A DNA stretch of 64,000 nt from Candidatus Nomurabacteria bacterium (GTDB lineage: Bacteria > Patescibacteriota > Minisyncoccia > Phycocordibacterales > SBAW01), in assembly GCA_943348815.1 (NCBI GenBank), contig CALQYT010000003.1, forward strand, positions 4,679-68,678, given 5' to 3'. How positions within the stretch are numbered: position 1 is the stretch's first letter; every line of letters starts with the position of its first letter. The notes under the pieces are model-generated. The model did no database searches. It worked only from the letters and a program-made list of their open reading frames with translations, and was not told the origin of the DNA. The translations under genes were made by a program, and so were the position numbers. Of this stretch, positions 1-64,000 are shown piece after piece.

Positions 1-144
1 ACCAAGGATTGGCCGGGAATCCAGTTGGCATAGACCTCGACATTGATAACCTTAGCCGGCTCGGGCCGAGCAGCTAAGAAACACAGGCTCGCAAGAACAA
101 AAGGGCTCATGGCTCTCCCCAACTTCTGCCGTTTTACTCTATTC

Positions 145-837
145 TCACCACCCCTTTTTGTCGAGCGCGGCCCTTGCGGCGGCCTGCTCGGCCTCTTGTT
201 TGCTTTTGCCCGAACCTTCGGCAAGCAACGTTTCTTTTATATAGACACCCACTTCAAACTTTTTGTCATGGTCGGGGCCGCTCTCGCTTAGCACCACATA
301 GTGCGGCGTAACGCCGTGATGCTCCTGCGCTTTTTCTTGGAGCGACGACTTGGCATCGAGCCACAACTTTTTGCGGACGATGTCGTCAATTTTGGGGAAG
401 AGATTCCTTTCTATAAATCCGCGCGCAGCGTCATAGCCTGAGTCTATATATATTGCGCCAACGAGCGCCTCAAACGCATTGGCAAGCAAAATGCTGCGCG
501 CGCGGCCGGTATCTTTGGCCTCGCCACGACTCAGCAACAAAAAATCATTCATACCGAGTGACTCGGCGACTTCGGCGCACGTAACCGCGTTAACCAACGC
601 CGCGCGGTAGGCGGTCAGCTCGCCCTCATTTTCTTGCGGATACTTCTCATACAAAAAATGCGTCGAAATAAGTTCGAGTACCGCATCGCCCAAAAACTCG
701 AGCCGCTCATTGTGCTCAAGGGTTTCGCCTCGGTGTTCGTTGAGGTAGGAGCGGTGCGTAAACGCCTGCCGCAACAACCCTAGGTCATTAAACTCAACCC
801 CAATCGACGCTTCGAACGATTTAAAATCTTTAGGCAT
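145..837 (-). CDS. rnc: Ribonuclease III
   Basis: HNERLEFLGDAVL signature, NAFEALVGAIY, C-terminal dsRBD (AKSSLQE...GSGKSKQEAEQAAA). Confidence 0.98.
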   Translation of the reverse strand: MPKDFKSFEASIGVEFNDLGLLRQAFTHRSYLNEHRGETLEHNERLEFLGDAVLELISTHFLYEKYPQENEGELTAYRAALVNAVTCAEVAESLGMNDFLLLSRGEAKDTGRARSILLANAFEALVGAIYIDSGYDAARGFIERNLFPKIDDIVRKKLWLDAKSSLQEKAQEHHGVTPHYVVLSESGPDHDKKFEVGVYIKETLLAEGSGKSKQEAEQAAARAALDKKGW

Positions 838-1762
838 TTTTCTTCTGCTTTTGTTTTTCGGGCCTCGTAAGTTTGTCTACTGCTTTTTGCACAATCGGGA
901 GCATATCTTCGTAAAAATTGAGTTCGAGCGCGTCTTGCAATTTAAACCACCGTGCGTCATCCAACCCTCCTTTTTGCTCGAGCACAATGTCTACAAACGA
1001 TGCTTCGGCCAAAAAGTACGTGACATGTTTGCGCTTTTTGCCGGTCGCGGGGTCCGAAGCTACATACTCGTTCTCCCCCACCTTTTCTTTAAGTTTGATA
1101 TCGAGACCGAGCTCCTCTTTAATCTCGCGGATGGTACCGTCCTCGACCGTCTCGTTGGCAATCTCCGGGCTGTCGCCGATTTTGCCTTTGCTCAATGTCC
1201 AGTGGCCAAAGATATCGTGCACGAGCGCCAAGTATAGCTCGCCCTTATTCCGCGCATACACCACCGCGCCACCCAGTCGCTGCACGGGCATCTGGTCGTA
1301 GGGCACATCCTTTTTCTTTTTAGAAACTTCGTCTTTGCCGGGCTCGCCGAGCTCTTTGTACACGGCGCCCAACACGCCGTTGACAAACCGGCCGCTATTT
1401 TCGCCGCCAAACCGCTTTGCTAGTTCGATCGCCTCGTTGATAGCAACTTTAGCGGGCACTTTGCTGCGGTCGCTAAACAACAGCTCAAAGAGCCCAAGCC
1501 GCAACACGTTGCGGTCAACCGGTGCGATCCGCGGGAGCGGCCACTCAGGTGCGGCCTTAGCAATCACCAAGTCCAAGTCTTTGTGGCGCTCAATAGCGCC
1601 GGCCAACAACTCCTCCATAAACGGCAAATCGCCCGCTGCCGGGGCGAACTCTTGCGCATTACGCGCGAGCGCTTCTTTGGCCACGGCAAGGGACGCAGAG
1701 CGGAGATCCCACTCGAAGAGTGTCTGGAGGACTACTGAGCGTGATAGGTGCCTGTTGGCCAT
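830..1762 (-). CDS. nusB: NusB transcription antitermination factor fused to a C-terminal NUDIX hydrolase domain
   Basis: N-half RHLSRSVVLQTLFEWD...DRNVLRLG...VAINEAIELAKRFG..SGRFVNGVLG = NusB; C-half HWTLSKGK...E-x7-REIKEELGL = Nudix box. Start moved to ATG at 1762 (MANRH). Confidence 0.93.
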   Translation of the reverse strand: MANRHLSRSVVLQTLFEWDLRSASLAVAKEALARNAQEFAPAAGDLPFMEELLAGAIERHKDLDLVIAKAAPEWPLPRIAPVDRNVLRLGLFELLFSDRSKVPAKVAINEAIELAKRFGGENSGRFVNGVLGAVYKELGEPGKDEVSKKKKDVPYDQMPVQRLGGAVVYARNKGELYLALVHDIFGHWTLSKGKIGDSPEIANETVEDGTIREIKEELGLDIKLKEKVGENEYVASDPATGKKRKHVTYFLAEASFVDIVLEQKGGLDDARWFKLQDALELNFYEDMLPIVQKAVDKLTRPEKQKQKKNA

Positions 1763-1861
1763 TCGTATTTTTAAGAACGCACGTCGCCCGCGACCCAAAC
1801 GATGCAAAGTTCAGATGCCGAAGCCGACGCCTTGGTCGGCTCCCCGACTAAAACGTCGGGG

Positions 1862-2092
1862 CTACTTCTGCGCCTGAGCTTTATCTCTTTTTGCCTTGCG
1901 GGCCGCCTTGGCCGATGCTTTGCCGGCATGGTCAACCACGACGCGTCCGCGGTAGCGCCCGCAGGTCGGGCAGGCACGGTGAGAGACGCGCGGAGCGCCG
2001 CACTCACAGGCCATCACAAACGCCGCCTTAAGCGCATGATGTGAGCGCCGTTGGCGGGTCTGGGAGCGGTTATGTCGCATCCTTACTACCAT
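1862..2092 (-). CDS. rpmF: 50S ribosomal protein L32
   Basis: RQRRSHHAL...CECG...[14 protein letters not shown] motif. Confidence 0.95.
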
Positions 2093-2123
2093 GCCGCTAC
2101 CTTATCATATATACCTAAAAATT

Positions 2124-2151
2124 AAAACACCCTCCTGTTCAACAGGGGGTG
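2124..2151 (-). terminator. Intrinsic terminator after small ORF 2153-2362
   Basis: CACCCTCCTGTT/ACAGGGGGTG stem followed by a T-run on the minus strand. Confidence 0.6.
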
Positions 2152-2152
2152 C

Positions 2153-2362
2153 TTATTCTTTCTTAACGAAGTGACCACACTGGTCTTGACGAAACGGAGC
2201 CCTGTTCCACCCATTAGCTTCAGGACAGAAAACTGTCGAAGCTATGCCCAGGCCGCTCAGTTCAAAATTGGGGTGCCCGCGATGAACACAGCCGTCGCAG
2301 AGCATTTTTGCTGTTTTTGTGCGTCCCGTTCTCGGCGACGCTTCGGCAGTAGTTAATTCCAC
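2153..2362 (-). CDS. Small hypothetical Cys-containing protein
   Basis: 69-aa ORF filling an intergenic gap, purine-rich upstream, followed directly by a terminator; CDGC...FCP...C pattern. Confidence 0.45.
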   Translation of the reverse strand: MELTTAEASPRTGRTKTAKMLCDGCVHRGHPNFELSGLGIASTVFCPEANGWNRAPFRQDQCGHFVKKE

Positions 2363-2451
2363 GTATCTTCCCCTCGTTCGAGATTCCAGATTTTTTTACG
2401 CACGGAACAACTCGAAAACCATACCATCCCTATTGGCGTATCGTCAAGTGA

Positions 2452-3036
2452 TCAGTTCACACTTCCACAAAAGCTGCGGCGGTGGATGTTGCACAACCCG
2501 TGCCGGCGGATGGCCCGGCGATGGTCTTGCGTGCCATAGCCCATGTGCTGCTCAAACCCATAGTCGGGGTAGAGCATCGAAAGATGTTCCATCGTGCGGT
2601 CGCGGGTAACCTTGGCCAAAATTGAGGCGAGTGATATCAGCGGCACGCGCGCATCGCCGTCTATAACCGTGCGCTGGGTGTAGCCCTCGGGTGCGCGCAA
2701 CAACCCATCGAGCAACACCGTGCTGTGTGCCGCTGGAGCGAGTGCACGTACGCCACTATGCAATGCCACCCGCACGGCGCGCGTGATTCCAAACCGGTCT
2801 ATATACTGATGATCCGAAAAACGGACGATAAACCGCAGGTCGCCACGGCTGGCGCGCCGCTCAACTTCGGTAAAAATAAGCTCGCGTTTTTGCCGCGAGA
2901 GGAGTTTGGAGTCACGCACGAGGGGGAATTCTTTTAACACATCAAACCCGGGCGGTATGGCCACGACGCCCACCGATACAGGGCCGGCGAGCGGGCCTCT
3001 CCCCGCCTCGTCCACCCCGATGATGAACTCCATCAT
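2452..3036 (-). CDS. rnhB: Ribonuclease HII
   Basis: GVDEAGRGPLAGPV, DSKLL, LLDG, ASILAKVTRD, GYGT, HRRSF motifs. Confidence 0.97.
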   Translation of the reverse strand: MMEFIIGVDEAGRGPLAGPVSVGVVAIPPGFDVLKEFPLVRDSKLLSRQKRELIFTEVERRASRGDLRFIVRFSDHQYIDRFGITRAVRVALHSGVRALAPAAHSTVLLDGLLRAPEGYTQRTVIDGDARVPLISLASILAKVTRDRTMEHLSMLYPDYGFEQHMGYGTQDHRRAIRRHGLCNIHRRSFCGSVN

Positions 3037-3078
3037 TAGATTTATTGTATCAGAGGGCGGGGAGCGTATACTGGGCGT

Positions 3079-6078
3079 ATGTCACAGGGTTTTGTACCGC
3101 TGCATGTCCACTCGCACTACTCGCTTCTAAAAGCATTACCTAAAATCCCCGACCTCGTGGCGCGCGCCAAAGCGTGCGGGTATGAATCGATGGCGCTTAC
3201 CGACCTCGATAATTTGTATGGCGCGCTCGAATTTTATAAAGAGTGTAAAGCGCAAGGTATTAAGCCAATCATTGGTCTTGATGCCAAACTCGAAGGCGGC
3301 GCACGCATATTGTTGTTTGCCCAAAACGAACGCGGCTACAAAAATTTGATGGTGCTGGTTACCAAAACCCACGCGCAAGACGCGCAGGGCGTACCACTGA
3401 CGCACGAACTTTTGCGCGAGCATCAAGAAGGTATTTTGACGCTCGACCCGCGCGATGCAACCGTAGCGCTGCCCGAGATTTATTATCTTGACCCGGAAGA
3501 CCGGCGTGCATGGGAGGTAATGCGCGCGATAGAAAACCGCGGCCCAAGCGAGAGTGGCAATGTGGCCGAAGAAGACGAAGCATACTTCTTCCCCAGCGCC
3601 GACCAAATCGCCGAGCGCTACACACCTGAGCAAATCGTCAAAACCGCTGAAATTGCCGCGCAATGCACAGTAGAACTTGAGCTGGGCAAATGGGTGTTCC
3701 CCGACTTCCCCATCCCCGCAGGCTCAAATTTTAATGACGAACTCCGGAGCAAAATTGAAGATGGAATCAAACGCCGCTTTATTTCGGCGACCACCGAGGT
3801 GCGCGAGCGCGTTGAATACGAATATCAAATTATTACCGACAAAGGCTACGCGCCGTACTTTTTGGTGGTCGCCGACCTGCTCGCTTTTGCGCGGCAAAAC
3901 GGCATCTTGACCACGATCCGCGGTTCGGTTGCCGGCAGTTTGGTTACGTATGTTACGGGGATTACGAATGTGAATCCGCTCGAATATAAATTGCCGTTCG
4001 AACGCTTTTTAAACCCCGAGCGCCCGTCGGCCCCCGATATCGACATGGACTTTGCCGACAACCGCCGCGATGAGGTGATTGAGTATGCGCGCAAAAAATA
4101 TGGCACCGAGCACGTGGCACAGATTGGCACCTTTGGCACCATGTTGGCGCGCGGTGTGGTGCGCGACGTTGCCCGCGCCTTGGGCCACCCCTACGGCTTG
4201 GGCGACCGGCTGGCCAAAGCGGTGCCGTTTGGCTCGCAGGGCTTCCCCATGACACTCGAGCGCGCGCTCGAGGAAAACCCGGAGCTCAAACAAATGTACG
4301 ATTCCGAAGAAGAAACTAAAGAAGTGATCGACCTAGGCAGAAAAATCGAAGGCTGCGCACGCCACGTGGGTGTGCACGCCGCGGGCGTGGTTATCTCACC
4401 ACTCTCCTTGGTCAACTACTCGCCGCTCCAACTCGACCCAAAGGGCGGAAAAATTATTACGCAGTACGACATGTACTCAATCGAGGACGCCGGGCTGTTG
4501 AAGTTTGATTTCCTCGGCATCCGCAACCTGGCCATACTCGCCGACGCGGTGCGCTTGGTAGAAAAAACGCGCAATATAAAAATCGATATTGAAAATGTTC
4601 CCGTCGACGACAAAAGCACCTACGATATGCTCGCGCGCGGCGAAACGGAAGGAATTTTTCAACTCAACGGCGCGGGAATGACGCGCTACCTCAAAGAGCT
4701 GCGCCCCACGACAATCCACGACATCAACGCGATGGTGGCGCTGTTTCGCCCCGGCCCCATGGAAACGATCCCGATGTATATCGAGCGCAAACACAACGCA
4801 GCACTCATCCACTACCTCGACCCACGGATGAAGGAGTACTTAGACTTTTCGTACGGTGTATTGGTCTACCAAGACGACGTGCTTTTGACCGCTATTACGC
4901 TCGGCGGCTACTCGTGGCTCCAGGCCGACATGCTGCGCAAAGCAATGGGTAAAAAAATCCCGGCCGTGATGGAAGCCGAGCGCGAAAAACTGACCAAAGG
5001 GTTTATTGAGTACGGCAAACTTTCGAAACAACTCGCCGACAAATTGTGGAAATTAATCGAGCCCTTTGCCGCGTACGGATTTAACAAAGCGCACGCCGCA
5101 AGCTACGGGCGCGTGGCCTACCAAACCGCGTATATGAAAGCCAACTTCCCCGTCGAGTACATGGCAGCGGTGCTCACGGCCGAGGCGGGCGACATCGACA
5201 CGGTGGCGGTGATGGTCAACGAGTGCAAACGCATGGGCGTGGCGGTGCTGCCGCCGGATGTAAACGAAAGTTTTGGCGACTTTACCGTAATCCTCGCGGC
5301 TCCTAAGGACTCTCCTTTGGAAACGCCTAACCCCCGACGGGGTGCCGATGCGGCAGACGCTATAAGGTTTGGCCTCTATTCAATCAAAAACTTTGGCAGC
5401 GGGGTGGCGGATGAAATTATTAAAGAAAGAAAGGCGGGCGGCAAATTTAAAACCATCGGCGACTTTTTAGAGCGCGTCAAAACGCAAGGACTCAACAAAA
5501 AAGGTTTGGAGAGTTTAATCATGTGCGGAGCGCTCGATAGCCTTGGCGAGCGCGGCGCGATGTTGGCAAGCCTCGAACTTTTGCTCGAGCATCAACGTGC
5601 CGGGCGCGATGGGGCCCACGACTCGCTTTTTGCAGGTATGGACGCTGAGACAACCTTTGTAGTTCCTCCCGCTCCAGCTGCGGAGCTTGCGGTAAAACTT
5701 GGGTGGGAAAAAGAGTTGCTCGGCCTCTACGTGTCGGGCCATCCACTCGACCGCGTTAAAGACAAATTGGAAAAAGCGCATCAAAGCGGCAAGTCGATGA
5801 GTATCAAACAACTGCGCGAGCACGCACAGCCGGGCACTACACTGGTTGCGGCGGGGATGATAGAGACCGTGCGCACCATACTCACCCGCGGCGGCGACCA
5901 GATGGCGTTTATTAAGATCGCAGATTATGGAGGCTCCATTGAGGCAGTAATATTTCCAAAAAGCTTTGTCGAATATAAGGACATTCTCAAGCCCGACTCG
6001 TGCATCGCGCTCAAAGGCCGCGTCTCAAACCGCAATGGCGAGCTGTCCTTGGTTGCCGAGGCACTTAAAGCGTTGTAA
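3079..6078 (+). CDS. dnaE: DNA polymerase III alpha subunit with shortened, degenerate PHP domain
   Basis: RGSVAGSLV, FERFLNPER.SAPDIDMDF, GLLKFDFLG, FAAYGFNKAHA, C-terminal OB fold. Confidence 0.98.
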   Translation: MSQGFVPLHVHSHYSLLKALPKIPDLVARAKACGYESMALTDLDNLYGALEFYKECKAQGIKPIIGLDAKLEGGARILLFAQNERGYKNLMVLVTKTHAQDAQGVPLTHELLREHQEGILTLDPRDATVALPEIYYLDPEDRRAWEVMRAIENRGPSESGNVAEEDEAYFFPSADQIAERYTPEQIVKTAEIAAQCTVELELGKWVFPDFPIPAGSNFNDELRSKIEDGIKRRFISATTEVRERVEYEYQIITDKGYAPYFLVVADLLAFARQNGILTTIRGSVAGSLVTYVTGITNVNPLEYKLPFERFLNPERPSAPDIDMDFADNRRDEVIEYARKKYGTEHVAQIGTFGTMLARGVVRDVARALGHPYGLGDRLAKAVPFGSQGFPMTLERALEENPELKQMYDSEEETKEVIDLGRKIEGCARHVGVHAAGVVISPLSLVNYSPLQLDPKGGKIITQYDMYSIEDAGLLKFDFLGIRNLAILADAVRLVEKTRNIKIDIENVPVDDKSTYDMLARGETEGIFQLNGAGMTRYLKELRPTTIHDINAMVALFRPGPMETIPMYIERKHNAALIHYLDPRMKEYLDFSYGVLVYQDDVLLTAITLGGYSWLQADMLRKAMGKKIPAVMEAEREKLTKGFIEYGKLSKQLADKLWKLIEPFAAYGFNKAHAASYGRVAYQTAYMKANFPVEYMAAVLTAEAGDIDTVAVMVNECKRMGVAVLPPDVNESFGDFTVILAAPKDSPLETPNPRRGADAADAIRFGLYSIKNFGSGVADEIIKERKAGGKFKTIGDFLERVKTQGLNKKGLESLIMCGALDSLGERGAMLASLELLLEHQRAGRDGAHDSLFAGMDAETTFVVPPAPAAELAVKLGWEKELLGLYVSGHPLDRVKDKLEKAHQSGKSMSIKQLREHAQPGTTLVAAGMIETVRTILTRGGDQMAFIKIADYGGSIEAVIFPKSFVEYKDILKPDSCIALKGRVSNRNGELSLVAEALKAL

Positions 6079-6110
6079 AATGGCTCCGTCGTTCCTATAG
6101 GGGGTCTGCA

Positions 6111-6293
6111 ATGAAACCAGTCAAAGGCGTTCCAGGAGCGATGCTCTTGGAAACCGACGAAGAAGCAGCGGCTGCTCTGGCGCGGGCACGAAAGCCTATT
6201 CGCACTGAAAAGCAGCGGACACGAAGCGAGCAGGGCCAAGGAGCCCATGAAATTGACGCGAAGGTCATCCAGATCCGTTCGAGGATGAACTAG
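6111..6293 (+). CDS. Small hypothetical protein
   Basis: 60-aa ORF with G-rich SD-like upstream (AGGGGG) and a downstream terminator. Confidence 0.4.
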   Translation: MKPVKGVPGAMLLETDEEAAAALARARKPIRTEKQRTRSEQGQGAHEIDAKVIQIRSRMN

Positions 6294-6308
6294 AGCCTCG
6301 CCCAATCC

Positions 6309-6340
6309 AACGGCTCCGACTACAACGTCGGGCCGTTTTT
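6309..6340 (+). terminator. Intrinsic terminator
   Basis: AACGGCTCCGAC-TACAAC-GTCGGGCCGTT followed by TTT. Confidence 0.6.
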
Positions 6341-6381
6341 AATTTCAATAATTTGGGGTAGTATAGAAAGCACCTTATTTT

Positions 6382-8121
6382 ATGGCCGAAATCGAACATA
6401 TCCGCCATACCCTCGCCCACCTTTTGGCTGCCACGGTGCGCGACCTTTACCCTGGAGCAAAAAATGCGATAGGCCCGTCGATCGACAATGGCTTTTATCA
6501 GGACTTCGACATGGGCTCGCACAAAGTATCCGAAGAAGATTTCCCAAAGATCGAAAAGCGGATGCGCGAAATCTTAAAGACCTGGACAACGTCGTCGCAT
6601 CGCGAAGTAACGGCTGAGGAGGCGCAAAAAGAGTACGCGTGGAATGAGTACAAGGCCGAGCTTGCCAACGAGTTTGCGCAAGGCGGCAAAACTATTACCT
6701 TCTACCGGCTCGGCGACTTTGACGATCTTTGCAAAGGCGGGCACTCAGAAAATCCTGAAAAAGAAGTAAATCCTGACGGTTTTAAGCTCGACCGCGTTGC
6801 CGGTGCCTATTGGCGCGCCGACTCATCCAAGAAAATGCTTACGCGTATTTACGGACTCGCGTTTGAGACCAAGGGGGAGCTTGACCATTACATCGCCATG
6901 CGTGAAGAGGCCAAAAAGCGAGATCATCGGAAAATTGGTAAAGAACTTGATCTGTTTGTTTTCTCCGATCTTGTCGGCGCCGGGCTTCCTTTATTCACAC
7001 CCAAGGGTACCGTGTTGCGTGACGAGATTAGTAACTTCACCCAAGAGTTACGTATAAAACGCGGCTTCCAAAAAGTTTGGATTCCACATATCACCAAGAC
7101 GGACCTATATAAGACCTCAGGACACTGGGCAAAATTCGGCCACGAACTCTTTCTGGTGAAGAGCCAGGAAACAGACACTGATTTCGTGCTCAAGCCCATG
7201 AACTGTCCTCACCATCAGCAGATCTATGCGGGCAAACCCCGCAGCTATCGCGACCTCCCCTTGCGTTATCTCGAGACGACTACGGTGTATCGTGACGAAA
7301 AGACCGGCGAGCTCTCGGGTCTTTCCCGCGTACGCGCCATAACTCAGGATGATAGTCATATATTCTGCACGCCCGAGCAGATCGAGCAGGAATTTCAGAG
7401 CATTATCGAAATGGTAAAGATTTTTTTCACTGCCGTTACCATGCCGTTTAGAGCGCGGCTCTCGTTTAGAGACCCGAAAACTCCAGAAAAGTATCTTGGT
7501 GAGGAAGCGCTGTGGCAGAAAGCGCAGGATATTATTCTCACCATCGCGAAGAATAATAATCTTGACTACTTCATCGCAGAAGGCGAAGCCGCATTCTACG
7601 GCCCGAAGATCGACTTCATGGCCTATGACGCGCTCGGCCGCGAACATCAGCTCGCGACACCACAGCTCGACTTTGTACAGCCAGCGCGTTTCGAACTCAA
7701 GTACTCCGATAAAGACGGGACGGAAAAAACACCTGTTATGATTCATCTCGCCGTTGCGGGCTCATTGGAGCGTTTCTTGTCCGTATACATCGAGCACACG
7801 GCGGGCGTGTTTCCCCTTTGGATTTCGCCCATACAGGCGCGCGTACTACCTATTGGCGAAGGACATCAAGCTTTTGCCCACGAAGTGCTCGAACAACTAA
7901 AAGCAGCGGGCATACGCGCCGAGTTGGATGAAAGTAACGAAAGCCTCGGCAAAAAAATCCGCGAAGCCAAGCAGCAAAAAGTTCCCTACCTTTTGGTAAT
8001 TGGCGATCAGGAAGTTGCCGCTAAAACCGCCACCCTAGAATCCCGCGAAGCAAAAATCGGCGCACTCCCGATTGCTGACATAGTTTCAAAACTTACTGCA
8101 GAAATAAAGGCGCGAGCTTAG
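6382..8121 (+). CDS. thrS: Threonyl-tRNA synthetase (no N-terminal TGS domain)
   Basis: RHTLAHLLA editing motif, DLCKGGH, RDHRKIG, KPMNCPHH, AAFYGPKID, GSLERF. Confidence 0.98.
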   Translation: MAEIEHIRHTLAHLLAATVRDLYPGAKNAIGPSIDNGFYQDFDMGSHKVSEEDFPKIEKRMREILKTWTTSSHREVTAEEAQKEYAWNEYKAELANEFAQGGKTITFYRLGDFDDLCKGGHSENPEKEVNPDGFKLDRVAGAYWRADSSKKMLTRIYGLAFETKGELDHYIAMREEAKKRDHRKIGKELDLFVFSDLVGAGLPLFTPKGTVLRDEISNFTQELRIKRGFQKVWIPHITKTDLYKTSGHWAKFGHELFLVKSQETDTDFVLKPMNCPHHQQIYAGKPRSYRDLPLRYLETTTVYRDEKTGELSGLSRVRAITQDDSHIFCTPEQIEQEFQSIIEMVKIFFTAVTMPFRARLSFRDPKTPEKYLGEEALWQKAQDIILTIAKNNNLDYFIAEGEAAFYGPKIDFMAYDALGREHQLATPQLDFVQPARFELKYSDKDGTEKTPVMIHLAVAGSLERFLSVYIEHTAGVFPLWISPIQARVLPIGEGHQAFAHEVLEQLKAAGIRAELDESNESLGKKIREAKQQKVPYLLVIGDQEVAAKTATLESREAKIGALPIADIVSKLTAEIKARA

Positions 8122-11100
8122 CTAAGGCTTAGACAAAACTTGGTTGATTCGCTTGTAGATCCGCTCAGGTGGGATAGACGACGCGCCAATCTTCTCGCCA
8201 TTTTCCTCAATGTAGTAACCGCTCTTCCATTTTTGATCCCACAAGAGCGCGTAGGTACCCGTACGCTTGCGATAGTTTTCGAACGCTTTGGCGTGTGTCA
8301 CTCGAATAGTTTTGGGTTCTGACCACTGAATAGGATCGCCCAAAATAAGCATCACGTTGGGGGTGCCCAGTGCTGCAGCAAAATGTCCGAGTCCTGTATC
8401 AGGAGTTACCACCACTTTAGACATAGCAAGAATGGGATTTATAAATTCGGCATTTTCTTTTCCTACTGAAAAACGGCGGCCAAAACGAGTCTTAAGCCGC
8501 TCCATAAGTGACGCGTACCGGCCTCTGCGCTCTGCGCTTGGATCTTCCAAAAATAAGACATGTGCATCTGCGTGTTCCGCAAATATTTTTGTAAGTAGTT
8601 CCTCCCAACGCTCAGGAGCATATTCTTTAGGCTGGACTCCCGCGCCCGCTGAAATAGTTATTACCTTTTCGTTGGGCTGAATATCATATTTGGTACGGAG
8701 TCGTTCAACCTGTTCAGTGTGGTCGGCACGTTTTCCTATAAACGATTCGACCTTCTTAATATCCTCAAACAATTTTTGACCGGTCATGAGCTCGAGATTC
8801 CGCATAACCCTCTGTGGGATCATGTCGTAACGTTTGGTCAATTTACCTTCGCGTGGCGCTTCCTCCATAAGCCAACTGTTCCAGTCGACGGACATGACAT
8901 AGCCGGGGTCACCCGCGCGCCTAGGTGCGACACCCAATGCTGCATAATCCTTATACGTTTTGTCTGCATTAATCACAAACCTCTCTCTGTTGGGCGCACC
9001 CTGCACTAGTGCTTTTACCTCTGCAAGATTGACGACACGCAAACCAGGATACTGTGTTTCCAGTGCTCCAAACAAAGCTTTGTTGTGCTGACTCACTACC
9101 GTAATCTGCTTGGTCGTACCGTTTTGTTTAAAATAGTGGTCGAGCGCCATGATAACCGGCATAGTTACGACGGAGTCGCCGACGGGACCATCAAGCATAA
9201 GGATTACTTCATCGGCACGCTCGAGACCCTTACGCAATGGCGAAGTTTTATAGAATTCCTCAGCAAAAGGCTTTCCTCCTACTTTTGACTCCTCGATAAA
9301 GATGTTTTCAATCTGCCGATAGGTACGGTCTAGCTGCATATCCACAAATCTGGAGAGAGAGTAGTCGGTGTTGTAGCGCTTATTGTGTTGCAACCGCTCT
9401 CCTTCAAATACTTGTTGTGCACGCGCCGGAAGATTTTCAAAATCTTCAAGCTCTTTGAGTCGGTTCAACACCGAACGATATTTAACGCGCAAATCTTTTT
9501 CATACTTAAGACGCTCTACTAACTCTTTCATTCGCTGGGAGTTTTGGGTATTGCGGTACACCTTCTCAAGATCGGTGTAGTCGTTTTTCATGCCGCCTGA
9601 ACCACGCTCATACCCATAGCCCCCTGCAAAGTGCCCTGGCTCTTCGGGCGAAGGTCCGTGTACCGGCGTGCGCAGCGGATCGGGATTCCTAAGACGCTCC
9701 AGTGGCGTGCGCGGAATAAAAGGAATAAAGGGCGGTGGATCAACCTCAGGGTCAGCAGGGACATTGATCGTGGTGTCCCACCACCGGATTGTTTCTTCTC
9801 GCGTAACTCTCCTTGTAATTGCATCTTCTGTACGATACGTAACTTTGTCAGGAACACTCGGCCTATCTTCGCCCACTTGTGTTGCAAGTATGCGTACTCC
9901 TGTGGCATCTTCGCGCACACGCATGGTCTGCGCCACTTCGGCAAAAGCACCTTTAAATACTGCCCGGCCTTTGGCATCAGTTTCAAATAATAGTCTTGCT
10001 ACTTCACTGTCGCGTGGAATGATTGCCTGACCATTGCGATCTATCGCCACCTCAAACACTTGGTTTTGAGTACCCTTAGATACTGAAAGCAGGAGCGAGA
10101 GTTTGCCAGTGCGCATCAATTCCTGCGCGTTAGCGCTATGTGGACCGTGGAACGAACCGTCGGGCCGCATACCTCGCACAGTGTATACATAGTCACCCGC
10201 GGCATTGACTCCGGTATTGTTAGGACCTCCATACCAAAGACGCAATTCATTTTTATCAAATACTGGCTTAGGCGTGTTGTTGTCGTACCATAGCTCGCGT
10301 TTTATGGTCTTGGTGTCGCCACGCTCGGCATAGTCTTGCACTGCCTCCCCGACACTCATGGGCGTGCGCACCGCTACCCGCTTACCCGGCTCGGTTACGG
10401 TAGTATCAATATAATTGATTGCCGTGTGAGGACCCCCCGTGAGGGCAATATCATGCTTTTTGAGCAAATCTTTTGCAGCATCAGTAAAGTTGCCATCACG
10501 GTCGGTGGTGAGCCCACTTACCACCACCTCGCCATTACGTATAAGCGTAACGGTGTCAGCAACTTTGGTGAGCGAAAAGCCGTCAGGCATACGGATATGG
10601 TTACTGCCGATCTGATCCATAACCGGCCCGCCCATAAGCATGTAAGAAGGTTCACCATTGATAAGGTGCGACGCCTTCATACGCACCCACTCAAGTGCCG
10701 TAACACTGTCTGGCGGATTGACCGGTTTTCCTTGCGTAAGCCGTTCAATCAGCCCCATCTGGTTTTTATTAAAGAAAGCCATGGTTTCTTGAGCCACAAG
10801 ACCAACCCCAAGACCAACCAACGCTCCTACGGTTGCTGCCTTAAATACTTTGCGATCTTTAATTTGGGAAAATAAAGCGTCTTTCCTTTCGCGTTCAGTT
10901 TCTCGCTCTCCCCTGACAAGCGCGCGCTGCGCGACCAGCTCAGCATTTACCGTGCTACTCGTCACATAACTATGGAGCTCCGAGTCGGTGCTTAGAGTCC
11001 CGTGAATGGCCGCGCGCAGTTGTGCGCGCAATACGTCAAGCTCACAACGCTCTTTAACAATGTTTTGAGGATTACTAAAATGTATGTAGTCTTTCTTTTC

Positions 11101-12270
11101 TTCATTACCCTTCTGTACCAAATCGTCTACTTCAGCCAAGGCCAAAAAGCCATCCTTAAATAAAACGTACCGCTGCTCAAGCGTCATCCCTGGCGGCTGA
11201 TTGCGTGCTATTATCACGAGCGACGTTTCCAGCCGCTGCGCAAGCTCGCCGGCCGATTTGGTTTCGTACCGGGTCTTTTCCATCTCTTCCCGCCGCTTTT
11301 GACCTGGCTCGATTTTTTTACCCATTGCCATTTCACGACTATGCAACGAACGGTCTTTCTCCATCCTTCGACTCTCACGCACCGCCGCGATACCACCCGC
11401 TACAAGCGCGGTTAAACCTAAACTTGCCCAAGCGGCGCCCCGACTGGTCAGCGCCTTGGCTCCAAAAACGCCTACACTCGCTGCCATGCCGAGTCCTGCC
11501 GCAACGGTCGCTTCGTTTACAAGTAGAAATTTGCCTACTTTGCTGGATTGTATTCTGTCCACAAGACCGTCAACGCGCTTGAGCTCTTGGTCGGTCCTCA
11601 CATTGCTGCGCGCACGGCCCGCAACCACTTCAAACTCCAGATCAAGCAGTTCTGCACCAGTGCCGTGTGCTACCTGTGCTTGCACCTGCCACACCACCTC
11701 CTCGAGATTGTCGGCAAAGAGCCGATTGCGCTCACCTGCTTTTTCATCCAACACCTCGCCCTTAGCTGCGGCTACCGACTCGATAATAGCTTTACGCTCT
11801 ATCGCAAACGCTTCGCGCACCTGTGGATCACGCATATCTTTGAGTGCATACTCCTGCACCATCTCTAGGATTTTCTTTTTTATTTCTTTCTCTGCAGGAG
11901 TATCTTCGAGCACGGCGCGTTTTTCGCCCGCATCTTTATGCACCGCATATTGTGCATACTCACTGGTAAACTGCTTAACCACGGCACGGATAGATGACTC
12001 TACCGCCTCGCGCTCAGGCCCGTCGGCAACGGTCTCCCGTAGGCGCTCCAGCTCGTGAATTTCTTTTTGAGCTTTCGTTATTTCCTTTTGGCGATAGTAA
12101 TCGTATGCATAGTTGTGCTGCCAGAGCTTTTTCAAGAAACCTTTGAACCCTTTTAATTGATCCGCATTTTCAGTAAGACGCGCCTCGGCAGTGTCGCGCG
12201 CGTTCTCTTTAACACTATGCGTGCGCTCGACTATGGCAATCTTAATTTTTTGCTTGCGTGGTGCTTCCAT
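8122..12270 (-). CDS. 1382-aa protein: N-terminal helical region with hydrophobic segments, C-terminal glycosyltransferase family 9 (heptosyltransferase-like) domain
   Basis: C-terminal GPVGDSVVTMPVIMAL, AGVQPKEYAPERW, VVTPDTGLGHFAAALGTP match GT9 GT-B motifs; Gly/Ala-rich hydrophobic helices near aa 255-297 and 474-495. Confidence 0.8.
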   Translation of the reverse strand: MEAPRKQKIKIAIVERTHSVKENARDTAEARLTENADQLKGFKGFLKKLWQHNYAYDYYRQKEITKAQKEIHELERLRETVADGPEREAVESSIRAVVKQFTSEYAQYAVHKDAGEKRAVLEDTPAEKEIKKKILEMVQEYALKDMRDPQVREAFAIERKAIIESVAAAKGEVLDEKAGERNRLFADNLEEVVWQVQAQVAHGTGAELLDLEFEVVAGRARSNVRTDQELKRVDGLVDRIQSSKVGKFLLVNEATVAAGLGMAASVGVFGAKALTSRGAAWASLGLTALVAGGIAAVRESRRMEKDRSLHSREMAMGKKIEPGQKRREEMEKTRYETKSAGELAQRLETSLVIIARNQPPGMTLEQRYVLFKDGFLALAEVDDLVQKGNEEKKDYIHFSNPQNIVKERCELDVLRAQLRAAIHGTLSTDSELHSYVTSSTVNAELVAQRALVRGERETERERKDALFSQIKDRKVFKAATVGALVGLGVGLVAQETMAFFNKNQMGLIERLTQGKPVNPPDSVTALEWVRMKASHLINGEPSYMLMGGPVMDQIGSNHIRMPDGFSLTKVADTVTLIRNGEVVVSGLTTDRDGNFTDAAKDLLKKHDIALTGGPHTAINYIDTTVTEPGKRVAVRTPMSVGEAVQDYAERGDTKTIKRELWYDNNTPKPVFDKNELRLWYGGPNNTGVNAAGDYVYTVRGMRPDGSFHGPHSANAQELMRTGKLSLLLSVSKGTQNQVFEVAIDRNGQAIIPRDSEVARLLFETDAKGRAVFKGAFAEVAQTMRVREDATGVRILATQVGEDRPSVPDKVTYRTEDAITRRVTREETIRWWDTTINVPADPEVDPPPFIPFIPRTPLERLRNPDPLRTPVHGPSPEEPGHFAGGYGYERGSGGMKNDYTDLEKVYRNTQNSQRMKELVERLKYEKDLRVKYRSVLNRLKELEDFENLPARAQQVFEGERLQHNKRYNTDYSLSRFVDMQLDRTYRQIENIFIEESKVGGKPFAEEFYKTSPLRKGLERADEVILMLDGPVGDSVVTMPVIMALDHYFKQNGTTKQITVVSQHNKALFGALETQYPGLRVVNLAEVKALVQGAPNRERFVINADKTYKDYAALGVAPRRAGDPGYVMSVDWNSWLMEEAPREGKLTKRYDMIPQRVMRNLELMTGQKLFEDIKKVESFIGKRADHTEQVERLRTKYDIQPNEKVITISAGAGVQPKEYAPERWEELLTKIFAEHADAHVLFLEDPSAERRGRYASLMERLKTRFGRRFSVGKENAEFINPILAMSKVVVTPDTGLGHFAAALGTPNVMLILGDPIQWSEPKTIRVTHAKAFENYRKRTGTYALLWDQKWKSGYYIEENGEKIGASSIPPERIYKRINQVLSKP

Positions 12271-12282
12271 TGCGGGTGCGCC

Positions 12283-12585
12283 TTAGGCGGACAAATACAA
12301 AGATTTAAACTCCACCAACTCTTTGGCAATGACTTCGTCGGCATGGGGCACATGGCGCGCGACAAATGCCTGCACTGCGGTGTCGCTCCCCGCGTCGAGT
12401 ATCTTTTCAAAATTAACCACTTCCTCCGGCGGCATTGCCGCAAGCATGGCGATGTTGATCCGTCGCTCCACCCGCTCAAGCAGGTCTTGCTTCATTTGAT
12501 CCTGTACCTCTTGCGGCAGGGCATCCGCACCTTTTTCGAATAAAATTCCCTCTATAAAAGAGCCCAATGCGTCTGAAGTCTCCAT
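12283..12585 (-). CDS. Small acidic helical protein (resembles CPR DUF5663 family)
   Basis: LPQEVQDQMKQDLLERVERRI...EEVVNFEKIL...FVARHVP pattern; TATACT 7 nt before ATG 12585; 12 nt upstream of the 1382-aa gene. Confidence 0.7.
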   Translation of the reverse strand: METSDALGSFIEGILFEKGADALPQEVQDQMKQDLLERVERRINIAMLAAMPPEEVVNFEKILDAGSDTAVQAFVARHVPHADEVIAKELVEFKSLYLSA

Positions 12586-12600
12586 ACCCCTTAGTATATA

Positions 12601-12633
12601 GCAAAAAACACCCCCGGCTGGAGGTGTTTTTGC
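12601..12633. terminator. Bidirectional-type intrinsic terminator
   Basis: GCAAAAAACACCCCC-GGCT-GGAGGTGTTTTTGC hairpin flanked by A/T runs. Confidence 0.7.
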
Positions 12634-12658
12634 TGGGTACTTACCCAAGAAAATTAGT

Positions 12659-13486
12659 TTATTTCGCGCGAGAGATCTGCGACGCGATGAACGGGTCGAT
12701 ACCAGCGTACTTAGAAGGAGTGCTGGTAGCAGCCTGACGAACCGGAGCGTGGGTTACCGTTGCACGAGTCGGCGTCGAGCCAACCATCCAAGCAACGATT
12801 TTGTTTTGAATTTTCTTAACCGCTACAAGATATGCCGCGATCAAGCACCAGAGGACGAGGAAGCCCCAGTAGGCTGCCGTGCCCCACGTACCCAAGTCGA
12901 GACCCGTGTACGGAGCGGCTGCCAAAGAGACATACGGCTGCGCGCGGTAAACCGTCGGCTGTTGGTAGACCGGGTACTGTGCAGGATATTGATACTGTTG
13001 AGTGTAGATCGGCTGTTGCGGAGCATAGACCGGCTGTGATACCGGAACATACACCGGGTAAGAGCCGCCGTTGCTGCCACCGCCGGCGATAGTAACCGTC
13101 GTCGGAGCGTTGAAGATCGAGTGATCGTCGACGTTGCAGGAGTTGACTGCCGTACAGGTACTCACTTGAGTGAGCGTGTTGGTATTGGTGTTGACGTTGG
13201 TATTAGACGGCATGCCGCTAAAACCACCGAAGCCGCTGGTGAAGCCGCCGCCGCCAAAAAAGCCCGGCGAGCTGAAGCCACCCATACCACCGCCAAAACC
13301 GCCCATACCGAGATCGCCGCCGCCGATGTCACCGCCCATGGGGATCCACGAGTCGATAGTTTCACCACCGCCAGGGATAACCGGGAGGTCTGCTGCATAC
13401 GCCGGCAGTGCAAGCACAAAGAGCGCCGCAATAGCAAAAGCTGCCACAAGCGAGATTCCAAAAGTTTTCTTAGTAATTGTATTCAT
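12659..13486 (-). CDS. Secreted low-complexity surface protein with xPYTG motif + TM (candidate sortase substrate)
   Basis: Signal peptide (..ALPAYA), Gly/Met/Phe-rich then Tyr/Pro/Gln-rich tracts, VSLAAAPYTG followed by a hydrophobic helix and KK. Confidence 0.75.
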   Translation of the reverse strand: MNTITKKTFGISLVAAFAIAALFVLALPAYAADLPVIPGGGETIDSWIPMGGDIGGGDLGMGGFGGGMGGFSSPGFFGGGGFTSGFGGFSGMPSNTNVNTNTNTLTQVSTCTAVNSCNVDDHSIFNAPTTVTIAGGGSNGGSYPVYVPVSQPVYAPQQPIYTQQYQYPAQYPVYQQPTVYRAQPYVSLAAAPYTGLDLGTWGTAAYWGFLVLWCLIAAYLVAVKKIQNKIVAWMVGSTPTRATVTHAPVRQAATSTPSKYAGIDPFIASQISRAK

Positions 13487-13623
13487 AAATTGTTTGCTTA
13501 CCGTCTCGCCTGTAATAATGGCTTAACAGCACTATTATATCAGAACCTTATAATTTGTCAATACCCACGCTCCGAGCTCAATTTTTAGTTAGATTAAGCT
13601 CAGAGAATGAAATTAACGAGCCC

Positions 13624-13655
13624 CGGCGACCACGATTCCTAAATCGTGGTCGCCG
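13624..13655. terminator. Perfect 14-bp hairpin downstream of gene 13672-14385
   Basis: CGGCGACCACGATT-CCTA-AATCGTGGTCGCCG. Confidence 0.55.
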
Positions 13656-13671
13656 AAAGCTTTGGCAGGGC

Positions 13672-14385
13672 CTACAGGCCCAACCGATTGATCGTCCCAT
13701 CCGGGCAAGAATGCCGGATAAGGATCATCCGCGTCTGCGGATCAGGGACTTGGATAGTCTTGCATCCCTTGATCTGTGCGATGCCGCCACGGGCGGTATG
13801 CTTTGTCGTCTTTGCGGCGCCGAGGACTTGCACCACCCGGGCCGGCATCGCAGCCTCGTTTACCTTTCCCTTGCGGGGACTGGCAGTCCGAGTGGCTGGC
13901 GGCGTGACCGGTTGTGCATCAGCGTCGGGATCAGCCTGCGGAGGTGGCGGCACTTGCGGCGCCGCGACCTTAGCCTTTTGTTCGAGAGCCTGAGCCTTCT
14001 TGATGAAGGCGGGCCATTCACCCTTGCAGTTGGCGAACAGCTTTTCAGCCTCGGCCTGGGAATAGCTGTCCAGGACTTCGCGGAAGATTTCGGCGTCGAT
14101 GGTGCCCCACTGAACCTGGCCGCTGCACTGGCCATTCAGCAGGTTAAGCCTGGCGGCCGGTTTGAGCGAGTCCCAGTTTTTGAGTGCGGCAGCCATTGCA
14201 GGATTAGTCACCGTCGGAGGTGCCTTCTGCTGCGGACCGGCGATAGGCGCCGGCGGAGGCGTCGTGTTGGTAGTCGTAAACGCCGTCTTCATCCACGGAG
14301 GCACTCCATCGCTGAAGGCCCAAAATGAGATGCTGACGATCGCAACAGCTCCTGCTGCGAGCAGGTAGCGTTTGTTGACAGGCAT
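13672..14385 (-). CDS. Hypothetical membrane-anchored/secreted Pro/Ala-rich protein
   Basis: N-terminal hydrophobic segment, AGGT SD-like upstream, two Cys pairs. Confidence 0.65.
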   Translation of the reverse strand: MPVNKRYLLAAGAVAIVSISFWAFSDGVPPWMKTAFTTTNTTPPPAPIAGPQQKAPPTVTNPAMAAALKNWDSLKPAARLNLLNGQCSGQVQWGTIDAEIFREVLDSYSQAEAEKLFANCKGEWPAFIKKAQALEQKAKVAAPQVPPPPQADPDADAQPVTPPATRTASPRKGKVNEAAMPARVVQVLGAAKTTKHTARGGIAQIKGCKTIQVPDPQTRMILIRHSCPDGTINRLGL

Positions 14386-14527
14386 GGCGAGTCACCTTTC
14401 AGGTTTGCGCCGCGTGATGCGGCATGAGAGTTAGAGGAACGTCTGCCTTCGGGACTCTTACGAGCCATTTCCGAAGGTATAGTTGGTCGCAAAATTCTGC
14501 GCGCAACTATACCCTCACAAAAAACTT

Positions 14528-15145
14528 TTATGAATTACTCACCGACGACTGATACGCACCGACAAAGTCGGCCGTGACGATGTAGCGTTGAGACTTCGTG
14601 CCAAAGGAGTCGCACGTAACCAAGGTGAGGAACTTGCCCGTTGCAGGGAGTTCTACCACATCTTCGGTGGCATTGGCAAGCCTTACGCTAGTGACGCGGT
14701 AGCGATACTCCAAAGTACCCGAGTAGACGCTCACCACGTCCCCTGTTTTGAGATTTTGGATACCGTTGAAGGCTTTGAAGTTTTGGTTGTGGACAATAGG
14801 CAGGTAAGATGAGTGGCCAAATAACAGCACCGTGCCATCAACGCCCAGCTGCGCCGAGGTCGGATAGCGTACCGCGCCCTTAAGCAAGTCTTCGTCGAGC
14901 GCCTCGACATCGGTCGAGTCGGGGTTGGCGACGCTTACATCCAAACCAACTTTGGCTGCGACAACGCGCACCGGCAACTCGGCTACAAAGTTTTGAGTAT
15001 TAGTAACTTCGACACTCGTGTCGACAGGGGTGGAAGCGTGGTTGGAGATGGGGTCGGGCAGCAAGTCGAGCGCGCCAAATACGGCAAAAGCGAGCACAAA
15101 AAGTGCCACAAAGGTTACTGCAAAGCTCCAATACGTCTTTGCCAT
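14528..15145 (-). CDS. Sortase
   Basis: N-terminal TM, LLFGHSS (catalytic His), LTLVTC (catalytic Cys), downstream Arg (SQRYIV). Confidence 0.92.
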   Translation of the reverse strand: MAKTYWSFAVTFVALFVLAFAVFGALDLLPDPISNHASTPVDTSVEVTNTQNFVAELPVRVVAAKVGLDVSVANPDSTDVEALDEDLLKGAVRYPTSAQLGVDGTVLLFGHSSYLPIVHNQNFKAFNGIQNLKTGDVVSVYSGTLEYRYRVTSVRLANATEDVVELPATGKFLTLVTCDSFGTKSQRYIVTADFVGAYQSSVSNS

Positions 15146-15154
15146 GGTCGCTCT

Positions 15155-15213
15155 AGAGTACCACAGATTTAGTAGAGGGTCAACTTGCACACTTGACAAG
15201 TAATTGGTAGTAT
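15155..15213. promoter_or_regulatory. Divergent sigma70-type promoters for sortase and CARDB-domain gene
   Basis: Minus: TTGACC-17-TACTCT; plus: TTGCAC-17-TAGTAT. Confidence 0.55.
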
Positions 15214-15241
15214 GCTACCCTCATCAGGTAAAACTTTATAT

Positions 15242-16327
15242 ATGACTATTAAGCATACTTTTAAAGAAAACGTGCTCCGGGTTGTTGCCGTTATAGGCCT
15301 TATTGCCGTGCTCTTGCTGGGTGCGTGGGGTATTATCCAGCTCGCCTTTGTACTCCCGGGATTCTTTTCGGGTTCTAACTCGGGCAACACCGCTAGCGCT
15401 AAAGAGACGCTCGTAGTTTCTCTCCCCTCTGCCGTTACGTCCGAACAAGCTTTCCCTATTAGCTGGAATCATCGCGGCCAGAGCGGCACGTACTCGTACG
15501 CTATTTCTTACTCGTGTACCGACGGTGTCTCGATGAAGACGCTCGTTCCGACCGGTGCTTGGCAAACGGTTGCGTGCAACACGCCGTTTAATTACACCAA
15601 CGCGTCTACGACGACGGGGCTGGTGCCGATTCTCACGGGCACTAAAAATGTTCCGGTCACTATTACCGTGGCGGCAACTAAACTTGCAACCGGCGCCGTA
15701 ACGGCAACCGGCAGCGGCACTACGATGGTGGGCGGTGCACAAAAAGTTACGGCACAAAAAACGGTTACGGCTAAAACTTCGAGCTCGAGCACCAAATATG
15801 TGCCGGCTGCTCGCACGACTAATCTTTACGGCTATGCCGACCTCGCGGTCTCGGTCGTAAGCGCTCCGAGCGCCGTGCCTGCTGGCTCGCGCACGTCGAT
15901 CCAGTTTGTGGTCCAAAATATTGGCACCAACGTTGCTCCGGCTGGTTGGACGCTCAACACGACGCTTCCGTACACTCCTGTTTACACGTATGACGCCGGC
16001 CCGCAGCGCGCGCTTTACCCTGGCGACAAAGTGGTCTATACGCTGACGTTTGATGCGCCGTACAACTACAACAATAATTACAATCCGTGCACCGGTTGGA
16101 GCTTCCCTTGCACACAACCGACGCCGGTTAATGGTGGCCCGGGTACGTGCAACCAGTATGGTCCGTGCAACGTCCCCGGCTATCCTGCCAACAACTACGC
16201 TTACACCTACCCAACGCCCAACTATGGCGGCACCTCGGTCATCACGATCCAGGTCGACCCGTACAACGCGCTTTGGGAAATGAGCGAGGTTAACAACACC
16301 GCCACGATCCCTCTCCAGGTTTACTAA
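15242..16327 (+). CDS. Membrane-anchored Thr/Ser-rich surface protein with CARDB-like Ig domain
   Basis: N-terminal TM; ADLAVS..FVVQNIGT...IQVDPYNALWEMSEVNN is the CARDB pattern. Confidence 0.8.
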   Translation: MTIKHTFKENVLRVVAVIGLIAVLLLGAWGIIQLAFVLPGFFSGSNSGNTASAKETLVVSLPSAVTSEQAFPISWNHRGQSGTYSYAISYSCTDGVSMKTLVPTGAWQTVACNTPFNYTNASTTTGLVPILTGTKNVPVTITVAATKLATGAVTATGSGTTMVGGAQKVTAQKTVTAKTSSSSTKYVPAARTTNLYGYADLAVSVVSAPSAVPAGSRTSIQFVVQNIGTNVAPAGWTLNTTLPYTPVYTYDAGPQRALYPGDKVVYTLTFDAPYNYNNNYNPCTGWSFPCTQPTPVNGGPGTCNQYGPCNVPGYPANNYAYTYPTPNYGGTSVITIQVDPYNALWEMSEVNNTATIPLQVY

Positions 16328-16329
16328 AT

Positions 16330-16348
16330 CGGAAGGTTAAACCTTCCG
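16330..16348. repeat. REP-like palindrome variant
   Basis: CGGAAGGTTAAACCTTCCG, same AAGGTTnnACCTT core as the RAYT-associated repeats, 2 nt after a stop codon. Confidence 0.6.
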
Positions 16349-16380
16349 ACAAAACCCCGCTCATTTGAGCGGGGTTTTGT
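16349..16380. terminator. Intrinsic terminator
   Basis: ACAAAACCCCGCTCA-TT-TGAGCGGGGTTTTGT. Confidence 0.8.
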
Positions 16381-16448
16381 TTGACATTTTATAAAAAAAT
16401 TGGTATTACTGTCGCGAACGCTCTGCAAACAAAACGGGAGAGACCGCC

Positions 16449-17249
16449 ATGGATAGATATGGCAAAGGTCGGTGCCCGTCTTGTAGGGAACCGATCCAGT
16501 GGGACATGAACAGTCCCCAAAATCACTACTGCCAGAATTGTGGCAAGAGTTTTGTTGTTCAAGAAAAGAAGCCGCCTTCTCCTCCCCCACCCCATGACCC
16601 TGTAGCAAACTCGCTCCAAATGGCCAGACGGTGGGTGGATCGATATGAAAGTGGTACCAAAAAACCACCGGAAAGGTCGGTGCAACGCCGCTATAAACTT
16701 AGACGCGTTGGCCAAGGCTGGTTAACAGAATACCCGAAGCCAGTGGAGGTAAATCGTCATCTGGCTTTGCTTGATGACAACATCGATCTGTTGTACTGGA
16801 TCGCGACGCGCGAACGGCTGTACGGTGTCCACTACAATCAGTTTCAAGTTGGATCCGCAATCCTGGCCTACAATCCAAATAATCCGGGGAGACCGTATCG
16901 CATCTTTAGCGGGATGAACTCCAAGGTTGTCAGTAATGGACGACCCACCTGTGCCGAGGTTGTGGCGACTGCTGAACTTTGGAAACATGGTTACACCCAG
17001 GTGATCGCCATCATGGTGGTAGGGCTTCTGCGAGACGAGGACAAGGGGGTGCTCAAGACATTACATCCTTGCGACTCGTGCCAACTGTTCTGCGCCCATC
17101 ATCCTGCATACCGCCCATGGAGCCGGATCATCACCGCTTATCCTCCGAGCCAAGAAGATGAGCAAACCGGCGTCTATTCGGGTGTTTACGAAGTGCATTC
17201 ACTACAGATGATGTTGCGAGTGCACAACCAACCCTTCAGCTGCACCTAA
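16449..17249 (+). CDS. Zn-ribbon + cytidine-deaminase-fold protein
   Basis: N-term CPSC..CQNCG; C-term FQVGSAIL..IFSGMN..CAE..PCDSC deaminase motifs. Confidence 0.8.
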   Translation: MDRYGKGRCPSCREPIQWDMNSPQNHYCQNCGKSFVVQEKKPPSPPPPHDPVANSLQMARRWVDRYESGTKKPPERSVQRRYKLRRVGQGWLTEYPKPVEVNRHLALLDDNIDLLYWIATRERLYGVHYNQFQVGSAILAYNPNNPGRPYRIFSGMNSKVVSNGRPTCAEVVATAELWKHGYTQVIAIMVVGLLRDEDKGVLKTLHPCDSCQLFCAHHPAYRPWSRIITAYPPSQEDEQTGVYSGVYEVHSLQMMLRVHNQPFSCT

Positions 17250-17266
17250 CCCGTGCAGCTGTTTTT
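17237..17266 (+). terminator. Intrinsic terminator
   Basis: CAGCTGCAC-N7-GTGCAGCTG-TTTTT. Confidence 0.65.
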
Positions 17267-17915
17267 AATTTAAAAACAAAGAGGGTTCGATTGCCTTCAG
17301 CGCGTCGGCGTACTCGATTAGTGCGGGGGGAATTTTGCTTTTTAATTCGGCTTCCCGCTCGAGATTCACCTTTGCGGCACCCGCACCGGGCAGCTCGGCA
17401 CGCAGCGCATTCCAGAGTTCTTGGTCGCCATGGTAGGAAAGTTCTGTTTTGTCTTTCTCATAGGCATCCGGTTGCAGCGTCGGATTGACCCCCGCCCAAA
17501 GCGCAAACCCTGCCAGCAATGGTCGAAAATTTTTCTGAGCTTTGATTGCTTCTTTAACCGAATTATATTGTGCTTCAACTTCATCCGCTATTTTTATGAG
17601 TTCTTCTTCAGCGGCAGGCCCTTTTGCTACAGCATCCCTCTCCCATACCTCAAACGCCTTCTGCACCCGCTCGGGCAACTCCTCTGCTTCTCTTTCGGCA
17701 GGAGTCAGACTATCAATGACCGGCTGCAGTGACGCCGGCACAGGCGGGAGTGGGAATGGTGGTTTTTCTTCTAAATAAAAATACGGATCAAGGTCTGCGT
17801 ACTGTAGTTTTTCTGCAAAAATTTTTGCCAGCGGCAGGAGTGCCCGCAACCGCACCGTGTATCGATCGGCTAAACCATCTAGCGTACTCCCGGGTCCTCC
17901 TTCGGCCGATACCAT
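17265..17915 (-). CDS. Hypothetical protein
   Basis: Long ORF with protein-like composition; TATAAT 6 nt before ATG 17915. Confidence 0.65.
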   Translation of the reverse strand: MVSAEGGPGSTLDGLADRYTVRLRALLPLAKIFAEKLQYADLDPYFYLEEKPPFPLPPVPASLQPVIDSLTPAEREAEELPERVQKAFEVWERDAVAKGPAAEEELIKIADEVEAQYNSVKEAIKAQKNFRPLLAGFALWAGVNPTLQPDAYEKDKTELSYHGDQELWNALRAELPGAGAAKVNLEREAELKSKIPPALIEYADALKAIEPSLFLN

Positions 17916-17937
17916 GGGCACATTATACAGGGCACCC

Positions 17938-17958
17938 AAGCAAGGTTCGACCTTGCTT
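17938..17958. repeat. REP palindrome (distal copy)
   Basis: AAGCAAGGTTCGACCTTGCTT; core CAAGGTTCGACCTTG identical to copies at 38.8-39.4 kb; overlaps the NUDIX stop. Confidence 0.85.
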
Positions 17959-18415
17959 ACAACACTGCTTTTTCAAACGCCTCGATAATCGGCAGGAGAT
18001 ATTTGGAGATTCTTTCTTTGGCAGCGGGAATAGCAAAAAACTCGCCACGATCACACTCGGGTATCTCAATCTTTTTACCCGAGCGCGGCGGCCACTCGAT
18101 CACAATTTTATTGCTCACGAGCTTAGTCGTATCGCAATCACCCTCAAACATCCACGCCTCAACGGTTTTGCCTGTTCGCTGCGCAGAGCCCACATAGATA
18201 AAATTTCCTTCAGGTTTAAGCCCTGTCTCTTCTTCAAACTCGCGCTTGGCAACATCAATAAGTTGCTCCCCTTCTTTAGACTCACCTTTGGGGAAGCTCC
18301 AACACGCAAAATCTTTTTTAGCCCAAAAAGGGCCGCCCGGATGTACGAGCAACACCTCAACAACGCCGTCGGTGCGGCGATACATCAGCAGCCCGGCGCT
18401 CAGCACCTGCGCCAT
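17957..18415 (-). CDS. NUDIX hydrolase (COG4119-like)
   Basis: SAGLLMYR, LLVHPGGPFW, WSFPKGE..E..AKREFEEETG, EWPPRSGK..PECDRGEFF. Confidence 0.92.
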   Translation of the reverse strand: MAQVLSAGLLMYRRTDGVVEVLLVHPGGPFWAKKDFACWSFPKGESKEGEQLIDVAKREFEEETGLKPEGNFIYVGSAQRTGKTVEAWMFEGDCDTTKLVSNKIVIEWPPRSGKKIEIPECDRGEFFAIPAAKERISKYLLPIIEAFEKAVL

Positions 18416-18417
18416 AC

Positions 18418-20505
18418 TTAAATATCTAGGTTAGCGAGCTTGGCGTTGGATTGGATAAACGATTTGCGGCTCGAGACGTCCTCGCCCATCAGGATATCAA
18501 AGATTTTATCAGCGTCTTGCGCGTCTTCAATATTGACCAACTTGAGCACGCGGTTGTCTGGGTTCATGGTCGTCTCCCACAGCTCTTCGGGGTTCATTTC
18601 GCCCAAGCCTTTGTAACGTTGGATCGAAACCTTGCTGCTTTTCTTTTTGACCTCAACTTCTTCCACACCTTTTTCTTCGTCCGCCACAGCGTTGGCGTCG
18701 GCGGGGTCATCACCCGAAAGCTCAGTCTCTATCTCGTCTTTGCCAACCTTGGCGTTTTTTTCCTCATCAGAATAGGCGTAGCTAATTTCTTTGCCTTTTT
18801 TGATTTTATACAACGGCGGTTGCGCAATAAACAGGTAGCCGCCCTCAACTACCGGACGGAAGTGCCGGAAAAAGAGTGTGAGGAGGAGCGTGCGGATGTG
18901 TGCGCCGTCTACATCGGCATCGGTCGCGATAATTATTTTGTGATAGCGGAGTTTAGAAAGATCAAACACATCGCCTATCGCGGTACCCAGCGCCAAAATA
19001 AGGTGCTTAATTTCTTGCGACATGAGCATTTTGTCCAAGCGCGCACGCTCAACGTTGAGTATCTTGCCGCGCAACGGGAGTATTGCTTGCGTGCGGCGAT
19101 CGCGGCCTTGTTTGGCCGAGCCGCCTGCGGAGTCGCCCTCTACGATAAAGATCTCCGACTCGCTTGCCTCTTTGCTTTGACAATCCGCTAGTTTGCCCGG
19201 CAGACCAAAACCCTCGAGGGCGCCTTTGCGCAGCACCGAGTCTTTGGCCGCCTTAGCCGCTTTGCGCGCCTTAAGCGCTAATACCGCCTTGCCGGCTATA
19301 AAGCGCGCGTCCTCCGGATTTTCCTCGAGCCAGGCCGAAAAGGCTTCGCTAAATACGGTTTCTACCGCGCCGCGTGCCTCAACACTGCCTAGTTTTGCCT
19401 TAGTTTGCCCTTCAAACTGGATTTCGCGCAGCTTAACCGAGACGACGGCCGACAAGCCTTCGAGTACATCCTCGCCGGTAAAGTTTTCTTCGCTTTCCTT
19501 CAGTGCGCCGGATTTGCGCGCGTAAGCGTTGAGGGTGCGCGTGAGCGAAGTCCTAAATCCGGTTACATGCGCACCGCCCTCACTCGTGTAGATATTGTTG
19601 GCAAACGGGAGCACGCGCGCGGTGATGTCGTCGACATACTGGAGTGCAATCTCCACGCCGACACCGGCCTCCTCCTTCTCTACATAAAAAATATTTTTGT
19701 GCACCGGCTTTTGGCTCCGGTTAGTAAACGAAATGAGCGAGCGCAAGCCGCCCTCGAAATAAAATGACTGCGAGGGCTCCGCGTGCAAAAGATTGCGGAT
19801 ATACAACTCTTCGCCCACTGCCGGAATTTTTACCTCGGCCTTACGGGCATCAATGATCGTGATCCGCAGTCCTTTAACCAAGTAGGCTTGCTCGCGGAGG
19901 TGCGCCACTATTTTGTCAAAGTCGTAGGTAACGCCGCCGGTAAAGATGTCAGGGTCTGCCGCAAACGAAGTCACCGTGCCGTGGAGTTTGGAGCTGCCAA
20001 GCTTTTTGACCGCGGCCTTCTTTTTGCCGAGCCCGTATTCCTGCACATACGCACTGCCTTCGCGGTGCACCTCGACCACCACCTTAGTCGAGAGCGCGTT
20101 GACTACCGCGGCACCCACACCGTGAAGACCGCCGGAGACTTTGTACCCTTCGCCGCCAAATTTACCACCAGCGTGCAGCGTGGTCATAACCGTCTCGAGT
20201 GCGCTTACTTTGGTTTGTTTGTGGACATCAACCGGGATACCGCGGCCGTTGTCGGCAACACGCACAACACTACCGGGCAAGAGTACTACCTCAATATCGT
20301 CGGCAAAGCCGCCCATTGCCTCGTCGCGTGAGTTGTCAAAAATTTCCCACACCAGGTGATGCAGGCCATCGGGGCCGGTGGTGCCGATGTACATGCCGGG
20401 GCGACGGCGTACGGCCTCGAGCCCTTCCAACACCGTAATATCGGCAGCGGAATAACTGCCCTGCCTGCCGGCAGGCAGGCTTTTTTTGTCTTTAGAGTCG
20501 GCCAT
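18418..20505 (-). CDS. gyrB: DNA gyrase subunit B
   Basis: VRRRPGMYIG, EIFDNSRDE, SGGLHGVG, VEGDSAGGS, PLRGKILN, DADVDG, QRYKGLGEM. Confidence 0.97.
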   Translation of the reverse strand: MADSKDKKSLPAGRQGSYSAADITVLEGLEAVRRRPGMYIGTTGPDGLHHLVWEIFDNSRDEAMGGFADDIEVVLLPGSVVRVADNGRGIPVDVHKQTKVSALETVMTTLHAGGKFGGEGYKVSGGLHGVGAAVVNALSTKVVVEVHREGSAYVQEYGLGKKKAAVKKLGSSKLHGTVTSFAADPDIFTGGVTYDFDKIVAHLREQAYLVKGLRITIIDARKAEVKIPAVGEELYIRNLLHAEPSQSFYFEGGLRSLISFTNRSQKPVHKNIFYVEKEEAGVGVEIALQYVDDITARVLPFANNIYTSEGGAHVTGFRTSLTRTLNAYARKSGALKESEENFTGEDVLEGLSAVVSVKLREIQFEGQTKAKLGSVEARGAVETVFSEAFSAWLEENPEDARFIAGKAVLALKARKAAKAAKDSVLRKGALEGFGLPGKLADCQSKEASESEIFIVEGDSAGGSAKQGRDRRTQAILPLRGKILNVERARLDKMLMSQEIKHLILALGTAIGDVFDLSKLRYHKIIIATDADVDGAHIRTLLLTLFFRHFRPVVEGGYLFIAQPPLYKIKKGKEISYAYSDEEKNAKVGKDEIETELSGDDPADANAVADEEKGVEEVEVKKKSSKVSIQRYKGLGEMNPEELWETTMNPDNRVLKLVNIEDAQDADKIFDILMGEDVSSRKSFIQSNAKLANLDI
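20460..20479. repeat. Perfect 20-bp palindrome inside gyrB coding sequence (encodes LPAGRQ)
   Basis: CCTGCCTGCCGGCAGGCAGG is its own reverse complement. Confidence 0.9.
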
Positions 20506-20533
20506 ATTCTTACTCCTTTATTGTACCAAAATA

Positions 20534-22333
20534 CTAGCGTATTTCAAAGCCCTTATCCACCAAAATAGCCCCTATTTTAGCCATAATTTGGTTGACTTCC
20601 ACCTCGGTTAGTGTCCTATCAAACGACTGAAAGATTATGCGGTAGGCGAGCGAAGTTTTGCCTACTTTTTCGAACCGGTCAAACAGGGTTACTTTGTGCG
20701 CCAATTCCCCTGCTGCTTGTTTAATCTGGTTCAGTACCTCGACAGGCTCGGTAGCATTTGGTACCCAAATGGCAACATCGCGCACAATATAGGGATATTG
20801 CGAAAATGGTTTAAATGGACTGAGATCATAGCGCTTTGGCTCGTACTCCTTACCGTACTCCTCAAGTTTGGCGACATTTAGATTGTCGTGCGTTGGAGTA
20901 CCCTCCCATGCAACTTCTGTCATACACAATTCCACATATTCGCCCGCTGTTGGAAATACCGAACCGACTTCAAACAATTTTGGCTTCCTGTTAGGCGGCA
21001 AGATGAGCGGCGCGTATTCTTTTGCTTTCTTGAGCGCGTCTGTAAGCCCTTCTTCAAGTGAAGTTCGCAGATACGGTCTACTCTTATCCAATGGATTTGC
21101 GAGCAAAATGTCACCCTTTTTTGCAAACGACTGTGTCGAAACCTCAATGAATCCTTGTTCGACCAATTCATCTTTCATGCGCTCGATACCGCAAAATCGC
21201 GCCTGATCCGGTGACACAGATGGTGCGGGAAGCTCTTTAGGCGCAACGCGGTCGTAGCCCAAAATACGACCCGTCTCTTCCGCGAGATCTTCGGGGATAG
21301 TTAGATCAGTACGCTCGAAGGGTGGAGTCACCGTAAATTCCTCACCATCCACTTTGGTTATAAGATTGAGGCGTTTAAATACATTGAGAATTTCTTCTTG
21401 CGAGAAATCGGAACCCAAGAGTCCGTTGATACGACTTCGGGTCGTTGTGACTGATGCAAGTTGCTTCGGGGACGGATAAAAATCCACAGCACCGATGAAT
21501 TCCCCACCCGCAATCTCTTTGAGGAGTGCAAGGATGTCGCGCATGCCATAGGCACATAGTTGTGGTGACGGGCGGTTTTGATAACGCTGGCTCGCGTCCG
21601 TAAAGAGTTTTAACTTCTGACTCGCACGGCGGATTAACGTACCATCGTAATTCCCCACCGAAAGAAAAATGTCTGTCGTAGATTCTGTTACGCCTGAATC
21701 AAGGCCGCCCTTAATACCCGCGATGTCGAGCAGTGTCCCCCCGACCGCATCAGTAAAGACAAACATATCTTCCGAAAGCTCATATGTTTCTCCGGTGAGC
21801 ACCTTAATCTTTTCTCCGGTTTTTGCGCGGCGGATAGAAATCTTCGTGACGCCATTTTCAAGTTGAATTTTGCCGAGATCGAATACGCCTGAGGGTTGTC
21901 CGATGTCGAGCAAAACATAATTCAAGATGTCTACGACATTGTTAATGGAGCGTTGACCAACCGTGGCGAGCGCGTCTTTGAGCCACTCTGGAGACGGCCC
22001 AACTTTTACACCACGGATGATAGCGCCCATATGCCTTACAACGTACGCAGGGTCAGTCTCGATAACGAGCTTGTCGGTTTCTTTAAGCGGGGTCAATGGC
22101 TCACGTAGAGGATCGTATTTTAAAGGAATACCGAGGGTAGCAGAAAGTTCATAGGCAATTCCTCGATGTGAGAGTGCATAGCCGGCCCTGTCTGGAAGCA
22201 CTTTTAGATCGAGTAGGTCTCCTTCTTGTTCCTCAACTTCAAATGCATGAAAAGTGAAGGTATCGGCAAAAACCTGCCCTTCGGGCAGCTCCTCGTTAAA
22301 GTATTTTTGTAGCCATTTACGCGAGACTTTCAT
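20534..22333 (-). CDS. pheT: Phenylalanyl-tRNA synthetase beta subunit (shortened)
   Basis: MKVSRKWL, PDRAGYALSHRGIAYE, B3/4 (INNVVDI), PFERTDL..EDLAEE, FDX-ACB (RDVA...FDRF..SLAYR). Confidence 0.96.
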   Translation of the reverse strand: MKVSRKWLQKYFNEELPEGQVFADTFTFHAFEVEEQEGDLLDLKVLPDRAGYALSHRGIAYELSATLGIPLKYDPLREPLTPLKETDKLVIETDPAYVVRHMGAIIRGVKVGPSPEWLKDALATVGQRSINNVVDILNYVLLDIGQPSGVFDLGKIQLENGVTKISIRRAKTGEKIKVLTGETYELSEDMFVFTDAVGGTLLDIAGIKGGLDSGVTESTTDIFLSVGNYDGTLIRRASQKLKLFTDASQRYQNRPSPQLCAYGMRDILALLKEIAGGEFIGAVDFYPSPKQLASVTTTRSRINGLLGSDFSQEEILNVFKRLNLITKVDGEEFTVTPPFERTDLTIPEDLAEETGRILGYDRVAPKELPAPSVSPDQARFCGIERMKDELVEQGFIEVSTQSFAKKGDILLANPLDKSRPYLRTSLEEGLTDALKKAKEYAPLILPPNRKPKLFEVGSVFPTAGEYVELCMTEVAWEGTPTHDNLNVAKLEEYGKEYEPKRYDLSPFKPFSQYPYIVRDVAIWVPNATEPVEVLNQIKQAAGELAHKVTLFDRFEKVGKTSLAYRIIFQSFDRTLTEVEVNQIMAKIGAILVDKGFEIR

Positions 22334-23085
22334 GCTGATTTTTTATAAAACGCATCGACAAAACGGGCGTCACCATTATGAAAAAGGCGCACGTCAGGAA
22401 CGCCATATTTCACCATTATCGCGCGCTCAAGACCCGGACCAAAAGCAAAGCCTGCGACCTTTTCAGGATCAAGCCCGGCATTACGAATAACATTCGGGTG
22501 GAGCATGCCCGCGCCGAACATCTCGAGCCACCGCCCTTCTTTACCCGGAGCCTCGAACCACAGATCAACTTCTACAGATGGTTCGGTAAATGGGAAGAAG
22601 CTGGGGCGAAAGCGCACTTTTGCATCAATGCCGAGAAACTCTTGATAAAACCGCACCCAGGTACCTTTAAGATGGGCAAGCGTTACGCTACCGATTGGAC
22701 CAACGGCAAAACCGTCATACTGGTGAAATTGTGCCTCATGGGTGGCATCTGTCGCCTCGTTTCGGAAAGCCTTGCCGATGCAAAGCATGCGCTTCTCCGT
22801 CTCGCCTGCTTTCGCCATCTTCTCGAGCTCGCGAATAGTGACGGCCGTAGTGTGTGTGCGCAAAACCGTGCCGGGAAAGTCTTTAACCCAGAAGGTATCC
22901 TGCATATCGCGCGCAGGGTGATCCGGGGGGACATTGAGTGCAGTAAAGTTGTACCACTCACTCTCCATTTCAGGACCATAGGCGATCCCGAACCCCATCT
23001 TGCCGAAGATAGTCGCAATATCGCGCGTAGCGACACTCATAGGGTGCAAATGCCCCTTTACATCGGCTCCCCCTTCATTGTTCAT
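22330..23085 (-). CDS. pheS: Phenylalanyl-tRNA synthetase alpha subunit (catalytic core only)
   Basis: GHLHP, HPARDMQDTF, LRTHT, FRNEATDATH, FPFTEPS, GFAFGPGLER. Confidence 0.97.
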   Translation of the reverse strand: MNNEGGADVKGHLHPMSVATRDIATIFGKMGFGIAYGPEMESEWYNFTALNVPPDHPARDMQDTFWVKDFPGTVLRTHTTAVTIRELEKMAKAGETEKRMLCIGKAFRNEATDATHEAQFHQYDGFAVGPIGSVTLAHLKGTWVRFYQEFLGIDAKVRFRPSFFPFTEPSVEVDLWFEAPGKEGRWLEMFGAGMLHPNVIRNAGLDPEKVAGFAFGPGLERAIMVKYGVPDVRLFHNGDARFVDAFYKKSA

Positions 23086-23105
23086 ACAGGGGATTATACG
23101 CTATA

Positions 23106-24350
23106 GTGGCTGTCATGGATATTGGGGCCCTTGGCCTTTATGTATGCCTGTTTGTGGCCCTCTATTTTGAGGTCTTTTTGATGATTTCTTTCCTCGAAAA
23201 GCGCCCCGAAAAAAAGACCAAAATCTTGCCCCGTCACTACCCGACGGTTTCCATGCTCGTACCCTGCTTTAACGAGGGCAAGACGCTCGCCGGCACACTC
23301 GACTCCTTGTTGGCACTTGAGTACCCCAAAGACAAGTTGGACATCGTAGTTATCGACGATGGTTCGCGCGACAATACGGCAACGATCGCACAAGAGTACG
23401 TGGCAAAGCATCCGGAGCGGATTTCTTTCTTCCAAAAACCAAATGGTGGCAAATACACCGCGCTTAACTTGGGGATAGAAAAGAGCCACGGCGAAATTTT
23501 GGGCTGCCTCGATGCCGACTCGTTTGTAGTGGCTGATGCGCTAATAGAAGCGGTCAAAAAGTTTGAGACCGACGCCTCGATTATGGCCATTACTCCGGCA
23601 ATGAAAGTGTACCGTCCGCGTACGATTTTGGAGCTGATACAGCAGGTCGAATATACGTTCGGCATCTTTTATAAAAAAATGTTCGACAACCTTTCGGCCA
23701 TCAACGTATTGCCCGGCCCCTTCTCTATTTACAAACGTGCGGTGTTTGAAAAGATAGGCAACTTCCGCCACGCCCACAATACCGAAGACATGGAGATAGC
23801 CTTCCGCATGCACGCCAACGGGCTGCGTATTGTCAATGCACACACGGCCGAGGTATACACCACCGTGCCTAAGACGATTCGCGCTCTGCTGCGCCAGCGC
23901 ACGCGCTGGTCGCAAGGATTCCTCCAAAACGCCCGCGACTATGCCTACATGTTTTTTAACCGCCGCTACGGAAATTTTGGTCTCTTAATCTTGCCGTTTT
24001 GTCTTGTCTCGATGTGCGCCGGCATATACACCGCGCTCTACGCCGCCTACCGGGTATGCTCGTTTGCAACCGCGCGAGCACTAGAGTTTTTTGCCGCGGG
24101 TGTACCGCCGCACTTCCCCGTGGCACACCTCGACTGGTTTTACGTCAACACCACCATGATGACGTTTGTCGTCGGCTCGGTACTTTCGCTCACCCTCGTT
24201 GCTATCTTGCTTGGCAGCCGGTTGTCTGAAGCGCGACTGACCTTTAAATCGTTTGTCGTCTACTTTGCGTTTTTTGGTCTGCTTGCACCGCTTTGGTTGA
24301 TGCGCGCTACCTGGGGCGCACTCCTTGCACAAGAGAGCCGTTGGCGTTAG
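23106..24350 (+). CDS. Processive GT2 glycosyltransferase (PgaC/cellulose-synthase-like)
   Basis: PCFNE, DDGS, GGK, DAD, TED, QRTRW motifs plus flanking TM helices. Confidence 0.93.
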   Translation: MAVMDIGALGLYVCLFVALYFEVFLMISFLEKRPEKKTKILPRHYPTVSMLVPCFNEGKTLAGTLDSLLALEYPKDKLDIVVIDDGSRDNTATIAQEYVAKHPERISFFQKPNGGKYTALNLGIEKSHGEILGCLDADSFVVADALIEAVKKFETDASIMAITPAMKVYRPRTILELIQQVEYTFGIFYKKMFDNLSAINVLPGPFSIYKRAVFEKIGNFRHAHNTEDMEIAFRMHANGLRIVNAHTAEVYTTVPKTIRALLRQRTRWSQGFLQNARDYAYMFFNRRYGNFGLLILPFCLVSMCAGIYTALYAAYRVCSFATARALEFFAAGVPPHFPVAHLDWFYVNTTMMTFVVGSVLSLTLVAILLGSRLSEARLTFKSFVVYFAFFGLLAPLWLMRATWGALLAQESRWR

Positions 24351-24359
24351 AGTGCTCTC

Positions 24360-25037
24360 GTGAATTATCAAAAGTATGCACTTGCGTTTGTCATTACGGC
24401 AGCCATTTTTGGCACCGCGTTTTATATTGCCAACCGGCTCGACGCTCGCCGCATTTCTGACATCCGCACCACGCAAGAGGCGGTAGCAACCGATATACTC
24501 TCGCTCGAAACCCAGTTTGACCTCTTAGGTAGCATCGACTGTGCCACACTCCCTGACACGCCTATTCTCTCCGAAGAGCTCGCTTCGCTAGCCTCGCGCC
24601 TTAGTGTGGCCGAGCAAAATTTAGGGAGTAACAATGTCGAGGTCTTGGCGCTCAAAAAACAATATACGCTGTTGGAACTAAAAGACTACGTGCTGATGCG
24701 TCAGATAACACAAAAATGCCCGAAGTTTAAACCGGTCTACGTTTTGTATTTTTATTCTAACCAAGGCGACTGCCCACAGTGCACGGCGATGGGCGACGTC
24801 CTCACCTACCTGCGACAAGAATACCCGGCGCTGCGCGTCTACTCGTTTGACTATCACCTCGACCTCTCGGCTCTGCGCACCCTACTTACCCTGCGCAAAA
24901 TCGATGCAGAAAAAGGTCTCCCTGCCTTTGCGGTCAACAATCGCGCCGCGGTCTATGGGGTTAAAGATCTCGAGGAGACCACCAAGCTGATCCCCGAACT
25001 GAAAACCCTTGCTACAAGTACTCCTTCCTCTCAGTAA
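24360..25037 (+). CDS. Membrane-anchored protein with thioredoxin-like CxxC domain
   Basis: N-terminal TM, helical region, VLYFYS..DCPQC..LRVYSFD; 9 nt after GT2. Confidence 0.75.
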   Translation: MNYQKYALAFVITAAIFGTAFYIANRLDARRISDIRTTQEAVATDILSLETQFDLLGSIDCATLPDTPILSEELASLASRLSVAEQNLGSNNVEVLALKKQYTLLELKDYVLMRQITQKCPKFKPVYVLYFYSNQGDCPQCTAMGDVLTYLRQEYPALRVYSFDYHLDLSALRTLLTLRKIDAEKGLPAFAVNNRAAVYGVKDLEETTKLIPELKTLATSTPSSQ

Positions 25038-25084
25038 CACTCACCTCTGTAGATTGCAGAGCATTCTTGCCCGCAATATCCGGA

Positions 25085-26089
25085 TTAGCCTTGCTTGCTG
25101 AGAACAAGCGCGATTTCGTCTTTGGAATCCTCATCCAGTTCAGGCAACGCTGCGGGTATACCCGCAGCGTGAGTAAAACCGTGTTCAATTTCGGTGAGGA
25201 TCACCCCATCAAGATCGTGTGGTGTGATGTTGATTCCCATAGTGGAACAGTGTTCTCTCATAAACTCTTGGCTCATATGCTGTATATATTCTTTTACAGC
25301 TTCCTCGTCTATCTCTCTTAAAAGATCCCTACTAAGCAAACCGTGTCTGCGCAGCTCCTCCATAGAAATTTCTTGGTCGTATATATCTGGATACGCCCGT
25401 ACCGCAGTCCAAAAAGTTCCCAGTTTTCTTCTATAGAGGTTTAACACGTCGTCAACTTTACCACCATCGATATTTTTGTCTTTAAAGTGCTGACGTAACG
25501 CCTCTCGATTTTCCATTTCCTTTTTCAAAACATCGCTGAGCAAATTACCTTGCTTATGGCCGCTCATTCCGCCGAGTCCGTGTTCCCAGTGCGGCATCGC
25601 TTCCATAAAAGTGTCTCGGTCATTTTTATCCATCAACCCGTTTTCTACCAAATCTTGGAATGCGCCACGCAAGGCCAATCTGGTGGCAAAAACATGAGGA
25701 AGTGGGAGGGTGGCGCCACCATGAAGAAACCGCCGCGCTAAATCAGCGTCCGCTTTAGCTTGCGGAGACCTAAAGTCCTTGCTGCGCTCATCGATTGAAA
25801 GTTTGAGGTTAGGACGAACCTCGCGATCGAATCTCGTTTCAACTGCGTGAATAAACTTTGGCCAGAATCCTTTTTTATAAATATGGGAATTCGCGTCAGT
25901 GTCTTTTTCTAAATCATCCAAAAAAACATCAACTTTTTTGCATTCATTGAAAAATTGCTCAACCGAAGAAATGCCTTCCGGTGACGCCCCTACAATCCCC
26001 CGATGGGCTTTCTTATCTGACCCAAGTGTATCGTCGTCAGGTCGGGCAAATACTGGTCTGTTTTCCTTCATATGCTCAAATAGTAGCAT
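25085..26089 (-). CDS. Hypothetical protein
   Basis: 334-aa charged ORF downstream of tRNA-Thr; no recognisable motif. Confidence 0.65.
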   Translation of the reverse strand: MLLFEHMKENRPVFARPDDDTLGSDKKAHRGIVGASPEGISSVEQFFNECKKVDVFLDDLEKDTDANSHIYKKGFWPKFIHAVETRFDREVRPNLKLSIDERSKDFRSPQAKADADLARRFLHGGATLPLPHVFATRLALRGAFQDLVENGLMDKNDRDTFMEAMPHWEHGLGGMSGHKQGNLLSDVLKKEMENREALRQHFKDKNIDGGKVDDVLNLYRRKLGTFWTAVRAYPDIYDQEISMEELRRHGLLSRDLLREIDEEAVKEYIQHMSQEFMREHCSTMGINITPHDLDGVILTEIEHGFTHAAGIPAALPELDEDSKDEIALVLSKQG

Positions 26090-26108
26090 CGCTTAAATCT
26101 TTCATTTC

Positions 26109-26184
26109 TGGAGCCAGCGCGAGGATTCGAACCCCGGACCAATCCCTTACAAAGGGACCGCTCTACCAACTGAGCTACGCTGGC
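26109..26184 (-). tRNA. tRNA-Thr(UGU)
   Basis: GCCAGCG acceptor stem, D-arm GCTC-AGTTGGTA-GAGC, anticodon loop TT-TGT-AA, TTCGAAT T-loop, encoded CCA; 76 nt. Confidence 0.97.
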
Positions 26185-26782
26185 CTAAAACACTGTATTC
26201 AGCTATCCAACTCACGATATGTTTTAACAGCACCATATCCGAATACTGCACTGATACCGTACCATATTGCGACTTCTTTTTGTAACTCCCCTTCGTATTG
26301 AGGTGGGTATGGGAACGGTAAAACTGTTTGGGGGCAATATTGAGAGTCTTGCTCCAAAATTTCTTTATTAATTCCTCATTTTGATCTTGGTAATGATGCA
26401 GTGTTACGTGTAGACGACTTTCATCAATACCACAAATTTCTCTCAAGAATCGGACAAAAAGGGTGACCATGGCGGGATCAGAATTCGCCAAAGCAACGGT
26501 ATAACCCTTCTTTGTGCCCTCTCCCCAATAAAGCATGCTACCCGCGAGTTTAAGCTTTTCTTGCTTAGTAGTAAGTTTGGTAGCTAAAACAAATTCTTTC
26601 TTTTTGAACTTAGTGATATGGATATAGCGGACTGCTTCGCTAATACTTCTTTTTTGAACTTTGTATTTCTTAAGAACCCAACGGACGCGAGACGGATTAA
26701 CTTTGAGACGAAGAGCTATTTGTGTTTCAGAGAGTTTAGAAACCTTATATAGATCAACTATCTTTTTTTCCTCTTTATCCAC
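26147..26782 (-). CDS. HTH + LAGLIDADG-like endonuclease-family protein overlapping tRNA-Thr
   Basis: N-term HTH (LSETQIALRL.V...VRWVL), LAGSMLYWGEG, ANSDP..FVRFL, KFWS..L, YGT; visibly AT-rich. Confidence 0.75.
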   Translation of the reverse strand: MDKEEKKIVDLYKVSKLSETQIALRLKVNPSRVRWVLKKYKVQKRSISEAVRYIHITKFKKKEFVLATKLTTKQEKLKLAGSMLYWGEGTKKGYTVALANSDPAMVTLFVRFLREICGIDESRLHVTLHHYQDQNEELIKKFWSKTLNIAPKQFYRSHTHLNTKGSYKKKSQYGTVSVQYSDMVLLKHIVSWIAEYSVLGQRSSVGRAVPL

Positions 26783-26836
26783 TCATCAATTATAGTAGAC
26801 TGCCTATCTTAAAACAATTGGTCTGCTGTTGATAAA

Positions 26837-27241
26837 CTAATCCTCATAAATAGCGCCCTGCTCGCCATTTTGGAGGGCTTTTTTGTGTTCGGCAACCTCG
26901 CGCAAAAACTCTGAAGGCTGCTCGCCGCGCGGGGCCGAGGTGCTGTGGCGCAACAAGTGGAGCGTCCGCTCCAACAAACGCTCGGCATACAGCACCAAGA
27001 GCGCTACGAGGCGCAAGACAAACGCAAAGATGCGACGGTACCAATAGTGCACGGCACGACGCACGAGCGCGGGCAAGTGCCGCTCGACCGCCACTGCCGC
27101 TGAGCCCAAAAAGGCTCCGACATGCGGGCGACTCTGTGAGAGCAACATTTTGCCGGTCGTAAGCTCCCAGCGCTTAATGCTGAGCAGTGCCACCAGCCCC
27201 ACAATAGAAATACCAAGCAATACGACAAGGAAGATAACCAT
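26837..27241 (-). CDS. Hypothetical membrane protein
   Basis: N-terminal TM; co-oriented downstream of tsf. Confidence 0.65.
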   Translation of the reverse strand: MVIFLVVLLGISIVGLVALLSIKRWELTTGKMLLSQSRPHVGAFLGSAAVAVERHLPALVRRAVHYWYRRIFAFVLRLVALLVLYAERLLERTLHLLRHSTSAPRGEQPSEFLREVAEHKKALQNGEQGAIYED

Positions 27242-27278
27242 ACGTATAAGTATCAGGTATCAGGTGACAAGTATCAAG

Positions 27279-27734
27279 TTAACGCACAGAAAAGCAGCTC
27301 ATCTGGGTTATTTCAACACGCTCACCAAACTTTTGCGTCGCAGCAGCAATAAGGTCGGCAACGGTCTTAGACGGATCTTTAATGAAGGCTTGCCCCATCA
27401 ACTCCTCTACATTTTGCGGGCGCATCGCGGCAACATGCATAGCAATATCGCGTGCGAGCGTCGCAAAGTCCTCGTGTTTAGAAACAAAGTCGGTCTCGGA
27501 CTGGAGCAGTACAAGCGCGCCCACTTGGCCGGTGTTGTGCGTGTAGGCCGCAACGGTGCCGGCACCCAGCGCACGGTCAGCCTTTTTGCCGACCGACGCT
27601 TGCGCGCGAGCACTCAGCACCTCGAGCGCTTTTTGCAAGTCACCGTTGGCCTCGGTAAGCGCTTTTTTGCACTCCGCAAACGAAACGCCGGTGCGCTCGC
27701 GCAGCTCTTTGACCTGCTCGGAAGTAATATCCAT
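27279..27734 (-). CDS. tsf: Elongation factor Ts (short form)
   Basis: VKELRERTG..ECKKAL, SETDFV, IAMHVAA, GERVEI; follows rpsB. Confidence 0.95.
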   Translation of the reverse strand: MDITSEQVKELRERTGVSFAECKKALTEANGDLQKALEVLSARAQASVGKKADRALGAGTVAAYTHNTGQVGALVLLQSETDFVSKHEDFATLARDIAMHVAAMRPQNVEELMGQAFIKDPSKTVADLIAAATQKFGERVEITQMSCFSVR

Positions 27735-27746
27735 GTGCGTATGTTA

Positions 27747-28439
27747 CTACGCTACCGGGAGAGACTCCAGGTAACTCTTAGTAAGTTGATCGAGTACAAA
27801 CGAGATGGTTTCGCGCGAGGAGTCATTGCACGGTATCGGATACGCGATTTTTGTGCGGTCACAGTCGGAGTTCATAAGCGAGATAACGGGGATACCCAAC
27901 TGCACCGCCTCGGCAACCGCACCGGATTCTTTGCGCGGGTCTACCACGAGGAGTGCGTCGGGGAGTTTGGTCATGCCGCGCAAACCGCCAAACATGAGTT
28001 CGAGATCGGCAATCTCTTTATCAATGAGGCTGCGTTCGCGTTTGGTAAATTTGGCCAGCTCGCCCTTCTCGCGCATCGAGGAAAGTTCCTCAAGCCGCGC
28101 CAAACGTTTTTTGATTTCAGAAAAGTTGGTGAGCGACCCGCCGATCCAGCGGCCTGCACAGTACGGATGGCCAAGCACCCCGGCCGCGCGGCGGACGCTC
28201 TCGCGTGCCTGCGGTTGACCACCTACAAAGAGGATAGTTTTGCGCTCGGCAGCCAACGATTTGACGTACGCGACGGCCGCATCAAGGAGCGCCGCTACTT
28301 GCTCGAGATCAAACAGCTCTACCCCACCCTTTTGTCCAAAAATGTAGCGGGAGGTCGACGGATGACGGCGCGACGGTATAAGCCCAAAGTGTGCTCCGGC
28401 GGCAAAAAGCTTTTCGATGATTGGATTTTGTTCAGCCAT
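27747..28439 (-). CDS. rpsB: 30S ribosomal protein S2
   Basis: AGAHFG, RWIGGSLTNF, LPDALLVVDP, IPCND. Confidence 0.97.
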   Translation of the reverse strand: MAEQNPIIEKLFAAGAHFGLIPSRRHPSTSRYIFGQKGGVELFDLEQVAALLDAAVAYVKSLAAERKTILFVGGQPQARESVRRAAGVLGHPYCAGRWIGGSLTNFSEIKKRLARLEELSSMREKGELAKFTKRERSLIDKEIADLELMFGGLRGMTKLPDALLVVDPRKESGAVAEAVQLGIPVISLMNSDCDRTKIAYPIPCNDSSRETISFVLDQLTKSYLESLPVA

Positions 28440-28477
28440 ATCAAAAAGGGCGCGAGCCCTTTAGTAGCAAGAGAATA

Positions 28478-29449
28478 TCATGGCAGGGTAAAGTCCGCAA
28501 TACCCGCTGCCGTAAGGATTTTTTGCCTATGCTCCCCCTGGGCTACGCTCACTTGTTGATCCTCAATAGTGAGCGGCACCAAGACAAACGAGGTGTTTTG
28601 CTCTCCAAAATCAACCCGCACCGCTAAGCTATGGGTGGTCTCCCAGGAGAAGTTTTGGTCAAACAAAAAATTGCCCAGCGAGTAAAAAATAGCCTTACCC
28701 TTGTAAGTCTCAACCTCTTCTACCACATGAGGGTGCGATCCAATAACCAAATCGGCTCCTGCATCGATAAATGCGTGGGCATCCTGTTGCTGTGCTTGGT
28801 TAGAGTGCGTCTGATACTCCTGCCCCCAGTGGGCAAACACCACTATTTTCCAACAATTATTGGCATGCAGACGCACAACCTCGGCGAGTACCGGGGTGGA
28901 CGAGGCGTCAAAGGTTGCATTGTAGCCGACCAAGCAAAATGACCCATCTTTTGTCTGGAGTGTTGTAGAGGGATTCGATTCATTAAACGGTTGACCGAAG
29001 GACGGTACGCCCCACTGCCCTAAATTAAAACGGGTATCATCATATCCAAACTTTCCAAAATCTAAGGTGTGATTATTAGCGAGTGACACCGCATTGAAAT
29101 GCAAAGTAGTGAGAACATATTCCGCTAATTTTGGATCAAACGTAAATCGCAATATCTTGCTATTGCGCTGTGCAATGGACGCATTGGTAGTAATCGTCCC
29201 CTCCAAATTCCCTACCCGCAAATCTGCACTGGCAAACAAGTCCCGGGTGCTCGTGGCAATGAGTGACTCTTGCCCGAGATCATGCGCGGCGACAGCGACA
29301 TTTCTATCGAGCATAAGGTCGCCTACAAACAACACCCGCACCGGTTTGGGTAGCATAGGCGTCTCCGGAGCCCGCACCGGCGCAGGACTAGCACCAAGCT
29401 CGGCAGCAACAACCAGCAGTACGGCCGCGCCGATGATTACGTCCTTCAT
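28478..29449 (-). CDS. CapA/PgsA-family metallophosphoesterase, exported
   Basis: [44 protein letters not shown]. Confidence 0.92.
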
Positions 29450-30324
29450 TGCGCGGGAGTCGCCGCAAGCAGAGCGTCGATAATCGGCTCGATGCCACCC
29501 GCAAAAATCTTGGGCAGGTTATGCCAGTCTTCTTTTATCCGGTGGTCGGTAACGCGGTCTTGCAAAATGTTATAGGTGCGGATCTTTTCTGACCGGTCGG
29601 CGGTGCCTATTTGGTCTTTGCGCACCTGGGCGTGTTTTTTAGCCTCCTGTTCTTCCTGCAAACTCTCGAGTTTGGCTATCAGCACGGACATCGCGCGCTC
29701 GCGGTTGGCGTTTTGCGAGCGCTCCTCCTGACTGCGCGCATCGAGCCCCGTTGGTTTGTGGATGATACGCACGGCGGTCTCAACCTTGTTGACGTTTTGT
29801 CCGCCTGCACCACCCGCACGGCTAAACTCCATTTCCAAATCGGCAGGATTAATTTCTATCTTGTGCTTTTTGCGGATCGGCAAGACCGCAACCGTGGCCG
29901 TCGAAGTATGTACGCGGCCGGATTTTTCGGTTGACGGCACTCGCTGGATGCGGTGCACGCCCGTCTCGAACCGCAACTTTTCGTACACACCAAGACCGCG
30001 CAGCTCAAACGCCGCTTCTTTATAGCCACCTAGGTCAGTCTTGTTTTCGTAGAGCAGGCGGCTCTGCCAACCCTGGGCATCGGCGTAGGCTCGGTACATG
30101 TTGCCAAGCTCCTCGGCAAAAAGAGCCGCCTCTTGACCACCCACGCCCGCGCGCACTTCTACCACCGCTTCGTTAGGAAACTGATCGTTCCCCTCCTCGA
30201 CGGCGAGGATTTTATCCATCTCGGCGATGAGCATCTTTTGTTGCTCTTCGTCACCCTCCATCATCTCGACCGCTTTGGCGAGATAGGCGGTCTTTGGGTT
30301 TTGTTTATAGTTGCTGAGGTCCAT
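29446..30324 (-). CDS. prfA: Peptide chain release factor 1 (N-terminal domain shortened)
   Basis: PST tripeptide (RVPSTE), [16 protein letters not shown]. Confidence 0.95.
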
Positions 30325-30549
30325 CTACTTCGACTTTTTTGTCGTAGCAGCTTTCGACTTGCGGGCTTTAAACTTCTCCACGCGGCCGGCGGCGTCGAGA
30401 ATCTTCTCGTTGCCGGTATAAAACGGATGGCAGTTAGAGCAGATTTCTATCTCCAATTTTTCCTTGGTTGAGCCCACGGTAAAGGTCCGCCCGCATGCGC
30501 AGACAACTTTAGCCGAAGCATAATAGGTCGGATGAATATCAGCTTTCAT
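30325..30549 (-). CDS. rpmE: 50S ribosomal protein L31
   Basis: [28 protein letters not shown]. Confidence 0.97.
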
Positions 30550-30589
30550 GCAAAGTAAGATAGCACGCGGAAAATGCCTTGTAAAGAAA

Positions 30590-31999
30590 CTAATTTTCTT
30601 TCAGGAAGTCGATATTGTCCTGGAAGGTTTGTGCCTTTTTAACTACCGAATCGCCATAGGTGTAGTTGGTCGGGCGCCTCGTATCACACGAGCGGCCCGA
30701 ATAATACTTGCATGCCGCGTTGCGCTCGCCGCTGTAGGTTTGCGAGCCAGCACCTAAGTCGGCGAGGTAGAGCGCGGTGGCCATAATAGCGTCTTGCGGA
30801 TTCCACGGGTTGGGTTGCGATACACCGAGCGCCGTTTGTAGCCGCGGGCTAAAGATCTGCCAGGTCGACGGTATAAACTGCGACGGCCCCATTGCCCCAC
30901 CGTAGCCGCGGCTGCTGCTGTAGACCTTGCCGAGCGGGCAGGACACCGGCGTTGTGGCCCAGGCTAACCCGAGCGCGGAGGTTATCGCCTGAAAGGGCCC
31001 GGTATCGCGCGGGGCTTTCATAACCTTTTCGTAAAATGAGTTGTTGGTTTTGCCAATACCATCGCCCGTGTCGATGTTGGTGACCAGGCACGAACCGATG
31101 TTTTTGCCCAAGTCGGACTCTTGGGAGAGTATCGCGAGTATCATCGCCGCACGCACGCCGGTCTTCCCCTCGGCCACCGTGGCGTACTGGAGCGCCGATT
31201 CAAACGAGATCCCCTGTGTGTCGCGCAGGTCAAAGAGCGCGTTGCGGATGGCTTCGGCCTTGCGCTGCCGCTCGGCTAACACTTGGGCGTACTCGGCTTC
31301 TTGGTTTTTAGTGATGGCGAGGAGCTGCTTTTTTTGGTCTTGGTCGGTCTTAATTTGTTTTTGTTTGGTTTGCACCACAAACCGCGCATCTTCCTGTGCG
31401 CTTTTTTTTGCAGCCAGCACATCCTTTTCTTTCTGAGTTTGGTCTTTGGTTTGCCGCAAATCTTCAAACAACACCTGTAGGTCGCGATCTATCGAGTCGA
31501 CCGCCTGCGCGTCGCTAAAAAAGTCAGAGAGGTTGTCCGAGGAGAGTGCAAGTATGGCGAGCGGCTGCTGCTCGGCCTCGTTTTTTTGCCGCATCAGCTT
31601 GGCAAGCGAGTCCATGCCGGTAGCAAGCTTGTCTTCGAGCGTCTGCACGGTTGCCGCTTTTTGTTGGATCTGATCTTGCAACTGACCAATCGAAACCGTG
31701 CGCTGCTTAATCTCCGCCTGCGCTTTGTTTATTTGTGCAGTTAGCGCCGATACATCGCCGGTTAAAGTATTTTTTTTGGCGCGGGTGTCGTCGAGCACCT
31801 TTTGCCACTCTGCTATCTCTTGCTGCAGTTGGTCATACTCGGCCTGGCATTGGGCTTTTTGGGCCGGAGTGTCACACAACGGCGGTGCCGTAGCGTCGAC
31901 TTGGGCAAAAGCGAGCGGAGCGAAGGCAGCACAATAGCCGCTTACCCCAACGGCAACACCGACCATGAGCGCGAGACTATAGCCCCGAGTAACTTTCAT
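30590..31999 (-). CDS. Secreted coiled-coil protein with lytic murein transglycosylase domain
   Basis: Signal peptide, long coiled coil, [30 protein letters not shown]. Confidence 0.88.
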
Positions 32000-32078
32000 C
32001 GATTCTTCAATTGTATCAGACGCAGAAAAGCTCAGAAGATTACTTCTGAGCTTTTCATTCTCTCCAAAATAACGAGTG

Positions 32079-32765
32079 CTACTCTTTCTTTTCTTTCGGT
32101 TTGCTTTCAGCCTTAGGCTCAGCAGCAGGGGCGGCACCTTCCTCGCCCTCTTCGGGCTTCTTGCCGCGCTCTTCGGAGATCTCGATTTGCGAGATATCGG
32201 CAACGGGTGCATCAACCGGCTCTTCTTTAGCAACCGAAATCATCGCCACCACTTCATCCGCATCGATAGAAATTTTGGCCGAGGCCGGAAGCTTGAGATC
32301 TTTGACTTTAATCTGGTCTTCGAGCGTTGCGAGGGTCGAGACATCCACGTGGATCGCGTGTGGCAGTTCGGTCGGGTCACACTCGATCTCGAGCTCGTGC
32401 ATAACCTTGGTCAAAATACCGCCCAGATCTTTAACCGCCGGCGGGGTGCCCTCAAACTCGAGCGGGACCGACACGGTCACCGTTTGACCCTTTTCAATGG
32501 CATAAAAATCGGCGTGCATGGCGACACCCGTTACCGGGTGCACCTCCACCTCCTGAATAAGTGCCTGCTTGTCGGCATCGAGCCCTTTGAGGGTAATTAC
32601 CGTTGTTTCGCCGGCGGTACTAAGCAGCTTTTCAAACGCTTTGCGGTTGACGGCGATAGGGGTCGAGGCCTCGGAACGGCCGTAGACGACCGCGGGTAAA
32701 ACACCCTCCAAGCGGAGCGTATTAGGACTTTTGGTGTTGTCGCGCTTCGTAACCGTCAGTTCCAT
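32079..32765 (-). CDS. rplY: 50S ribosomal protein L25/CTC
   Basis: LPAVVYG, HPVTG..HADF, VPLEFEG, LPHAIHVDV. Confidence 0.96.
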   Translation of the reverse strand: MELTVTKRDNTKSPNTLRLEGVLPAVVYGRSEASTPIAVNRKAFEKLLSTAGETTVITLKGLDADKQALIQEVEVHPVTGVAMHADFYAIEKGQTVTVSVPLEFEGTPPAVKDLGGILTKVMHELEIECDPTELPHAIHVDVSTLATLEDQIKVKDLKLPASAKISIDADEVVAMISVAKEEPVDAPVADISQIEISEERGKKPEEGEEGAAPAAEPKAESKPKEKKE

Positions 32766-32877
32766 TGCCCGAACACTATATATAAGTTTCGTGCTATCCG
32801 CAAGCCGTATCGTTGACTTTACTGACCTTTTTTAATCTAATACTTATGAACCGTCCTCCATCCAACGGAGTCTGCCC

Positions 32878-33120
32878 ATGCAGGTACACTCGCCTAGTGC
32901 ACCACTAAGTTCCGGACAGACTGCACTTACGTCTGTCGGTTTGTTCGCGCTAATCAGCCTGTTGGTAGGGGTTATTCTCTACCTTGTGCTTGACACCGCG
33001 TTTCCCGCAGTACTCCATCCCAAGACCAAAGGAATCATGGTTGGAATCGGGATGTGGGCGGTGTGTTCGTCACTCATGTTCTGCTATTACCTCGTGAGAT
33101 ACCTCTGCCGTCGTGGATGA
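32878..33120 (+). CDS. Small two-TM hypothetical protein
   Basis: GGAG SD, two hydrophobic helices, hairpin terminator at about 33146-33173. Confidence 0.55.
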   Translation: MQVHSPSAPLSSGQTALTSVGLFALISLLVGVILYLVLDTAFPAVLHPKTKGIMVGIGMWAVCSSLMFCYYLVRYLCRRG

Positions 33121-33171
33121 GCACGAGGGTCTCATGGATCACTCCATCGCCCCGTCTCTGACGTGGCGATT

Positions 33172-34029
33172 TTATTGTCCTGCAAAAACTTTTAACTTGC
33201 CCGCCACATACTCCTTCATCCGTTTGACTGCCGGCTCAAGAAACCGGTACGGCGCGACTTCGCCGGGGTTAGAGCGTATCGAGTCAAACAACCCGTCGCG
33301 GTATATGACACGCAACTCGGTATTGATATGCACAATGGCCACGCCCGCCGCAATGCACGCTTTAATATCCTCTTCGGTATTTCCTGACGCGCCGTGCAAG
33401 ACGAGCGGAATAGTAAGCGCCTCAGAAATTTCTTTAACCCGCTCAGGATGCAACCGCGGCTCGGCGGCGTTTTTTAACATCCCGTGGATGTTACCCACCG
33501 CCGGCGCAAAGCAGTCGACTCCGGTCGAGCCCACAAACTCTTTGGCGTCGGCAACGGTAGTGAGATTCTCTATACTTACTCCTTCCGGCAAGGCATCCAA
33601 TTGTTTTGAAGAAGTGCCGATGTAGCCAAGTTCGCCCTCCACCACCACATCGCGGTGGCTTGAGCGCGCATAGCTAACTACCTGTTTGACCATTAAAATA
33701 TTTTCGTCCATTTTGAGCTTGGCACCGTCGACCACAATCGAGTCTACGCCGTCGTCTATCGCTTTCTGCGCTTTTTCTAAACTGTACGTATGGTCGGCGT
33801 TTAAATAGAGTTGCAGCCCTTTGGATTGATAGATGGTCACGAGCGCACGAGCGTGCGACAGTGGAAAATAATCGCGCTCCCCTTCGGAGAGCCCGATGAT
33901 TGCCGGGAGGTTAGTTTCTTTGCTCGCAAGGGCAATCGCGTGGAGTTGGTTAGAGTCGGAGATATTAAAGTGCCCTATTGCTTTGTGTGCCTGTTTATAG
34001 TCGGCGACGGCCTCGCGCAAAGATCGCAT
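33172..34029 (-). CDS. fba: Class II fructose-bisphosphate aldolase
   Basis: NADH(T), VEGELGYIG, AVGNIHG, LVLHGASG, INTELR. Confidence 0.95.
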   Translation of the reverse strand: MRSLREAVADYKQAHKAIGHFNISDSNQLHAIALASKETNLPAIIGLSEGERDYFPLSHARALVTIYQSKGLQLYLNADHTYSLEKAQKAIDDGVDSIVVDGAKLKMDENILMVKQVVSYARSSHRDVVVEGELGYIGTSSKQLDALPEGVSIENLTTVADAKEFVGSTGVDCFAPAVGNIHGMLKNAAEPRLHPERVKEISEALTIPLVLHGASGNTEEDIKACIAAGVAIVHINTELRVIYRDGLFDSIRSNPGEVAPYRFLEPAVKRMKEYVAGKLKVFAGQ

Positions 34030-34044
34030 ATACTATAAGTATAT

Positions 34045-35076
34045 ATGGACTTTTTAGCGGTGGGTGACACGGTGGTAGATGACTTTATCCGGTTGAAGGA
34101 TGCAACGGTGCACTGCAACATCGACCACGAAGCCTGCGAAATAAGTATGCGTTGGGGCGACAAGATCCCCTACGAGTTTCATAAACTGATTCCCGCCGTC
34201 GGCAACGCGGCTAATGCAGCTGTCTCGGCGGCGCGCCTCGGAGTATCTTCCGCATTTCGCGCTTACGTGGGCAAAGATGCGTACGGCGCACAGTGTCTTG
34301 ATGCCCTCCGCAAAGAAGGCATCGACACCACCTACGTCGAGACGGTTGAGGGAAAGTTCACCAATTATCACTACGTACTTTGGTTTGAGTCGCAACGCAC
34401 GATACTGGTTAAACACGAGCAGTTTGACTACCGTGCGCCTACGCTTGCGACCGCCCCCAAATGGCTTTACCTTTCTTCGCTCGGGGAAACATCGCTTCCT
34501 TACCACCATGCACTCATGGATATGCTCAAAAAATATCCTGAGTGCAAACTCGCATTCCAACCGGGGACGTACCAGATCAACTTTAGCGAGCACTGGGTCA
34601 ACCACAAAGAAGATTTTGCTGACGTGTATGCGCGTACTGAAATCTTTTTTTGCAACAAAGAAGAGGCTGAGCGGATTTTGGACAAACCTACGGGGAGCGA
34701 CCTCAAAGACTTACTCCGCAGCATCAAAGCACTCGGTCCAAAAATGATAGTCATTACTGACGATGCCCGCGGAGCCTACTCGATAGACGAGAGTGGCGCT
34801 ATGCTCCACTGCCCGCGCTACCCCGACCCTAGAGCTCCGTATGAAATAACCGGTGCCGGCGATGCGCTCGCGTCAACGACGACCGTAGCACTGTCGCTCG
34901 GCAAAGATTTGGCCACCGCATTGCAATGGGGCGCAACCAACGCCTCGGCAGTGCTACAAAAAATTGGGGCCCAAGAGGGCCTGCTCACGCGCGAACAGTT
35001 GGAAAAAAACTTGGCTAACCCACCGGCACCGTTTGTGGTAGAGTCGCTAGATAATAGCCCGGGCAAAGCATCATGA
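34045..35076 (+). CDS. PfkB/ribokinase-family carbohydrate kinase
   Basis: GNAANAAVSAARLG, FCNKEEA, EITGAGDA. Confidence 0.93.
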   Translation: MDFLAVGDTVVDDFIRLKDATVHCNIDHEACEISMRWGDKIPYEFHKLIPAVGNAANAAVSAARLGVSSAFRAYVGKDAYGAQCLDALRKEGIDTTYVETVEGKFTNYHYVLWFESQRTILVKHEQFDYRAPTLATAPKWLYLSSLGETSLPYHHALMDMLKKYPECKLAFQPGTYQINFSEHWVNHKEDFADVYARTEIFFCNKEEAERILDKPTGSDLKDLLRSIKALGPKMIVITDDARGAYSIDESGAMLHCPRYPDPRAPYEITGAGDALASTTTVALSLGKDLATALQWGATNASAVLQKIGAQEGLLTREQLEKNLANPPAPFVVESLDNSPGKAS

Positions 35077-35642
35077 TTATTGGGATAACCGCCCCCTCGG
35101 GCGTTGGCAAATCCTCTTTTGTAAAAGCCTTTTTTGACGCACAACGGAACGCGCACTTTTTGGTAAGTACCACCACACGCGTGGCGCGCGAGCGCGACCT
35201 GCAGCTGCATGGCGAGAGCGAATATGAGCACGTAAGCGAGGTTGAGTTTGAAAAGATGGTACCGCAGTTTTTGCAGCCCTTTGGCCACTACGACGCACGC
35301 TACGGTACCCTGCGCTCGCGGTTTGAAGAAGCGTTGCGCTCGAGCGAACCGTATTTGGCAGCATTGGTGATCCCCGCCGCGGAACGTATGTTTGCCGAAG
35401 CACAAAAAATAAATCTGCAAAATAATCTGCAGTTGTTGTATTTGGACCTACCCAACGAAGAGGAGCGTTTGCGGCGGCTCGGCGAGCGCGGCGAAGAAAA
35501 TAAAACGCGCTTCGTCCCCGAGTTGGAGCAATGGCGCACGCAGGCGCAGGCGAGCAAACTCCCCTATGTATTTATCGAGGCCACTAAACCGCCGCAAGAG
35601 TTAGTGGAAGAAGCGCTACGGCAGCTGCGTCTCGGTCTCTAA
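35073..35642 (+). CDS. gmk: Guanylate-kinase-like protein
   Basis: APSGVGKSS P-loop, VSTTTR..R, Y.HVS..EF, YGT. Confidence 0.7.
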   Translation: MIIGITAPSGVGKSSFVKAFFDAQRNAHFLVSTTTRVARERDLQLHGESEYEHVSEVEFEKMVPQFLQPFGHYDARYGTLRSRFEEALRSSEPYLAALVIPAAERMFAEAQKINLQNNLQLLYLDLPNEEERLRRLGERGEENKTRFVPELEQWRTQAQASKLPYVFIEATKPPQELVEEALRQLRLGL

Positions 35643-35793
35643 ATATTTTGAAAGAGTACTTTCAACCGGATCATGACCGTTTGCTGCGTGCCATACCAAA
35701 AGCCCTGCTCCTCCACCCCACACTAACAAAAACAAACTGCCGATAAGTGTTCCTACGCGGGCCTTCAATACATGAGCTTCAGAAATAAGCATA

Positions 35794-36753
35794 CTATTTT
35801 CGTCCCGCTACTTTGCGGATTGCATCGGCGATATGCGGTGCGGTAAGTTTGTAGTGCTCGAGCAGCTCTTTTGGTTCGCCGGATTGTCCGAACATGTCTT
35901 TGACGCCAACAAACTCTATGGGAGTCGGACATTGTTGTGCCAGAACTTCGGCAATCGCACTTCCCAAACCACCGGCCACCTGATGTTCTTCGACTACCAC
36001 CACCGCGCGCGCTTCTTTGGCGTGTTGCACGATAGTTTGTACGTCTAATGGTTTGATGGTGTGTACATTAATGACCACCGTTGGTACTGCTTGCTCGATT
36101 TGTTTGGCAGCCGCGAGTGCTTCGTACAATAGCGGCCCTGTGGCAAACACCGCCACCTCGGCACCATGTGCAGACTCCCACATTACAGTAGCCTTACCAA
36201 TTGCAAAGGGTGTCTCGCGGGTCGTCATGACTGGCGTCTTTTCGCGGGCAAGGCGGATATACACGGGGCCCGGATGTGTCGCGGCCGCGAGCGTTGCTTT
36301 GCGCGCCTCTTCCTTGTCGCACGGGCTTACTACCGTCATCCGCGGTTGCACGCGCATGAGCGCCATATCCTCAAGCGCCTGATGCGTCGCTCCATCAGGA
36401 CCAACCGAGAGCCCGGCATGTGAACCGACAATTTTAACCGGCACATTGTTTAACGAAATAGTGGTGCGGATCTGCTCGTTGTTGCGGCCGGGGCTAAACG
36501 TCGCATACGAAGCAATAAATGGAATTTTACCGTAGTTAGCGAGGCCTGAGGCCACCGTGGCCAAATTTTGCTCGGCGACGCCCAGCTCGATGTAACGTTC
36601 GGGATATTTTTCTTTAAACGCCAACATGCGCGTGCTCTCGGCCAGGTCGGCACAGAGTGCCACGACATTCGGGTTGGTCGCTCCCAACTCAAGGAGCGCC
36701 TCGCCAAATCCGTCACGCGTATATGCAACTTTTATTTCTTCTTTATCACTCAT
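35794..36753 (-). CDS. Transketolase C-terminal subunit
   Basis: GVAEQN, VGPDGATHQ, GPVYIRL, TIKPLD, EEHQVAGGLG. Confidence 0.95.
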   Translation of the reverse strand: MSDKEEIKVAYTRDGFGEALLELGATNPNVVALCADLAESTRMLAFKEKYPERYIELGVAEQNLATVASGLANYGKIPFIASYATFSPGRNNEQIRTTISLNNVPVKIVGSHAGLSVGPDGATHQALEDMALMRVQPRMTVVSPCDKEEARKATLAAATHPGPVYIRLAREKTPVMTTRETPFAIGKATVMWESAHGAEVAVFATGPLLYEALAAAKQIEQAVPTVVINVHTIKPLDVQTIVQHAKEARAVVVVEEHQVAGGLGSAIAEVLAQQCPTPIEFVGVKDMFGQSGEPKELLEHYKLTAPHIADAIRKVAGRK

Positions 36754-37600
36754 GTTCGCTTTGTATTTTGCCCTTTAGCGTCCGCAGTTCGGTCAAAAAC
36801 TTTTGCGCCTCTTCTTTGTTGGGCGCCTTGCCGTGCCAGTGATAATCAAATTCTATTTCTTTAATCCCTTTCCCGGGGATCGTATGCGCAATAATGACCG
36901 TGGGCTTTTCGTATATTGCTTTGGCTTGCTCGACGCACGAAATAAAACCGGCGATATTGTGGCCGTCGCACTCGAGCACATGCCAATTAAAAGCCTCGTA
37001 CTTTTCGCGCAAACGCTCGAGCGGCATTACCTCTTCGGTGTAGCCGTTAATTTGTATGTTGTTGCGGTCTACAACGCCGGTAAGGTTAGAGAGTTTGTTG
37101 TTACCCGCAAACATCGCCGCCTCCCAAAGGGCACCCGCGTCGTGCTCGCCGTCGCTCATAAGGCAGTAGGTGCGGAAGGTCTTTTTATCCATACGCGCAC
37201 CGTAGGCAATACCCGCTGCTTGGCCAAGCCCCGCACCGAGCGGGCCGGAGGTTGTTTCGACGCCCGGCAACTTTTCGCGCTCAGGGTGACCCTGCAGGCG
37301 CGAGCCAAATTTGCGCAGCGTCAAACACTCTTCTACTGCAAAGTACCCCGCGTGTGCCATCGCCGAGTAGCGGACGGGCGTGATGTGACCGTTGGAAAGT
37401 ATCAAACGGTCGCGCTCCGGCCACTCAGGGTTTTTTGGATCATGGTTAAGTAAATAAAAATAAAAGGCAGTAAAAATATCGGCCATACCAAGCGGCCCTG
37501 CCGTGTGGCCGGAGCCGGCAGCAAGAAGCATCTCGATTAGCGTCTCGCGTACCGCCTCGGCTTGCAACTCAAGCTCTTTTATTTTTTGTGGAGTAATCAT
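36746..37600 (-). CDS. Transketolase N-terminal subunit
   Basis: SGH, DRLILSNGH, LQGHP, SDGE..N TPP motif, HTIPGKG, WHGK. Confidence 0.95.
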   Translation of the reverse strand: MITPQKIKELELQAEAVRETLIEMLLAAGSGHTAGPLGMADIFTAFYFYLLNHDPKNPEWPERDRLILSNGHITPVRYSAMAHAGYFAVEECLTLRKFGSRLQGHPEREKLPGVETTSGPLGAGLGQAAGIAYGARMDKKTFRTYCLMSDGEHDAGALWEAAMFAGNNKLSNLTGVVDRNNIQINGYTEEVMPLERLREKYEAFNWHVLECDGHNIAGFISCVEQAKAIYEKPTVIIAHTIPGKGIKEIEFDYHWHGKAPNKEEAQKFLTELRTLKGKIQSEHE

Positions 37601-37612
37601 ACTACCTGGAGC

Positions 37613-38314
37613 TTACGGATTGACTATATTGTACAACTCTTTGTACGCGGCAACCGGGTCTTTGGCACCAAAAATTGCGTGGCCTACCACGAGCCGGTTA
37701 GCTCCTGCTTGCGCCAATTTTGCAGCATCGTCCACCGTGACCGACCCATCAACCTGGAGCGGCAACTCCGGGTAGCGGTTGCGCAACCGCTCGACCAAAA
37801 AGAGCGCGCGCTCGTCAAACGGCTCGCCCTGTTTGCCCTCGTGGTCGATCCCCATCACCTGGACAAAATCAAACTGTGCTTCAAACGGTTCGAGTTCGTC
37901 GGGCTGTGCCTGCGCACCAAGCGCCACCCCCGCTTGCACCGCAAAGGTTCCCATCTCATCGCGGCGGTCAACTACTAGTTGAACCGCTTCAACCGCGCCG
38001 GGCGCGTGGGCATGCACGACTATTTGGGTTGCCCCCGCCGCCAAAAAATCTTTTAGCTGCAACTCCGGATGCTCAATCATCAAGTCAAACTGAAAATCCA
38101 ACTCATCCCAAAACGGCAGTCCGTGCTCGGCCTCAACAATTTTTTTAAAACTCTCGGTGTCACGGTAGGGCCAGGTTTTGTGTTTGGCGTAGCGACCGTC
38201 AACCACATCGATCTGTACGTGCTTAGCGACACCACGCACCAAAGCTAAATGTTCTTCTAAGTCTTTAAACGACTGTGGCAACACCGCAGGAATTATTTCG
38301 ACCTTAGTGCTCAT
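37613..38314 (-). CDS. rpe: Ribulose-phosphate 3-epimerase
   Basis: IIPAVL, QIDVVDG, DLMI, VQVMG..GKQG, LQVDG, VVGHAIF. Confidence 0.9.
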   Translation of the reverse strand: MSTKVEIIPAVLPQSFKDLEEHLALVRGVAKHVQIDVVDGRYAKHKTWPYRDTESFKKIVEAEHGLPFWDELDFQFDLMIEHPELQLKDFLAAGATQIVVHAHAPGAVEAVQLVVDRRDEMGTFAVQAGVALGAQAQPDELEPFEAQFDFVQVMGIDHEGKQGEPFDERALFLVERLRNRYPELPLQVDGSVTVDDAAKLAQAGANRLVVGHAIFGAKDPVAAYKELYNIVNP

Positions 38315-38750
38315 GGTCTAACTTTTCTATCCGGCGGACGTGCCGTGCGTCGCCTGAAAACGGCGTTTGTAAAAAAAGTTCCACGGCGCGCTTGGCTTCG
38401 TCTGTGGTTATAAACCGCACACCGAGCGACAGTACATTGGCGTCGTTGTGTTCGCGCGCAACTTTAACCACCTCGAGATTACCCCCGTAAAACTCCGCCG
38501 CGCGCACGCCATCAATCCGGTTAGCACTCATCGCCTCACCCTCGCCCGAGCCGCCAAGTACAATACCAAAACTCCCCTCATTGAGGGCGACCTTGTGCGC
38601 CATAGGCGCAATAAAATCTGGGTAGTCGTCTTGCGGATTAAGTTCCGAGGGCCCACAGTCCTCGACCTCGTGGTCAAGCGATCTTAAAAACTCGAGCAAT
38701 ACTTTTTTTAATTCAAACCCCGCGTGGTCGGATGCAATAAAAACTTTCAT
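38304..38750 (-). CDS. rpiB: Ribose-5-phosphate isomerase B
   Basis: SDHAGF, DYPD, GGSGEGE, AREHNDANVLSLG, RHVRRI. Confidence 0.95.
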   Translation of the reverse strand: MKVFIASDHAGFELKKVLLEFLRSLDHEVEDCGPSELNPQDDYPDFIAPMAHKVALNEGSFGIVLGGSGEGEAMSANRIDGVRAAEFYGGNLEVVKVAREHNDANVLSLGVRFITTDEAKRAVELFLQTPFSGDARHVRRIEKLDHEH

Positions 38751-38782
38751 ACTGTTTATTGTACGATGCTACTGTGCTGCGT

Positions 38783-38803
38783 CATCAAGGTTCGACCTTG
38801 ATG
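38783..38803. repeat. REP palindrome upstream of RAYT
   Basis: CATCAAGGTTCGACCTTGATG. Confidence 0.9.
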
Positions 38804-38815
38804 TATAATGCGTGG

Positions 38816-39436
38816 ATGGGTGACCGCGTTCCACTTATATCTGAGGAGATATACCACGTTTACAATCGTGGCACAGATAAAAGAAAAATCTTTTCAAACA
38901 ATAAAGACTACGAGCGTTTTCTTGCACTACTATACCTAAGTAACGGTACTTCCGCGGTTCATATAAGCAATCATCAAGGTTCGACCTTGATGGATTTGTT
39001 GGGGTTAGAGAAAGGCAATCGCCTCGTGGATATTGGGGCATATTGTTTAATGCCGAATCACTTTCACCTCCTTCTTCGCCAGCGTAGCGAAAATGGAATT
39101 AGTAAATTTATGCAGAAATTGACGACGGGTTACACCATGTACTTCAACACTCGATACGAACGTAATGGGACACTTTTTCAAGGCAAATTTAAATCCTCGC
39201 ACGTTGCAGAAGACCGCTATCTCAAATATCTAATTTCTTACATTCATCTAAATCCTAAAAATTACAACGTCCATCAATACTCAAGCTACTTGGACTTCAT
39301 GGATCAAAAGCGCCCCGAATGCAAAATTTTAAATAAGGAATGTTTACCTCTTTATTTTACTTCGCCCGGTGATTTTGCTGCGGAATTAAAAGATTGGGCA
39401 TCTTATCGAAACGAGTTTATCAAGGTTCGACCTTGA
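38816..39436 (+). mobile_element. REP-associated tyrosine (Y1 HUH) transposase, RAYT-like
   Basis: YHVYNRG, AYCLMPNHFHLL (HUH), YFNTRYER.G.LFQGKF, YIHLNP (catalytic Tyr), YSSY; flanked by REP palindromes; TATAAT 6 nt before ATG. Confidence 0.92.
38972..38992. repeat. REP palindrome inside the RAYT CDS (encodes HQGSTLM)
   Basis: CATCAAGGTTCGACCTTGATG, identical to 38783-38803. Confidence 0.9.
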
Positions 39437-39458
39437 TGGGGTGAGGTTCGACCTCGCC
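39419..39458. repeat. Tandem REP palindromes at the RAYT 3' end
   Basis: ATCAAGGTTCGACCTTGAT (contains the stop) followed by GGGTGAGGTTCGACCTCGCC. Confidence 0.88.
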
Positions 39459-39469
39459 CGAAAGGAGAA

Positions 39470-40009
39470 TCAGTTTCGGGCAAACGAAAGAATCTCGTCG
39501 TAAGGAATGTTTGCAGGGTCTGTTGTATCAACTTCAAGAAGGCTACCGACTCCAAGCGGAGAATCTTTTCCTTTTCTTAAAGTTGTCTCTGCGTATTCCT
39601 TTAACTTCTCTCCGGCAAAAGTATGATGCACCGGATGTCGCTTCCGTGCGTAAAAACGATCAATAAGAATTTGACCATCCGCGTGGCAAAAAATTTCGCG
39701 TACTTCTATTTTCGAATCTTTTAAGTAAGAAAGAAATTTATTCGTTTCTTCGCCGGACATAAAATTACCCTCAATAATGAGAGATACCTTATTTTCTAAG
39801 CAACGCTTTGCTACAAAAAAAAGAAGGGTAAAACTAGCCTTTCAAAATGGTCTGGTACTTTCGTGGTCCGTAAAGCCAATAGTATCCGCAAGCAATTCTT
39901 TGAAATCATCTTTCGAAAAAGCCGGGGAACCTAAATCTTTTGACAGTCGTTCAACGAGCGTCGTTTTTCCGCTCGCGGGCAACCCATTTACGATGACGAG
40001 CTTCAGCAT
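39470..40009 (-). pseudogene. AAA_33-type P-loop kinase interrupted by a single in-frame TGA (39842-39844)
   Basis: GLPASGKTT..SKDDFKE..TRPF*KASFTLLFFVAKRCLENKVSLIIEGNFMSGEE..RFYARKRHPVH continues in the same frame across the stop. Confidence 0.85.
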
Positions 40010-40017
40010 TACGGAAA

Positions 40018-41028
40018 CTATACATGCTTTCCGGCCTCCTTCACATGGCGTAACAGTGTATGCGCGTACCCCATTTCGTTGTCGTACCAAGCAAGCACTT
40101 TGACCAGGTTGCCCCCAACGACACGCGTCATCTCTAAATCGGCAATCGAGGCGTACGGATTACCGATGATGTCGGATGAAACGAGCGGCTCGTCGCTTAC
40201 GGCAAATATCCCCTGCCAACGCGGAGAGGCGGCGGCTTTGCGCAAAATGTCGTTTACTTCTTCTTTACTCGTATCTTTTTTGGTCACAAACGTAAGGTCG
40301 ACATACGAGCCGGCGGGCGTGGGTACGCGCACGGAGATACCATCAAAAAACGGCACCCCTTCGACCGCTTTAGTTACCGTCGTTGCGGCACCGGTTGAGG
40401 ACGGCACTATATTTTGTGCGGCTCCTCTGCCCTCGCGCCAATCTTTTTTATTCGGCGCATCGACAATCGACTGACTCGCGGTGTACGAGTGTATGGTGTC
40501 GAGAAGCGCTTTTTCGATATCGAGCGTCTCTTCGATAATCGCGACAATCGGGCTCGCCGCATTGGTGGTACACGAACCATTGGAGGTTACCGTGCAGGCC
40601 TTCAACTTTTCTTCGTTGATACCGACCAACACTACCGCCGAATTAGGTATCGGATCTCCTTTTGGCGGCGCGGATATTACTACCTTTTTTGCCCCGGCAT
40701 CAATATGGAGTTTGGCTTTTTCATATTCGGTAAAAAAACCCGTGGACTCTACCGCCACCTCTATCTGCATATCCTTCCACGGCAATTTGGCCGGATCTTT
40801 TTCGGCCGTGACTTTAATTCTTTTGGCACCCACCACCAATTCGCCCCCTTCGACAGAAACCTGGCCGGGGAATTGCCGATACACCGAATCGTATTTTAAA
40901 AGGTACGCAAGGTTGTTTATGTCGCCAAGGTCGTTGATTGCCACCACCTCGACCTCCGGGTCGTGCACGGCGGCGCGCATAAACGCGCGGCCTATGCGCC
41001 CAAACCCATTGATAGCAACGCGCGTCAT
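40018..41028 (-). CDS. gap: Type I glyceraldehyde-3-phosphate dehydrogenase
   Basis: INGFGRIGR, SNGSCTTN, STGAA, RVPT, WYDNEMGY. Confidence 0.97.
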   Translation of the reverse strand: MTRVAINGFGRIGRAFMRAAVHDPEVEVVAINDLGDINNLAYLLKYDSVYRQFPGQVSVEGGELVVGAKRIKVTAEKDPAKLPWKDMQIEVAVESTGFFTEYEKAKLHIDAGAKKVVISAPPKGDPIPNSAVVLVGINEEKLKACTVTSNGSCTTNAASPIVAIIEETLDIEKALLDTIHSYTASQSIVDAPNKKDWREGRGAAQNIVPSSTGAATTVTKAVEGVPFFDGISVRVPTPAGSYVDLTFVTKKDTSKEEVNDILRKAAASPRWQGIFAVSDEPLVSSDIIGNPYASIADLEMTRVVGGNLVKVLAWYDNEMGYAHTLLRHVKEAGKHV

Positions 41029-41049
41029 GCAGTTATTTTAGCAGGCTTT

Positions 41050-44000
41050 TTAGCGCTCGATGAACCCAGGCAATAAGGTAACGGTCGTAGAGGTGCTATA
41101 CGTACCGCCTACGCCGTCCGAACATGTAAACGTATATTTGCTTGCCGTGTTGATAGTAAGCGGGTTGGAACTTCCTTGCTTGGTCGTATCACTCAAGCCA
41201 GGACCGGACACTGCGCAAGACGATTGCGGGAGATTTAACAACAAATCTGGAGTACCGGTAGTCCAACTTATCGTGGTCTGGCTACCTTTGCGCAGGCGGG
41301 TCGGGCTCGCGATGATAGAAATATTGGAAAGCTCCGCCGGGGTAAAAGTTTGTCCCGCACCTGCCGCAATGGAAACCGCCTTACTAGAGCCGGTAGGGTT
41401 ACAACTAACCGTATAAGAGCCCCCCGCAACTTGTTGAGAGCCGCTCCGAGCTACCGCGCCTATCCCCGTTATAGTAGCGCCCGTGTCGCCAAGGTTAGCC
41501 GGGCAGCACCAATTGATAGTCGGATTTCCATTTCCTCCGGGTAAGACTTTGCTCCCTGCTCCGCCAGATGCCCCGGCCTTACAACTCCAATCGCAGGTTT
41601 GAGAGATTGAATCGTCACAGGTAGTTGGCACAACGGCGACACGGGTTGTAGTTGCATAGGTTCCTCCAGCTACAGCCGTGCACGAGAGAGAGTAGGTAGT
41701 GCTCGCGGTGAGATTTCCGGTTGAGTATGGCGGAGAGGCTGCAGCGCTGTTGTTGATCCCCACAGAGGTAGGTGAGCTGTCAGGAGTTACCGAGCAACTA
41801 CCGTTGTTGGTATAGAGAGATGTCCAGGTAAGGTTTGCTGGAGTGTATTTGGGTACCAAGGCAGTAACAAGAGGGTCCAAGCTACTGCTGAAGGAAGCGT
41901 TGCTCTGGTTTCGGCCATAGATATTTAAGACCGGAAGGATTTTTACCGTTGTTGAAATTTTAACCGCCACACCCATGTCGGTTGGAGTGCATTGCAAAGT
42001 GTATAGGTTGGTAAAGGATGAGAGCGCGGGCGTCGTGTAGGTACAGTTGGAAGAGGTACAGGTGCCACCTTGCGCAGGAGTGGAACCTTGAGTTGCATTG
42101 GTGGTCAACGAATTGTTTTGCTTCCAAATAGGGGGTGGCACCGAAAAGTCGAAGTGGAAGCCGTTGGGACCGTAGGCTCCACAGGTATTTGAGTCATAGG
42201 CTTTGGGCCGCCAATAACCGTTGGTATCATATTCGCCAAAACAACTGGGCGTAAGCTGTTGTCCATCTACCAGATAAAGATCTGACATATACCCATCAAA
42301 CGGATAGGTGGACCCGTTGTAAGTACTGACGTAGTGGTTGACTGCCTGATTAATACCCAGCAGCGCATTTTGGGCTGGGTTATTGAGTGTTGCAAAAGAA
42401 GTTACTTCGGTACCATCAACATAGAGGCGCACGCGATTGTTGGCAGTAGCCTGGGTAGTGTCAACCGCTACCACAAGATGTATCCACGCCGAGGGATCGC
42501 GGAATATTTTGTTCGTCGTTCTCAAACTCGTGGCCCACGTGGTGATATTTAACTGGTCACTAGCATTAAAATCGATACCCAACCAGGTGTTCTCTCCACT
42601 TTGAGTACCATTTGCAGTGAAAAGATACTGACTACTGCCAAGCGTGCTGCGCTTGACCCATCCACTCCAGGTCCATTTTTGGCGGTTGCCGGCGATACCG
42701 GTGCGCAACATAGAGCTACTATCGGCAGCACTAAAGCGGCCTGAGTAAGAAATTTTATAGCCGTCGGTCGAAGTCGCCCCTGCACTGTATTTAAAAGGAA
42801 TATCGGCGAACGTCGAATAAATATACGTCCCGCCAGAGGCGTTGTAGTCGGTTCCACCTGAGCGAAGTTTAAATCCGTTGCTTAAAATATCGAGATCAGG
42901 GTTGTTGCCGCCAATCTCGGTGGTCGCACCGTTTGGGTAGAGACGTGCATTACCTTGGTACGCCGTGTTGGGCTCACGGGCGGTGTCCCAAATGTACCAG
43001 CCGTTTATGGAAGATGTGTCAGTGCGTTTAATCATCACAAAGCGCGGCTTGAAACCGATGTTAACGAACGGCCCGTCAGTCGAACCATTGCCGGTATAGG
43101 AACCGAATTTTGAAAAGCCCGGCACAGCTTTAAATAGATATGCTATGTACGATGCTCCCGTAGCGGGTGTATAGGTGATGACAATGAGTCCACCGCGCCC
43201 ACTCCCTGAAGCGGTACCAGAGCCGTAACCCGCACCACCGCCTCCGGCACCATAGTTACCGCCGGTGCCTCCCGAACTACCATTGCCGGCGCCACCGCCA
43301 CCGCCCGAGCCATGCGTGCTATCAAACTCTGTGCCCGCGGTACCGGAACTTCCGTTATAGGCACCACCGGTACCGCCGAAGCCCGCATCGCCCGATCCCG
43401 CAACGCCGACCGCGCCGTTGTTGCCAGCACCACTAGGCCCAGCCGCGCCGCCACCACCACCGGTACCACCACTGGTAGAACCGTTACCGCCATTACCTCC
43501 TTTAGATCCGGTCCCTATTACTACCGTGCCTCCGGCACCACCGCCACCGCCGCCGCTACTGCCCCAGGTGCCACCGGCACCGCCATGAACTCCCACAACC
43601 GAACTTCCTACTCCGCAGTTAGAGCTGGTGCTGCACAGGTACGTGTCCGTGCCGGCAAGACCGTTGGCTGTGCTGGACACCGCCGAACCGCCTGAACCCA
43701 CTTGGAAGTAAATGTTCGAACTTGGCGTGAGCGAAACGTTGCTAGTCGATGCGTAACCGCCCGCGCCGCCCGCGCCGCCGCCAGTCGGATAGCCGCTCCC
43801 GTAGCCGCTTCCGCCGCCGCTACCCCCGCCGCCAATGACCTCTATCTTATTATTTGAAGAATTCCAATCGGCGGGCACAGTCCAACTGGTACCTGAAGTA
43901 AGGAAAATAGTTTGTACACCACCGCCATTAGTATTGTTGGTGCTGTTGTTAGTCACCATAAATTGTGACGAAGAGAAATTACCGGTCCCCCACGGGCTGT

Positions 44001-46701
44001 TGGTAGTGCTTGGTGCATTAACACTATCGAGCATCAAATAAGAGGTCGGGCCAGCAAGTGCACTATGCCAGGCATACCAATCACCGGCAGCGTCGAGACG
44101 CTTTACGAGCACAAAATCGGGAGTGCTACCCAAACTGTGGGTGATGTTTCGGTTCGCCGTGTTGTTGCCACCGTAGCTGACAATATCGAATCCTGGAGTT
44201 ACTCCCTTTTTCCACATCCACGCAACGTAATTGCTGAACGGATCGTTGGTGTTACCTCCACCACCCGCACCTGCGGTAACCGTAAAACCGTCCGGATTAA
44301 ATGCCGAGAGATATCCGTTGCTGTCGTTCGTGGTCTCAACACTGGTCGAGTTGGTAAAGAGGCTCTTAGCGATACCACGGATTGAGTCGTAGAGATTGTT
44401 CCAATTGCTGTTGGTGCGATTTTTGATCCACACCAAGTCAGGCTGGAAGGCGAACCCGCCTACCGTAATAGGCGGCACCGCCGGAGGTCCGAGCGAAGTG
44501 TATGAAATTACGATCTTACCTTGCGCGCCGCCCGTGCCGCTACCCCCGCCCCAATTACCACCACTGCCACCATTGCCGTATCCCCCTCCGATACTCCCTG
44601 CGGCGGCGCCTCCTGCACCACCAGGAATACCCGCAGCGCCTCCACCGGCGGTACCAGAAGAAAGTGTTGTACCTACCGAGCCAGTACCGCCAGCACCACC
44701 AGCACTACTCGTATCACCCGAACACTCACCTCGCAATCCGCCCGTGGCACAAACATTATTTGAGCCGGCAGAACATGCGCCTACATAACTGGTTCCTCCA
44801 TCAGAGGGTCCATTGTTGCATGCCCCACCGGCGCCGGCGCCACCAACTTGTATAGCAACACTACTCCCGGCCGTTAGGCCGACGTTGCTTCTGCTTGCAT
44901 AACCGCCACCTCCGCCACCGCCGCCACCTCCGCCGGCCGCACCATTTCCACCACCACCACCACCGACAACCTTGATGGTATTAACAGAAGGATTCCAATC
45001 GGTGGGCACGATAAAGCAACTTCCTGAAGTAAACGTCAGGGTGACTACGGTGCCGACCGTAGAAGGACTAAAAGACTGGCACGCTGAGGGCGGGCCTGCA
45101 TTGCCCCACGTCGCTACATCAAAATAACTTTTCGGTTTTGCTATCGTTGGCGTCGCAAGATTGTCGGTTGAGATTGCTTTAAACCCGGTCGGCGGTTGAT
45201 ATTTAAAGTAACCGCCGTAGCTTGCCGTGTAGTCAGTAAGCCCGGTCTGGCCGCCTTGGCCAAAGTTGACGTACGTTTTGCCGTTGAAGCTCGCAAGGCC
45301 CGGGTACCCATTGGAAACGGTGCCTACCGAGCCGGTGCCGCTTGCGGGGACGGCGCTGTTTTGCCATACACCATTTTTAGAAAAATATACTTTGCCGCTG
45401 TCAGCGTCGTACGCTACGCCAATAATGTCAGTGTTAGTAAATGAACTAAGAGTGGTCAGCAAAGTATTGCCATTCGTGTATACCTGGCCGGTCGAGTAAT
45501 AACCGATACCGCTGTCGCCGTAGTGCCCCGGGTACGCCCCCTGACTAGAGCTGGGGAAAATAACGTTTTTAAAAATTCCAGGGATCGGATACCCGCTGCC
45601 GGTACCGCCGACGGTGTATTCCCAATACCACTTACCCGACGTAAGTTGCCAGCCCGCATCGGCTCCGTAGTTGCCACTTAACGACAAACCCGTATCAACC
45701 ACTGATCCTTTAGTATAACTAGCGGCATAGTAATACATCGGATTAAGGATTGGAAAACTATTAGTCGGTGTGTCAATCACTTGGTCCTCCACTTGCAGAC
45801 CATTGAGGGTTGCATTGGTACCGCCCGAGGCGTCGTTGCCCATATCTCCGAGGACACTGCCTTTAAATACCGAGCAGGAGTTGGCTACTATGCCGCTCGC
45901 CGACCACGTGAGGAGGCTCGTGCCGCCGTATTGTACATTTTGCGGTGTTGCGGTGATAGACATCGTGGCTGTAGAAACTCCTATCACTACCGTCTTATCG
46001 GGCTGTGAACCACTTAAACCTCCTCCGCAGTGCAAAGTATAAGTCGTCGTTTGAGTAGGATTGACGGTCATTTGACCGTAATAGGTCCCTGCCGGTATAG
46101 AGGGAAGTACTGCGCCCGTGCTTGCCGTAACCGTTATAGGACCCGAGGTAATCGGAAAACTGCCGGAATTGGGAGCGCCTGTGTTGTCATACACGAGGAC
46201 ATTTTGATAGGGCTGGCATGCCCAATCGAGCTGTACCGATGTACCTGAAAATACCAGGATGTTACTGCCTGCATTATTAACATTGGAAGAGACATACCAA
46301 GAGGTACAAAGGCTGGAACTATTTTGATTGCAGGTATAGACCGTGTTCGCATATTTCCCCGCGTTATCATTCCCCGGTTGAGTAACACTTAAAGCCGCTG
46401 TTTGAATGCTGTAATAGCAATTGGGGTAGGCACTGAAAGCATTAATCGTACAGTTCAGATACGACGGGTACGGTACCTGCGTGTTGTAATAACTTCCAAC
46501 CGCTGACTGCCAATACGGCACCGCGGCCACTTCTACCGCAGCAATTAAATGCACCCGTTCAAGCGCCACTCGTACCCAAGATGGCATTCCGGGCAGGCTA
46601 CCGGTAAGTGCCAGACCAATCAAAATAAGCAGCGCCGCGCCGGCACAAAGACCCGAAAGAGTCTTTAGTTTTGATTTAGAAAATTGGCGCAGTCGATCCA
46701 T
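41050..46701 (-). CDS. 1883-aa surface protein: N-terminal TM, Cys-paired beta repeats, SPRY, Gly-rich modules, phage-fibre-like repeats and LamG domain
   Basis: SGKWYWEY..DIIGVAYDADSGKVYFSKNGVW (SPRY); FQPDLVWIKNR; FGSYTGNGSTDGPFV.IGFKPRFVMIKR; WTWSGWVKRS..WIHLVVAVDT..RLYVDG (LamG); TWS..SC..YTL.C repeats. Confidence 0.88.
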   Translation of the reverse strand: MDRLRQFSKSKLKTLSGLCAGAALLILIGLALTGSLPGMPSWVRVALERVHLIAAVEVAAVPYWQSAVGSYYNTQVPYPSYLNCTINAFSAYPNCYYSIQTAALSVTQPGNDNAGKYANTVYTCNQNSSSLCTSWYVSSNVNNAGSNILVFSGTSVQLDWACQPYQNVLVYDNTGAPNSGSFPITSGPITVTASTGAVLPSIPAGTYYGQMTVNPTQTTTYTLHCGGGLSGSQPDKTVVIGVSTATMSITATPQNVQYGGTSLLTWSASGIVANSCSVFKGSVLGDMGNDASGGTNATLNGLQVEDQVIDTPTNSFPILNPMYYYAASYTKGSVVDTGLSLSGNYGADAGWQLTSGKWYWEYTVGGTGSGYPIPGIFKNVIFPSSSQGAYPGHYGDSGIGYYSTGQVYTNGNTLLTTLSSFTNTDIIGVAYDADSGKVYFSKNGVWQNSAVPASGTGSVGTVSNGYPGLASFNGKTYVNFGQGGQTGLTDYTASYGGYFKYQPPTGFKAISTDNLATPTIAKPKSYFDVATWGNAGPPSACQSFSPSTVGTVVTLTFTSGSCFIVPTDWNPSVNTIKVVGGGGGGNGAAGGGGGGGGGGGYASRSNVGLTAGSSVAIQVGGAGAGGACNNGPSDGGTSYVGACSAGSNNVCATGGLRGECSGDTSSAGGAGGTGSVGTTLSSGTAGGGAAGIPGGAGGAAAGSIGGGYGNGGSGGNWGGGSGTGGAQGKIVISYTSLGPPAVPPITVGGFAFQPDLVWIKNRTNSNWNNLYDSIRGIAKSLFTNSTSVETTNDSNGYLSAFNPDGFTVTAGAGGGGNTNDPFSNYVAWMWKKGVTPGFDIVSYGGNNTANRNITHSLGSTPDFVLVKRLDAAGDWYAWHSALAGPTSYLMLDSVNAPSTTNSPWGTGNFSSSQFMVTNNSTNNTNGGGVQTIFLTSGTSWTVPADWNSSNNKIEVIGGGGSGGGSGYGSGYPTGGGAGGAGGYASTSNVSLTPSSNIYFQVGSGGSAVSSTANGLAGTDTYLCSTSSNCGVGSSVVGVHGGAGGTWGSSGGGGGGAGGTVVIGTGSKGGNGGNGSTSGGTGGGGGAAGPSGAGNNGAVGVAGSGDAGFGGTGGAYNGSSGTAGTEFDSTHGSGGGGGAGNGSSGGTGGNYGAGGGGAGYGSGTASGSGRGGLIVITYTPATGASYIAYLFKAVPGFSKFGSYTGNGSTDGPFVNIGFKPRFVMIKRTDTSSINGWYIWDTAREPNTAYQGNARLYPNGATTEIGGNNPDLDILSNGFKLRSGGTDYNASGGTYIYSTFADIPFKYSAGATSTDGYKISYSGRFSAADSSSMLRTGIAGNRQKWTWSGWVKRSTLGSSQYLFTANGTQSGENTWLGIDFNASDQLNITTWATSLRTTNKIFRDPSAWIHLVVAVDTTQATANNRVRLYVDGTEVTSFATLNNPAQNALLGINQAVNHYVSTYNGSTYPFDGYMSDLYLVDGQQLTPSCFGEYDTNGYWRPKAYDSNTCGAYGPNGFHFDFSVPPPIWKQNNSLTTNATQGSTPAQGGTCTSSNCTYTTPALSSFTNLYTLQCTPTDMGVAVKISTTVKILPVLNIYGRNQSNASFSSSLDPLVTALVPKYTPANLTWTSLYTNNGSCSVTPDSSPTSVGINNSAAASPPYSTGNLTASTTYSLSCTAVAGGTYATTTRVAVVPTTCDDSISQTCDWSCKAGASGGAGSKVLPGGNGNPTINWCCPANLGDTGATITGIGAVARSGSQQVAGGSYTVSCNPTGSSKAVSIAAGAGQTFTPAELSNISIIASPTRLRKGSQTTISWTTGTPDLLLNLPQSSCAVSGPGLSDTTKQGSSNPLTINTASKYTFTCSDGVGGTYSTSTTVTLLPGFIER

Positions 46702-46722
46702 GGGTTCAAGTATAAAAGAGTT

Positions 46723-47664
46723 TTATGGCGTCGAGGTCGCACTATCCCCCTCAATCGGAGCACTCGATGCCTCGACCGTGCCGGGTTTAGGATCGACTAC
46801 TACGGTGCGAGTCACCGACACCGTAGTGCCTGCAGAATCTACCCCGCGGTACTCAATAGTATGGGTGCCAGCTACCGTGGCATCAATAGAGGGCGACACC
46901 TGTTCGGCCCCATCCACGAATATTTTAAAACCAAGAGGAGCATCGGGGCCTGTGGCGACGGCACCCAAGTCCACAAAGCCCGCACCAATGGGAATATGCG
47001 CCGGATTGTTGCCGAGGATTTGGATGGTGAGCAGACTCGTACTCGATTGTGCGGGCCCACTTGTTTGGGCTCCCGTATTCGCAGAGGAACCGCCAACGGC
47101 AGCGGTGTTTTGCGATGCAGAATCGGCCACGACTGGCGGTGTCACCACCGGTGTATAACCGGGGAGCGTCTCGGTGGTGTTATCCAGCAACTTACCGACC
47201 AATCCGCCGTAAGAAGTCGCGACCACTTTCTGCGAGATATTTTTCTTTTCTTTGTCTTGCACGTCGCGCAAATACGCGAGCTCGTTGTCGATAACATTTT
47301 TCAGCTTGCCGGTAACATACAACCCCAAATCGCCGTAGGCCCCTAAGCCTGCCTTACTGACCGTTATAGATTCATTACGGCTGGTATCTTTCCACACATA
47401 ATCATCCAATCCGATCGTGGCAAGACTGTAGGCTACATAATAATTTTCAGTATCTTCGGTGACGCCCGTGATAGTAACCTGTGGCGTATAGGTAGAAAGG
47501 TCTTTGCTAACGATATAAGTGTTGTCAACCGAGAGCACCTGCTGTTGTTGGGAGTACACCGTATCGGGATTAGTAGCGGCAAACGCACTTGCGGTGCCCA
47601 AAAAGACGACCCCTATGAGGAGCGGAACAGCGTTGTTGTACTTAAGAAAATTCAAAACCCGCAT
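46723..47664 (-). CDS. Secreted protein with C-terminal DUF5011/Ig-like domain
   Basis: Signal peptide; IQILGNNPAHI.IG..FVDLGA..IDAT.AGTHTIEY...TRTVVV; TATACT 6 nt before ATG. Confidence 0.8.
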   Translation of the reverse strand: MRVLNFLKYNNAVPLLIGVVFLGTASAFAATNPDTVYSQQQQVLSVDNTYIVSKDLSTYTPQVTITGVTEDTENYYVAYSLATIGLDDYVWKDTSRNESITVSKAGLGAYGDLGLYVTGKLKNVIDNELAYLRDVQDKEKKNISQKVVATSYGGLVGKLLDNTTETLPGYTPVVTPPVVADSASQNTAAVGGSSANTGAQTSGPAQSSTSLLTIQILGNNPAHIPIGAGFVDLGAVATGPDAPLGFKIFVDGAEQVSPSIDATVAGTHTIEYRGVDSAGTTVSVTRTVVVDPKPGTVEASSAPIEGDSATSTP

Positions 47665-47711
47665 GCTCCCAGTATAGCTTAATTTTTGGGGCCAAGACGT
47701 ATACTGAGGCC

Positions 47712-48602
47712 ATGCGATGGGTATTGGTAAGCGGGATCCTACTCCTCCTAGGAATTGGGGCGTTTTTCTTTGCAAAAACTCGCCCCGCGGCGGAAGAGCC
47801 TGGGTGGCGAGCCATGATCGAAAAGGCCGGGCCGGAAAAAGCATACGCACAGTTTGCCGAATCGGTGGCTGCAGAGCCCCCCGGCGAGCAACACACCGCC
47901 GCACACAACTTTGGCGATGCGCTTTACGAGGAAAAAGGGCTCGCCGGACTGTCCGCGTGTGATAGTCGTTTTGGATACGGCTGCTTCCATCAATTGGTTG
48001 GACGAGTTATTGCAGAGCATGGACTCGGGGCAATTGCAGAAATACAACATGTGGTCGGTACATCGAGCGACTCCAACCACGGCGTTGGCCACGGCATACT
48101 CGCCTACCTCGGATACACACTGCCCAAACTCAAACAAGCACTCGCCGTTTGCCCAAGTGGTGGCCCGGCGCCGTGGGATTGCTCGGGGGGTGTGTTTATG
48201 GAATACAACTTCCGTACCATGCTCGGAGAGGGGCCGCGACTACCGGGCAACAATCCGTACGCTCCCTGCGATGCGCTCGAGGGTGTTCAAAAAACAGCTT
48301 GCACTTTTTGGCTGCCCGAATGGTGGGACCGTACTACGTTTGGAGCCGCCGCGACCTCAAGCCAGTCGTTTGCAAACATTGGCGCATACTGCGACGGACT
48401 CCCCAAGGCAGTGCACGGTGCATGTTACGGAGGCACCGGGTACGCGGCTGCCGCTGCGACAGAACAAAATGCGGAAGTCTCGACGTATCTTTGTAACGCA
48501 AGTACAGCCAATACTGCCTATCGTACACTTTGCAATCACTGCGCGGCATATGTCTTTACTACCCGCGGCAAACGTCCAAGCTGCACTCTAAACGAGTTTT
48601 AA
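47712..48602 (+). CDS. Secreted His/Cys-rich repeat protein (paralogue 1)
   Basis: N-term TM; HTAAHNFG, GCFHQ, HGVGHG, CSGGVFME. Confidence 0.85.
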   Translation: MRWVLVSGILLLLGIGAFFFAKTRPAAEEPGWRAMIEKAGPEKAYAQFAESVAAEPPGEQHTAAHNFGDALYEEKGLAGLSACDSRFGYGCFHQLVGRVIAEHGLGAIAEIQHVVGTSSDSNHGVGHGILAYLGYTLPKLKQALAVCPSGGPAPWDCSGGVFMEYNFRTMLGEGPRLPGNNPYAPCDALEGVQKTACTFWLPEWWDRTTFGAAATSSQSFANIGAYCDGLPKAVHGACYGGTGYAAAAATEQNAEVSTYLCNASTANTAYRTLCNHCAAYVFTTRGKRPSCTLNEF

Positions 48603-48603
48603 A

Positions 48604-49902
48604 TTACTGGAGAGCTTTGAGAAGGTCCTCGGCCTGTGTGTAATCGCTTTTTAATTGTAGCGCTGCTTTTGCAAAATTACGTGCCGCGGAAGTATCCCCT
48701 TGTTGCCGGGCCAACACGCCGCGCAAATAGGAGACTTCCGGACGCAGTGGAGAAAGTTTTTCCGCTTTCGCAAGCGAAGAAGTCGCCTCAAAATCCGCCT
48801 GTGGATAATTGACTGACGCAAGGGCAATAAAAAGAGAGGCGCGGGAAATGTGACTTGCGTACTCACTTGGGTTTACTCCCACCGCACGATCGGCATATTG
48901 AATTGCATTCGTTATTTGGAATTTCAAAGCACTTTCATCACCCTGCGTCTGATAGGTGGTAAAGGCTGCTTGCAGAATAGCGCGCGACGCATCACGGTCG
49001 TACTCGGAGACCTCCCAGAGTTTTGCTGCGGTTACCAGTGTTTGCGAACCTTCGAACGCCTGCGCCTCAAACGCTGCAACACCTTGGGTGTGTGTCGACG
49101 ACGCTTGTGTTTGGCGGACAAAAATCCATCCCCCGCCGGCAAATACCCCCGTGACCATTAACAATCCCAAGGCCAGCCACCACCTGCGCAGCGTGTACGA
49201 ACTCTCTCCGGCGAGGCGTGCGCCTAACCCGAGCGCTGCTGCGCCAACATACCACATCCACGGCGAGACGATGGTAAAGCATAAAAATCCAAACACTACT
49301 ACCGCCATGCCAATACAGAGTATTTCGGCGATAGAAAAAGATCGTGCACGCACCGCGCGATAGCCGAGCATCACCGCGGGAGTAAATGCCAACAATACCG
49401 TAAGTATCCCTAAGACACCGATCGTGGCGGCAAACGTAGTGAGCGTACTATACCCATAAAAAAACGACGCATCCCACCACGGAACACTGTTGACCTCAAT
49501 CGGGCGGTATCGTTGCCACACCATATCAAACAGATGCGGTCCCTCACCAACAAGCGCATGCGGAAGCGACTCAAGATACAGCGGTGCGGTGACCACCATG
49601 GTTGCCGTAAGAGAGGGTCGTATTTCAACTTTGTCTTTAGACACAAACCAACCTAGACCGAGTGTGGCTATAAGGATACTCGCAAGAGCAATCGAACAAA
49701 TTTTTATGTAGGCGCGCGGCACAAGCGACGCAAGTGCAATCACCAATACAAAAATAAAAATTGATGCGACGGTGCCCACCTCCATCTGCGCACCCCATAT
49801 CGACCACGCTTGTGCCGGCGAGAGCGCGGTCGAAATACTTGCGACCACGAGTAGTGGTATCCCCGAGAGCACCAACCAACTGCGTGGAATCTCGACTCTC
49901 AT
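48604..49902 (-). CDS. O-antigen-ligase-like polytopic membrane protein with C-terminal TPR
   Basis: Many TM helices, VGEGP..F..VWQRYR..F.YGYS..T.G.LG (Wzy_C-like; usual His absent), TPR-like C-terminus. Confidence 0.7.
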   Translation of the reverse strand: MRVEIPRSWLVLSGIPLLVVASISTALSPAQAWSIWGAQMEVGTVASIFIFVLVIALASLVPRAYIKICSIALASILIATLGLGWFVSKDKVEIRPSLTATMVVTAPLYLESLPHALVGEGPHLFDMVWQRYRPIEVNSVPWWDASFFYGYSTLTTFAATIGVLGILTVLLAFTPAVMLGYRAVRARSFSIAEILCIGMAVVVFGFLCFTIVSPWMWYVGAAALGLGARLAGESSYTLRRWWLALGLLMVTGVFAGGGWIFVRQTQASSTHTQGVAAFEAQAFEGSQTLVTAAKLWEVSEYDRDASRAILQAAFTTYQTQGDESALKFQITNAIQYADRAVGVNPSEYASHISRASLFIALASVNYPQADFEATSSLAKAEKLSPLRPEVSYLRGVLARQQGDTSAARNFAKAALQLKSDYTQAEDLLKALQ

Positions 49903-49921
49903 TTCATATATACTAACAGGT

Positions 49922-50320
49922 ATGCGCATGGTAGCCGCCGCTTTGTATATTTTGGGGGGCACAATTGTGGGAGTAAGTATCGGATTGTGGTGTGCCAAAC
50001 CGCTCGCCTCCACTTATACTGACGATCAATTTCTACAAAAAAGAATCTCCCTAGACGACGCGCCGAGGTACGTATCTCTCACCGCGATTGTGGGGTCGAT
50101 CGACCGCAACGCACGCACCATTACCACACAGACAAAGGATCCTTATAGTAAAGAGCGTGTAGGGTTGGTAGTTGGGTACGACGCCAACACCACGGTATTC
50201 AATAACGGAGCCCAAAAATCAGCGGAGACGCTGCGCGCTGGCGACACCATCATTCTTACGGTGGCCCGGACCAGCGGCGTCCTGTATGCCTTTAGTATTG
50301 TTAAGCGCTCATATTTATAG
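49922..50320 (+). CDS. Membrane-anchored small beta-barrel (DUF5666-like) protein
   Basis: N-term TM; VGSIDRNARTITT..DPY..TTVF..LRAGDTI; TATACT 7 nt before ATG. Confidence 0.65.
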   Translation: MRMVAAALYILGGTIVGVSIGLWCAKPLASTYTDDQFLQKRISLDDAPRYVSLTAIVGSIDRNARTITTQTKDPYSKERVGLVVGYDANTTVFNNGAQKSAETLRAGDTIILTVARTSGVLYAFSIVKRSYL

Positions 50321-50322
50321 TC

Positions 50323-50763
50323 ATGCAGACGTTAAAATACGGACTCGGATTACTAGCGGGGGCAGGAGTCATATCTTTTGTTCTGTTCATGGCCTTCGAA
50401 AATTACTACACCTATATACGAGTGCAGGGACAACTGCATAGACTTGAGGCATCACTCTCAGTCGCCCGGATACTCACGTACGGTATTGTTGATTCTGTCG
50501 ATATATCAAAAAAAACACTCACCGTTCGTATGCCAGACCCGTATGAAGACGGGGCGCAACGACTGGTTGTGATATATCTGTTGCCGGAAACCTATATAGC
50601 CCGACAGACACTACTTGGTGACAAAAAGATGTATACCGGTCTCTCCCCCCAGACACCCACACCGCTTGCGGACATTGCCCCTGGTGAGCGAGTCGCCGTA
50701 TTTGTGCAGCAAAATAACGAGCGATTTGTGGCACTAATCGTACTAGTCGGCAATCCACTATGA
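50323..50763 (+). CDS. Membrane-anchored small beta-barrel protein, paralogue of the preceding gene
   Basis: N-term TM; GIVDSVDISKKTLTV..DPY..ETYI..IAPGERVAV. Confidence 0.7.
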   Translation: MQTLKYGLGLLAGAGVISFVLFMAFENYYTYIRVQGQLHRLEASLSVARILTYGIVDSVDISKKTLTVRMPDPYEDGAQRLVVIYLLPETYIARQTLLGDKKMYTGLSPQTPTPLADIAPGERVAVFVQQNNERFVALIVLVGNPL

Positions 50764-51392
50764 GTGCTCATATCCTACCGGCCTTTGACTCTCCCCAAGC
50801 GCTCAAACCGTTCTTTCCCACAGAAAAAGAGCCTTGGGAAACACTGCCCTTGTTTGTCAAGAAAAAAAACGTCCAATTACTGTTGGGCGTCTTTCCTCTG
50901 TGGACACAGCTTGAGCGTTCTTTTTCTCGTACCGTTCGAACGCTTGGTGTGCCGGTGCTGTCCCTACCCTCGGAACGTATAGCGCTCGTTCCTACACTTG
51001 TCCGCGACCTGCCTGTAGGAAAAATAGTGGCGACAAGCCGCGACCTCCCCGCACTCGAGCGTATGAGTAGCACTCATGCCCCTATGCGCGATCTTATATT
51101 CCACATCGTCCTTACTCCCGAGGAACGTCCAATAATCTCGAGTCTCCAGATTGTTTTTGAAGTCCATCTTGTGCCCGGTGCGGTTGGGCTTTTCCAGTGC
51201 GAAGCACTCGCGAGCAAAAAAGAACTTCTGTTTCACCTGAGTAGCCGTTTTTACTGGGAGTTTGAGGACCAAACACTACTAGTTACCGATGACGCTCGTA
51301 CGGCTCGGTTTTCCCAAGCCCCGCTGCCTCTCCATTACAAAAAAAGAAACGCTCCGTGTCCGTGTGGACACCAGGTAGTCTTGCTTATATGA
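50760..51392 (+). CDS. Degenerate/truncated PaaK-like (ANL) protein
   Basis: FQC...FHL..RFYWE...LLVT...PCPCG resembles the PaaK central region, but TSGTTG, YG.xE and TGD are absent; ATGA-coupled on both sides. Confidence 0.6.
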   Translation: MSAHILPAFDSPQALKPFFPTEKEPWETLPLFVKKKNVQLLLGVFPLWTQLERSFSRTVRTLGVPVLSLPSERIALVPTLVRDLPVGKIVATSRDLPALERMSSTHAPMRDLIFHIVLTPEERPIISSLQIVFEVHLVPGAVGLFQCEALASKKELLFHLSSRFYWEFEDQTLLVTDDARTARFSQAPLPLHYKKRNAPCPCGHQVVLLI

Positions 51393-52588
51393 CGGAACTC
51401 GAAAAAGCTTGCACAGCCGCCGACAGAGCCCGGAGTAACCGCTGCTCCTCTTTTTATCGCGATCTCTATCAAGGATTGGCCCAACCTATTACTCCCGAGC
51501 AATGGACCCAAGTCCCCTTCCTTACTAAATCAGACATACTGCGAGTGCCTTTTATGCAGCGATTATTTGTCCCGTGGGAGAAGGTCGATACTATTGCACT
51601 TACGTCGGGGACTACGGGGAGCGGAGTATGCATACTGCCTCGACGGTTTTCTTTAGACTTGCCCTCGGATTTTCCGTATTACAAAGATCATCGGTTAATG
51701 ACCTTCTACTACTACTCCTATCGAATCCGTGCCGAATCAAAAACAATTTCTGGCGATCAGACTCGCTATGAGGCGAGCGCACAGCTTGCGGCACAAGCAG
51801 GCGTGGACGCACTCCACGGATCAATATCGCAATTGATAGCATTTGCTCCTCATGCAAAACGTGCGGGCCTCATTTCGAACATTCGCGCGCTATGTTCGAC
51901 CGGGGAGAGGATAAGCAAGCTCCAGCTCAATACCATACGCACTCTCTATCCTGGTGCCGAATTGCGCACGGTGTATGGTATGCAAGAAGTAAGTGTGGCC
52001 GGCTACTCTCCTCTCGTGCCACGGCCCGATCGCCCGCTCGCAGTAAAGCTCGTCCCCCACTATTATTTTGAAATACTGACTGAAGAAGGCCTTGTGGCGG
52101 ACAGCGGCACCGGCGAGCTGGTAGTGACCTCGCTTGAGGAAGATCCTTTCCCACTGATGCGCTATCGTACGGGCGATAAAGTCTCTGTGTTCGAAGACCG
52201 GGGCGAAAGACTTTTGGAGCCTCTCTCGCGGGTTGAAGAAGAACGGGTCCGTATCGGAGGAGGAGAGATAGTGTTGGACGAATTAGAGCGAGCTATTACT
52301 AAAACATTTGGAGAAAGTGTCGCCGACTTTGAGTGCACGGTAAAAGAGACTCTAGACGGAGAGACTATTCGTAGTGGCCTTGATCTGACCTTGTTTATAA
52401 AAAACAATCCTCCCCCGTGGTCGTCTACCGATGCAGCGCTCAAGCTCGCCACCGAGCTTCAGGCTAATCAACAGCGTACCTATCTTGACGGTATAGTGGC
52501 GGGACTCTATACCCCCATTACTTGCAGCTTCATGCTAGTGGGAGGCACACAGCTCCAAAAAAGGCGCCATCTAAGGGACGGGCGATAA
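51389..52588 (+). CDS. Phenylacetate-CoA-ligase-like adenylate-forming enzyme
   Basis: SFYRDLY, VPFLTKSD, TSGTTG, STGE, VYGMQEV, GELVVTSL, PLMRYRTGD, SR..ERVRIGG, terminal K.R...D.R. Confidence 0.9.
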   Translation: MTELEKACTAADRARSNRCSSFYRDLYQGLAQPITPEQWTQVPFLTKSDILRVPFMQRLFVPWEKVDTIALTSGTTGSGVCILPRRFSLDLPSDFPYYKDHRLMTFYYYSYRIRAESKTISGDQTRYEASAQLAAQAGVDALHGSISQLIAFAPHAKRAGLISNIRALCSTGERISKLQLNTIRTLYPGAELRTVYGMQEVSVAGYSPLVPRPDRPLAVKLVPHYYFEILTEEGLVADSGTGELVVTSLEEDPFPLMRYRTGDKVSVFEDRGERLLEPLSRVEEERVRIGGGEIVLDELERAITKTFGESVADFECTVKETLDGETIRSGLDLTLFIKNNPPPWSSTDAALKLATELQANQQRTYLDGIVAGLYTPITCSFMLVGGTQLQKRRHLRDGR

Positions 52589-52604
52589 ATGCTAGTATAT
52601 AGAT

Positions 52605-52805
52605 ATGGAGCTTACTAAAACACTTTCTCTTTTGCCTCTACTGGCGATCGCAAGTATGTTGTTGGTTGGCCGAATTATGTGGACTCCCGAACACGTTTCT
52701 CTCGCTCCTACCGCCCTTGCTCTTGCCGAACAGCCGGGACCGACATGCGATCTTCCCACTCAAGAGAGCACCATTCTTTTTGTCGGTTGCGGGGGGTTTT
52801 TCTGA
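52605..52805 (+). CDS. 66-aa peptide with hydrophobic N-terminus and C-terminal FVGCGGFF (candidate modified-peptide precursor)
   Basis: TAGTAT 6 nt before ATG; fills the gap exactly between the ligase and the next gene; signal/anchor helix. Confidence 0.7.
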   Translation: MELTKTLSLLPLLAIASMLLVGRIMWTPEHVSLAPTALALAEQPGPTCDLPTQESTILFVGCGGFF

Positions 52806-52808
52806 CCT

Positions 52809-53297
52809 ATGGCTCGCATCATAAAGCGATCTCAAAAAAACAAGAAGCCGCGGGTATTTAGCTTCCGTGTGGGAGACGGACACACCGCGAGCGAGCTTTT
52901 GCACGCCGGTCGTTACAACTGGATAGGCGACGTCGTGCGGGAGTTTACCGAATCAAAACAATTCAGAATAGACCCTGAGCCTAAAAAGATCGAGTTGGAG
53001 TTGGTTGAGTTAGACTACGACCCGACCACCACGCAGGTACTCAAAGAATTTAAAAAAAGAGGCCTGGTAGAGCCGACCGAGGAGGACGCCCTTCGATTTG
53101 GAAAAAAATATCCAGATCTCCAACACAAATTTCCTATTGTGTTTCTCAACGCTCACCACCCCTGGCTCGTCGATCGGGGCCTTCCTCGAGTCATTGTACT
53201 GCGACGCTTTTCAGGCGGACGTGGAATCGTAGGATACTGGCTGCAGAGTGGATGGTTTCGTCATTACCGTTTTGCCGGGCGTCGAATACACAAATAA
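52809..53297 (+). CDS. Hypothetical protein
   Basis: 162-aa ORF starting 3 nt after the peptide gene; RGL..P..EDALRFG..YPD.Q..FPIV.L...W...RF pattern. Confidence 0.7.
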   Translation: MARIIKRSQKNKKPRVFSFRVGDGHTASELLHAGRYNWIGDVVREFTESKQFRIDPEPKKIELELVELDYDPTTTQVLKEFKKRGLVEPTEEDALRFGKKYPDLQHKFPIVFLNAHHPWLVDRGLPRVIVLRRFSGGRGIVGYWLQSGWFRHYRFAGRRIHK

Positions 53298-53302
53298 TTT
53301 CA

Positions 53303-53330
53303 TTGACTTTTTAGCTCTTGGCCGTATAGT
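53303..53330 (+). promoter_or_regulatory. Sigma70-like promoter
   Basis: TTGACT-16-TATAGT upstream of the Bug/TctC gene. Confidence 0.6.
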
Positions 53331-53377
53331 CGGAATGGGTTCTGTTGCCCAAGAAGACAAGAAGGGAAGAGGTCTAA

Positions 53378-54268
53378 ATGTGGAAGATTGTTTTGGGACT
53401 GTGTCTTGCCGTGGCAGGGGTAACGTCTGCCGCAGCAGACCCGTATCCAACCAGGCCCATTCGGATCATCGTACCGTATGGGCCGGGGGTTGCCCCCGAC
53501 GTCATCGTGCGGCTCTACGTCGACGTGATGAAAAGCTCGGGGATACACTTCTTCATCGAAAACCAGCCTCAGGCGTATGGAGTGGTGGGGACCCGCAATC
53601 TCTATCACGCCGAGCCGGACGGCTATACGATGGGAGTCATCTCTGCGAGCCTGCTGTACCCGCACAAAGAGTACGACGCTCAAAGGTTTGAGTACGTGAG
53701 CGTCGTATCGCGTGACAAAATGTTCCTGGTAGTACCAAGCGCCTCACCGGTGCGGACGCTCCAAGAACTTATCGCGAGCGTACCCAAAAACTACAGTGCC
53801 CCCAATCCTGGGGCACAGCGTTTTGCGGCGGAGTTTATGCGCGTAACCGGGCTCACTGCCGTACAACTTCCCTACCGAGGGGGTTCTGCGGCGGCGGTGC
53901 TCGACCTTAAGGTCGGACGCGTCGACTACACCTTCCTCTTCGGTTTCCAGGTCAAACAGGGAATCGATGAGGGAATCTTGCGCCCGCTTGCGGTGGTGGA
54001 CCCGGAACGAAGCTTGTTCATCCCGGAAGTACCAACAATGAACGAGGCGCTCCTCAAAGCCGGCCGGTCTACACTGCCGGTGCGCTATATACAAATGGGG
54101 GTGGTGTTTCCTCCGGGTACACCTCCGACGTACGTACAAAAACTGGCGCAACTTATTTGTACGGCATCGCGCGACGAGGAGTTGCGCGAAAGGCTCCGAA
54201 AAACGTGGGTGGAAGCGATCTGCTCTACCCCAAAGGAGTACCGCGCTTTTGCGTCTGGCTTCCAATGA
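53378..54268 (+). CDS. Bug/TctC-family tripartite tricarboxylate transporter substrate-binding protein
   Basis: Signal peptide, YPTRPIRIIVPYGPG..PD, IENQP, AEPDGYT, PYRGG, LRPLAV, PEVPTMNE, PPGTP. Confidence 0.9.
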   Translation: MWKIVLGLCLAVAGVTSAAADPYPTRPIRIIVPYGPGVAPDVIVRLYVDVMKSSGIHFFIENQPQAYGVVGTRNLYHAEPDGYTMGVISASLLYPHKEYDAQRFEYVSVVSRDKMFLVVPSASPVRTLQELIASVPKNYSAPNPGAQRFAAEFMRVTGLTAVQLPYRGGSAAAVLDLKVGRVDYTFLFGFQVKQGIDEGILRPLAVVDPERSLFIPEVPTMNEALLKAGRSTLPVRYIQMGVVFPPGTPPTYVQKLAQLICTASRDEELRERLRKTWVEAICSTPKEYRAFASGFQ

Positions 54269-54287
54269 TATGAACCATCCGAACTTG

Positions 54288-54312
54288 ACCGGCCCCACTA
54301 GGGCCGGTTTTT
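54288..54312 (+). terminator. Intrinsic terminator
   Basis: ACCGGCCC-CACTA-GGGCCGGT-TTTT. Confidence 0.75.
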
Positions 54313-54335
54313 GTACCCTGTAGTAGAGTAGGCAT

Positions 54336-55895
54336 ATGCGTACGATTTTCTATACGGCCACGCTTGGTTTTATTGCTTTGGCAGCCTGGCTTATTTTTAA
54401 CAAACAACACGCAGCTGCTTTTTTTTCAGATGTCTTGGAAGCACAGCGTATCTCGGAGACTGTCTCCGTGGGAGGTAGTCCGTACCAAGTGAAAGACGGC
54501 AATGTGTGGCAAAAAGACCGAGTCATTACCGGAGAAGAAGCACTCCCCATTCTTAAACTTACCTACGCGCTCACGCTCGCAAAGCGACACCCTCTTTTTT
54601 CGCTTGAAGGCAGCGACCCATGGGTGCTTGCCACCGCCACCGAAATGCTTGCCCGCGTCCAAGAAGGATACGTCGAGCTCCAATCGACGGCAGCGGAGCA
54701 GGCCTTAGTCCGCAATCTATATCCTATTAATTTTTTGAGCAACGAAGCTCAGACAGAAATTGCCCGCCGCGCCTTCATAGAGTCCCCATCGGACCGAACA
54801 TACCAACGGTACGACGCATCACTCACCCGGACACTCGTGGCGTATAAAAAAGATTTGTCCGTATTTCGAACTGCCTTTACCAAAGCGGTACCTTCCTTGC
54901 ACCGATCTTACTTCACTCTCGAGGGCATCACCGGAACGAGCAGCGCAATCGCATCACTCGATAGTTTGGCCTTGGGTGCACAAAAAACTGCTGCTCTACT
55001 CGATCGACGGACACAATGTCTACGAGACGCAACGTATCTATGTGACTCTCAAGATATACAACTCCCGCAACTGTATGCCCCCGAATCCGCCGCGGTGTCC
55101 AGCAATGCTCCACCCGCAGTGAGTTCTGTCGTTAATGAATATAAGCTTCAACGAACGAGAACATCTCCTGCTATAATCGTGGCCCTCGCACAGAGCGACT
55201 GCGCGCGCGGCCTTGCCGCGCCATATTATTTTGCAGTATATGAGGAGCGACCTTTGCGGTTGAGCGCCATCGATTTTATTAATGACATTCTTTTTCTTCC
55301 GATACGCGATGGGGGAGAAGATTCACTTTTCCATTATTTTATGAGTCGAGGAGCATCCTACTTTCCTCTCGTGCCTACGGCTCCCTACCAGTGTCCATCA
55401 GCGGGAAGCGACTTTAGTCGTATCTACGCGACCCTACAGGTCGCACGCACTCTAGGAAAACAGCCGGGGGTATTATCGGAAGATGACGTTATATCCTCGT
55501 TCAAAACAGCCTTAGACCACGCGGAGACAAACGGCGGTACGCAAAAAGACACGCTCACGGCACTTACTCTGATGCTCCACGACAAAAGTGCTGGGCTAGA
55601 TTGGTTGGTAGAAGAGATAGCGCGCTTTGGGGAAACCAACTTGCGAATGAAGCAGGGCGGTGTACCTATAGCGACAGCTCCGGACTTTTTGTTTCTTGCT
55701 GAAAGTAGTTTCTTTTCTCTGTTTCAGGGGTATAACCTTTCGGTAGGTCAAGGGGTTGGGGTATCTCCCGCGACCGCCGACCCACTCAGACAATACCAAA
55801 AAAACATACACTCGTGGCTCAAAGCGTCGGACGCCACCCGTGATGAAATGAACGTGAGTTTGCGTTTATTTGTTTCGATACATAAACAAATATAA
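54336..55895 (+). CDS. Membrane-anchored hypothetical protein
   Basis: N-terminal TM, 519 aa, TAGAGT 6 nt before ATG. Confidence 0.75.
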   Translation: MRTIFYTATLGFIALAAWLIFNKQHAAAFFSDVLEAQRISETVSVGGSPYQVKDGNVWQKDRVITGEEALPILKLTYALTLAKRHPLFSLEGSDPWVLATATEMLARVQEGYVELQSTAAEQALVRNLYPINFLSNEAQTEIARRAFIESPSDRTYQRYDASLTRTLVAYKKDLSVFRTAFTKAVPSLHRSYFTLEGITGTSSAIASLDSLALGAQKTAALLDRRTQCLRDATYLCDSQDIQLPQLYAPESAAVSSNAPPAVSSVVNEYKLQRTRTSPAIIVALAQSDCARGLAAPYYFAVYEERPLRLSAIDFINDILFLPIRDGGEDSLFHYFMSRGASYFPLVPTAPYQCPSAGSDFSRIYATLQVARTLGKQPGVLSEDDVISSFKTALDHAETNGGTQKDTLTALTLMLHDKSAGLDWLVEEIARFGETNLRMKQGGVPIATAPDFLFLAESSFFSLFQGYNLSVGQGVGVSPATADPLRQYQKNIHSWLKASDATRDEMNVSLRLFVSIHKQI

Positions 55896-56372
55896 TACGA
55901 AAGCGCCAAGCAATGCTCCCAAGAGCCCACTTGCGATTACAAACAGGTACGCAAGCGGAACCGTTTGAGATACTGTAAAAGGAAAAACAGCGGCAGCAAT
56001 CTCGTCTCCGGTAACGGTTCTGAAACTCACCTGAAGCGAATACGATCCTCCTTGTTCAAAAGTATAGAGCAACGTGGTGGGCCCGAGCGGTTGGCGTCGG
56101 ATACCTGTTGCAAGTAGAGTATTTTTGTCCTGCGAAACGACGCGTGTCCATACCTCGTCAAATTTGGCCGGCTTTGTTTTAACGGTATCACTCCAGAGAC
56201 TAAAATCGAACCGCGCGCTTTGTCCCGCTGTAATACTGATTGGATCGTACCCAACATCAATGAAGTAGGTAGTACCTACTGGCTGCTCCCACGAAGCGCC
56301 AGTGCTATGAGCACTCACATACAAAGGAGCGCACAAAAGAGCAGCTGCAACGAGAGAGAAAATTATATTCAT
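55866..56372 (-). CDS. Secreted beta-sandwich protein with predicted N-terminal His and C-terminal TM
   Basis: Signal ..YVSA|HSTG, IDVGYDP, GSYSLQVSF, C-terminal TM; ATGA overlap with the upstream gene. Confidence 0.75.
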   Translation of the reverse strand: MNIIFSLVAAALLCAPLYVSAHSTGASWEQPVGTTYFIDVGYDPISITAGQSARFDFSLWSDTVKTKPAKFDEVWTRVVSQDKNTLLATGIRRQPLGPTTLLYTFEQGGSYSLQVSFRTVTGDEIAAAVFPFTVSQTVPLAYLFVIASGLLGALLGAFVLYLFMYRNK

Positions 56373-57526
56373 AAACTTGACCATACGGCCCAGGCTGCTT
56401 CGCACGACTGGGTAGCCAACGGAGCCAGCACACACGAAGTTTGGATTTTTTCCTTAGACCAAAAGTCGGCCAGTTGTTGAAACGCCGCTTCAAAACAGTG
56501 TGTGTGCCACTCGTCCGGCAGCACCTTGCTCGAGCAAAAGGCGTACGCACCTTTTTGTTTATCGTCCGGTGTCCCTGCTTGTACGAGCCCACTTACGTAG
56601 GAACCTAAGCAATATTCTTGCAAGTCGGGGGCAAGCCCCAAACAGGCCGGGACCGCCTGGGCTGCAGTATTGAGCTGCCGCGCAAACATAGCTGCAAAGG
56701 TAGAGATTGTTCGCTGCAGATACTTGCTCGGTGTGTAGCGATACGCCAAATCAATTGCCTCTTGTAGTGTTTTGTCCGGAGTGAGGTTAAACACCACCGA
56801 AGCTAAGTTGGCGTAACACTCCTCCGGCACGCCGTCTGCGCCCAACTCTCTACAGATTTTAAAAGGGTCTTGTTTATCTATCTTTTTTGCATAGTTTTCA
56901 TCATACGAAATGCCGTTGTATGCGCCGCCAGCACATTTAACGAAATCCTCGTCGGTCTCCGCCGCCTGACGACACAAAGAAAGAGTCTGCTGCACTATTG
57001 CCACTGGGTCGCTCCACTCCCGGACGTCGTGGTGTATCACCGAACCATGTCCTACGCCGTGGAAGCATGCAGCACGGGAATAACTTTTTTGTCCGTTGGA
57101 GTCGTCACCTTGCATGGTGGTGCAAAACTCGCCTATCTCCTTGCCTACCTCTTTGCGGTTGCCTGACTCAAATAAAAATTCAGTGACAAATCCGTGGAAG
57201 AAACCAAAATCACAGACCTGCATATCGGGTGTAAAGGAGAGCCTCTCGCCTGCTTTAAACGATGTATAGGCTCGCTCCCCCACTTGGTGCGCAAAGGCGT
57301 GGCACATCTGTATAAAATCAGGCGACTGTTTCGAAAATATTTGGAGCTGTTGCAGAGCTTGAGGTATCTTATCTTCGACAAGCAGCTCCGAGACGGCAGA
57401 GTTCCAACATTGATACTTTGCGGAGAGACTTCCGCTGCACGTAACACTCCCTTGGGAAGCAAACACCCACCCACCCAACCCAACCCCCACTAACATAACC
57501 GGGACCATCCAAAACACTTTCTTCAT
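56369..57526 (-). CDS. Secreted His/Cys-rich repeat protein (paralogue 2)
   Basis: CHAFAHQVG, CDFGFFHG, CFHGVGHG, CAGGAYN. Confidence 0.85.
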   Translation of the reverse strand: MKKVFWMVPVMLVGVGLGGWVFASQGSVTCSGSLSAKYQCWNSAVSELLVEDKIPQALQQLQIFSKQSPDFIQMCHAFAHQVGERAYTSFKAGERLSFTPDMQVCDFGFFHGFVTEFLFESGNRKEVGKEIGEFCTTMQGDDSNGQKSYSRAACFHGVGHGSVIHHDVREWSDPVAIVQQTLSLCRQAAETDEDFVKCAGGAYNGISYDENYAKKIDKQDPFKICRELGADGVPEECYANLASVVFNLTPDKTLQEAIDLAYRYTPSKYLQRTISTFAAMFARQLNTAAQAVPACLGLAPDLQEYCLGSYVSGLVQAGTPDDKQKGAYAFCSSKVLPDEWHTHCFEAAFQQLADFWSKEKIQTSCVLAPLATQSCEAAWAVWSSL

Positions 57527-57540
57527 CTCTACACTATATC

Positions 57541-58695
57541 TCAACATGACGGTTGATACTGGGCCGGAAGCAACCTACAGAAGCCTCCTCGACCCTGCGC
57601 ATCTCCAAACAACTGTCGTGCGTCGCGCGCCAAACCACTGTAACATTCTTGGGCGACGCTTCCCTGCGCTCGGGCACAAAAAGAAACCGCCTCTGCTGCT
57701 GCCGATCGACTCTCCTCGACTATTGCCTGCGCGCTGCCTTCATAACACATCCCTTGCCAAGCCACAGGAAAATTATCACACGCATGCTGTGCCTCTGTTG
57801 CATCACCAAGTGACAGGCGACCGATAATCGCAGAGATGCCCCGCCAGCAGTACTCCTCTTCTTGCGCATTAGGATAGCCCGAGCAGTACGCCTGCACGCC
57901 TATACCACGCAGCAACTCTTCGCGGAAGAGCGGCCAGCTTTCTTCCCTGCACGAGCCGATATACTCAGGATCTTTAAACGTCGCACAAAACTGCCGCACC
58001 GTTGTTTTGGTCGGTTTTGTTTTCATCCGAGCAATCAACTGATAGTCATCGGGCTCAAGCGGTTGATAAATTTGCATAAACACGCCTTGGATACAGACCC
58101 GCTGCGCGTCTTTAGGAAGGGTCCGGCGGCACAAATCGAGCGCCTGCGGCAAATTGGCATCGGTAATAAAGTCGTATAAGTGCCCCATGCCGTGCTCGCA
58201 CACCGCTTGGTCAAAGGGTGTGGGCTGCCACCCTGCGTGCGGTTTGCAGGCGAGAGAGAAATCAGGGATTAGTTTTTCTATGGTGGCCACATCCAGCACT
58301 TCGGAGCGGAAGCGTCCGCCCACCACACCATGCAGGTACCCGTTCGAACAAAGACTGTCGGGCGGATTATACGCTAAATCATCGAGCCATCTTGTAGGAT
58401 CTTCGGCCACTACCCGCTCGCCTATTTTGTGCCCAAGCACATGACAAAATTGATAGCTCGGATCTTGCGCACGCAACGCTCGTACCACGTCAAAAAGCTG
58501 CGCCACCCCGTGCTGTGGGTATAGTTGTGGCACCAACGATTCGTAACACACCTCATGTGTCTTTTCTTTGGCACATTGCGCGGCAAACCCGGCAGCGACC
58601 GCGCGCGCGTCAAACGCGCTTGCCTTGAGAATGGAGAGGGTTGCTCCACCGCATAATATAAGTATCAAGGCGAGGACGGCAATTTTTAGACGCAT
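57541..58695 (-). CDS. Secreted His/Cys-rich repeat protein (paralogue 3)
   Basis: CHVLGHKIG, CSNGYLHG, CEHGMGH, CIQGVFMQ. Confidence 0.87.
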   Translation of the reverse strand: MRLKIAVLALILILCGGATLSILKASAFDARAVAAGFAAQCAKEKTHEVCYESLVPQLYPQHGVAQLFDVVRALRAQDPSYQFCHVLGHKIGERVVAEDPTRWLDDLAYNPPDSLCSNGYLHGVVGGRFRSEVLDVATIEKLIPDFSLACKPHAGWQPTPFDQAVCEHGMGHLYDFITDANLPQALDLCRRTLPKDAQRVCIQGVFMQIYQPLEPDDYQLIARMKTKPTKTTVRQFCATFKDPEYIGSCREESWPLFREELLRGIGVQAYCSGYPNAQEEEYCWRGISAIIGRLSLGDATEAQHACDNFPVAWQGMCYEGSAQAIVEESRSAAAEAVSFCARAQGSVAQECYSGLARDARQLFGDAQGRGGFCRLLPAQYQPSC

Positions 58696-59837
58696 AGATT
58701 TTGTTTATACCGATCGGGAACACTGGTGCATACCTCTCGCAAACCCACGCTACCATAAAACTGTTTTGTCGCTGAGAGAAGCGTGCTATAGCAGGCGGGT
58801 AGCAGGCTCGCTTGTATATCGGGCGAGCCGCACAGCAGCAGCATGTCGGTATACTCCGCCCCGGGAGTGCCAAACTCTTGTATACCTACAACTACTCCCG
58901 TGATACAAGCATCGGCATCATGGGTAAGAGCGCTGCAGACACCCGAAACTTCTTTCGGTGAGACGATCATTTTTCTACCGCGCGCAGTACTGAAGTACGT
59001 CCCCGCAACACCGCGCACCGCCAACTCTCGATAGTGCGGGTCGGAAATCTCTTCGGTAAATGCTATCGCCTTGCCGAAGTGGTAGTTGGCCGCAAAAGTG
59101 GCGAGCGTATTCATTTGATCGTAACAGGCATCTTTTTCGGTCGTAGTAAAGTTTGGCGAACCACAGAGACTAAAGGGCTCTCCACCTATAGTGAGCTGGT
59201 ACTTAGCATCGCGATACATAAGCGCAACTGCATTAAACACACCCGAGGCGCAGCGGTAGGCGTGGTCTGTGTTCCCACCTGCGACTTCTTTGCATAAAGC
59301 GAGCCCAGGTGCGGCAATCTTTTGCGCGTCGCCCCACACTCTAGGGTCGGTGCCATCGGTCACTCCATGTCCAACACCGTGATAACAGGCGCCCTCAGCG
59401 TAGCCTGGTGGGTTTGGCACGACCGTACCTGCGTAGCTACAAAATGCGCGCGCCTCGTCAAAATTATTATTTTCATAGATAAGCTCCTCCATAAACCCGT
59501 GATAAAAGCCGTACCCGCAATAGCTTGTTTTATCACTGAGTTCTACCCTGCCGGTGGCATGAAATTCTTTATACGCCTCTTTGCCAAGTTCGTGCGTCTC
59601 GGCGTGACACGTTGCCAAATAACCCGGGTCGGCGTTGTACGCCTCGGCGAGCAGATCGAATGCCGCGCTGAGCCCATGGGTTTTTAGTGTTGCGTCGATG
59701 GCTTTGTTGTAACAATTGTTCTTGTCTTGTACGTCTTGTTGGCATACCAAAAGTGGGTCGGCACGCATGTGCCACGCATACACGGCTCCTCCAACCACCA
59801 AAATACACCCTGCCGTAATAAAAATTATTTTTTGCAC
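58686..59837 (-). CDS. Secreted His/Cys-rich repeat protein (paralogue 4)
   Basis: CHAETHELG, CGYGFYHG, CYHGVGHG, CASGVFN. Confidence 0.87.
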   Translation of the reverse strand: MQKIIFITAGCILVVGGAVYAWHMRADPLLVCQQDVQDKNNCYNKAIDATLKTHGLSAAFDLLAEAYNADPGYLATCHAETHELGKEAYKEFHATGRVELSDKTSYCGYGFYHGFMEELIYENNNFDEARAFCSYAGTVVPNPPGYAEGACYHGVGHGVTDGTDPRVWGDAQKIAAPGLALCKEVAGGNTDHAYRCASGVFNAVALMYRDAKYQLTIGGEPFSLCGSPNFTTTEKDACYDQMNTLATFAANYHFGKAIAFTEEISDPHYRELAVRGVAGTYFSTARGRKMIVSPKEVSGVCSALTHDADACITGVVVGIQEFGTPGAEYTDMLLLCGSPDIQASLLPACYSTLLSATKQFYGSVGLREVCTSVPDRYKQNLCV

Positions 59838-61015
59838 GTCGGTTGATAGTAAGCGGGCAAAAGAACGCAGACCTCTGTGCGCCCAGGCAGATATTGCGCG
59901 ATCGCATGGGTGAGCTCATCCCAACAGGCACTTTGTGAGCCAGTCGGCGCGTCGGTACAAAAACGTACCGATGCCTGCGGATTGTTTTCTCCGCCCCAAA
60001 ATACCGATTGCAATGCTTCGCGGACGCACGCCTCTTGGCCCTCGTGAGTTTGTGCGAGCGTGCACCACTGTGCCGCCCGTGTGTATTCCTCGTCACCGAA
60101 CTGGTCGACGTGCCGTATATCCCGTGCGCCTGCGATCGTCACGAACTCCTTACCAAAACCGCCATAGCACGCGCGGCGTAATTCCGGGCGCCCTGCAGGC
60201 ACTGCATCGCAAAATCCAAATGCTTTAGGGAACGTGGCTGGATCGGGCGACGTAAGTTCTGCACCCGCTTGGGCAAAGAGCTCGGGCGTCAAATACTCAA
60301 AACAAAATGTTTTTGCACTATCGGGGATCAAGGACCCCAAACAGAGCGCCGTCGGATCGTGCGGGTTAAGATACTTTTCTCGCGCAACGACCCACGCACC
60401 GTGGTCGTGCCCGCCGCCGCCCATGAGTTCCATCACTGCGCCGCCGACGCACTGTGTATATTGTTCGTCGTTGTATTGTGACGTCCCCATGCGCTTGCAA
60501 AAAGAGACCGTCTTTTGTAAGTCGTATCCGAAGTATGCAAACACTCCGTGTCCTAAACCGTGGTAACACATGGTGTACGCACCCAAACCGCCGGGGGCCT
60601 GGCGACAAGCATCGTCTATTTTTTTGAGCGTTGCGTCGCTCGTACCAAATTCGTTGAGTGCGCCTATCACCACCGCGTGTGAGCAGGCGTTACGGAAATC
60701 TTGCGTGCAGTAGGCTATCCCGCCCATACCCTGCTGTTTGTACAACTCATCCCCCACGGCGTGGCCGAGCAAGTGCAAGTCGGTATTAGACGGGAGGTTG
60801 GCGATTTTCAAAACAGCAAAAGCATATACGGCGCCCTTGTCCTTAGCGAGGGCAACAAAACGATCCGATAACTCTTTAAAGCTTTCAACATTCTTACCTA
60901 TACTCTGTGCCTCGGCATACGGCAGCGGATGCGAGCGCCCCAAAAGCATCAACACACCAACCGTAAGCACCGCGGCGGCTATAAGAATTTTTTTTATCCG
61001 CGGCGTCTCAACCAC
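59825..61015 (-). CDS. Secreted His/Cys-rich repeat protein (paralogue 5)
   Basis: LHLLGHAVG, ACSHA, CYHGLGHG, CVGGAVME. Confidence 0.87.
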   Translation of the reverse strand: MVETPRIKKILIAAAVLTVGVLMLLGRSHPLPYAEAQSIGKNVESFKELSDRFVALAKDKGAVYAFAVLKIANLPSNTDLHLLGHAVGDELYKQQGMGGIAYCTQDFRNACSHAVVIGALNEFGTSDATLKKIDDACRQAPGGLGAYTMCYHGLGHGVFAYFGYDLQKTVSFCKRMGTSQYNDEQYTQCVGGAVMELMGGGGHDHGAWVVAREKYLNPHDPTALCLGSLIPDSAKTFCFEYLTPELFAQAGAELTSPDPATFPKAFGFCDAVPAGRPELRRACYGGFGKEFVTIAGARDIRHVDQFGDEEYTRAAQWCTLAQTHEGQEACVREALQSVFWGGENNPQASVRFCTDAPTGSQSACWDELTHAIAQYLPGRTEVCVLLPAYYQPTCKK

Positions 61016-61749
61016 ACTATCAACAATACCGCAGCTCCAAGAACTACGACAGAGGGGAGCGGATTACCGACCATCGGTCGCGCTCCTCCAAAGAGATATT
61101 CTCCCTTGTTAGCAAGCTGCGTAGGCCCTTTTTCAACCTCAGGGATAACCGGGTTAGCAAGAATGTAGGGATCATGTCGGTTCCCTGTTAGTTGCCAGGA
61201 GACTTTACCTCCAGCCACCCCACCTCCGATCGTAAATTGGTTATTTTTCTCTTCCTTTTTTATATAGAGGTTCGGCATGGTGGCCCCCACTGGTTTTAGC
61301 TGGTAGCGAGCATCTCGGTTAAGTAAATCCCAATAGGCGGGGAGTATAACCACCGCCTCGCCTTTGGTGTCCAGTGTGGCGATCCCGTCGTAGAGATTTT
61401 TTGAATCAGGCGACTCAACAAACGAGTGGTAGAGGAGTTTGTTAGCCGCATCGATGGGGTCGTCGATCACAAACGAGCCGGAGCCTTTAGAGAGGTTACC
61501 AACACTGAGAGCCGATGCACCGCTTTGAGCTACTTGAACATTTTTAGTAAAGGTTTTTTGGTACAGGCCTTGATAATACGATTGGTAGTAAGACTGATAA
61601 TACGATTGGTAGTAAGACTGATAATACGATTCGTAGTAGGACTGATAATACGATTCCCCGTACGTTGCAAGTGCGAAGAAAGGTTGTGTTAAGAAGGTTG
61701 CGCCAAAAAGAAAAGTAACAAGAAGGGCGAAGGTGGTCTTTATTTGCAT
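60994..61749 (-). CDS. Secreted protein: (YYQS)n repeat + fibre C-terminal-type domain + C-terminal TM/RRR
   Basis: SFVIDDP.D..NKLLYHSFVESP..KNLYDG...VSWQLTGNRHDP; ends VVVLGAAVLLIVWLRRRG. Confidence 0.85.
   Translation of the reverse strand: MQIKTTFALLVTFLFGATFLTQPFFALATYGESYYQSYYESYYQSYYQSYYQSYYQSYYQGLYQKTFTKNVQVAQSGASALSVGNLSKGSGSFVIDDPIDAANKLLYHSFVESPDSKNLYDGIATLDTKGEAVVILPAYWDLLNRDARYQLKPVGATMPNLYIKKEEKNNQFTIGGGVAGGKVSWQLTGNRHDPYILANPVIPEVEKGPTQLANKGEYLFGGARPMVGNPLPSVVVLGAAVLLIVWLRRRG
61571..61655. repeat. Tandem repeat (24-bp unit, about 3.5 copies) encoding YYQS/YYES
   Basis: TGATAATACGATTGGTAGTAAGAC repeated. Confidence 0.92.
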
Positions 61750-62288
61750 AGTGGTTCAAAAATACACTCACCTTTAGGTACCGACTGCGTTGGGCCCTTT
61801 TCCACCTCGACCGGTTGCGGATGGGCCAGAATGTATGGGTCGTGGCGCGTACCAGTAACTTGCCAGGACACGGTGCCGCCAGGAGCGCCTCCTCCAATAC
61901 TAAACTGGTTATTCTTTTCCTCCTGCTTGATATAGAGGTTGGGCATGGGCTGCTCTAATGCAAAAAATTGATAACGCGCATCTTTGTTTAGAGCATCCCA
62001 ATACGCCGGCAGCACGATAGTCACTTCCCCTTTAGAATCGAGCGTTGCAGTACCGTCATACAAGTTTTCAGGAGCATTAGACTCTACGAAGGAGTGATAC
62101 AAGATTTTGTTAGCGGGATCGAGCGGGTGATCGATAGCAAAAGTGCCGGAGGTTTTGGTGAGGGTACCCACGACCGTGAGATTACCTTTTATCTTAACGC
62201 TCCCCGTCACATTGATCGTCGCCGCAAGACCTACCAACGGCAAACACAACAAAAACAGCACGATGCTTTGGTAGAGTTTATTTCGCAT
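61740..62288 (-). CDS. Secreted stand-alone fibre C-terminal-type domain (paralogue)
   Basis: Signal peptide; GNLTVVGTLTKTSGTFAIDHPLDPANKILYHSFVES..NLYDG...VSWQVTGTRHDP. Confidence 0.85.
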   Translation of the reverse strand: MRNKLYQSIVLFLLCLPLVGLAATINVTGSVKIKGNLTVVGTLTKTSGTFAIDHPLDPANKILYHSFVESNAPENLYDGTATLDSKGEVTIVLPAYWDALNKDARYQFFALEQPMPNLYIKQEEKNNQFSIGGGAPGGTVSWQVTGTRHDPYILAHPQPVEVEKGPTQSVPKGECIFEPLCK

Positions 62289-62895
62289 AGAGATCGGGGA
62301 AGAGATAATCGCCCTGTTGGACAAGGGTATCCGGACCTTTCTTGACCTCAGGCACTATCGGGTTGGCAAGAATAAATGGATCATGCCGAATACCGGTTAC
62401 TTGCCAAGAAATCTTGCCGCCCGGTGCGCCGCCGGCAATTTTGAGTACCGGCGAGCCAAATAGGCCGAAGAACTTTCTACCCACTTCGGAAGTAAGGTGC
62501 AAATTCGGCATCGGTTGTCCTATCGGCGTTGCAAGGTAGCGAAAGTCTTTATTGAGCGCGAGGAAATATTCTGGCAGTTCGATAGTGACTTCTCCGTTGT
62601 TATTGAGTGTTTCGAGACCATCATAAATATTTTTAACCTCTGGCGACTCAACATTGAAGTGATAAAGCAACTTGTTTTTTGGATCAAGTGGATCGTCGAT
62701 GACGAAGCTTTTAGCGCCGGCAGTGACCGACCCCGTGACATTGGTGGAGGTACCCAAAAAGCTTGTACTGTAGCTTAGTGTAATGACGTTGTGACTAAAA
62801 TCGGCCTGTGCATCACAGGGGAGCGATCCGGCGGCAAAAGCACACGCCGTCATTACGAACACCGACCAAAAGATACGCGGGTGAGACATCTTCAT
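62278..62895 (-). CDS. Secreted stand-alone fibre C-terminal-type domain (paralogue)
   Basis: Signal peptide; KSFVIDDPLDPKNKLLYHFNVESPEVKNIYDG...ISWQVTGIRHDP. Confidence 0.85.
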   Translation of the reverse strand: MKMSHPRIFWSVFVMTACAFAAGSLPCDAQADFSHNVITLSYSTSFLGTSTNVTGSVTAGAKSFVIDDPLDPKNKLLYHFNVESPEVKNIYDGLETLNNNGEVTIELPEYFLALNKDFRYLATPIGQPMPNLHLTSEVGRKFFGLFGSPVLKIAGGAPGGKISWQVTGIRHDPFILANPIVPEVKKGPDTLVQQGDYLFPDLYAK

Positions 62896-62902
62896 CTCTT
62901 CT

Positions 62903-62910
62903 AGTATACT
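62903..62910. promoter_or_regulatory. Palindromic AGTATACT: candidate shared -10 element for two divergent genes
   Basis: TATACT on each strand, 7 nt and 10 nt before the respective ATGs (62895 minus, 62921 plus). Confidence 0.55.
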
Positions 62911-62920
62911 GTACGACCAT

Positions 62921-63394
62921 ATGGAACAAAAAAGCTTGTGGACTGTTGGGGGGATCCTCCTGTGCGCCGCGGTGGGAGGCATCCTCATTTGGCACCACCT
63001 TTCACAATCTCCTTCCTATACTCCACCCGCACAAGAACCGCCAGGCAAGGGAGTTGTTGGTAACGTAAAGTTAAATAAAGACTCGTACGACACGCTGATC
63101 ACTTACACCGATAGCGGATTTACGCCGAGCGATATCACTATTGCACAAGGCACCCGCGTGCGGTTCTTAAATAACTCTGCGCAAGAAATTTGGCCTGCTT
63201 CGGGTATCCACCCAACCCACACGCTGTATCCCGAAAAAGAAAGTGGCGATTGTTTAGGTAGCTCGTTCGACTCCTGCACCACGCTAGCCAAAGGTGAGTT
63301 TTATGACTTCACCTTCTACTACGTAGGCGCGTGGCCGTACCACGACCACTTGCACGCCTACCAAACCGGCACCATAACGGTTACGGCGAAATAG
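62921..63394 (+). CDS. Membrane-anchored cupredoxin-fold protein
   Basis: GFTPSDITIAQGTRVRFLN..HPTH..YDFTF..GAWPYHDHL..GTITV. Confidence 0.85.
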   Translation: MEQKSLWTVGGILLCAAVGGILIWHHLSQSPSYTPPAQEPPGKGVVGNVKLNKDSYDTLITYTDSGFTPSDITIAQGTRVRFLNNSAQEIWPASGIHPTHTLYPEKESGDCLGSSFDSCTTLAKGEFYDFTFYYVGAWPYHDHLHAYQTGTITVTAK

Positions 63395-64000
63395 AAGCTT
63401 TAGCGTTTATTTCAAATCCTGGGTAACTCTTATCCTCTTGGTCGGGACGGAGGTTCGGCCACTTGGCGTTGTCGAAGCGAAGCGCCGAGAGCCGCATCGA
63501 AACCTCGCCCGGCTGGCTCGAAACAATTTTGAGCGTGTTATGCGCTGCGTCTTTTTCGTAATGTACACTGCCGTCGAATGCGGGAGTAAGCGCAACTACC
63601 AAGTCCTTCCAGTTGGTGCCAAAGTCGGTGATTTGGTAAAAGAGCCACACGTCGCTGCCCTTCTCGAGCGAGTTAAAGGAGATCGTGTATTCATACTTGC
63701 CGCTGGCGCCTTTTTGCGAAAGTTCGATGGTCTGCATTACTTCTTCGTGCACGCCAACCGCTGACTGGCCATACGTTGCGTACTTAATGCCATCGATGGT
63801 GTACACCGGGTCGATGGTGGCAACATCGAGTTTGCCCGCTATCTTGATGTCGCCGTAGAAGGTCGAGGTCGCTAAACCAAGCGTCGTCTGGCCGCGGGCG
63901 CCCACAAACAAGCGGTCATTGATTGCAAATTGTTGTGCGGGTGATGAAGTGCCGACGCCCACATAGCCGCTGCTTGCGCCCGTGCCACCAATGACCGAGA
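63381..64000 (-). CDS. C-terminal part of a large fibre-like surface protein (truncated by window edge)
   Basis: Frame stays open to the window end; GYVGVGTSSP repeat unit, ATSTFYG, VATIDPVYTIDG.KYATY terminal domain. Confidence 0.75.
   Translation of the reverse strand, partial: SVIGGTGASSGYVGVGTSSPAQQFAINDRLFVGARGQTTLGLATSTFYGDIKIAGKLDVATIDPVYTIDGIKYATYGQSAVGVHEEVMQTIELSQKGASGKYEYTISFNSLEKGSDVWLFYQITDFGTNWKDLVVALTPAFDGSVHYEKDAAHNTLKIVSSQPGEVSMRLSALRFDNAKWPNLRPDQEDKSYPGFEINAKASISP

Follow-up and report, generated by a model that had tools for sequence, protein, structure and literature searches.

A conserved gene module pairing a PaaK-like adenylating enzyme with a Cys-tailed membrane microprotein in Patescibacteria

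In Agr systems the ring motif of the AgrD precursor sits before a tail that is cleaved, and in the Dlt system the ligase, DltA, is an ANL enzyme. The Dlt microprotein DltX carries an FXYXXF tail, as described in PMC12148441; in PYP an aryl thioester ends on a protein cysteine (Cys69), according to PMC12826048 and PMC3992019; and GRC RiPPs, as set out in PMC12250964, are peptide thiolactones formed in an ATP-dependent manner without AgrB, by the ThiF-like GrcB, with a ring that joins Glu and Cys in the reverse sense to AIPs. PaaK-type enzymes can act without CoA, as reported for NatL2 (PMC7204872), and the aryl acid that NosI activates in the nosiheptide pathway is destined for a RiPP (PMC5585349). 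Here we describe a conserved, hitherto undescribed gene set of an ultra-small bacterium that combines an ATP-using ligase with a Cys-tailed membrane microprotein; it is probable that the ligase attaches a small aromatic acid to the tail cysteine and that the product serves at the cell surface. Searches of the literature, covering mostly non-subscription papers, yielded no account of the module.

The window, i.e. the whole 64,000-nucleotide stretch of Candidatus Nomurabacteria DNA analysed here, contains all six open reading frames (ORFs) of a run at 49922-53297 on the + strand, with intergenic gaps of 2, -4, -4, 16 and 3 nt, in agreement with an earlier note on this DNA that described a tightly coupled gene run. 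The module is wider than the set recognised there, and also includes a TctC protein and a 519-aa partner just downstream. The relevant features (module types A and B are distinguished below) are as follows.

47712..48602, + strand: exported protein with His/Cys-rich helical repeats; five such paralogues surround the module
49922..50320, + strand: membrane-anchored small barrel protein, 132 aa, without a Pfam match
50323..50763, + strand: DUF5666/CusF-like membrane-anchored barrel (from its predicted structure), 146 aa, accessory
50760..51392, + strand: ligase N-terminal domain in a truncated copy without motifs, 210 aa, accessory, type A only
51389..52588, + strand: PaaK-like ANL adenylating enzyme, 399 aa from ATG, module core
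52605..52805, + strand: membrane microprotein, 66 aa, ending LFVGCGGFF-stop, module core
52809..53297, + strand: 162-aa ORF, function not assigned by Pfam or NCBIfam, not conserved with the module
53378..54268, + strand: TctC/Bug-family carboxylate-binding protein (Pfam TctC, E 6.7e-34)
54336..55895, + strand: single-pass protein, 519 aa, predicted outer-face, conserved, type A partner
56369..61015, - strand: tandem array of four exported paralogues with His/Cys-rich helical repeats, 383-396 aa, accessory, type A

Three genes of the run, the barrel pair and the one for the 162-aa protein, were rejected as core parts, not being conserved across module loci. The 132-aa gene is co-transcribed and is not a conserved module member, with no homologue among the module loci compared; the 162-aa ORF likewise has none in the other module loci compared, nor a Pfam or NCBIfam match, and a barrel-gene pair similar to 49922-50763 adjoins the ligase in one of 24 loci compared (L244). 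These two proteins, described earlier as barrel paralogues, show a weak likeness to each other (42% over 31 aa, E 1e-4), and the predicted 146-aa structure resembles DUF5666/CusF-type barrels (TM about 0.55). The 210-aa ORF, previously read as a PaaK-like protein lacking catalytic motifs, is indeed a truncated, motif-less relative of the ligase (profile E 7e-6 among 5 proteins), and phmmer locates similar dead copies in five other loci (E 2e-12 to 5e-4), plus one near-duplicate.

The ligase retains the three motifs from which it had been called an intact adenylating enzyme (TSGTTG, YGMQE and RYRTGD); at least 90% of 104 relatives share these and the C-terminal Lys391. Fold and motifs are common to this enzyme, PaaK and NatL2/AjiA1, its nearest solved relatives being PaaK, AjiA1 and NatL2-type proteins (PDB 9s3l, 4r1l, 6wuq, 6siw, 2y4o), with DltA a distant match in the same search. 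However, whilst the ANL motifs and PaaK-like sequence are present, the Pfam AMP-binding match (E 2.7e-6) is under its cut-off, every NCBIfam match is far under (33 bits for TIGR02155, against a curated cut-off of 646), and no paa catabolic gene was found among the 57 window ORFs scanned against Pfam, as the earlier note had observed; phenylacetate catabolism was rejected as the function. The ligase relatives form 312 clusters at E<=1e-10, and a quick tree places the ligase in a Patescibacteria-centred clade separate from ordinary PaaK-like loci. Of the 88 genomes in the window's family 19 have ligase profile matches, as do 18 of the 351 in its order; the module represents rare specialised chemistry in genomes without most biosynthesis. 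A search for a cultivable host outside the CPR showed it to be present also in a 10.4 Mb bin labelled Roseovarius (L051), with the partner gene split by insertion elements; it was not found in 60 relatives of that bin, where the one weaker match is without peptide or partner.

The 66-aa peptide has no Pfam match, and single-sequence searches with it returned no true relative, only itself and two chance antisense-frame matches. Peptide-type ORFs are present at 29 of the 35 ligase-clade loci and at 4 of the 134 PaaK-like loci outside the clade (6.5 in the clade versus 0.26 in the outgroup per 100 kb), and a profile built without the window peptide retrieves a second peptide in the same genome (C9:5914-6108, E 2e-9), beside a second ligase. 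This enrichment and this second ligase-peptide pair indicate that the peptide is not a chance ORF, and the same locus counts bear out the conserved C-terminal Cys motif that the earlier note had proposed to seek beside ligase homologues. Profile matches in two further genomes (G185, G218) were discarded as noise, being other than short C-terminal ORFs, with no module gene nearby.

Members of the family, 63 distinct in all, consist of a membrane segment followed by F-x-x-C-x-x-hydrophobic-hydrophobic-stop, in which the tail Cys, invariant in a 33-member alignment, is followed by small turn residues. The window peptide has this Cys at -5 (F-V-G-C-G-G-F-F-stop) and another at -19; a second Cys is found in 30 of the 33 aligned peptides, at distances of 12 to 31 residues, six peptides having three Cys and three the invariant one only. 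Cys at -5 with F, L, Y or I as last residue describes 50 of the 63 peptides; the other 13 carry one more tail residue (Cys at -6), which in 12 is E, D, Q, R or K. One of these longer tails adjoins a ligase that is 73% identical to two others, and the peptides of those two lack the additional residue. Judged by these sequences, the last residue of the family is not fixed. Charge bias predicts the tail to be outside in 21 of 33 peptides, with 12 ties (the window peptide included) and none reversed. The peptide adjoins the outer partner in 32 of 63 cases and the ligase or its dead copy in 29; at one locus (L218) peptide and 519-aa partner are present without the ligase.

The second ligase-peptide pair of this genome, on contig C9, has an Lnt-like acyltransferase as its partner (type B), and its ligase is only 21% identical to that of the window; one ligase clade and one peptide family are nevertheless common to both module types, of which this genome has one each. 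Amongst 70 distinct ligase genes the 519-aa partner lies within 9 kb of 43 (type A), the Lnt-like protein of 20 (type B), both of none and neither of seven; these counts include the first 37 loci, the ones that had served to build the partner profiles. Peptides are nearby in 40/43 type A, 17/20 type B and 2/7 of the remaining cases. What these data show is which genes belong together, that they are conserved and that the two partners exclude one another, the chemistry discussed below being inferred. The accompanying genes follow the same division. Binding proteins of the TctC, NMT1 or DctP families are near 18/43 type A, 0/20 type B and 2/7 other ligase genes, and a tyrosine-ammonia-lyase-like gene is near 11/20 type B versus 0/43 type A. 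An ICMT/PEMT-like methyltransferase is near 10/20 type B ligases, and type A modules have no conserved multi-pass membrane protein. The motif-less ligase copy is near 29/43 type A versus 0/20 type B; since it is limited to one module type, recognition of the precursor, the role suggested for it, does not require it in general.

Five of the lyases score best as FlxA-type tyrosine ammonia-lyases (517-630 bits, cut-off 700; HutH 399-446), and 8/8 carry the Gln motif that is assigned to the TAL/PAL type in PMC3992019. An unbiased check of the 88 family genomes found aromatic lyases in four, three of them within 3 kb of a clade ligase and the fourth adjoining another PaaK-like protein; none was found in the window's own genome. 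The Lnt-like protein of type B resembles Lnt in its LNT_N and CN_hydrolase domains and in the Lys and Cys of the triad, but has Phe at the catalytic Glu position (13 of 15 rows matched) and falls under the TIGR00546 cut-off (124 and 85 bits versus 133); Lgt was not found in the genome. Type B is a single clade in a quick tree, and the lyase and Lnt evidence, being confined to it, therefore amounts to one evolutionary event. The 519-aa partner of type A was modelled at pLDDT 85 and pTM 0.88, and the searches returned no Pfam match, no usable match in Atlas, no Foldseek match at E<=0.001, a best Z of 6.3 and no known transferase fold; its Tyr351 is present in 31/31 sequences and Cys353 in 29/31. 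TctC recurs in the L243 module and in those of the closest two ligases, L223 and L224; the TctA permease was not found in the genome.

The module differs from each of the described systems. Like Agr, it has a membrane-targeted short precursor, with Cys five residues from the ring end and, in the majority form, two hydrophobic last residues; however, its motif ends at the stop codon, where that of AgrD precedes a cleaved tail, and the genes that accompany it encode an ANL ligase and an outer-face protein. Agr membership was rejected because neither AgrB (PF04647; 14 control genomes were also without a match over the cut-off, which leaves this search no positive control) nor an AgrA-type LytTR regulator (5/14 controls positive) was found in this 96.7% complete genome. 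With Dlt it has in common an ANL ligase, a single-pass microprotein whose nucleophile lies in a short C-terminal motif and a single-pass outer-face partner, but the candidate nucleophile is the invariant Cys and not the acylated Tyr of the FXYXXF tail, the searches gave no sign of kinship between the partners and SGNH enzymes (the 519-aa protein having no Pfam match and no clear fold match), and neither MBOAT (PF03062; 3/14 controls positive) nor a carrier protein (ACP, PF00550; 11/14 controls positive) was found in the genome. The PYP operon and the start of the flexirubin pathway (FlxA, FlxY) similarly lead from tyrosine ammonia-lyase and ligase to an aryl thioester; both, though, use CoA, PYP is a soluble PAS domain where the proposed acceptor here is a membrane microprotein, and the lyase accompanies type B only. 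GrcB has an E1/ThiF fold in contrast to the ANL fold of the window ligase, no ThiF match occurring among the annotated neighbours, and NosI, unlike the mechanism proposed below, relies on a carrier protein (NosJ).

We favour, giving it an even chance, a mechanism in which the ligase activates a small aryl acid and loads it onto the peptide Cys, which then serves as an acyl shuttle without CoA or carrier protein. A small carboxylic acid, most likely aromatic, would be made from tyrosine by the ammonia-lyase in many type B modules (as p-coumarate) and, in many of type A, captured by solute-binding proteins, of which the window TctC is an example. The ligase, from its motifs and family, would adenylate this acid with ATP, and the invariant tail Cys, taking the role of CoA, would accept the acyl group in thioester linkage while the peptide is still inside; export would then place the tail outside. 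It counts against this scheme that no MBOAT channel was found, since a cytoplasmic ligase would then have no route to a tail already exported. On the outer face the type A 519-aa protein or the type B Lnt-like enzyme would bind the tail and transfer its acyl cargo to an acceptor at the surface; alternatively, what is displayed may be the acylated tail itself. Every single step has precedent elsewhere. An aryl acid is suggested as substrate by the lyase and Lnt-like acyltransferase of the sister module, and the shuttle is further consistent with a shared ligase clade and peptide family served by mutually exclusive partners, with the segregation of lyase and binding proteins between types B and A, with the Lys and Cys kept by the Lnt-like enzyme where Lgt was not found, with the variable tail end, with a peptide that adjoins the outer partner as often as the ligase or dead copy, and with the failure to find CoaE, the CoaBC domain or ACP in the genome, although a symbiont might take CoA from its host. 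Against it stand the lack of any aromatic lyase or TctA found in the window genome and of any supply gene in view at 25/43 type A and 9/20 type B ligase genes, the missing transferase fold and replaced catalytic Glu of the two partners, the exact five-residue ring geometry with hydrophobic end in most peptides, and the second Cys, which could hold the invariant one as a disulfide.

That geometry favours the reading proposed originally, an AIP-like ring made without AgrB, in which the ligase adenylates the C-terminal carboxylate of the peptide itself and the Cys at -5 closes a thiolactone. Such a ring could act as a signal, but the partners make it more likely that it would be an activated end, opened by the outer partner so that the peptide becomes joined to an amine at the surface. 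The small turn residues after the Cys, the AgrB and CoA markers not found in the genome, a window module without lyase, and the adenylation-driven precedent of the ThiF-like GrcB (PMC12250964, PMC11256085) all suit such a ring. The longer, mostly charged or polar tails do not, however, and the lyase and small-solute binding proteins would be left unexplained; the methyltransferase of type B, if it acts on the C-terminus, would block ring closure. To our knowledge no ANL enzyme adenylates the end of a long peptide. The conserved Cys tail and the AgrB result thus speak for the ring, but with the longer tails, the lyase and the Lnt-like enzyme it is no longer the best mechanism, and we consider it somewhat unlikely though a serious rival. 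Its proposed role in signalling or host quorum-sensing mimicry is without support, since LytTR was not found and no sensor kinase is among the conserved module neighbours, and mimicry was rejected for want of any receptor or regulator link; a single HATPase_c_5 match in the genome is on another contig, with none in the window.

The ligase may instead never act on the peptide, making an aryl-CoA (from host-derived CoA) or an acyl-lipid with which the outer partner acylates the exported peptide at the tail Cys or at a cleavage-exposed upstream Cys, as Lnt does for lipoproteins and in the manner of the Dlt relay. This would solve the inside/outside problem posed by the predicted topology, DltX works this way (PMC12148441), and L218 dispenses with the ligase; we nonetheless judge it improbable, given that MBOAT, ACP and the CoA marker were not found in the genome, that type A has no conserved multi-pass membrane protein and that the direct neighbour of the peptide is the ligase or its dead copy in 29 of the 63 cases. 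Yet more doubtful, and to our minds very improbable, is an unmodified, disulfide-looped peptide acting as subunit or ligand of the outer partner whilst the ligase makes a separate small molecule (a NatL2-like ester or amide). The prevalent second Cys and the small-molecule ligases (AjiA1, NatL2-type) amongst the nearest solved relatives agree with this, but the Cys-Cys spacing varies widely, three of 33 peptides could form no such loop with the invariant Cys alone, and the six with three Cys would have one left free.

Either leading mechanism, if true, would be new enzymology: in the acyl shuttle a peptide Cys would replace CoA and move an activated acyl group across the membrane, whilst a thiolactone would require an ANL enzyme to cyclise a peptide end, so far known for AgrB and ThiF-like enzymes. 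Extending the shuttle, we put forward tentatively, as a possibility short of an even chance, that Patescibacteria without CoA or carrier proteins use a ribosomal membrane microprotein as a disposable acyl carrier: the ligase would load the Cys inside the cell with a phenylpropanoid or other small acid, and export would move the thioester with no need of an MBOAT channel. One of two unrelated outer enzymes, a protein of new fold in the one case and a rebuilt Lnt in the other, would then unload it onto the surface of the symbiont or of its host. The module faces the cell surface, the site of symbiont-host contact, and includes a large protein without a fold match. The His/Cys-rich exported family is near 20/43 type A ligase genes; its paralogues have invariant His and Cys, and the model of one (pLDDT 90) gave only generic solenoid matches, the best being a designed repeat at Z 8.0.

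All of the open reading frames named in the earlier note were recovered, and the tight coupling proposed for the run from 49922 to 53297 holds, with neighbouring genes either overlapping or lying no more than 16 nt apart. The 399-aa PaaK-like protein (51389-52588, forward strand; hereafter the ligase) is indeed an ANL enzyme, with its P-loop, YG-x-x-E, RYRTGD and C-terminal Lys all intact, and the supposed degenerate paralogue is a truncated, 210-aa relative of the ligase that lacks these motifs (50760-51392, forward strand; the dead copy). The ligase scores far under all curated model cut-offs, and its closest solved structures are PaaK, AjiA1 and NatL2-type ligases; PaaK catabolism, considered as an identity for the module, failed membership tests. 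The genome is 0.82 Mb in size and 96.7% complete, and most relatives of the ligase carry Patescibacteria labels, which points to a CPR organism. The module is real, conserved and, in the literature covered, undescribed, with a chemistry that is predicted.

A search with the 66-aa membrane peptide of the window (52605-52805, forward strand, ending LFVGCGGFF) as sole query gave no relatives; the family emerged from loci fetched through the ligase. Enrichment was assessed on 169 ligase-bearing loci from L001-L184 (13 dropped as self, duplicate or short), those above 200 bits on a close-relative profile, plus L023 added by hand, forming the clade and the remainder a comparison set. The pattern sought was an ORF between 45 and 130 aa long that contains a hydrophobic stretch and terminates in C-x-x-hydrophobic-hydrophobic, one extra residue being optional; in this form, loosened (Ala/Thr, one extra residue) after inspection of the first matches, it occurred in 29 of 35 clade loci versus 4 of the 134 others, bearing out the expectation of a conserved peptide beside homologous ligases. 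Of the six clade loci without a match, two do encode a peptide, which is not hydrophobic enough for the filter; the rest are short or run out close to the ligase or partner. A profile of the family detected another peptide in the window's genome (E 2e-9), which lies beside the genome's second ligase, on contig C9. The profile matched 6 of 301 genomes of the class; two matches were noise, and the four true genomes, all of which had fed the profile, each contain a clade ligase. One genome carries an identical peptide gene twice (L187:1498-1926 and L025:13468-13737), one copy having no module gene within 19 kb.

The module is wider than the earlier note stated, and two types exist. Clustering of neighbours over 37 loci, extended with loci taken from the family and the order, left a set of 70 distinct ligase genes with a score of 180 or more and a length of 360 aa or more, those of the window and C9 among them. 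Of these, 43 are type A, with a homologue of the 519-aa, predicted outer-face protein (54336-55895, forward strand) within 9 kb, 20 are type B, with an Lnt-like acyltransferase, none has both partners and seven have neither, counts that are partly circular, as the partner profiles derive from the first 37 loci and related loci are not independent. The peptide lies near 40 of 43 type A, 17 of 20 type B and two of seven partnerless genes; the six type A and B ligases without it are 313-2003 nt from a locus end. Dead copies (29 of 43) and His/Cys-rich exported paralogues (20 of 43) accompany type A and no type B ligase. Type A and B modules draw on the same ligase clade and the same peptide family and can coexist in one genome; the outer partner and supply gene both swap between them. 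In a quick tree type B forms one clade (support 100), and type A does not resolve into a single clade. The second module of this genome, C9:2308-7992 (L019, L191), is type B and contains:

Type B ligase, and Lnt-like protein in which Phe replaces the catalytic Glu
Probable methyltransferase of 273 aa (family assigned from the similar gene in L241)
Peptide ending C-S-S-I-L
Three conserved genes with no assigned function

The earlier note's conserved C-x-x-hydrophobic-hydrophobic end stands for 50 of 63 distinct peptides, which have Cys at -5 and end in F, L, Y or I, the geometry of AIPs; it fails for the other 13, with Cys at -6 and a final E (seven), D (two), Q, R, K or F. This majority geometry favours a thiolactone, in which the peptide end is ring-closed on the Cys, as does the precedent of the ThiF-like GrcB (PMC12250964 and PMC11256085). 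However, the L240 peptide is one Asp longer than those of L237 and L239, and the ligase of L240 shares 73% identity with those of both loci. A pocket adenylating the last residue would need to take both Leu and Asp and to handle rings of two sizes. Carboxypeptidase trimming of longer tails would rescue the ring, which we nonetheless consider doubtful; a motif that docks the tail and leaves its thiol free would, we infer, fit the tail variation more easily.

We favour, at roughly an even chance, an acyl shuttle on the tail Cys: an acid would be supplied and adenylated, a thioester would form on the Cys ahead of export, and the outer partner would discharge the acyl group. The shuttle and thiolactone readings agree in predicting a thioester on this Cys, the sole invariant column in an alignment of 33 peptides. 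Charge distribution places the tail outside in 21 of the 33, with 12 ties, the window peptide among them. A second, upstream Cys is present in 30, and a peptide left unmodified, with a disulfide, appears quite improbable. An indirect route via CoA or a lipid seems unlikely. No CoaE, CoaBC domain, ACP, MBOAT, AgrB or LytTR was found in the 96.7% complete genome, nor was Lgt, maker of the usual Lnt substrate. The Lnt-like protein retains Lys and Cys from the Lnt catalytic triad and has Phe at the Glu position. The model of the 519-aa partner is a confident fold (pLDDT 85, 23 sequences), for which fold searches gave nothing clear (best Z 6.3).

Neighbouring genes offer clues to the acid, which in the shuttle reading is most probably aromatic. 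Of the type B ligases, 11 of 20 have an aromatic ammonia-lyase nearby, as against none of the 43 of type A; binding proteins of the TctC, NMT1 or DctP kind accompany 18 of 43 type A ligases and no type B one. The window TctC (53378-54268, forward strand) is conserved inside the modules of the two ligases closest to that of the window (43% and 39% identical) and in one further module. When 88 genomes of the window's family were scanned without bias, four proved to have an aromatic lyase; in three it lies no more than 3 kb from a clade ligase, and in the fourth it adjoins a different PaaK-like protein. In L242:2-2926 an FlxA-like lyase immediately precedes a PaaK-like ligase that belongs to a different family, and a response regulator is also present, which suggests that CPR lyases serve other ligases too. 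For five lyases the top-scoring model is that of the FlxA tyrosine ammonia-lyase, at a score below its cut-off, and eight of eight lyases have the Gln motif that, in PMC3992019, separates TAL/PAL from HAL; the same paper warns that sequence alone does not fix specificity. Counting against an aryl acid, neither an aromatic lyase nor a TctA permease was found in the window's genome, and over half of type A loci have no supply gene.

Closest in working are the Dlt relay, in which an acyl group rides on the C-terminal motif of a membrane microprotein to reach an outer enzyme (PMC12148441), and the PYP route, by which tyrosine yields an aryl thioester attached to the Cys of a protein (PMC12826048). 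NatL2 is a PaaK-type enzyme working without CoA (PMC7204872), and NosI, with the help of a carrier protein, activates an aryl acid destined for a RiPP (PMC5585349). Agr, Dlt, PYP and GRC failed membership tests as the module's identity. No description of the module was found in the literature covered, most subscription papers and supplements lying outside it.

Five exported helical-repeat paralogues (47712-48602 and 56369-61015), with invariant His pairs and many Cys, gave no fold match and are possibly metal-binding. The window also encodes a Gly-rich exported protein of 1883 aa that has DUF7483 and SPRY domains and resembles phage or surface fibre proteins (41050-46701; giant ORFs also adjoin the module in L025, L039, L077, L230 and L243), a sortase-domain gene, in a CPR genome (14531-15199, Pfam E 1.2e-18), and a 1382-aa protein whose sole Pfam match is a C-terminal glycosyltransferase family 9 domain (8125-12270). 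A bin labelled Roseovarius holds a complete type A module (L051:9106-16754), with a peptide bearing a cleavable-looking signal, dead copy, ligase and a partner split by insertion elements; a search of 60 relatives did not find the module. The archaeal locus L036:8192-12351 has a clade ligase, HydE-like radical SAM and U32 peptidase-family genes and an ORF of 145 aa whose C-G-G tail is longer. Genes of the sulfatase family and for FG-GAP/ASPIC-UnbV proteins often adjoin type A modules (L034, L046, L040, L029, L030, L200, L209); L028 has an arylsulfotransferase, and L023 a UbiD decarboxylase and sodium symporter. L028, L043 and L049 (genomes G643, G644 and G641) are 0.7-1.2 Mb records with CPR-like modules, whose Gammaproteobacteria or Acidimicrobiales labels may be wrong.
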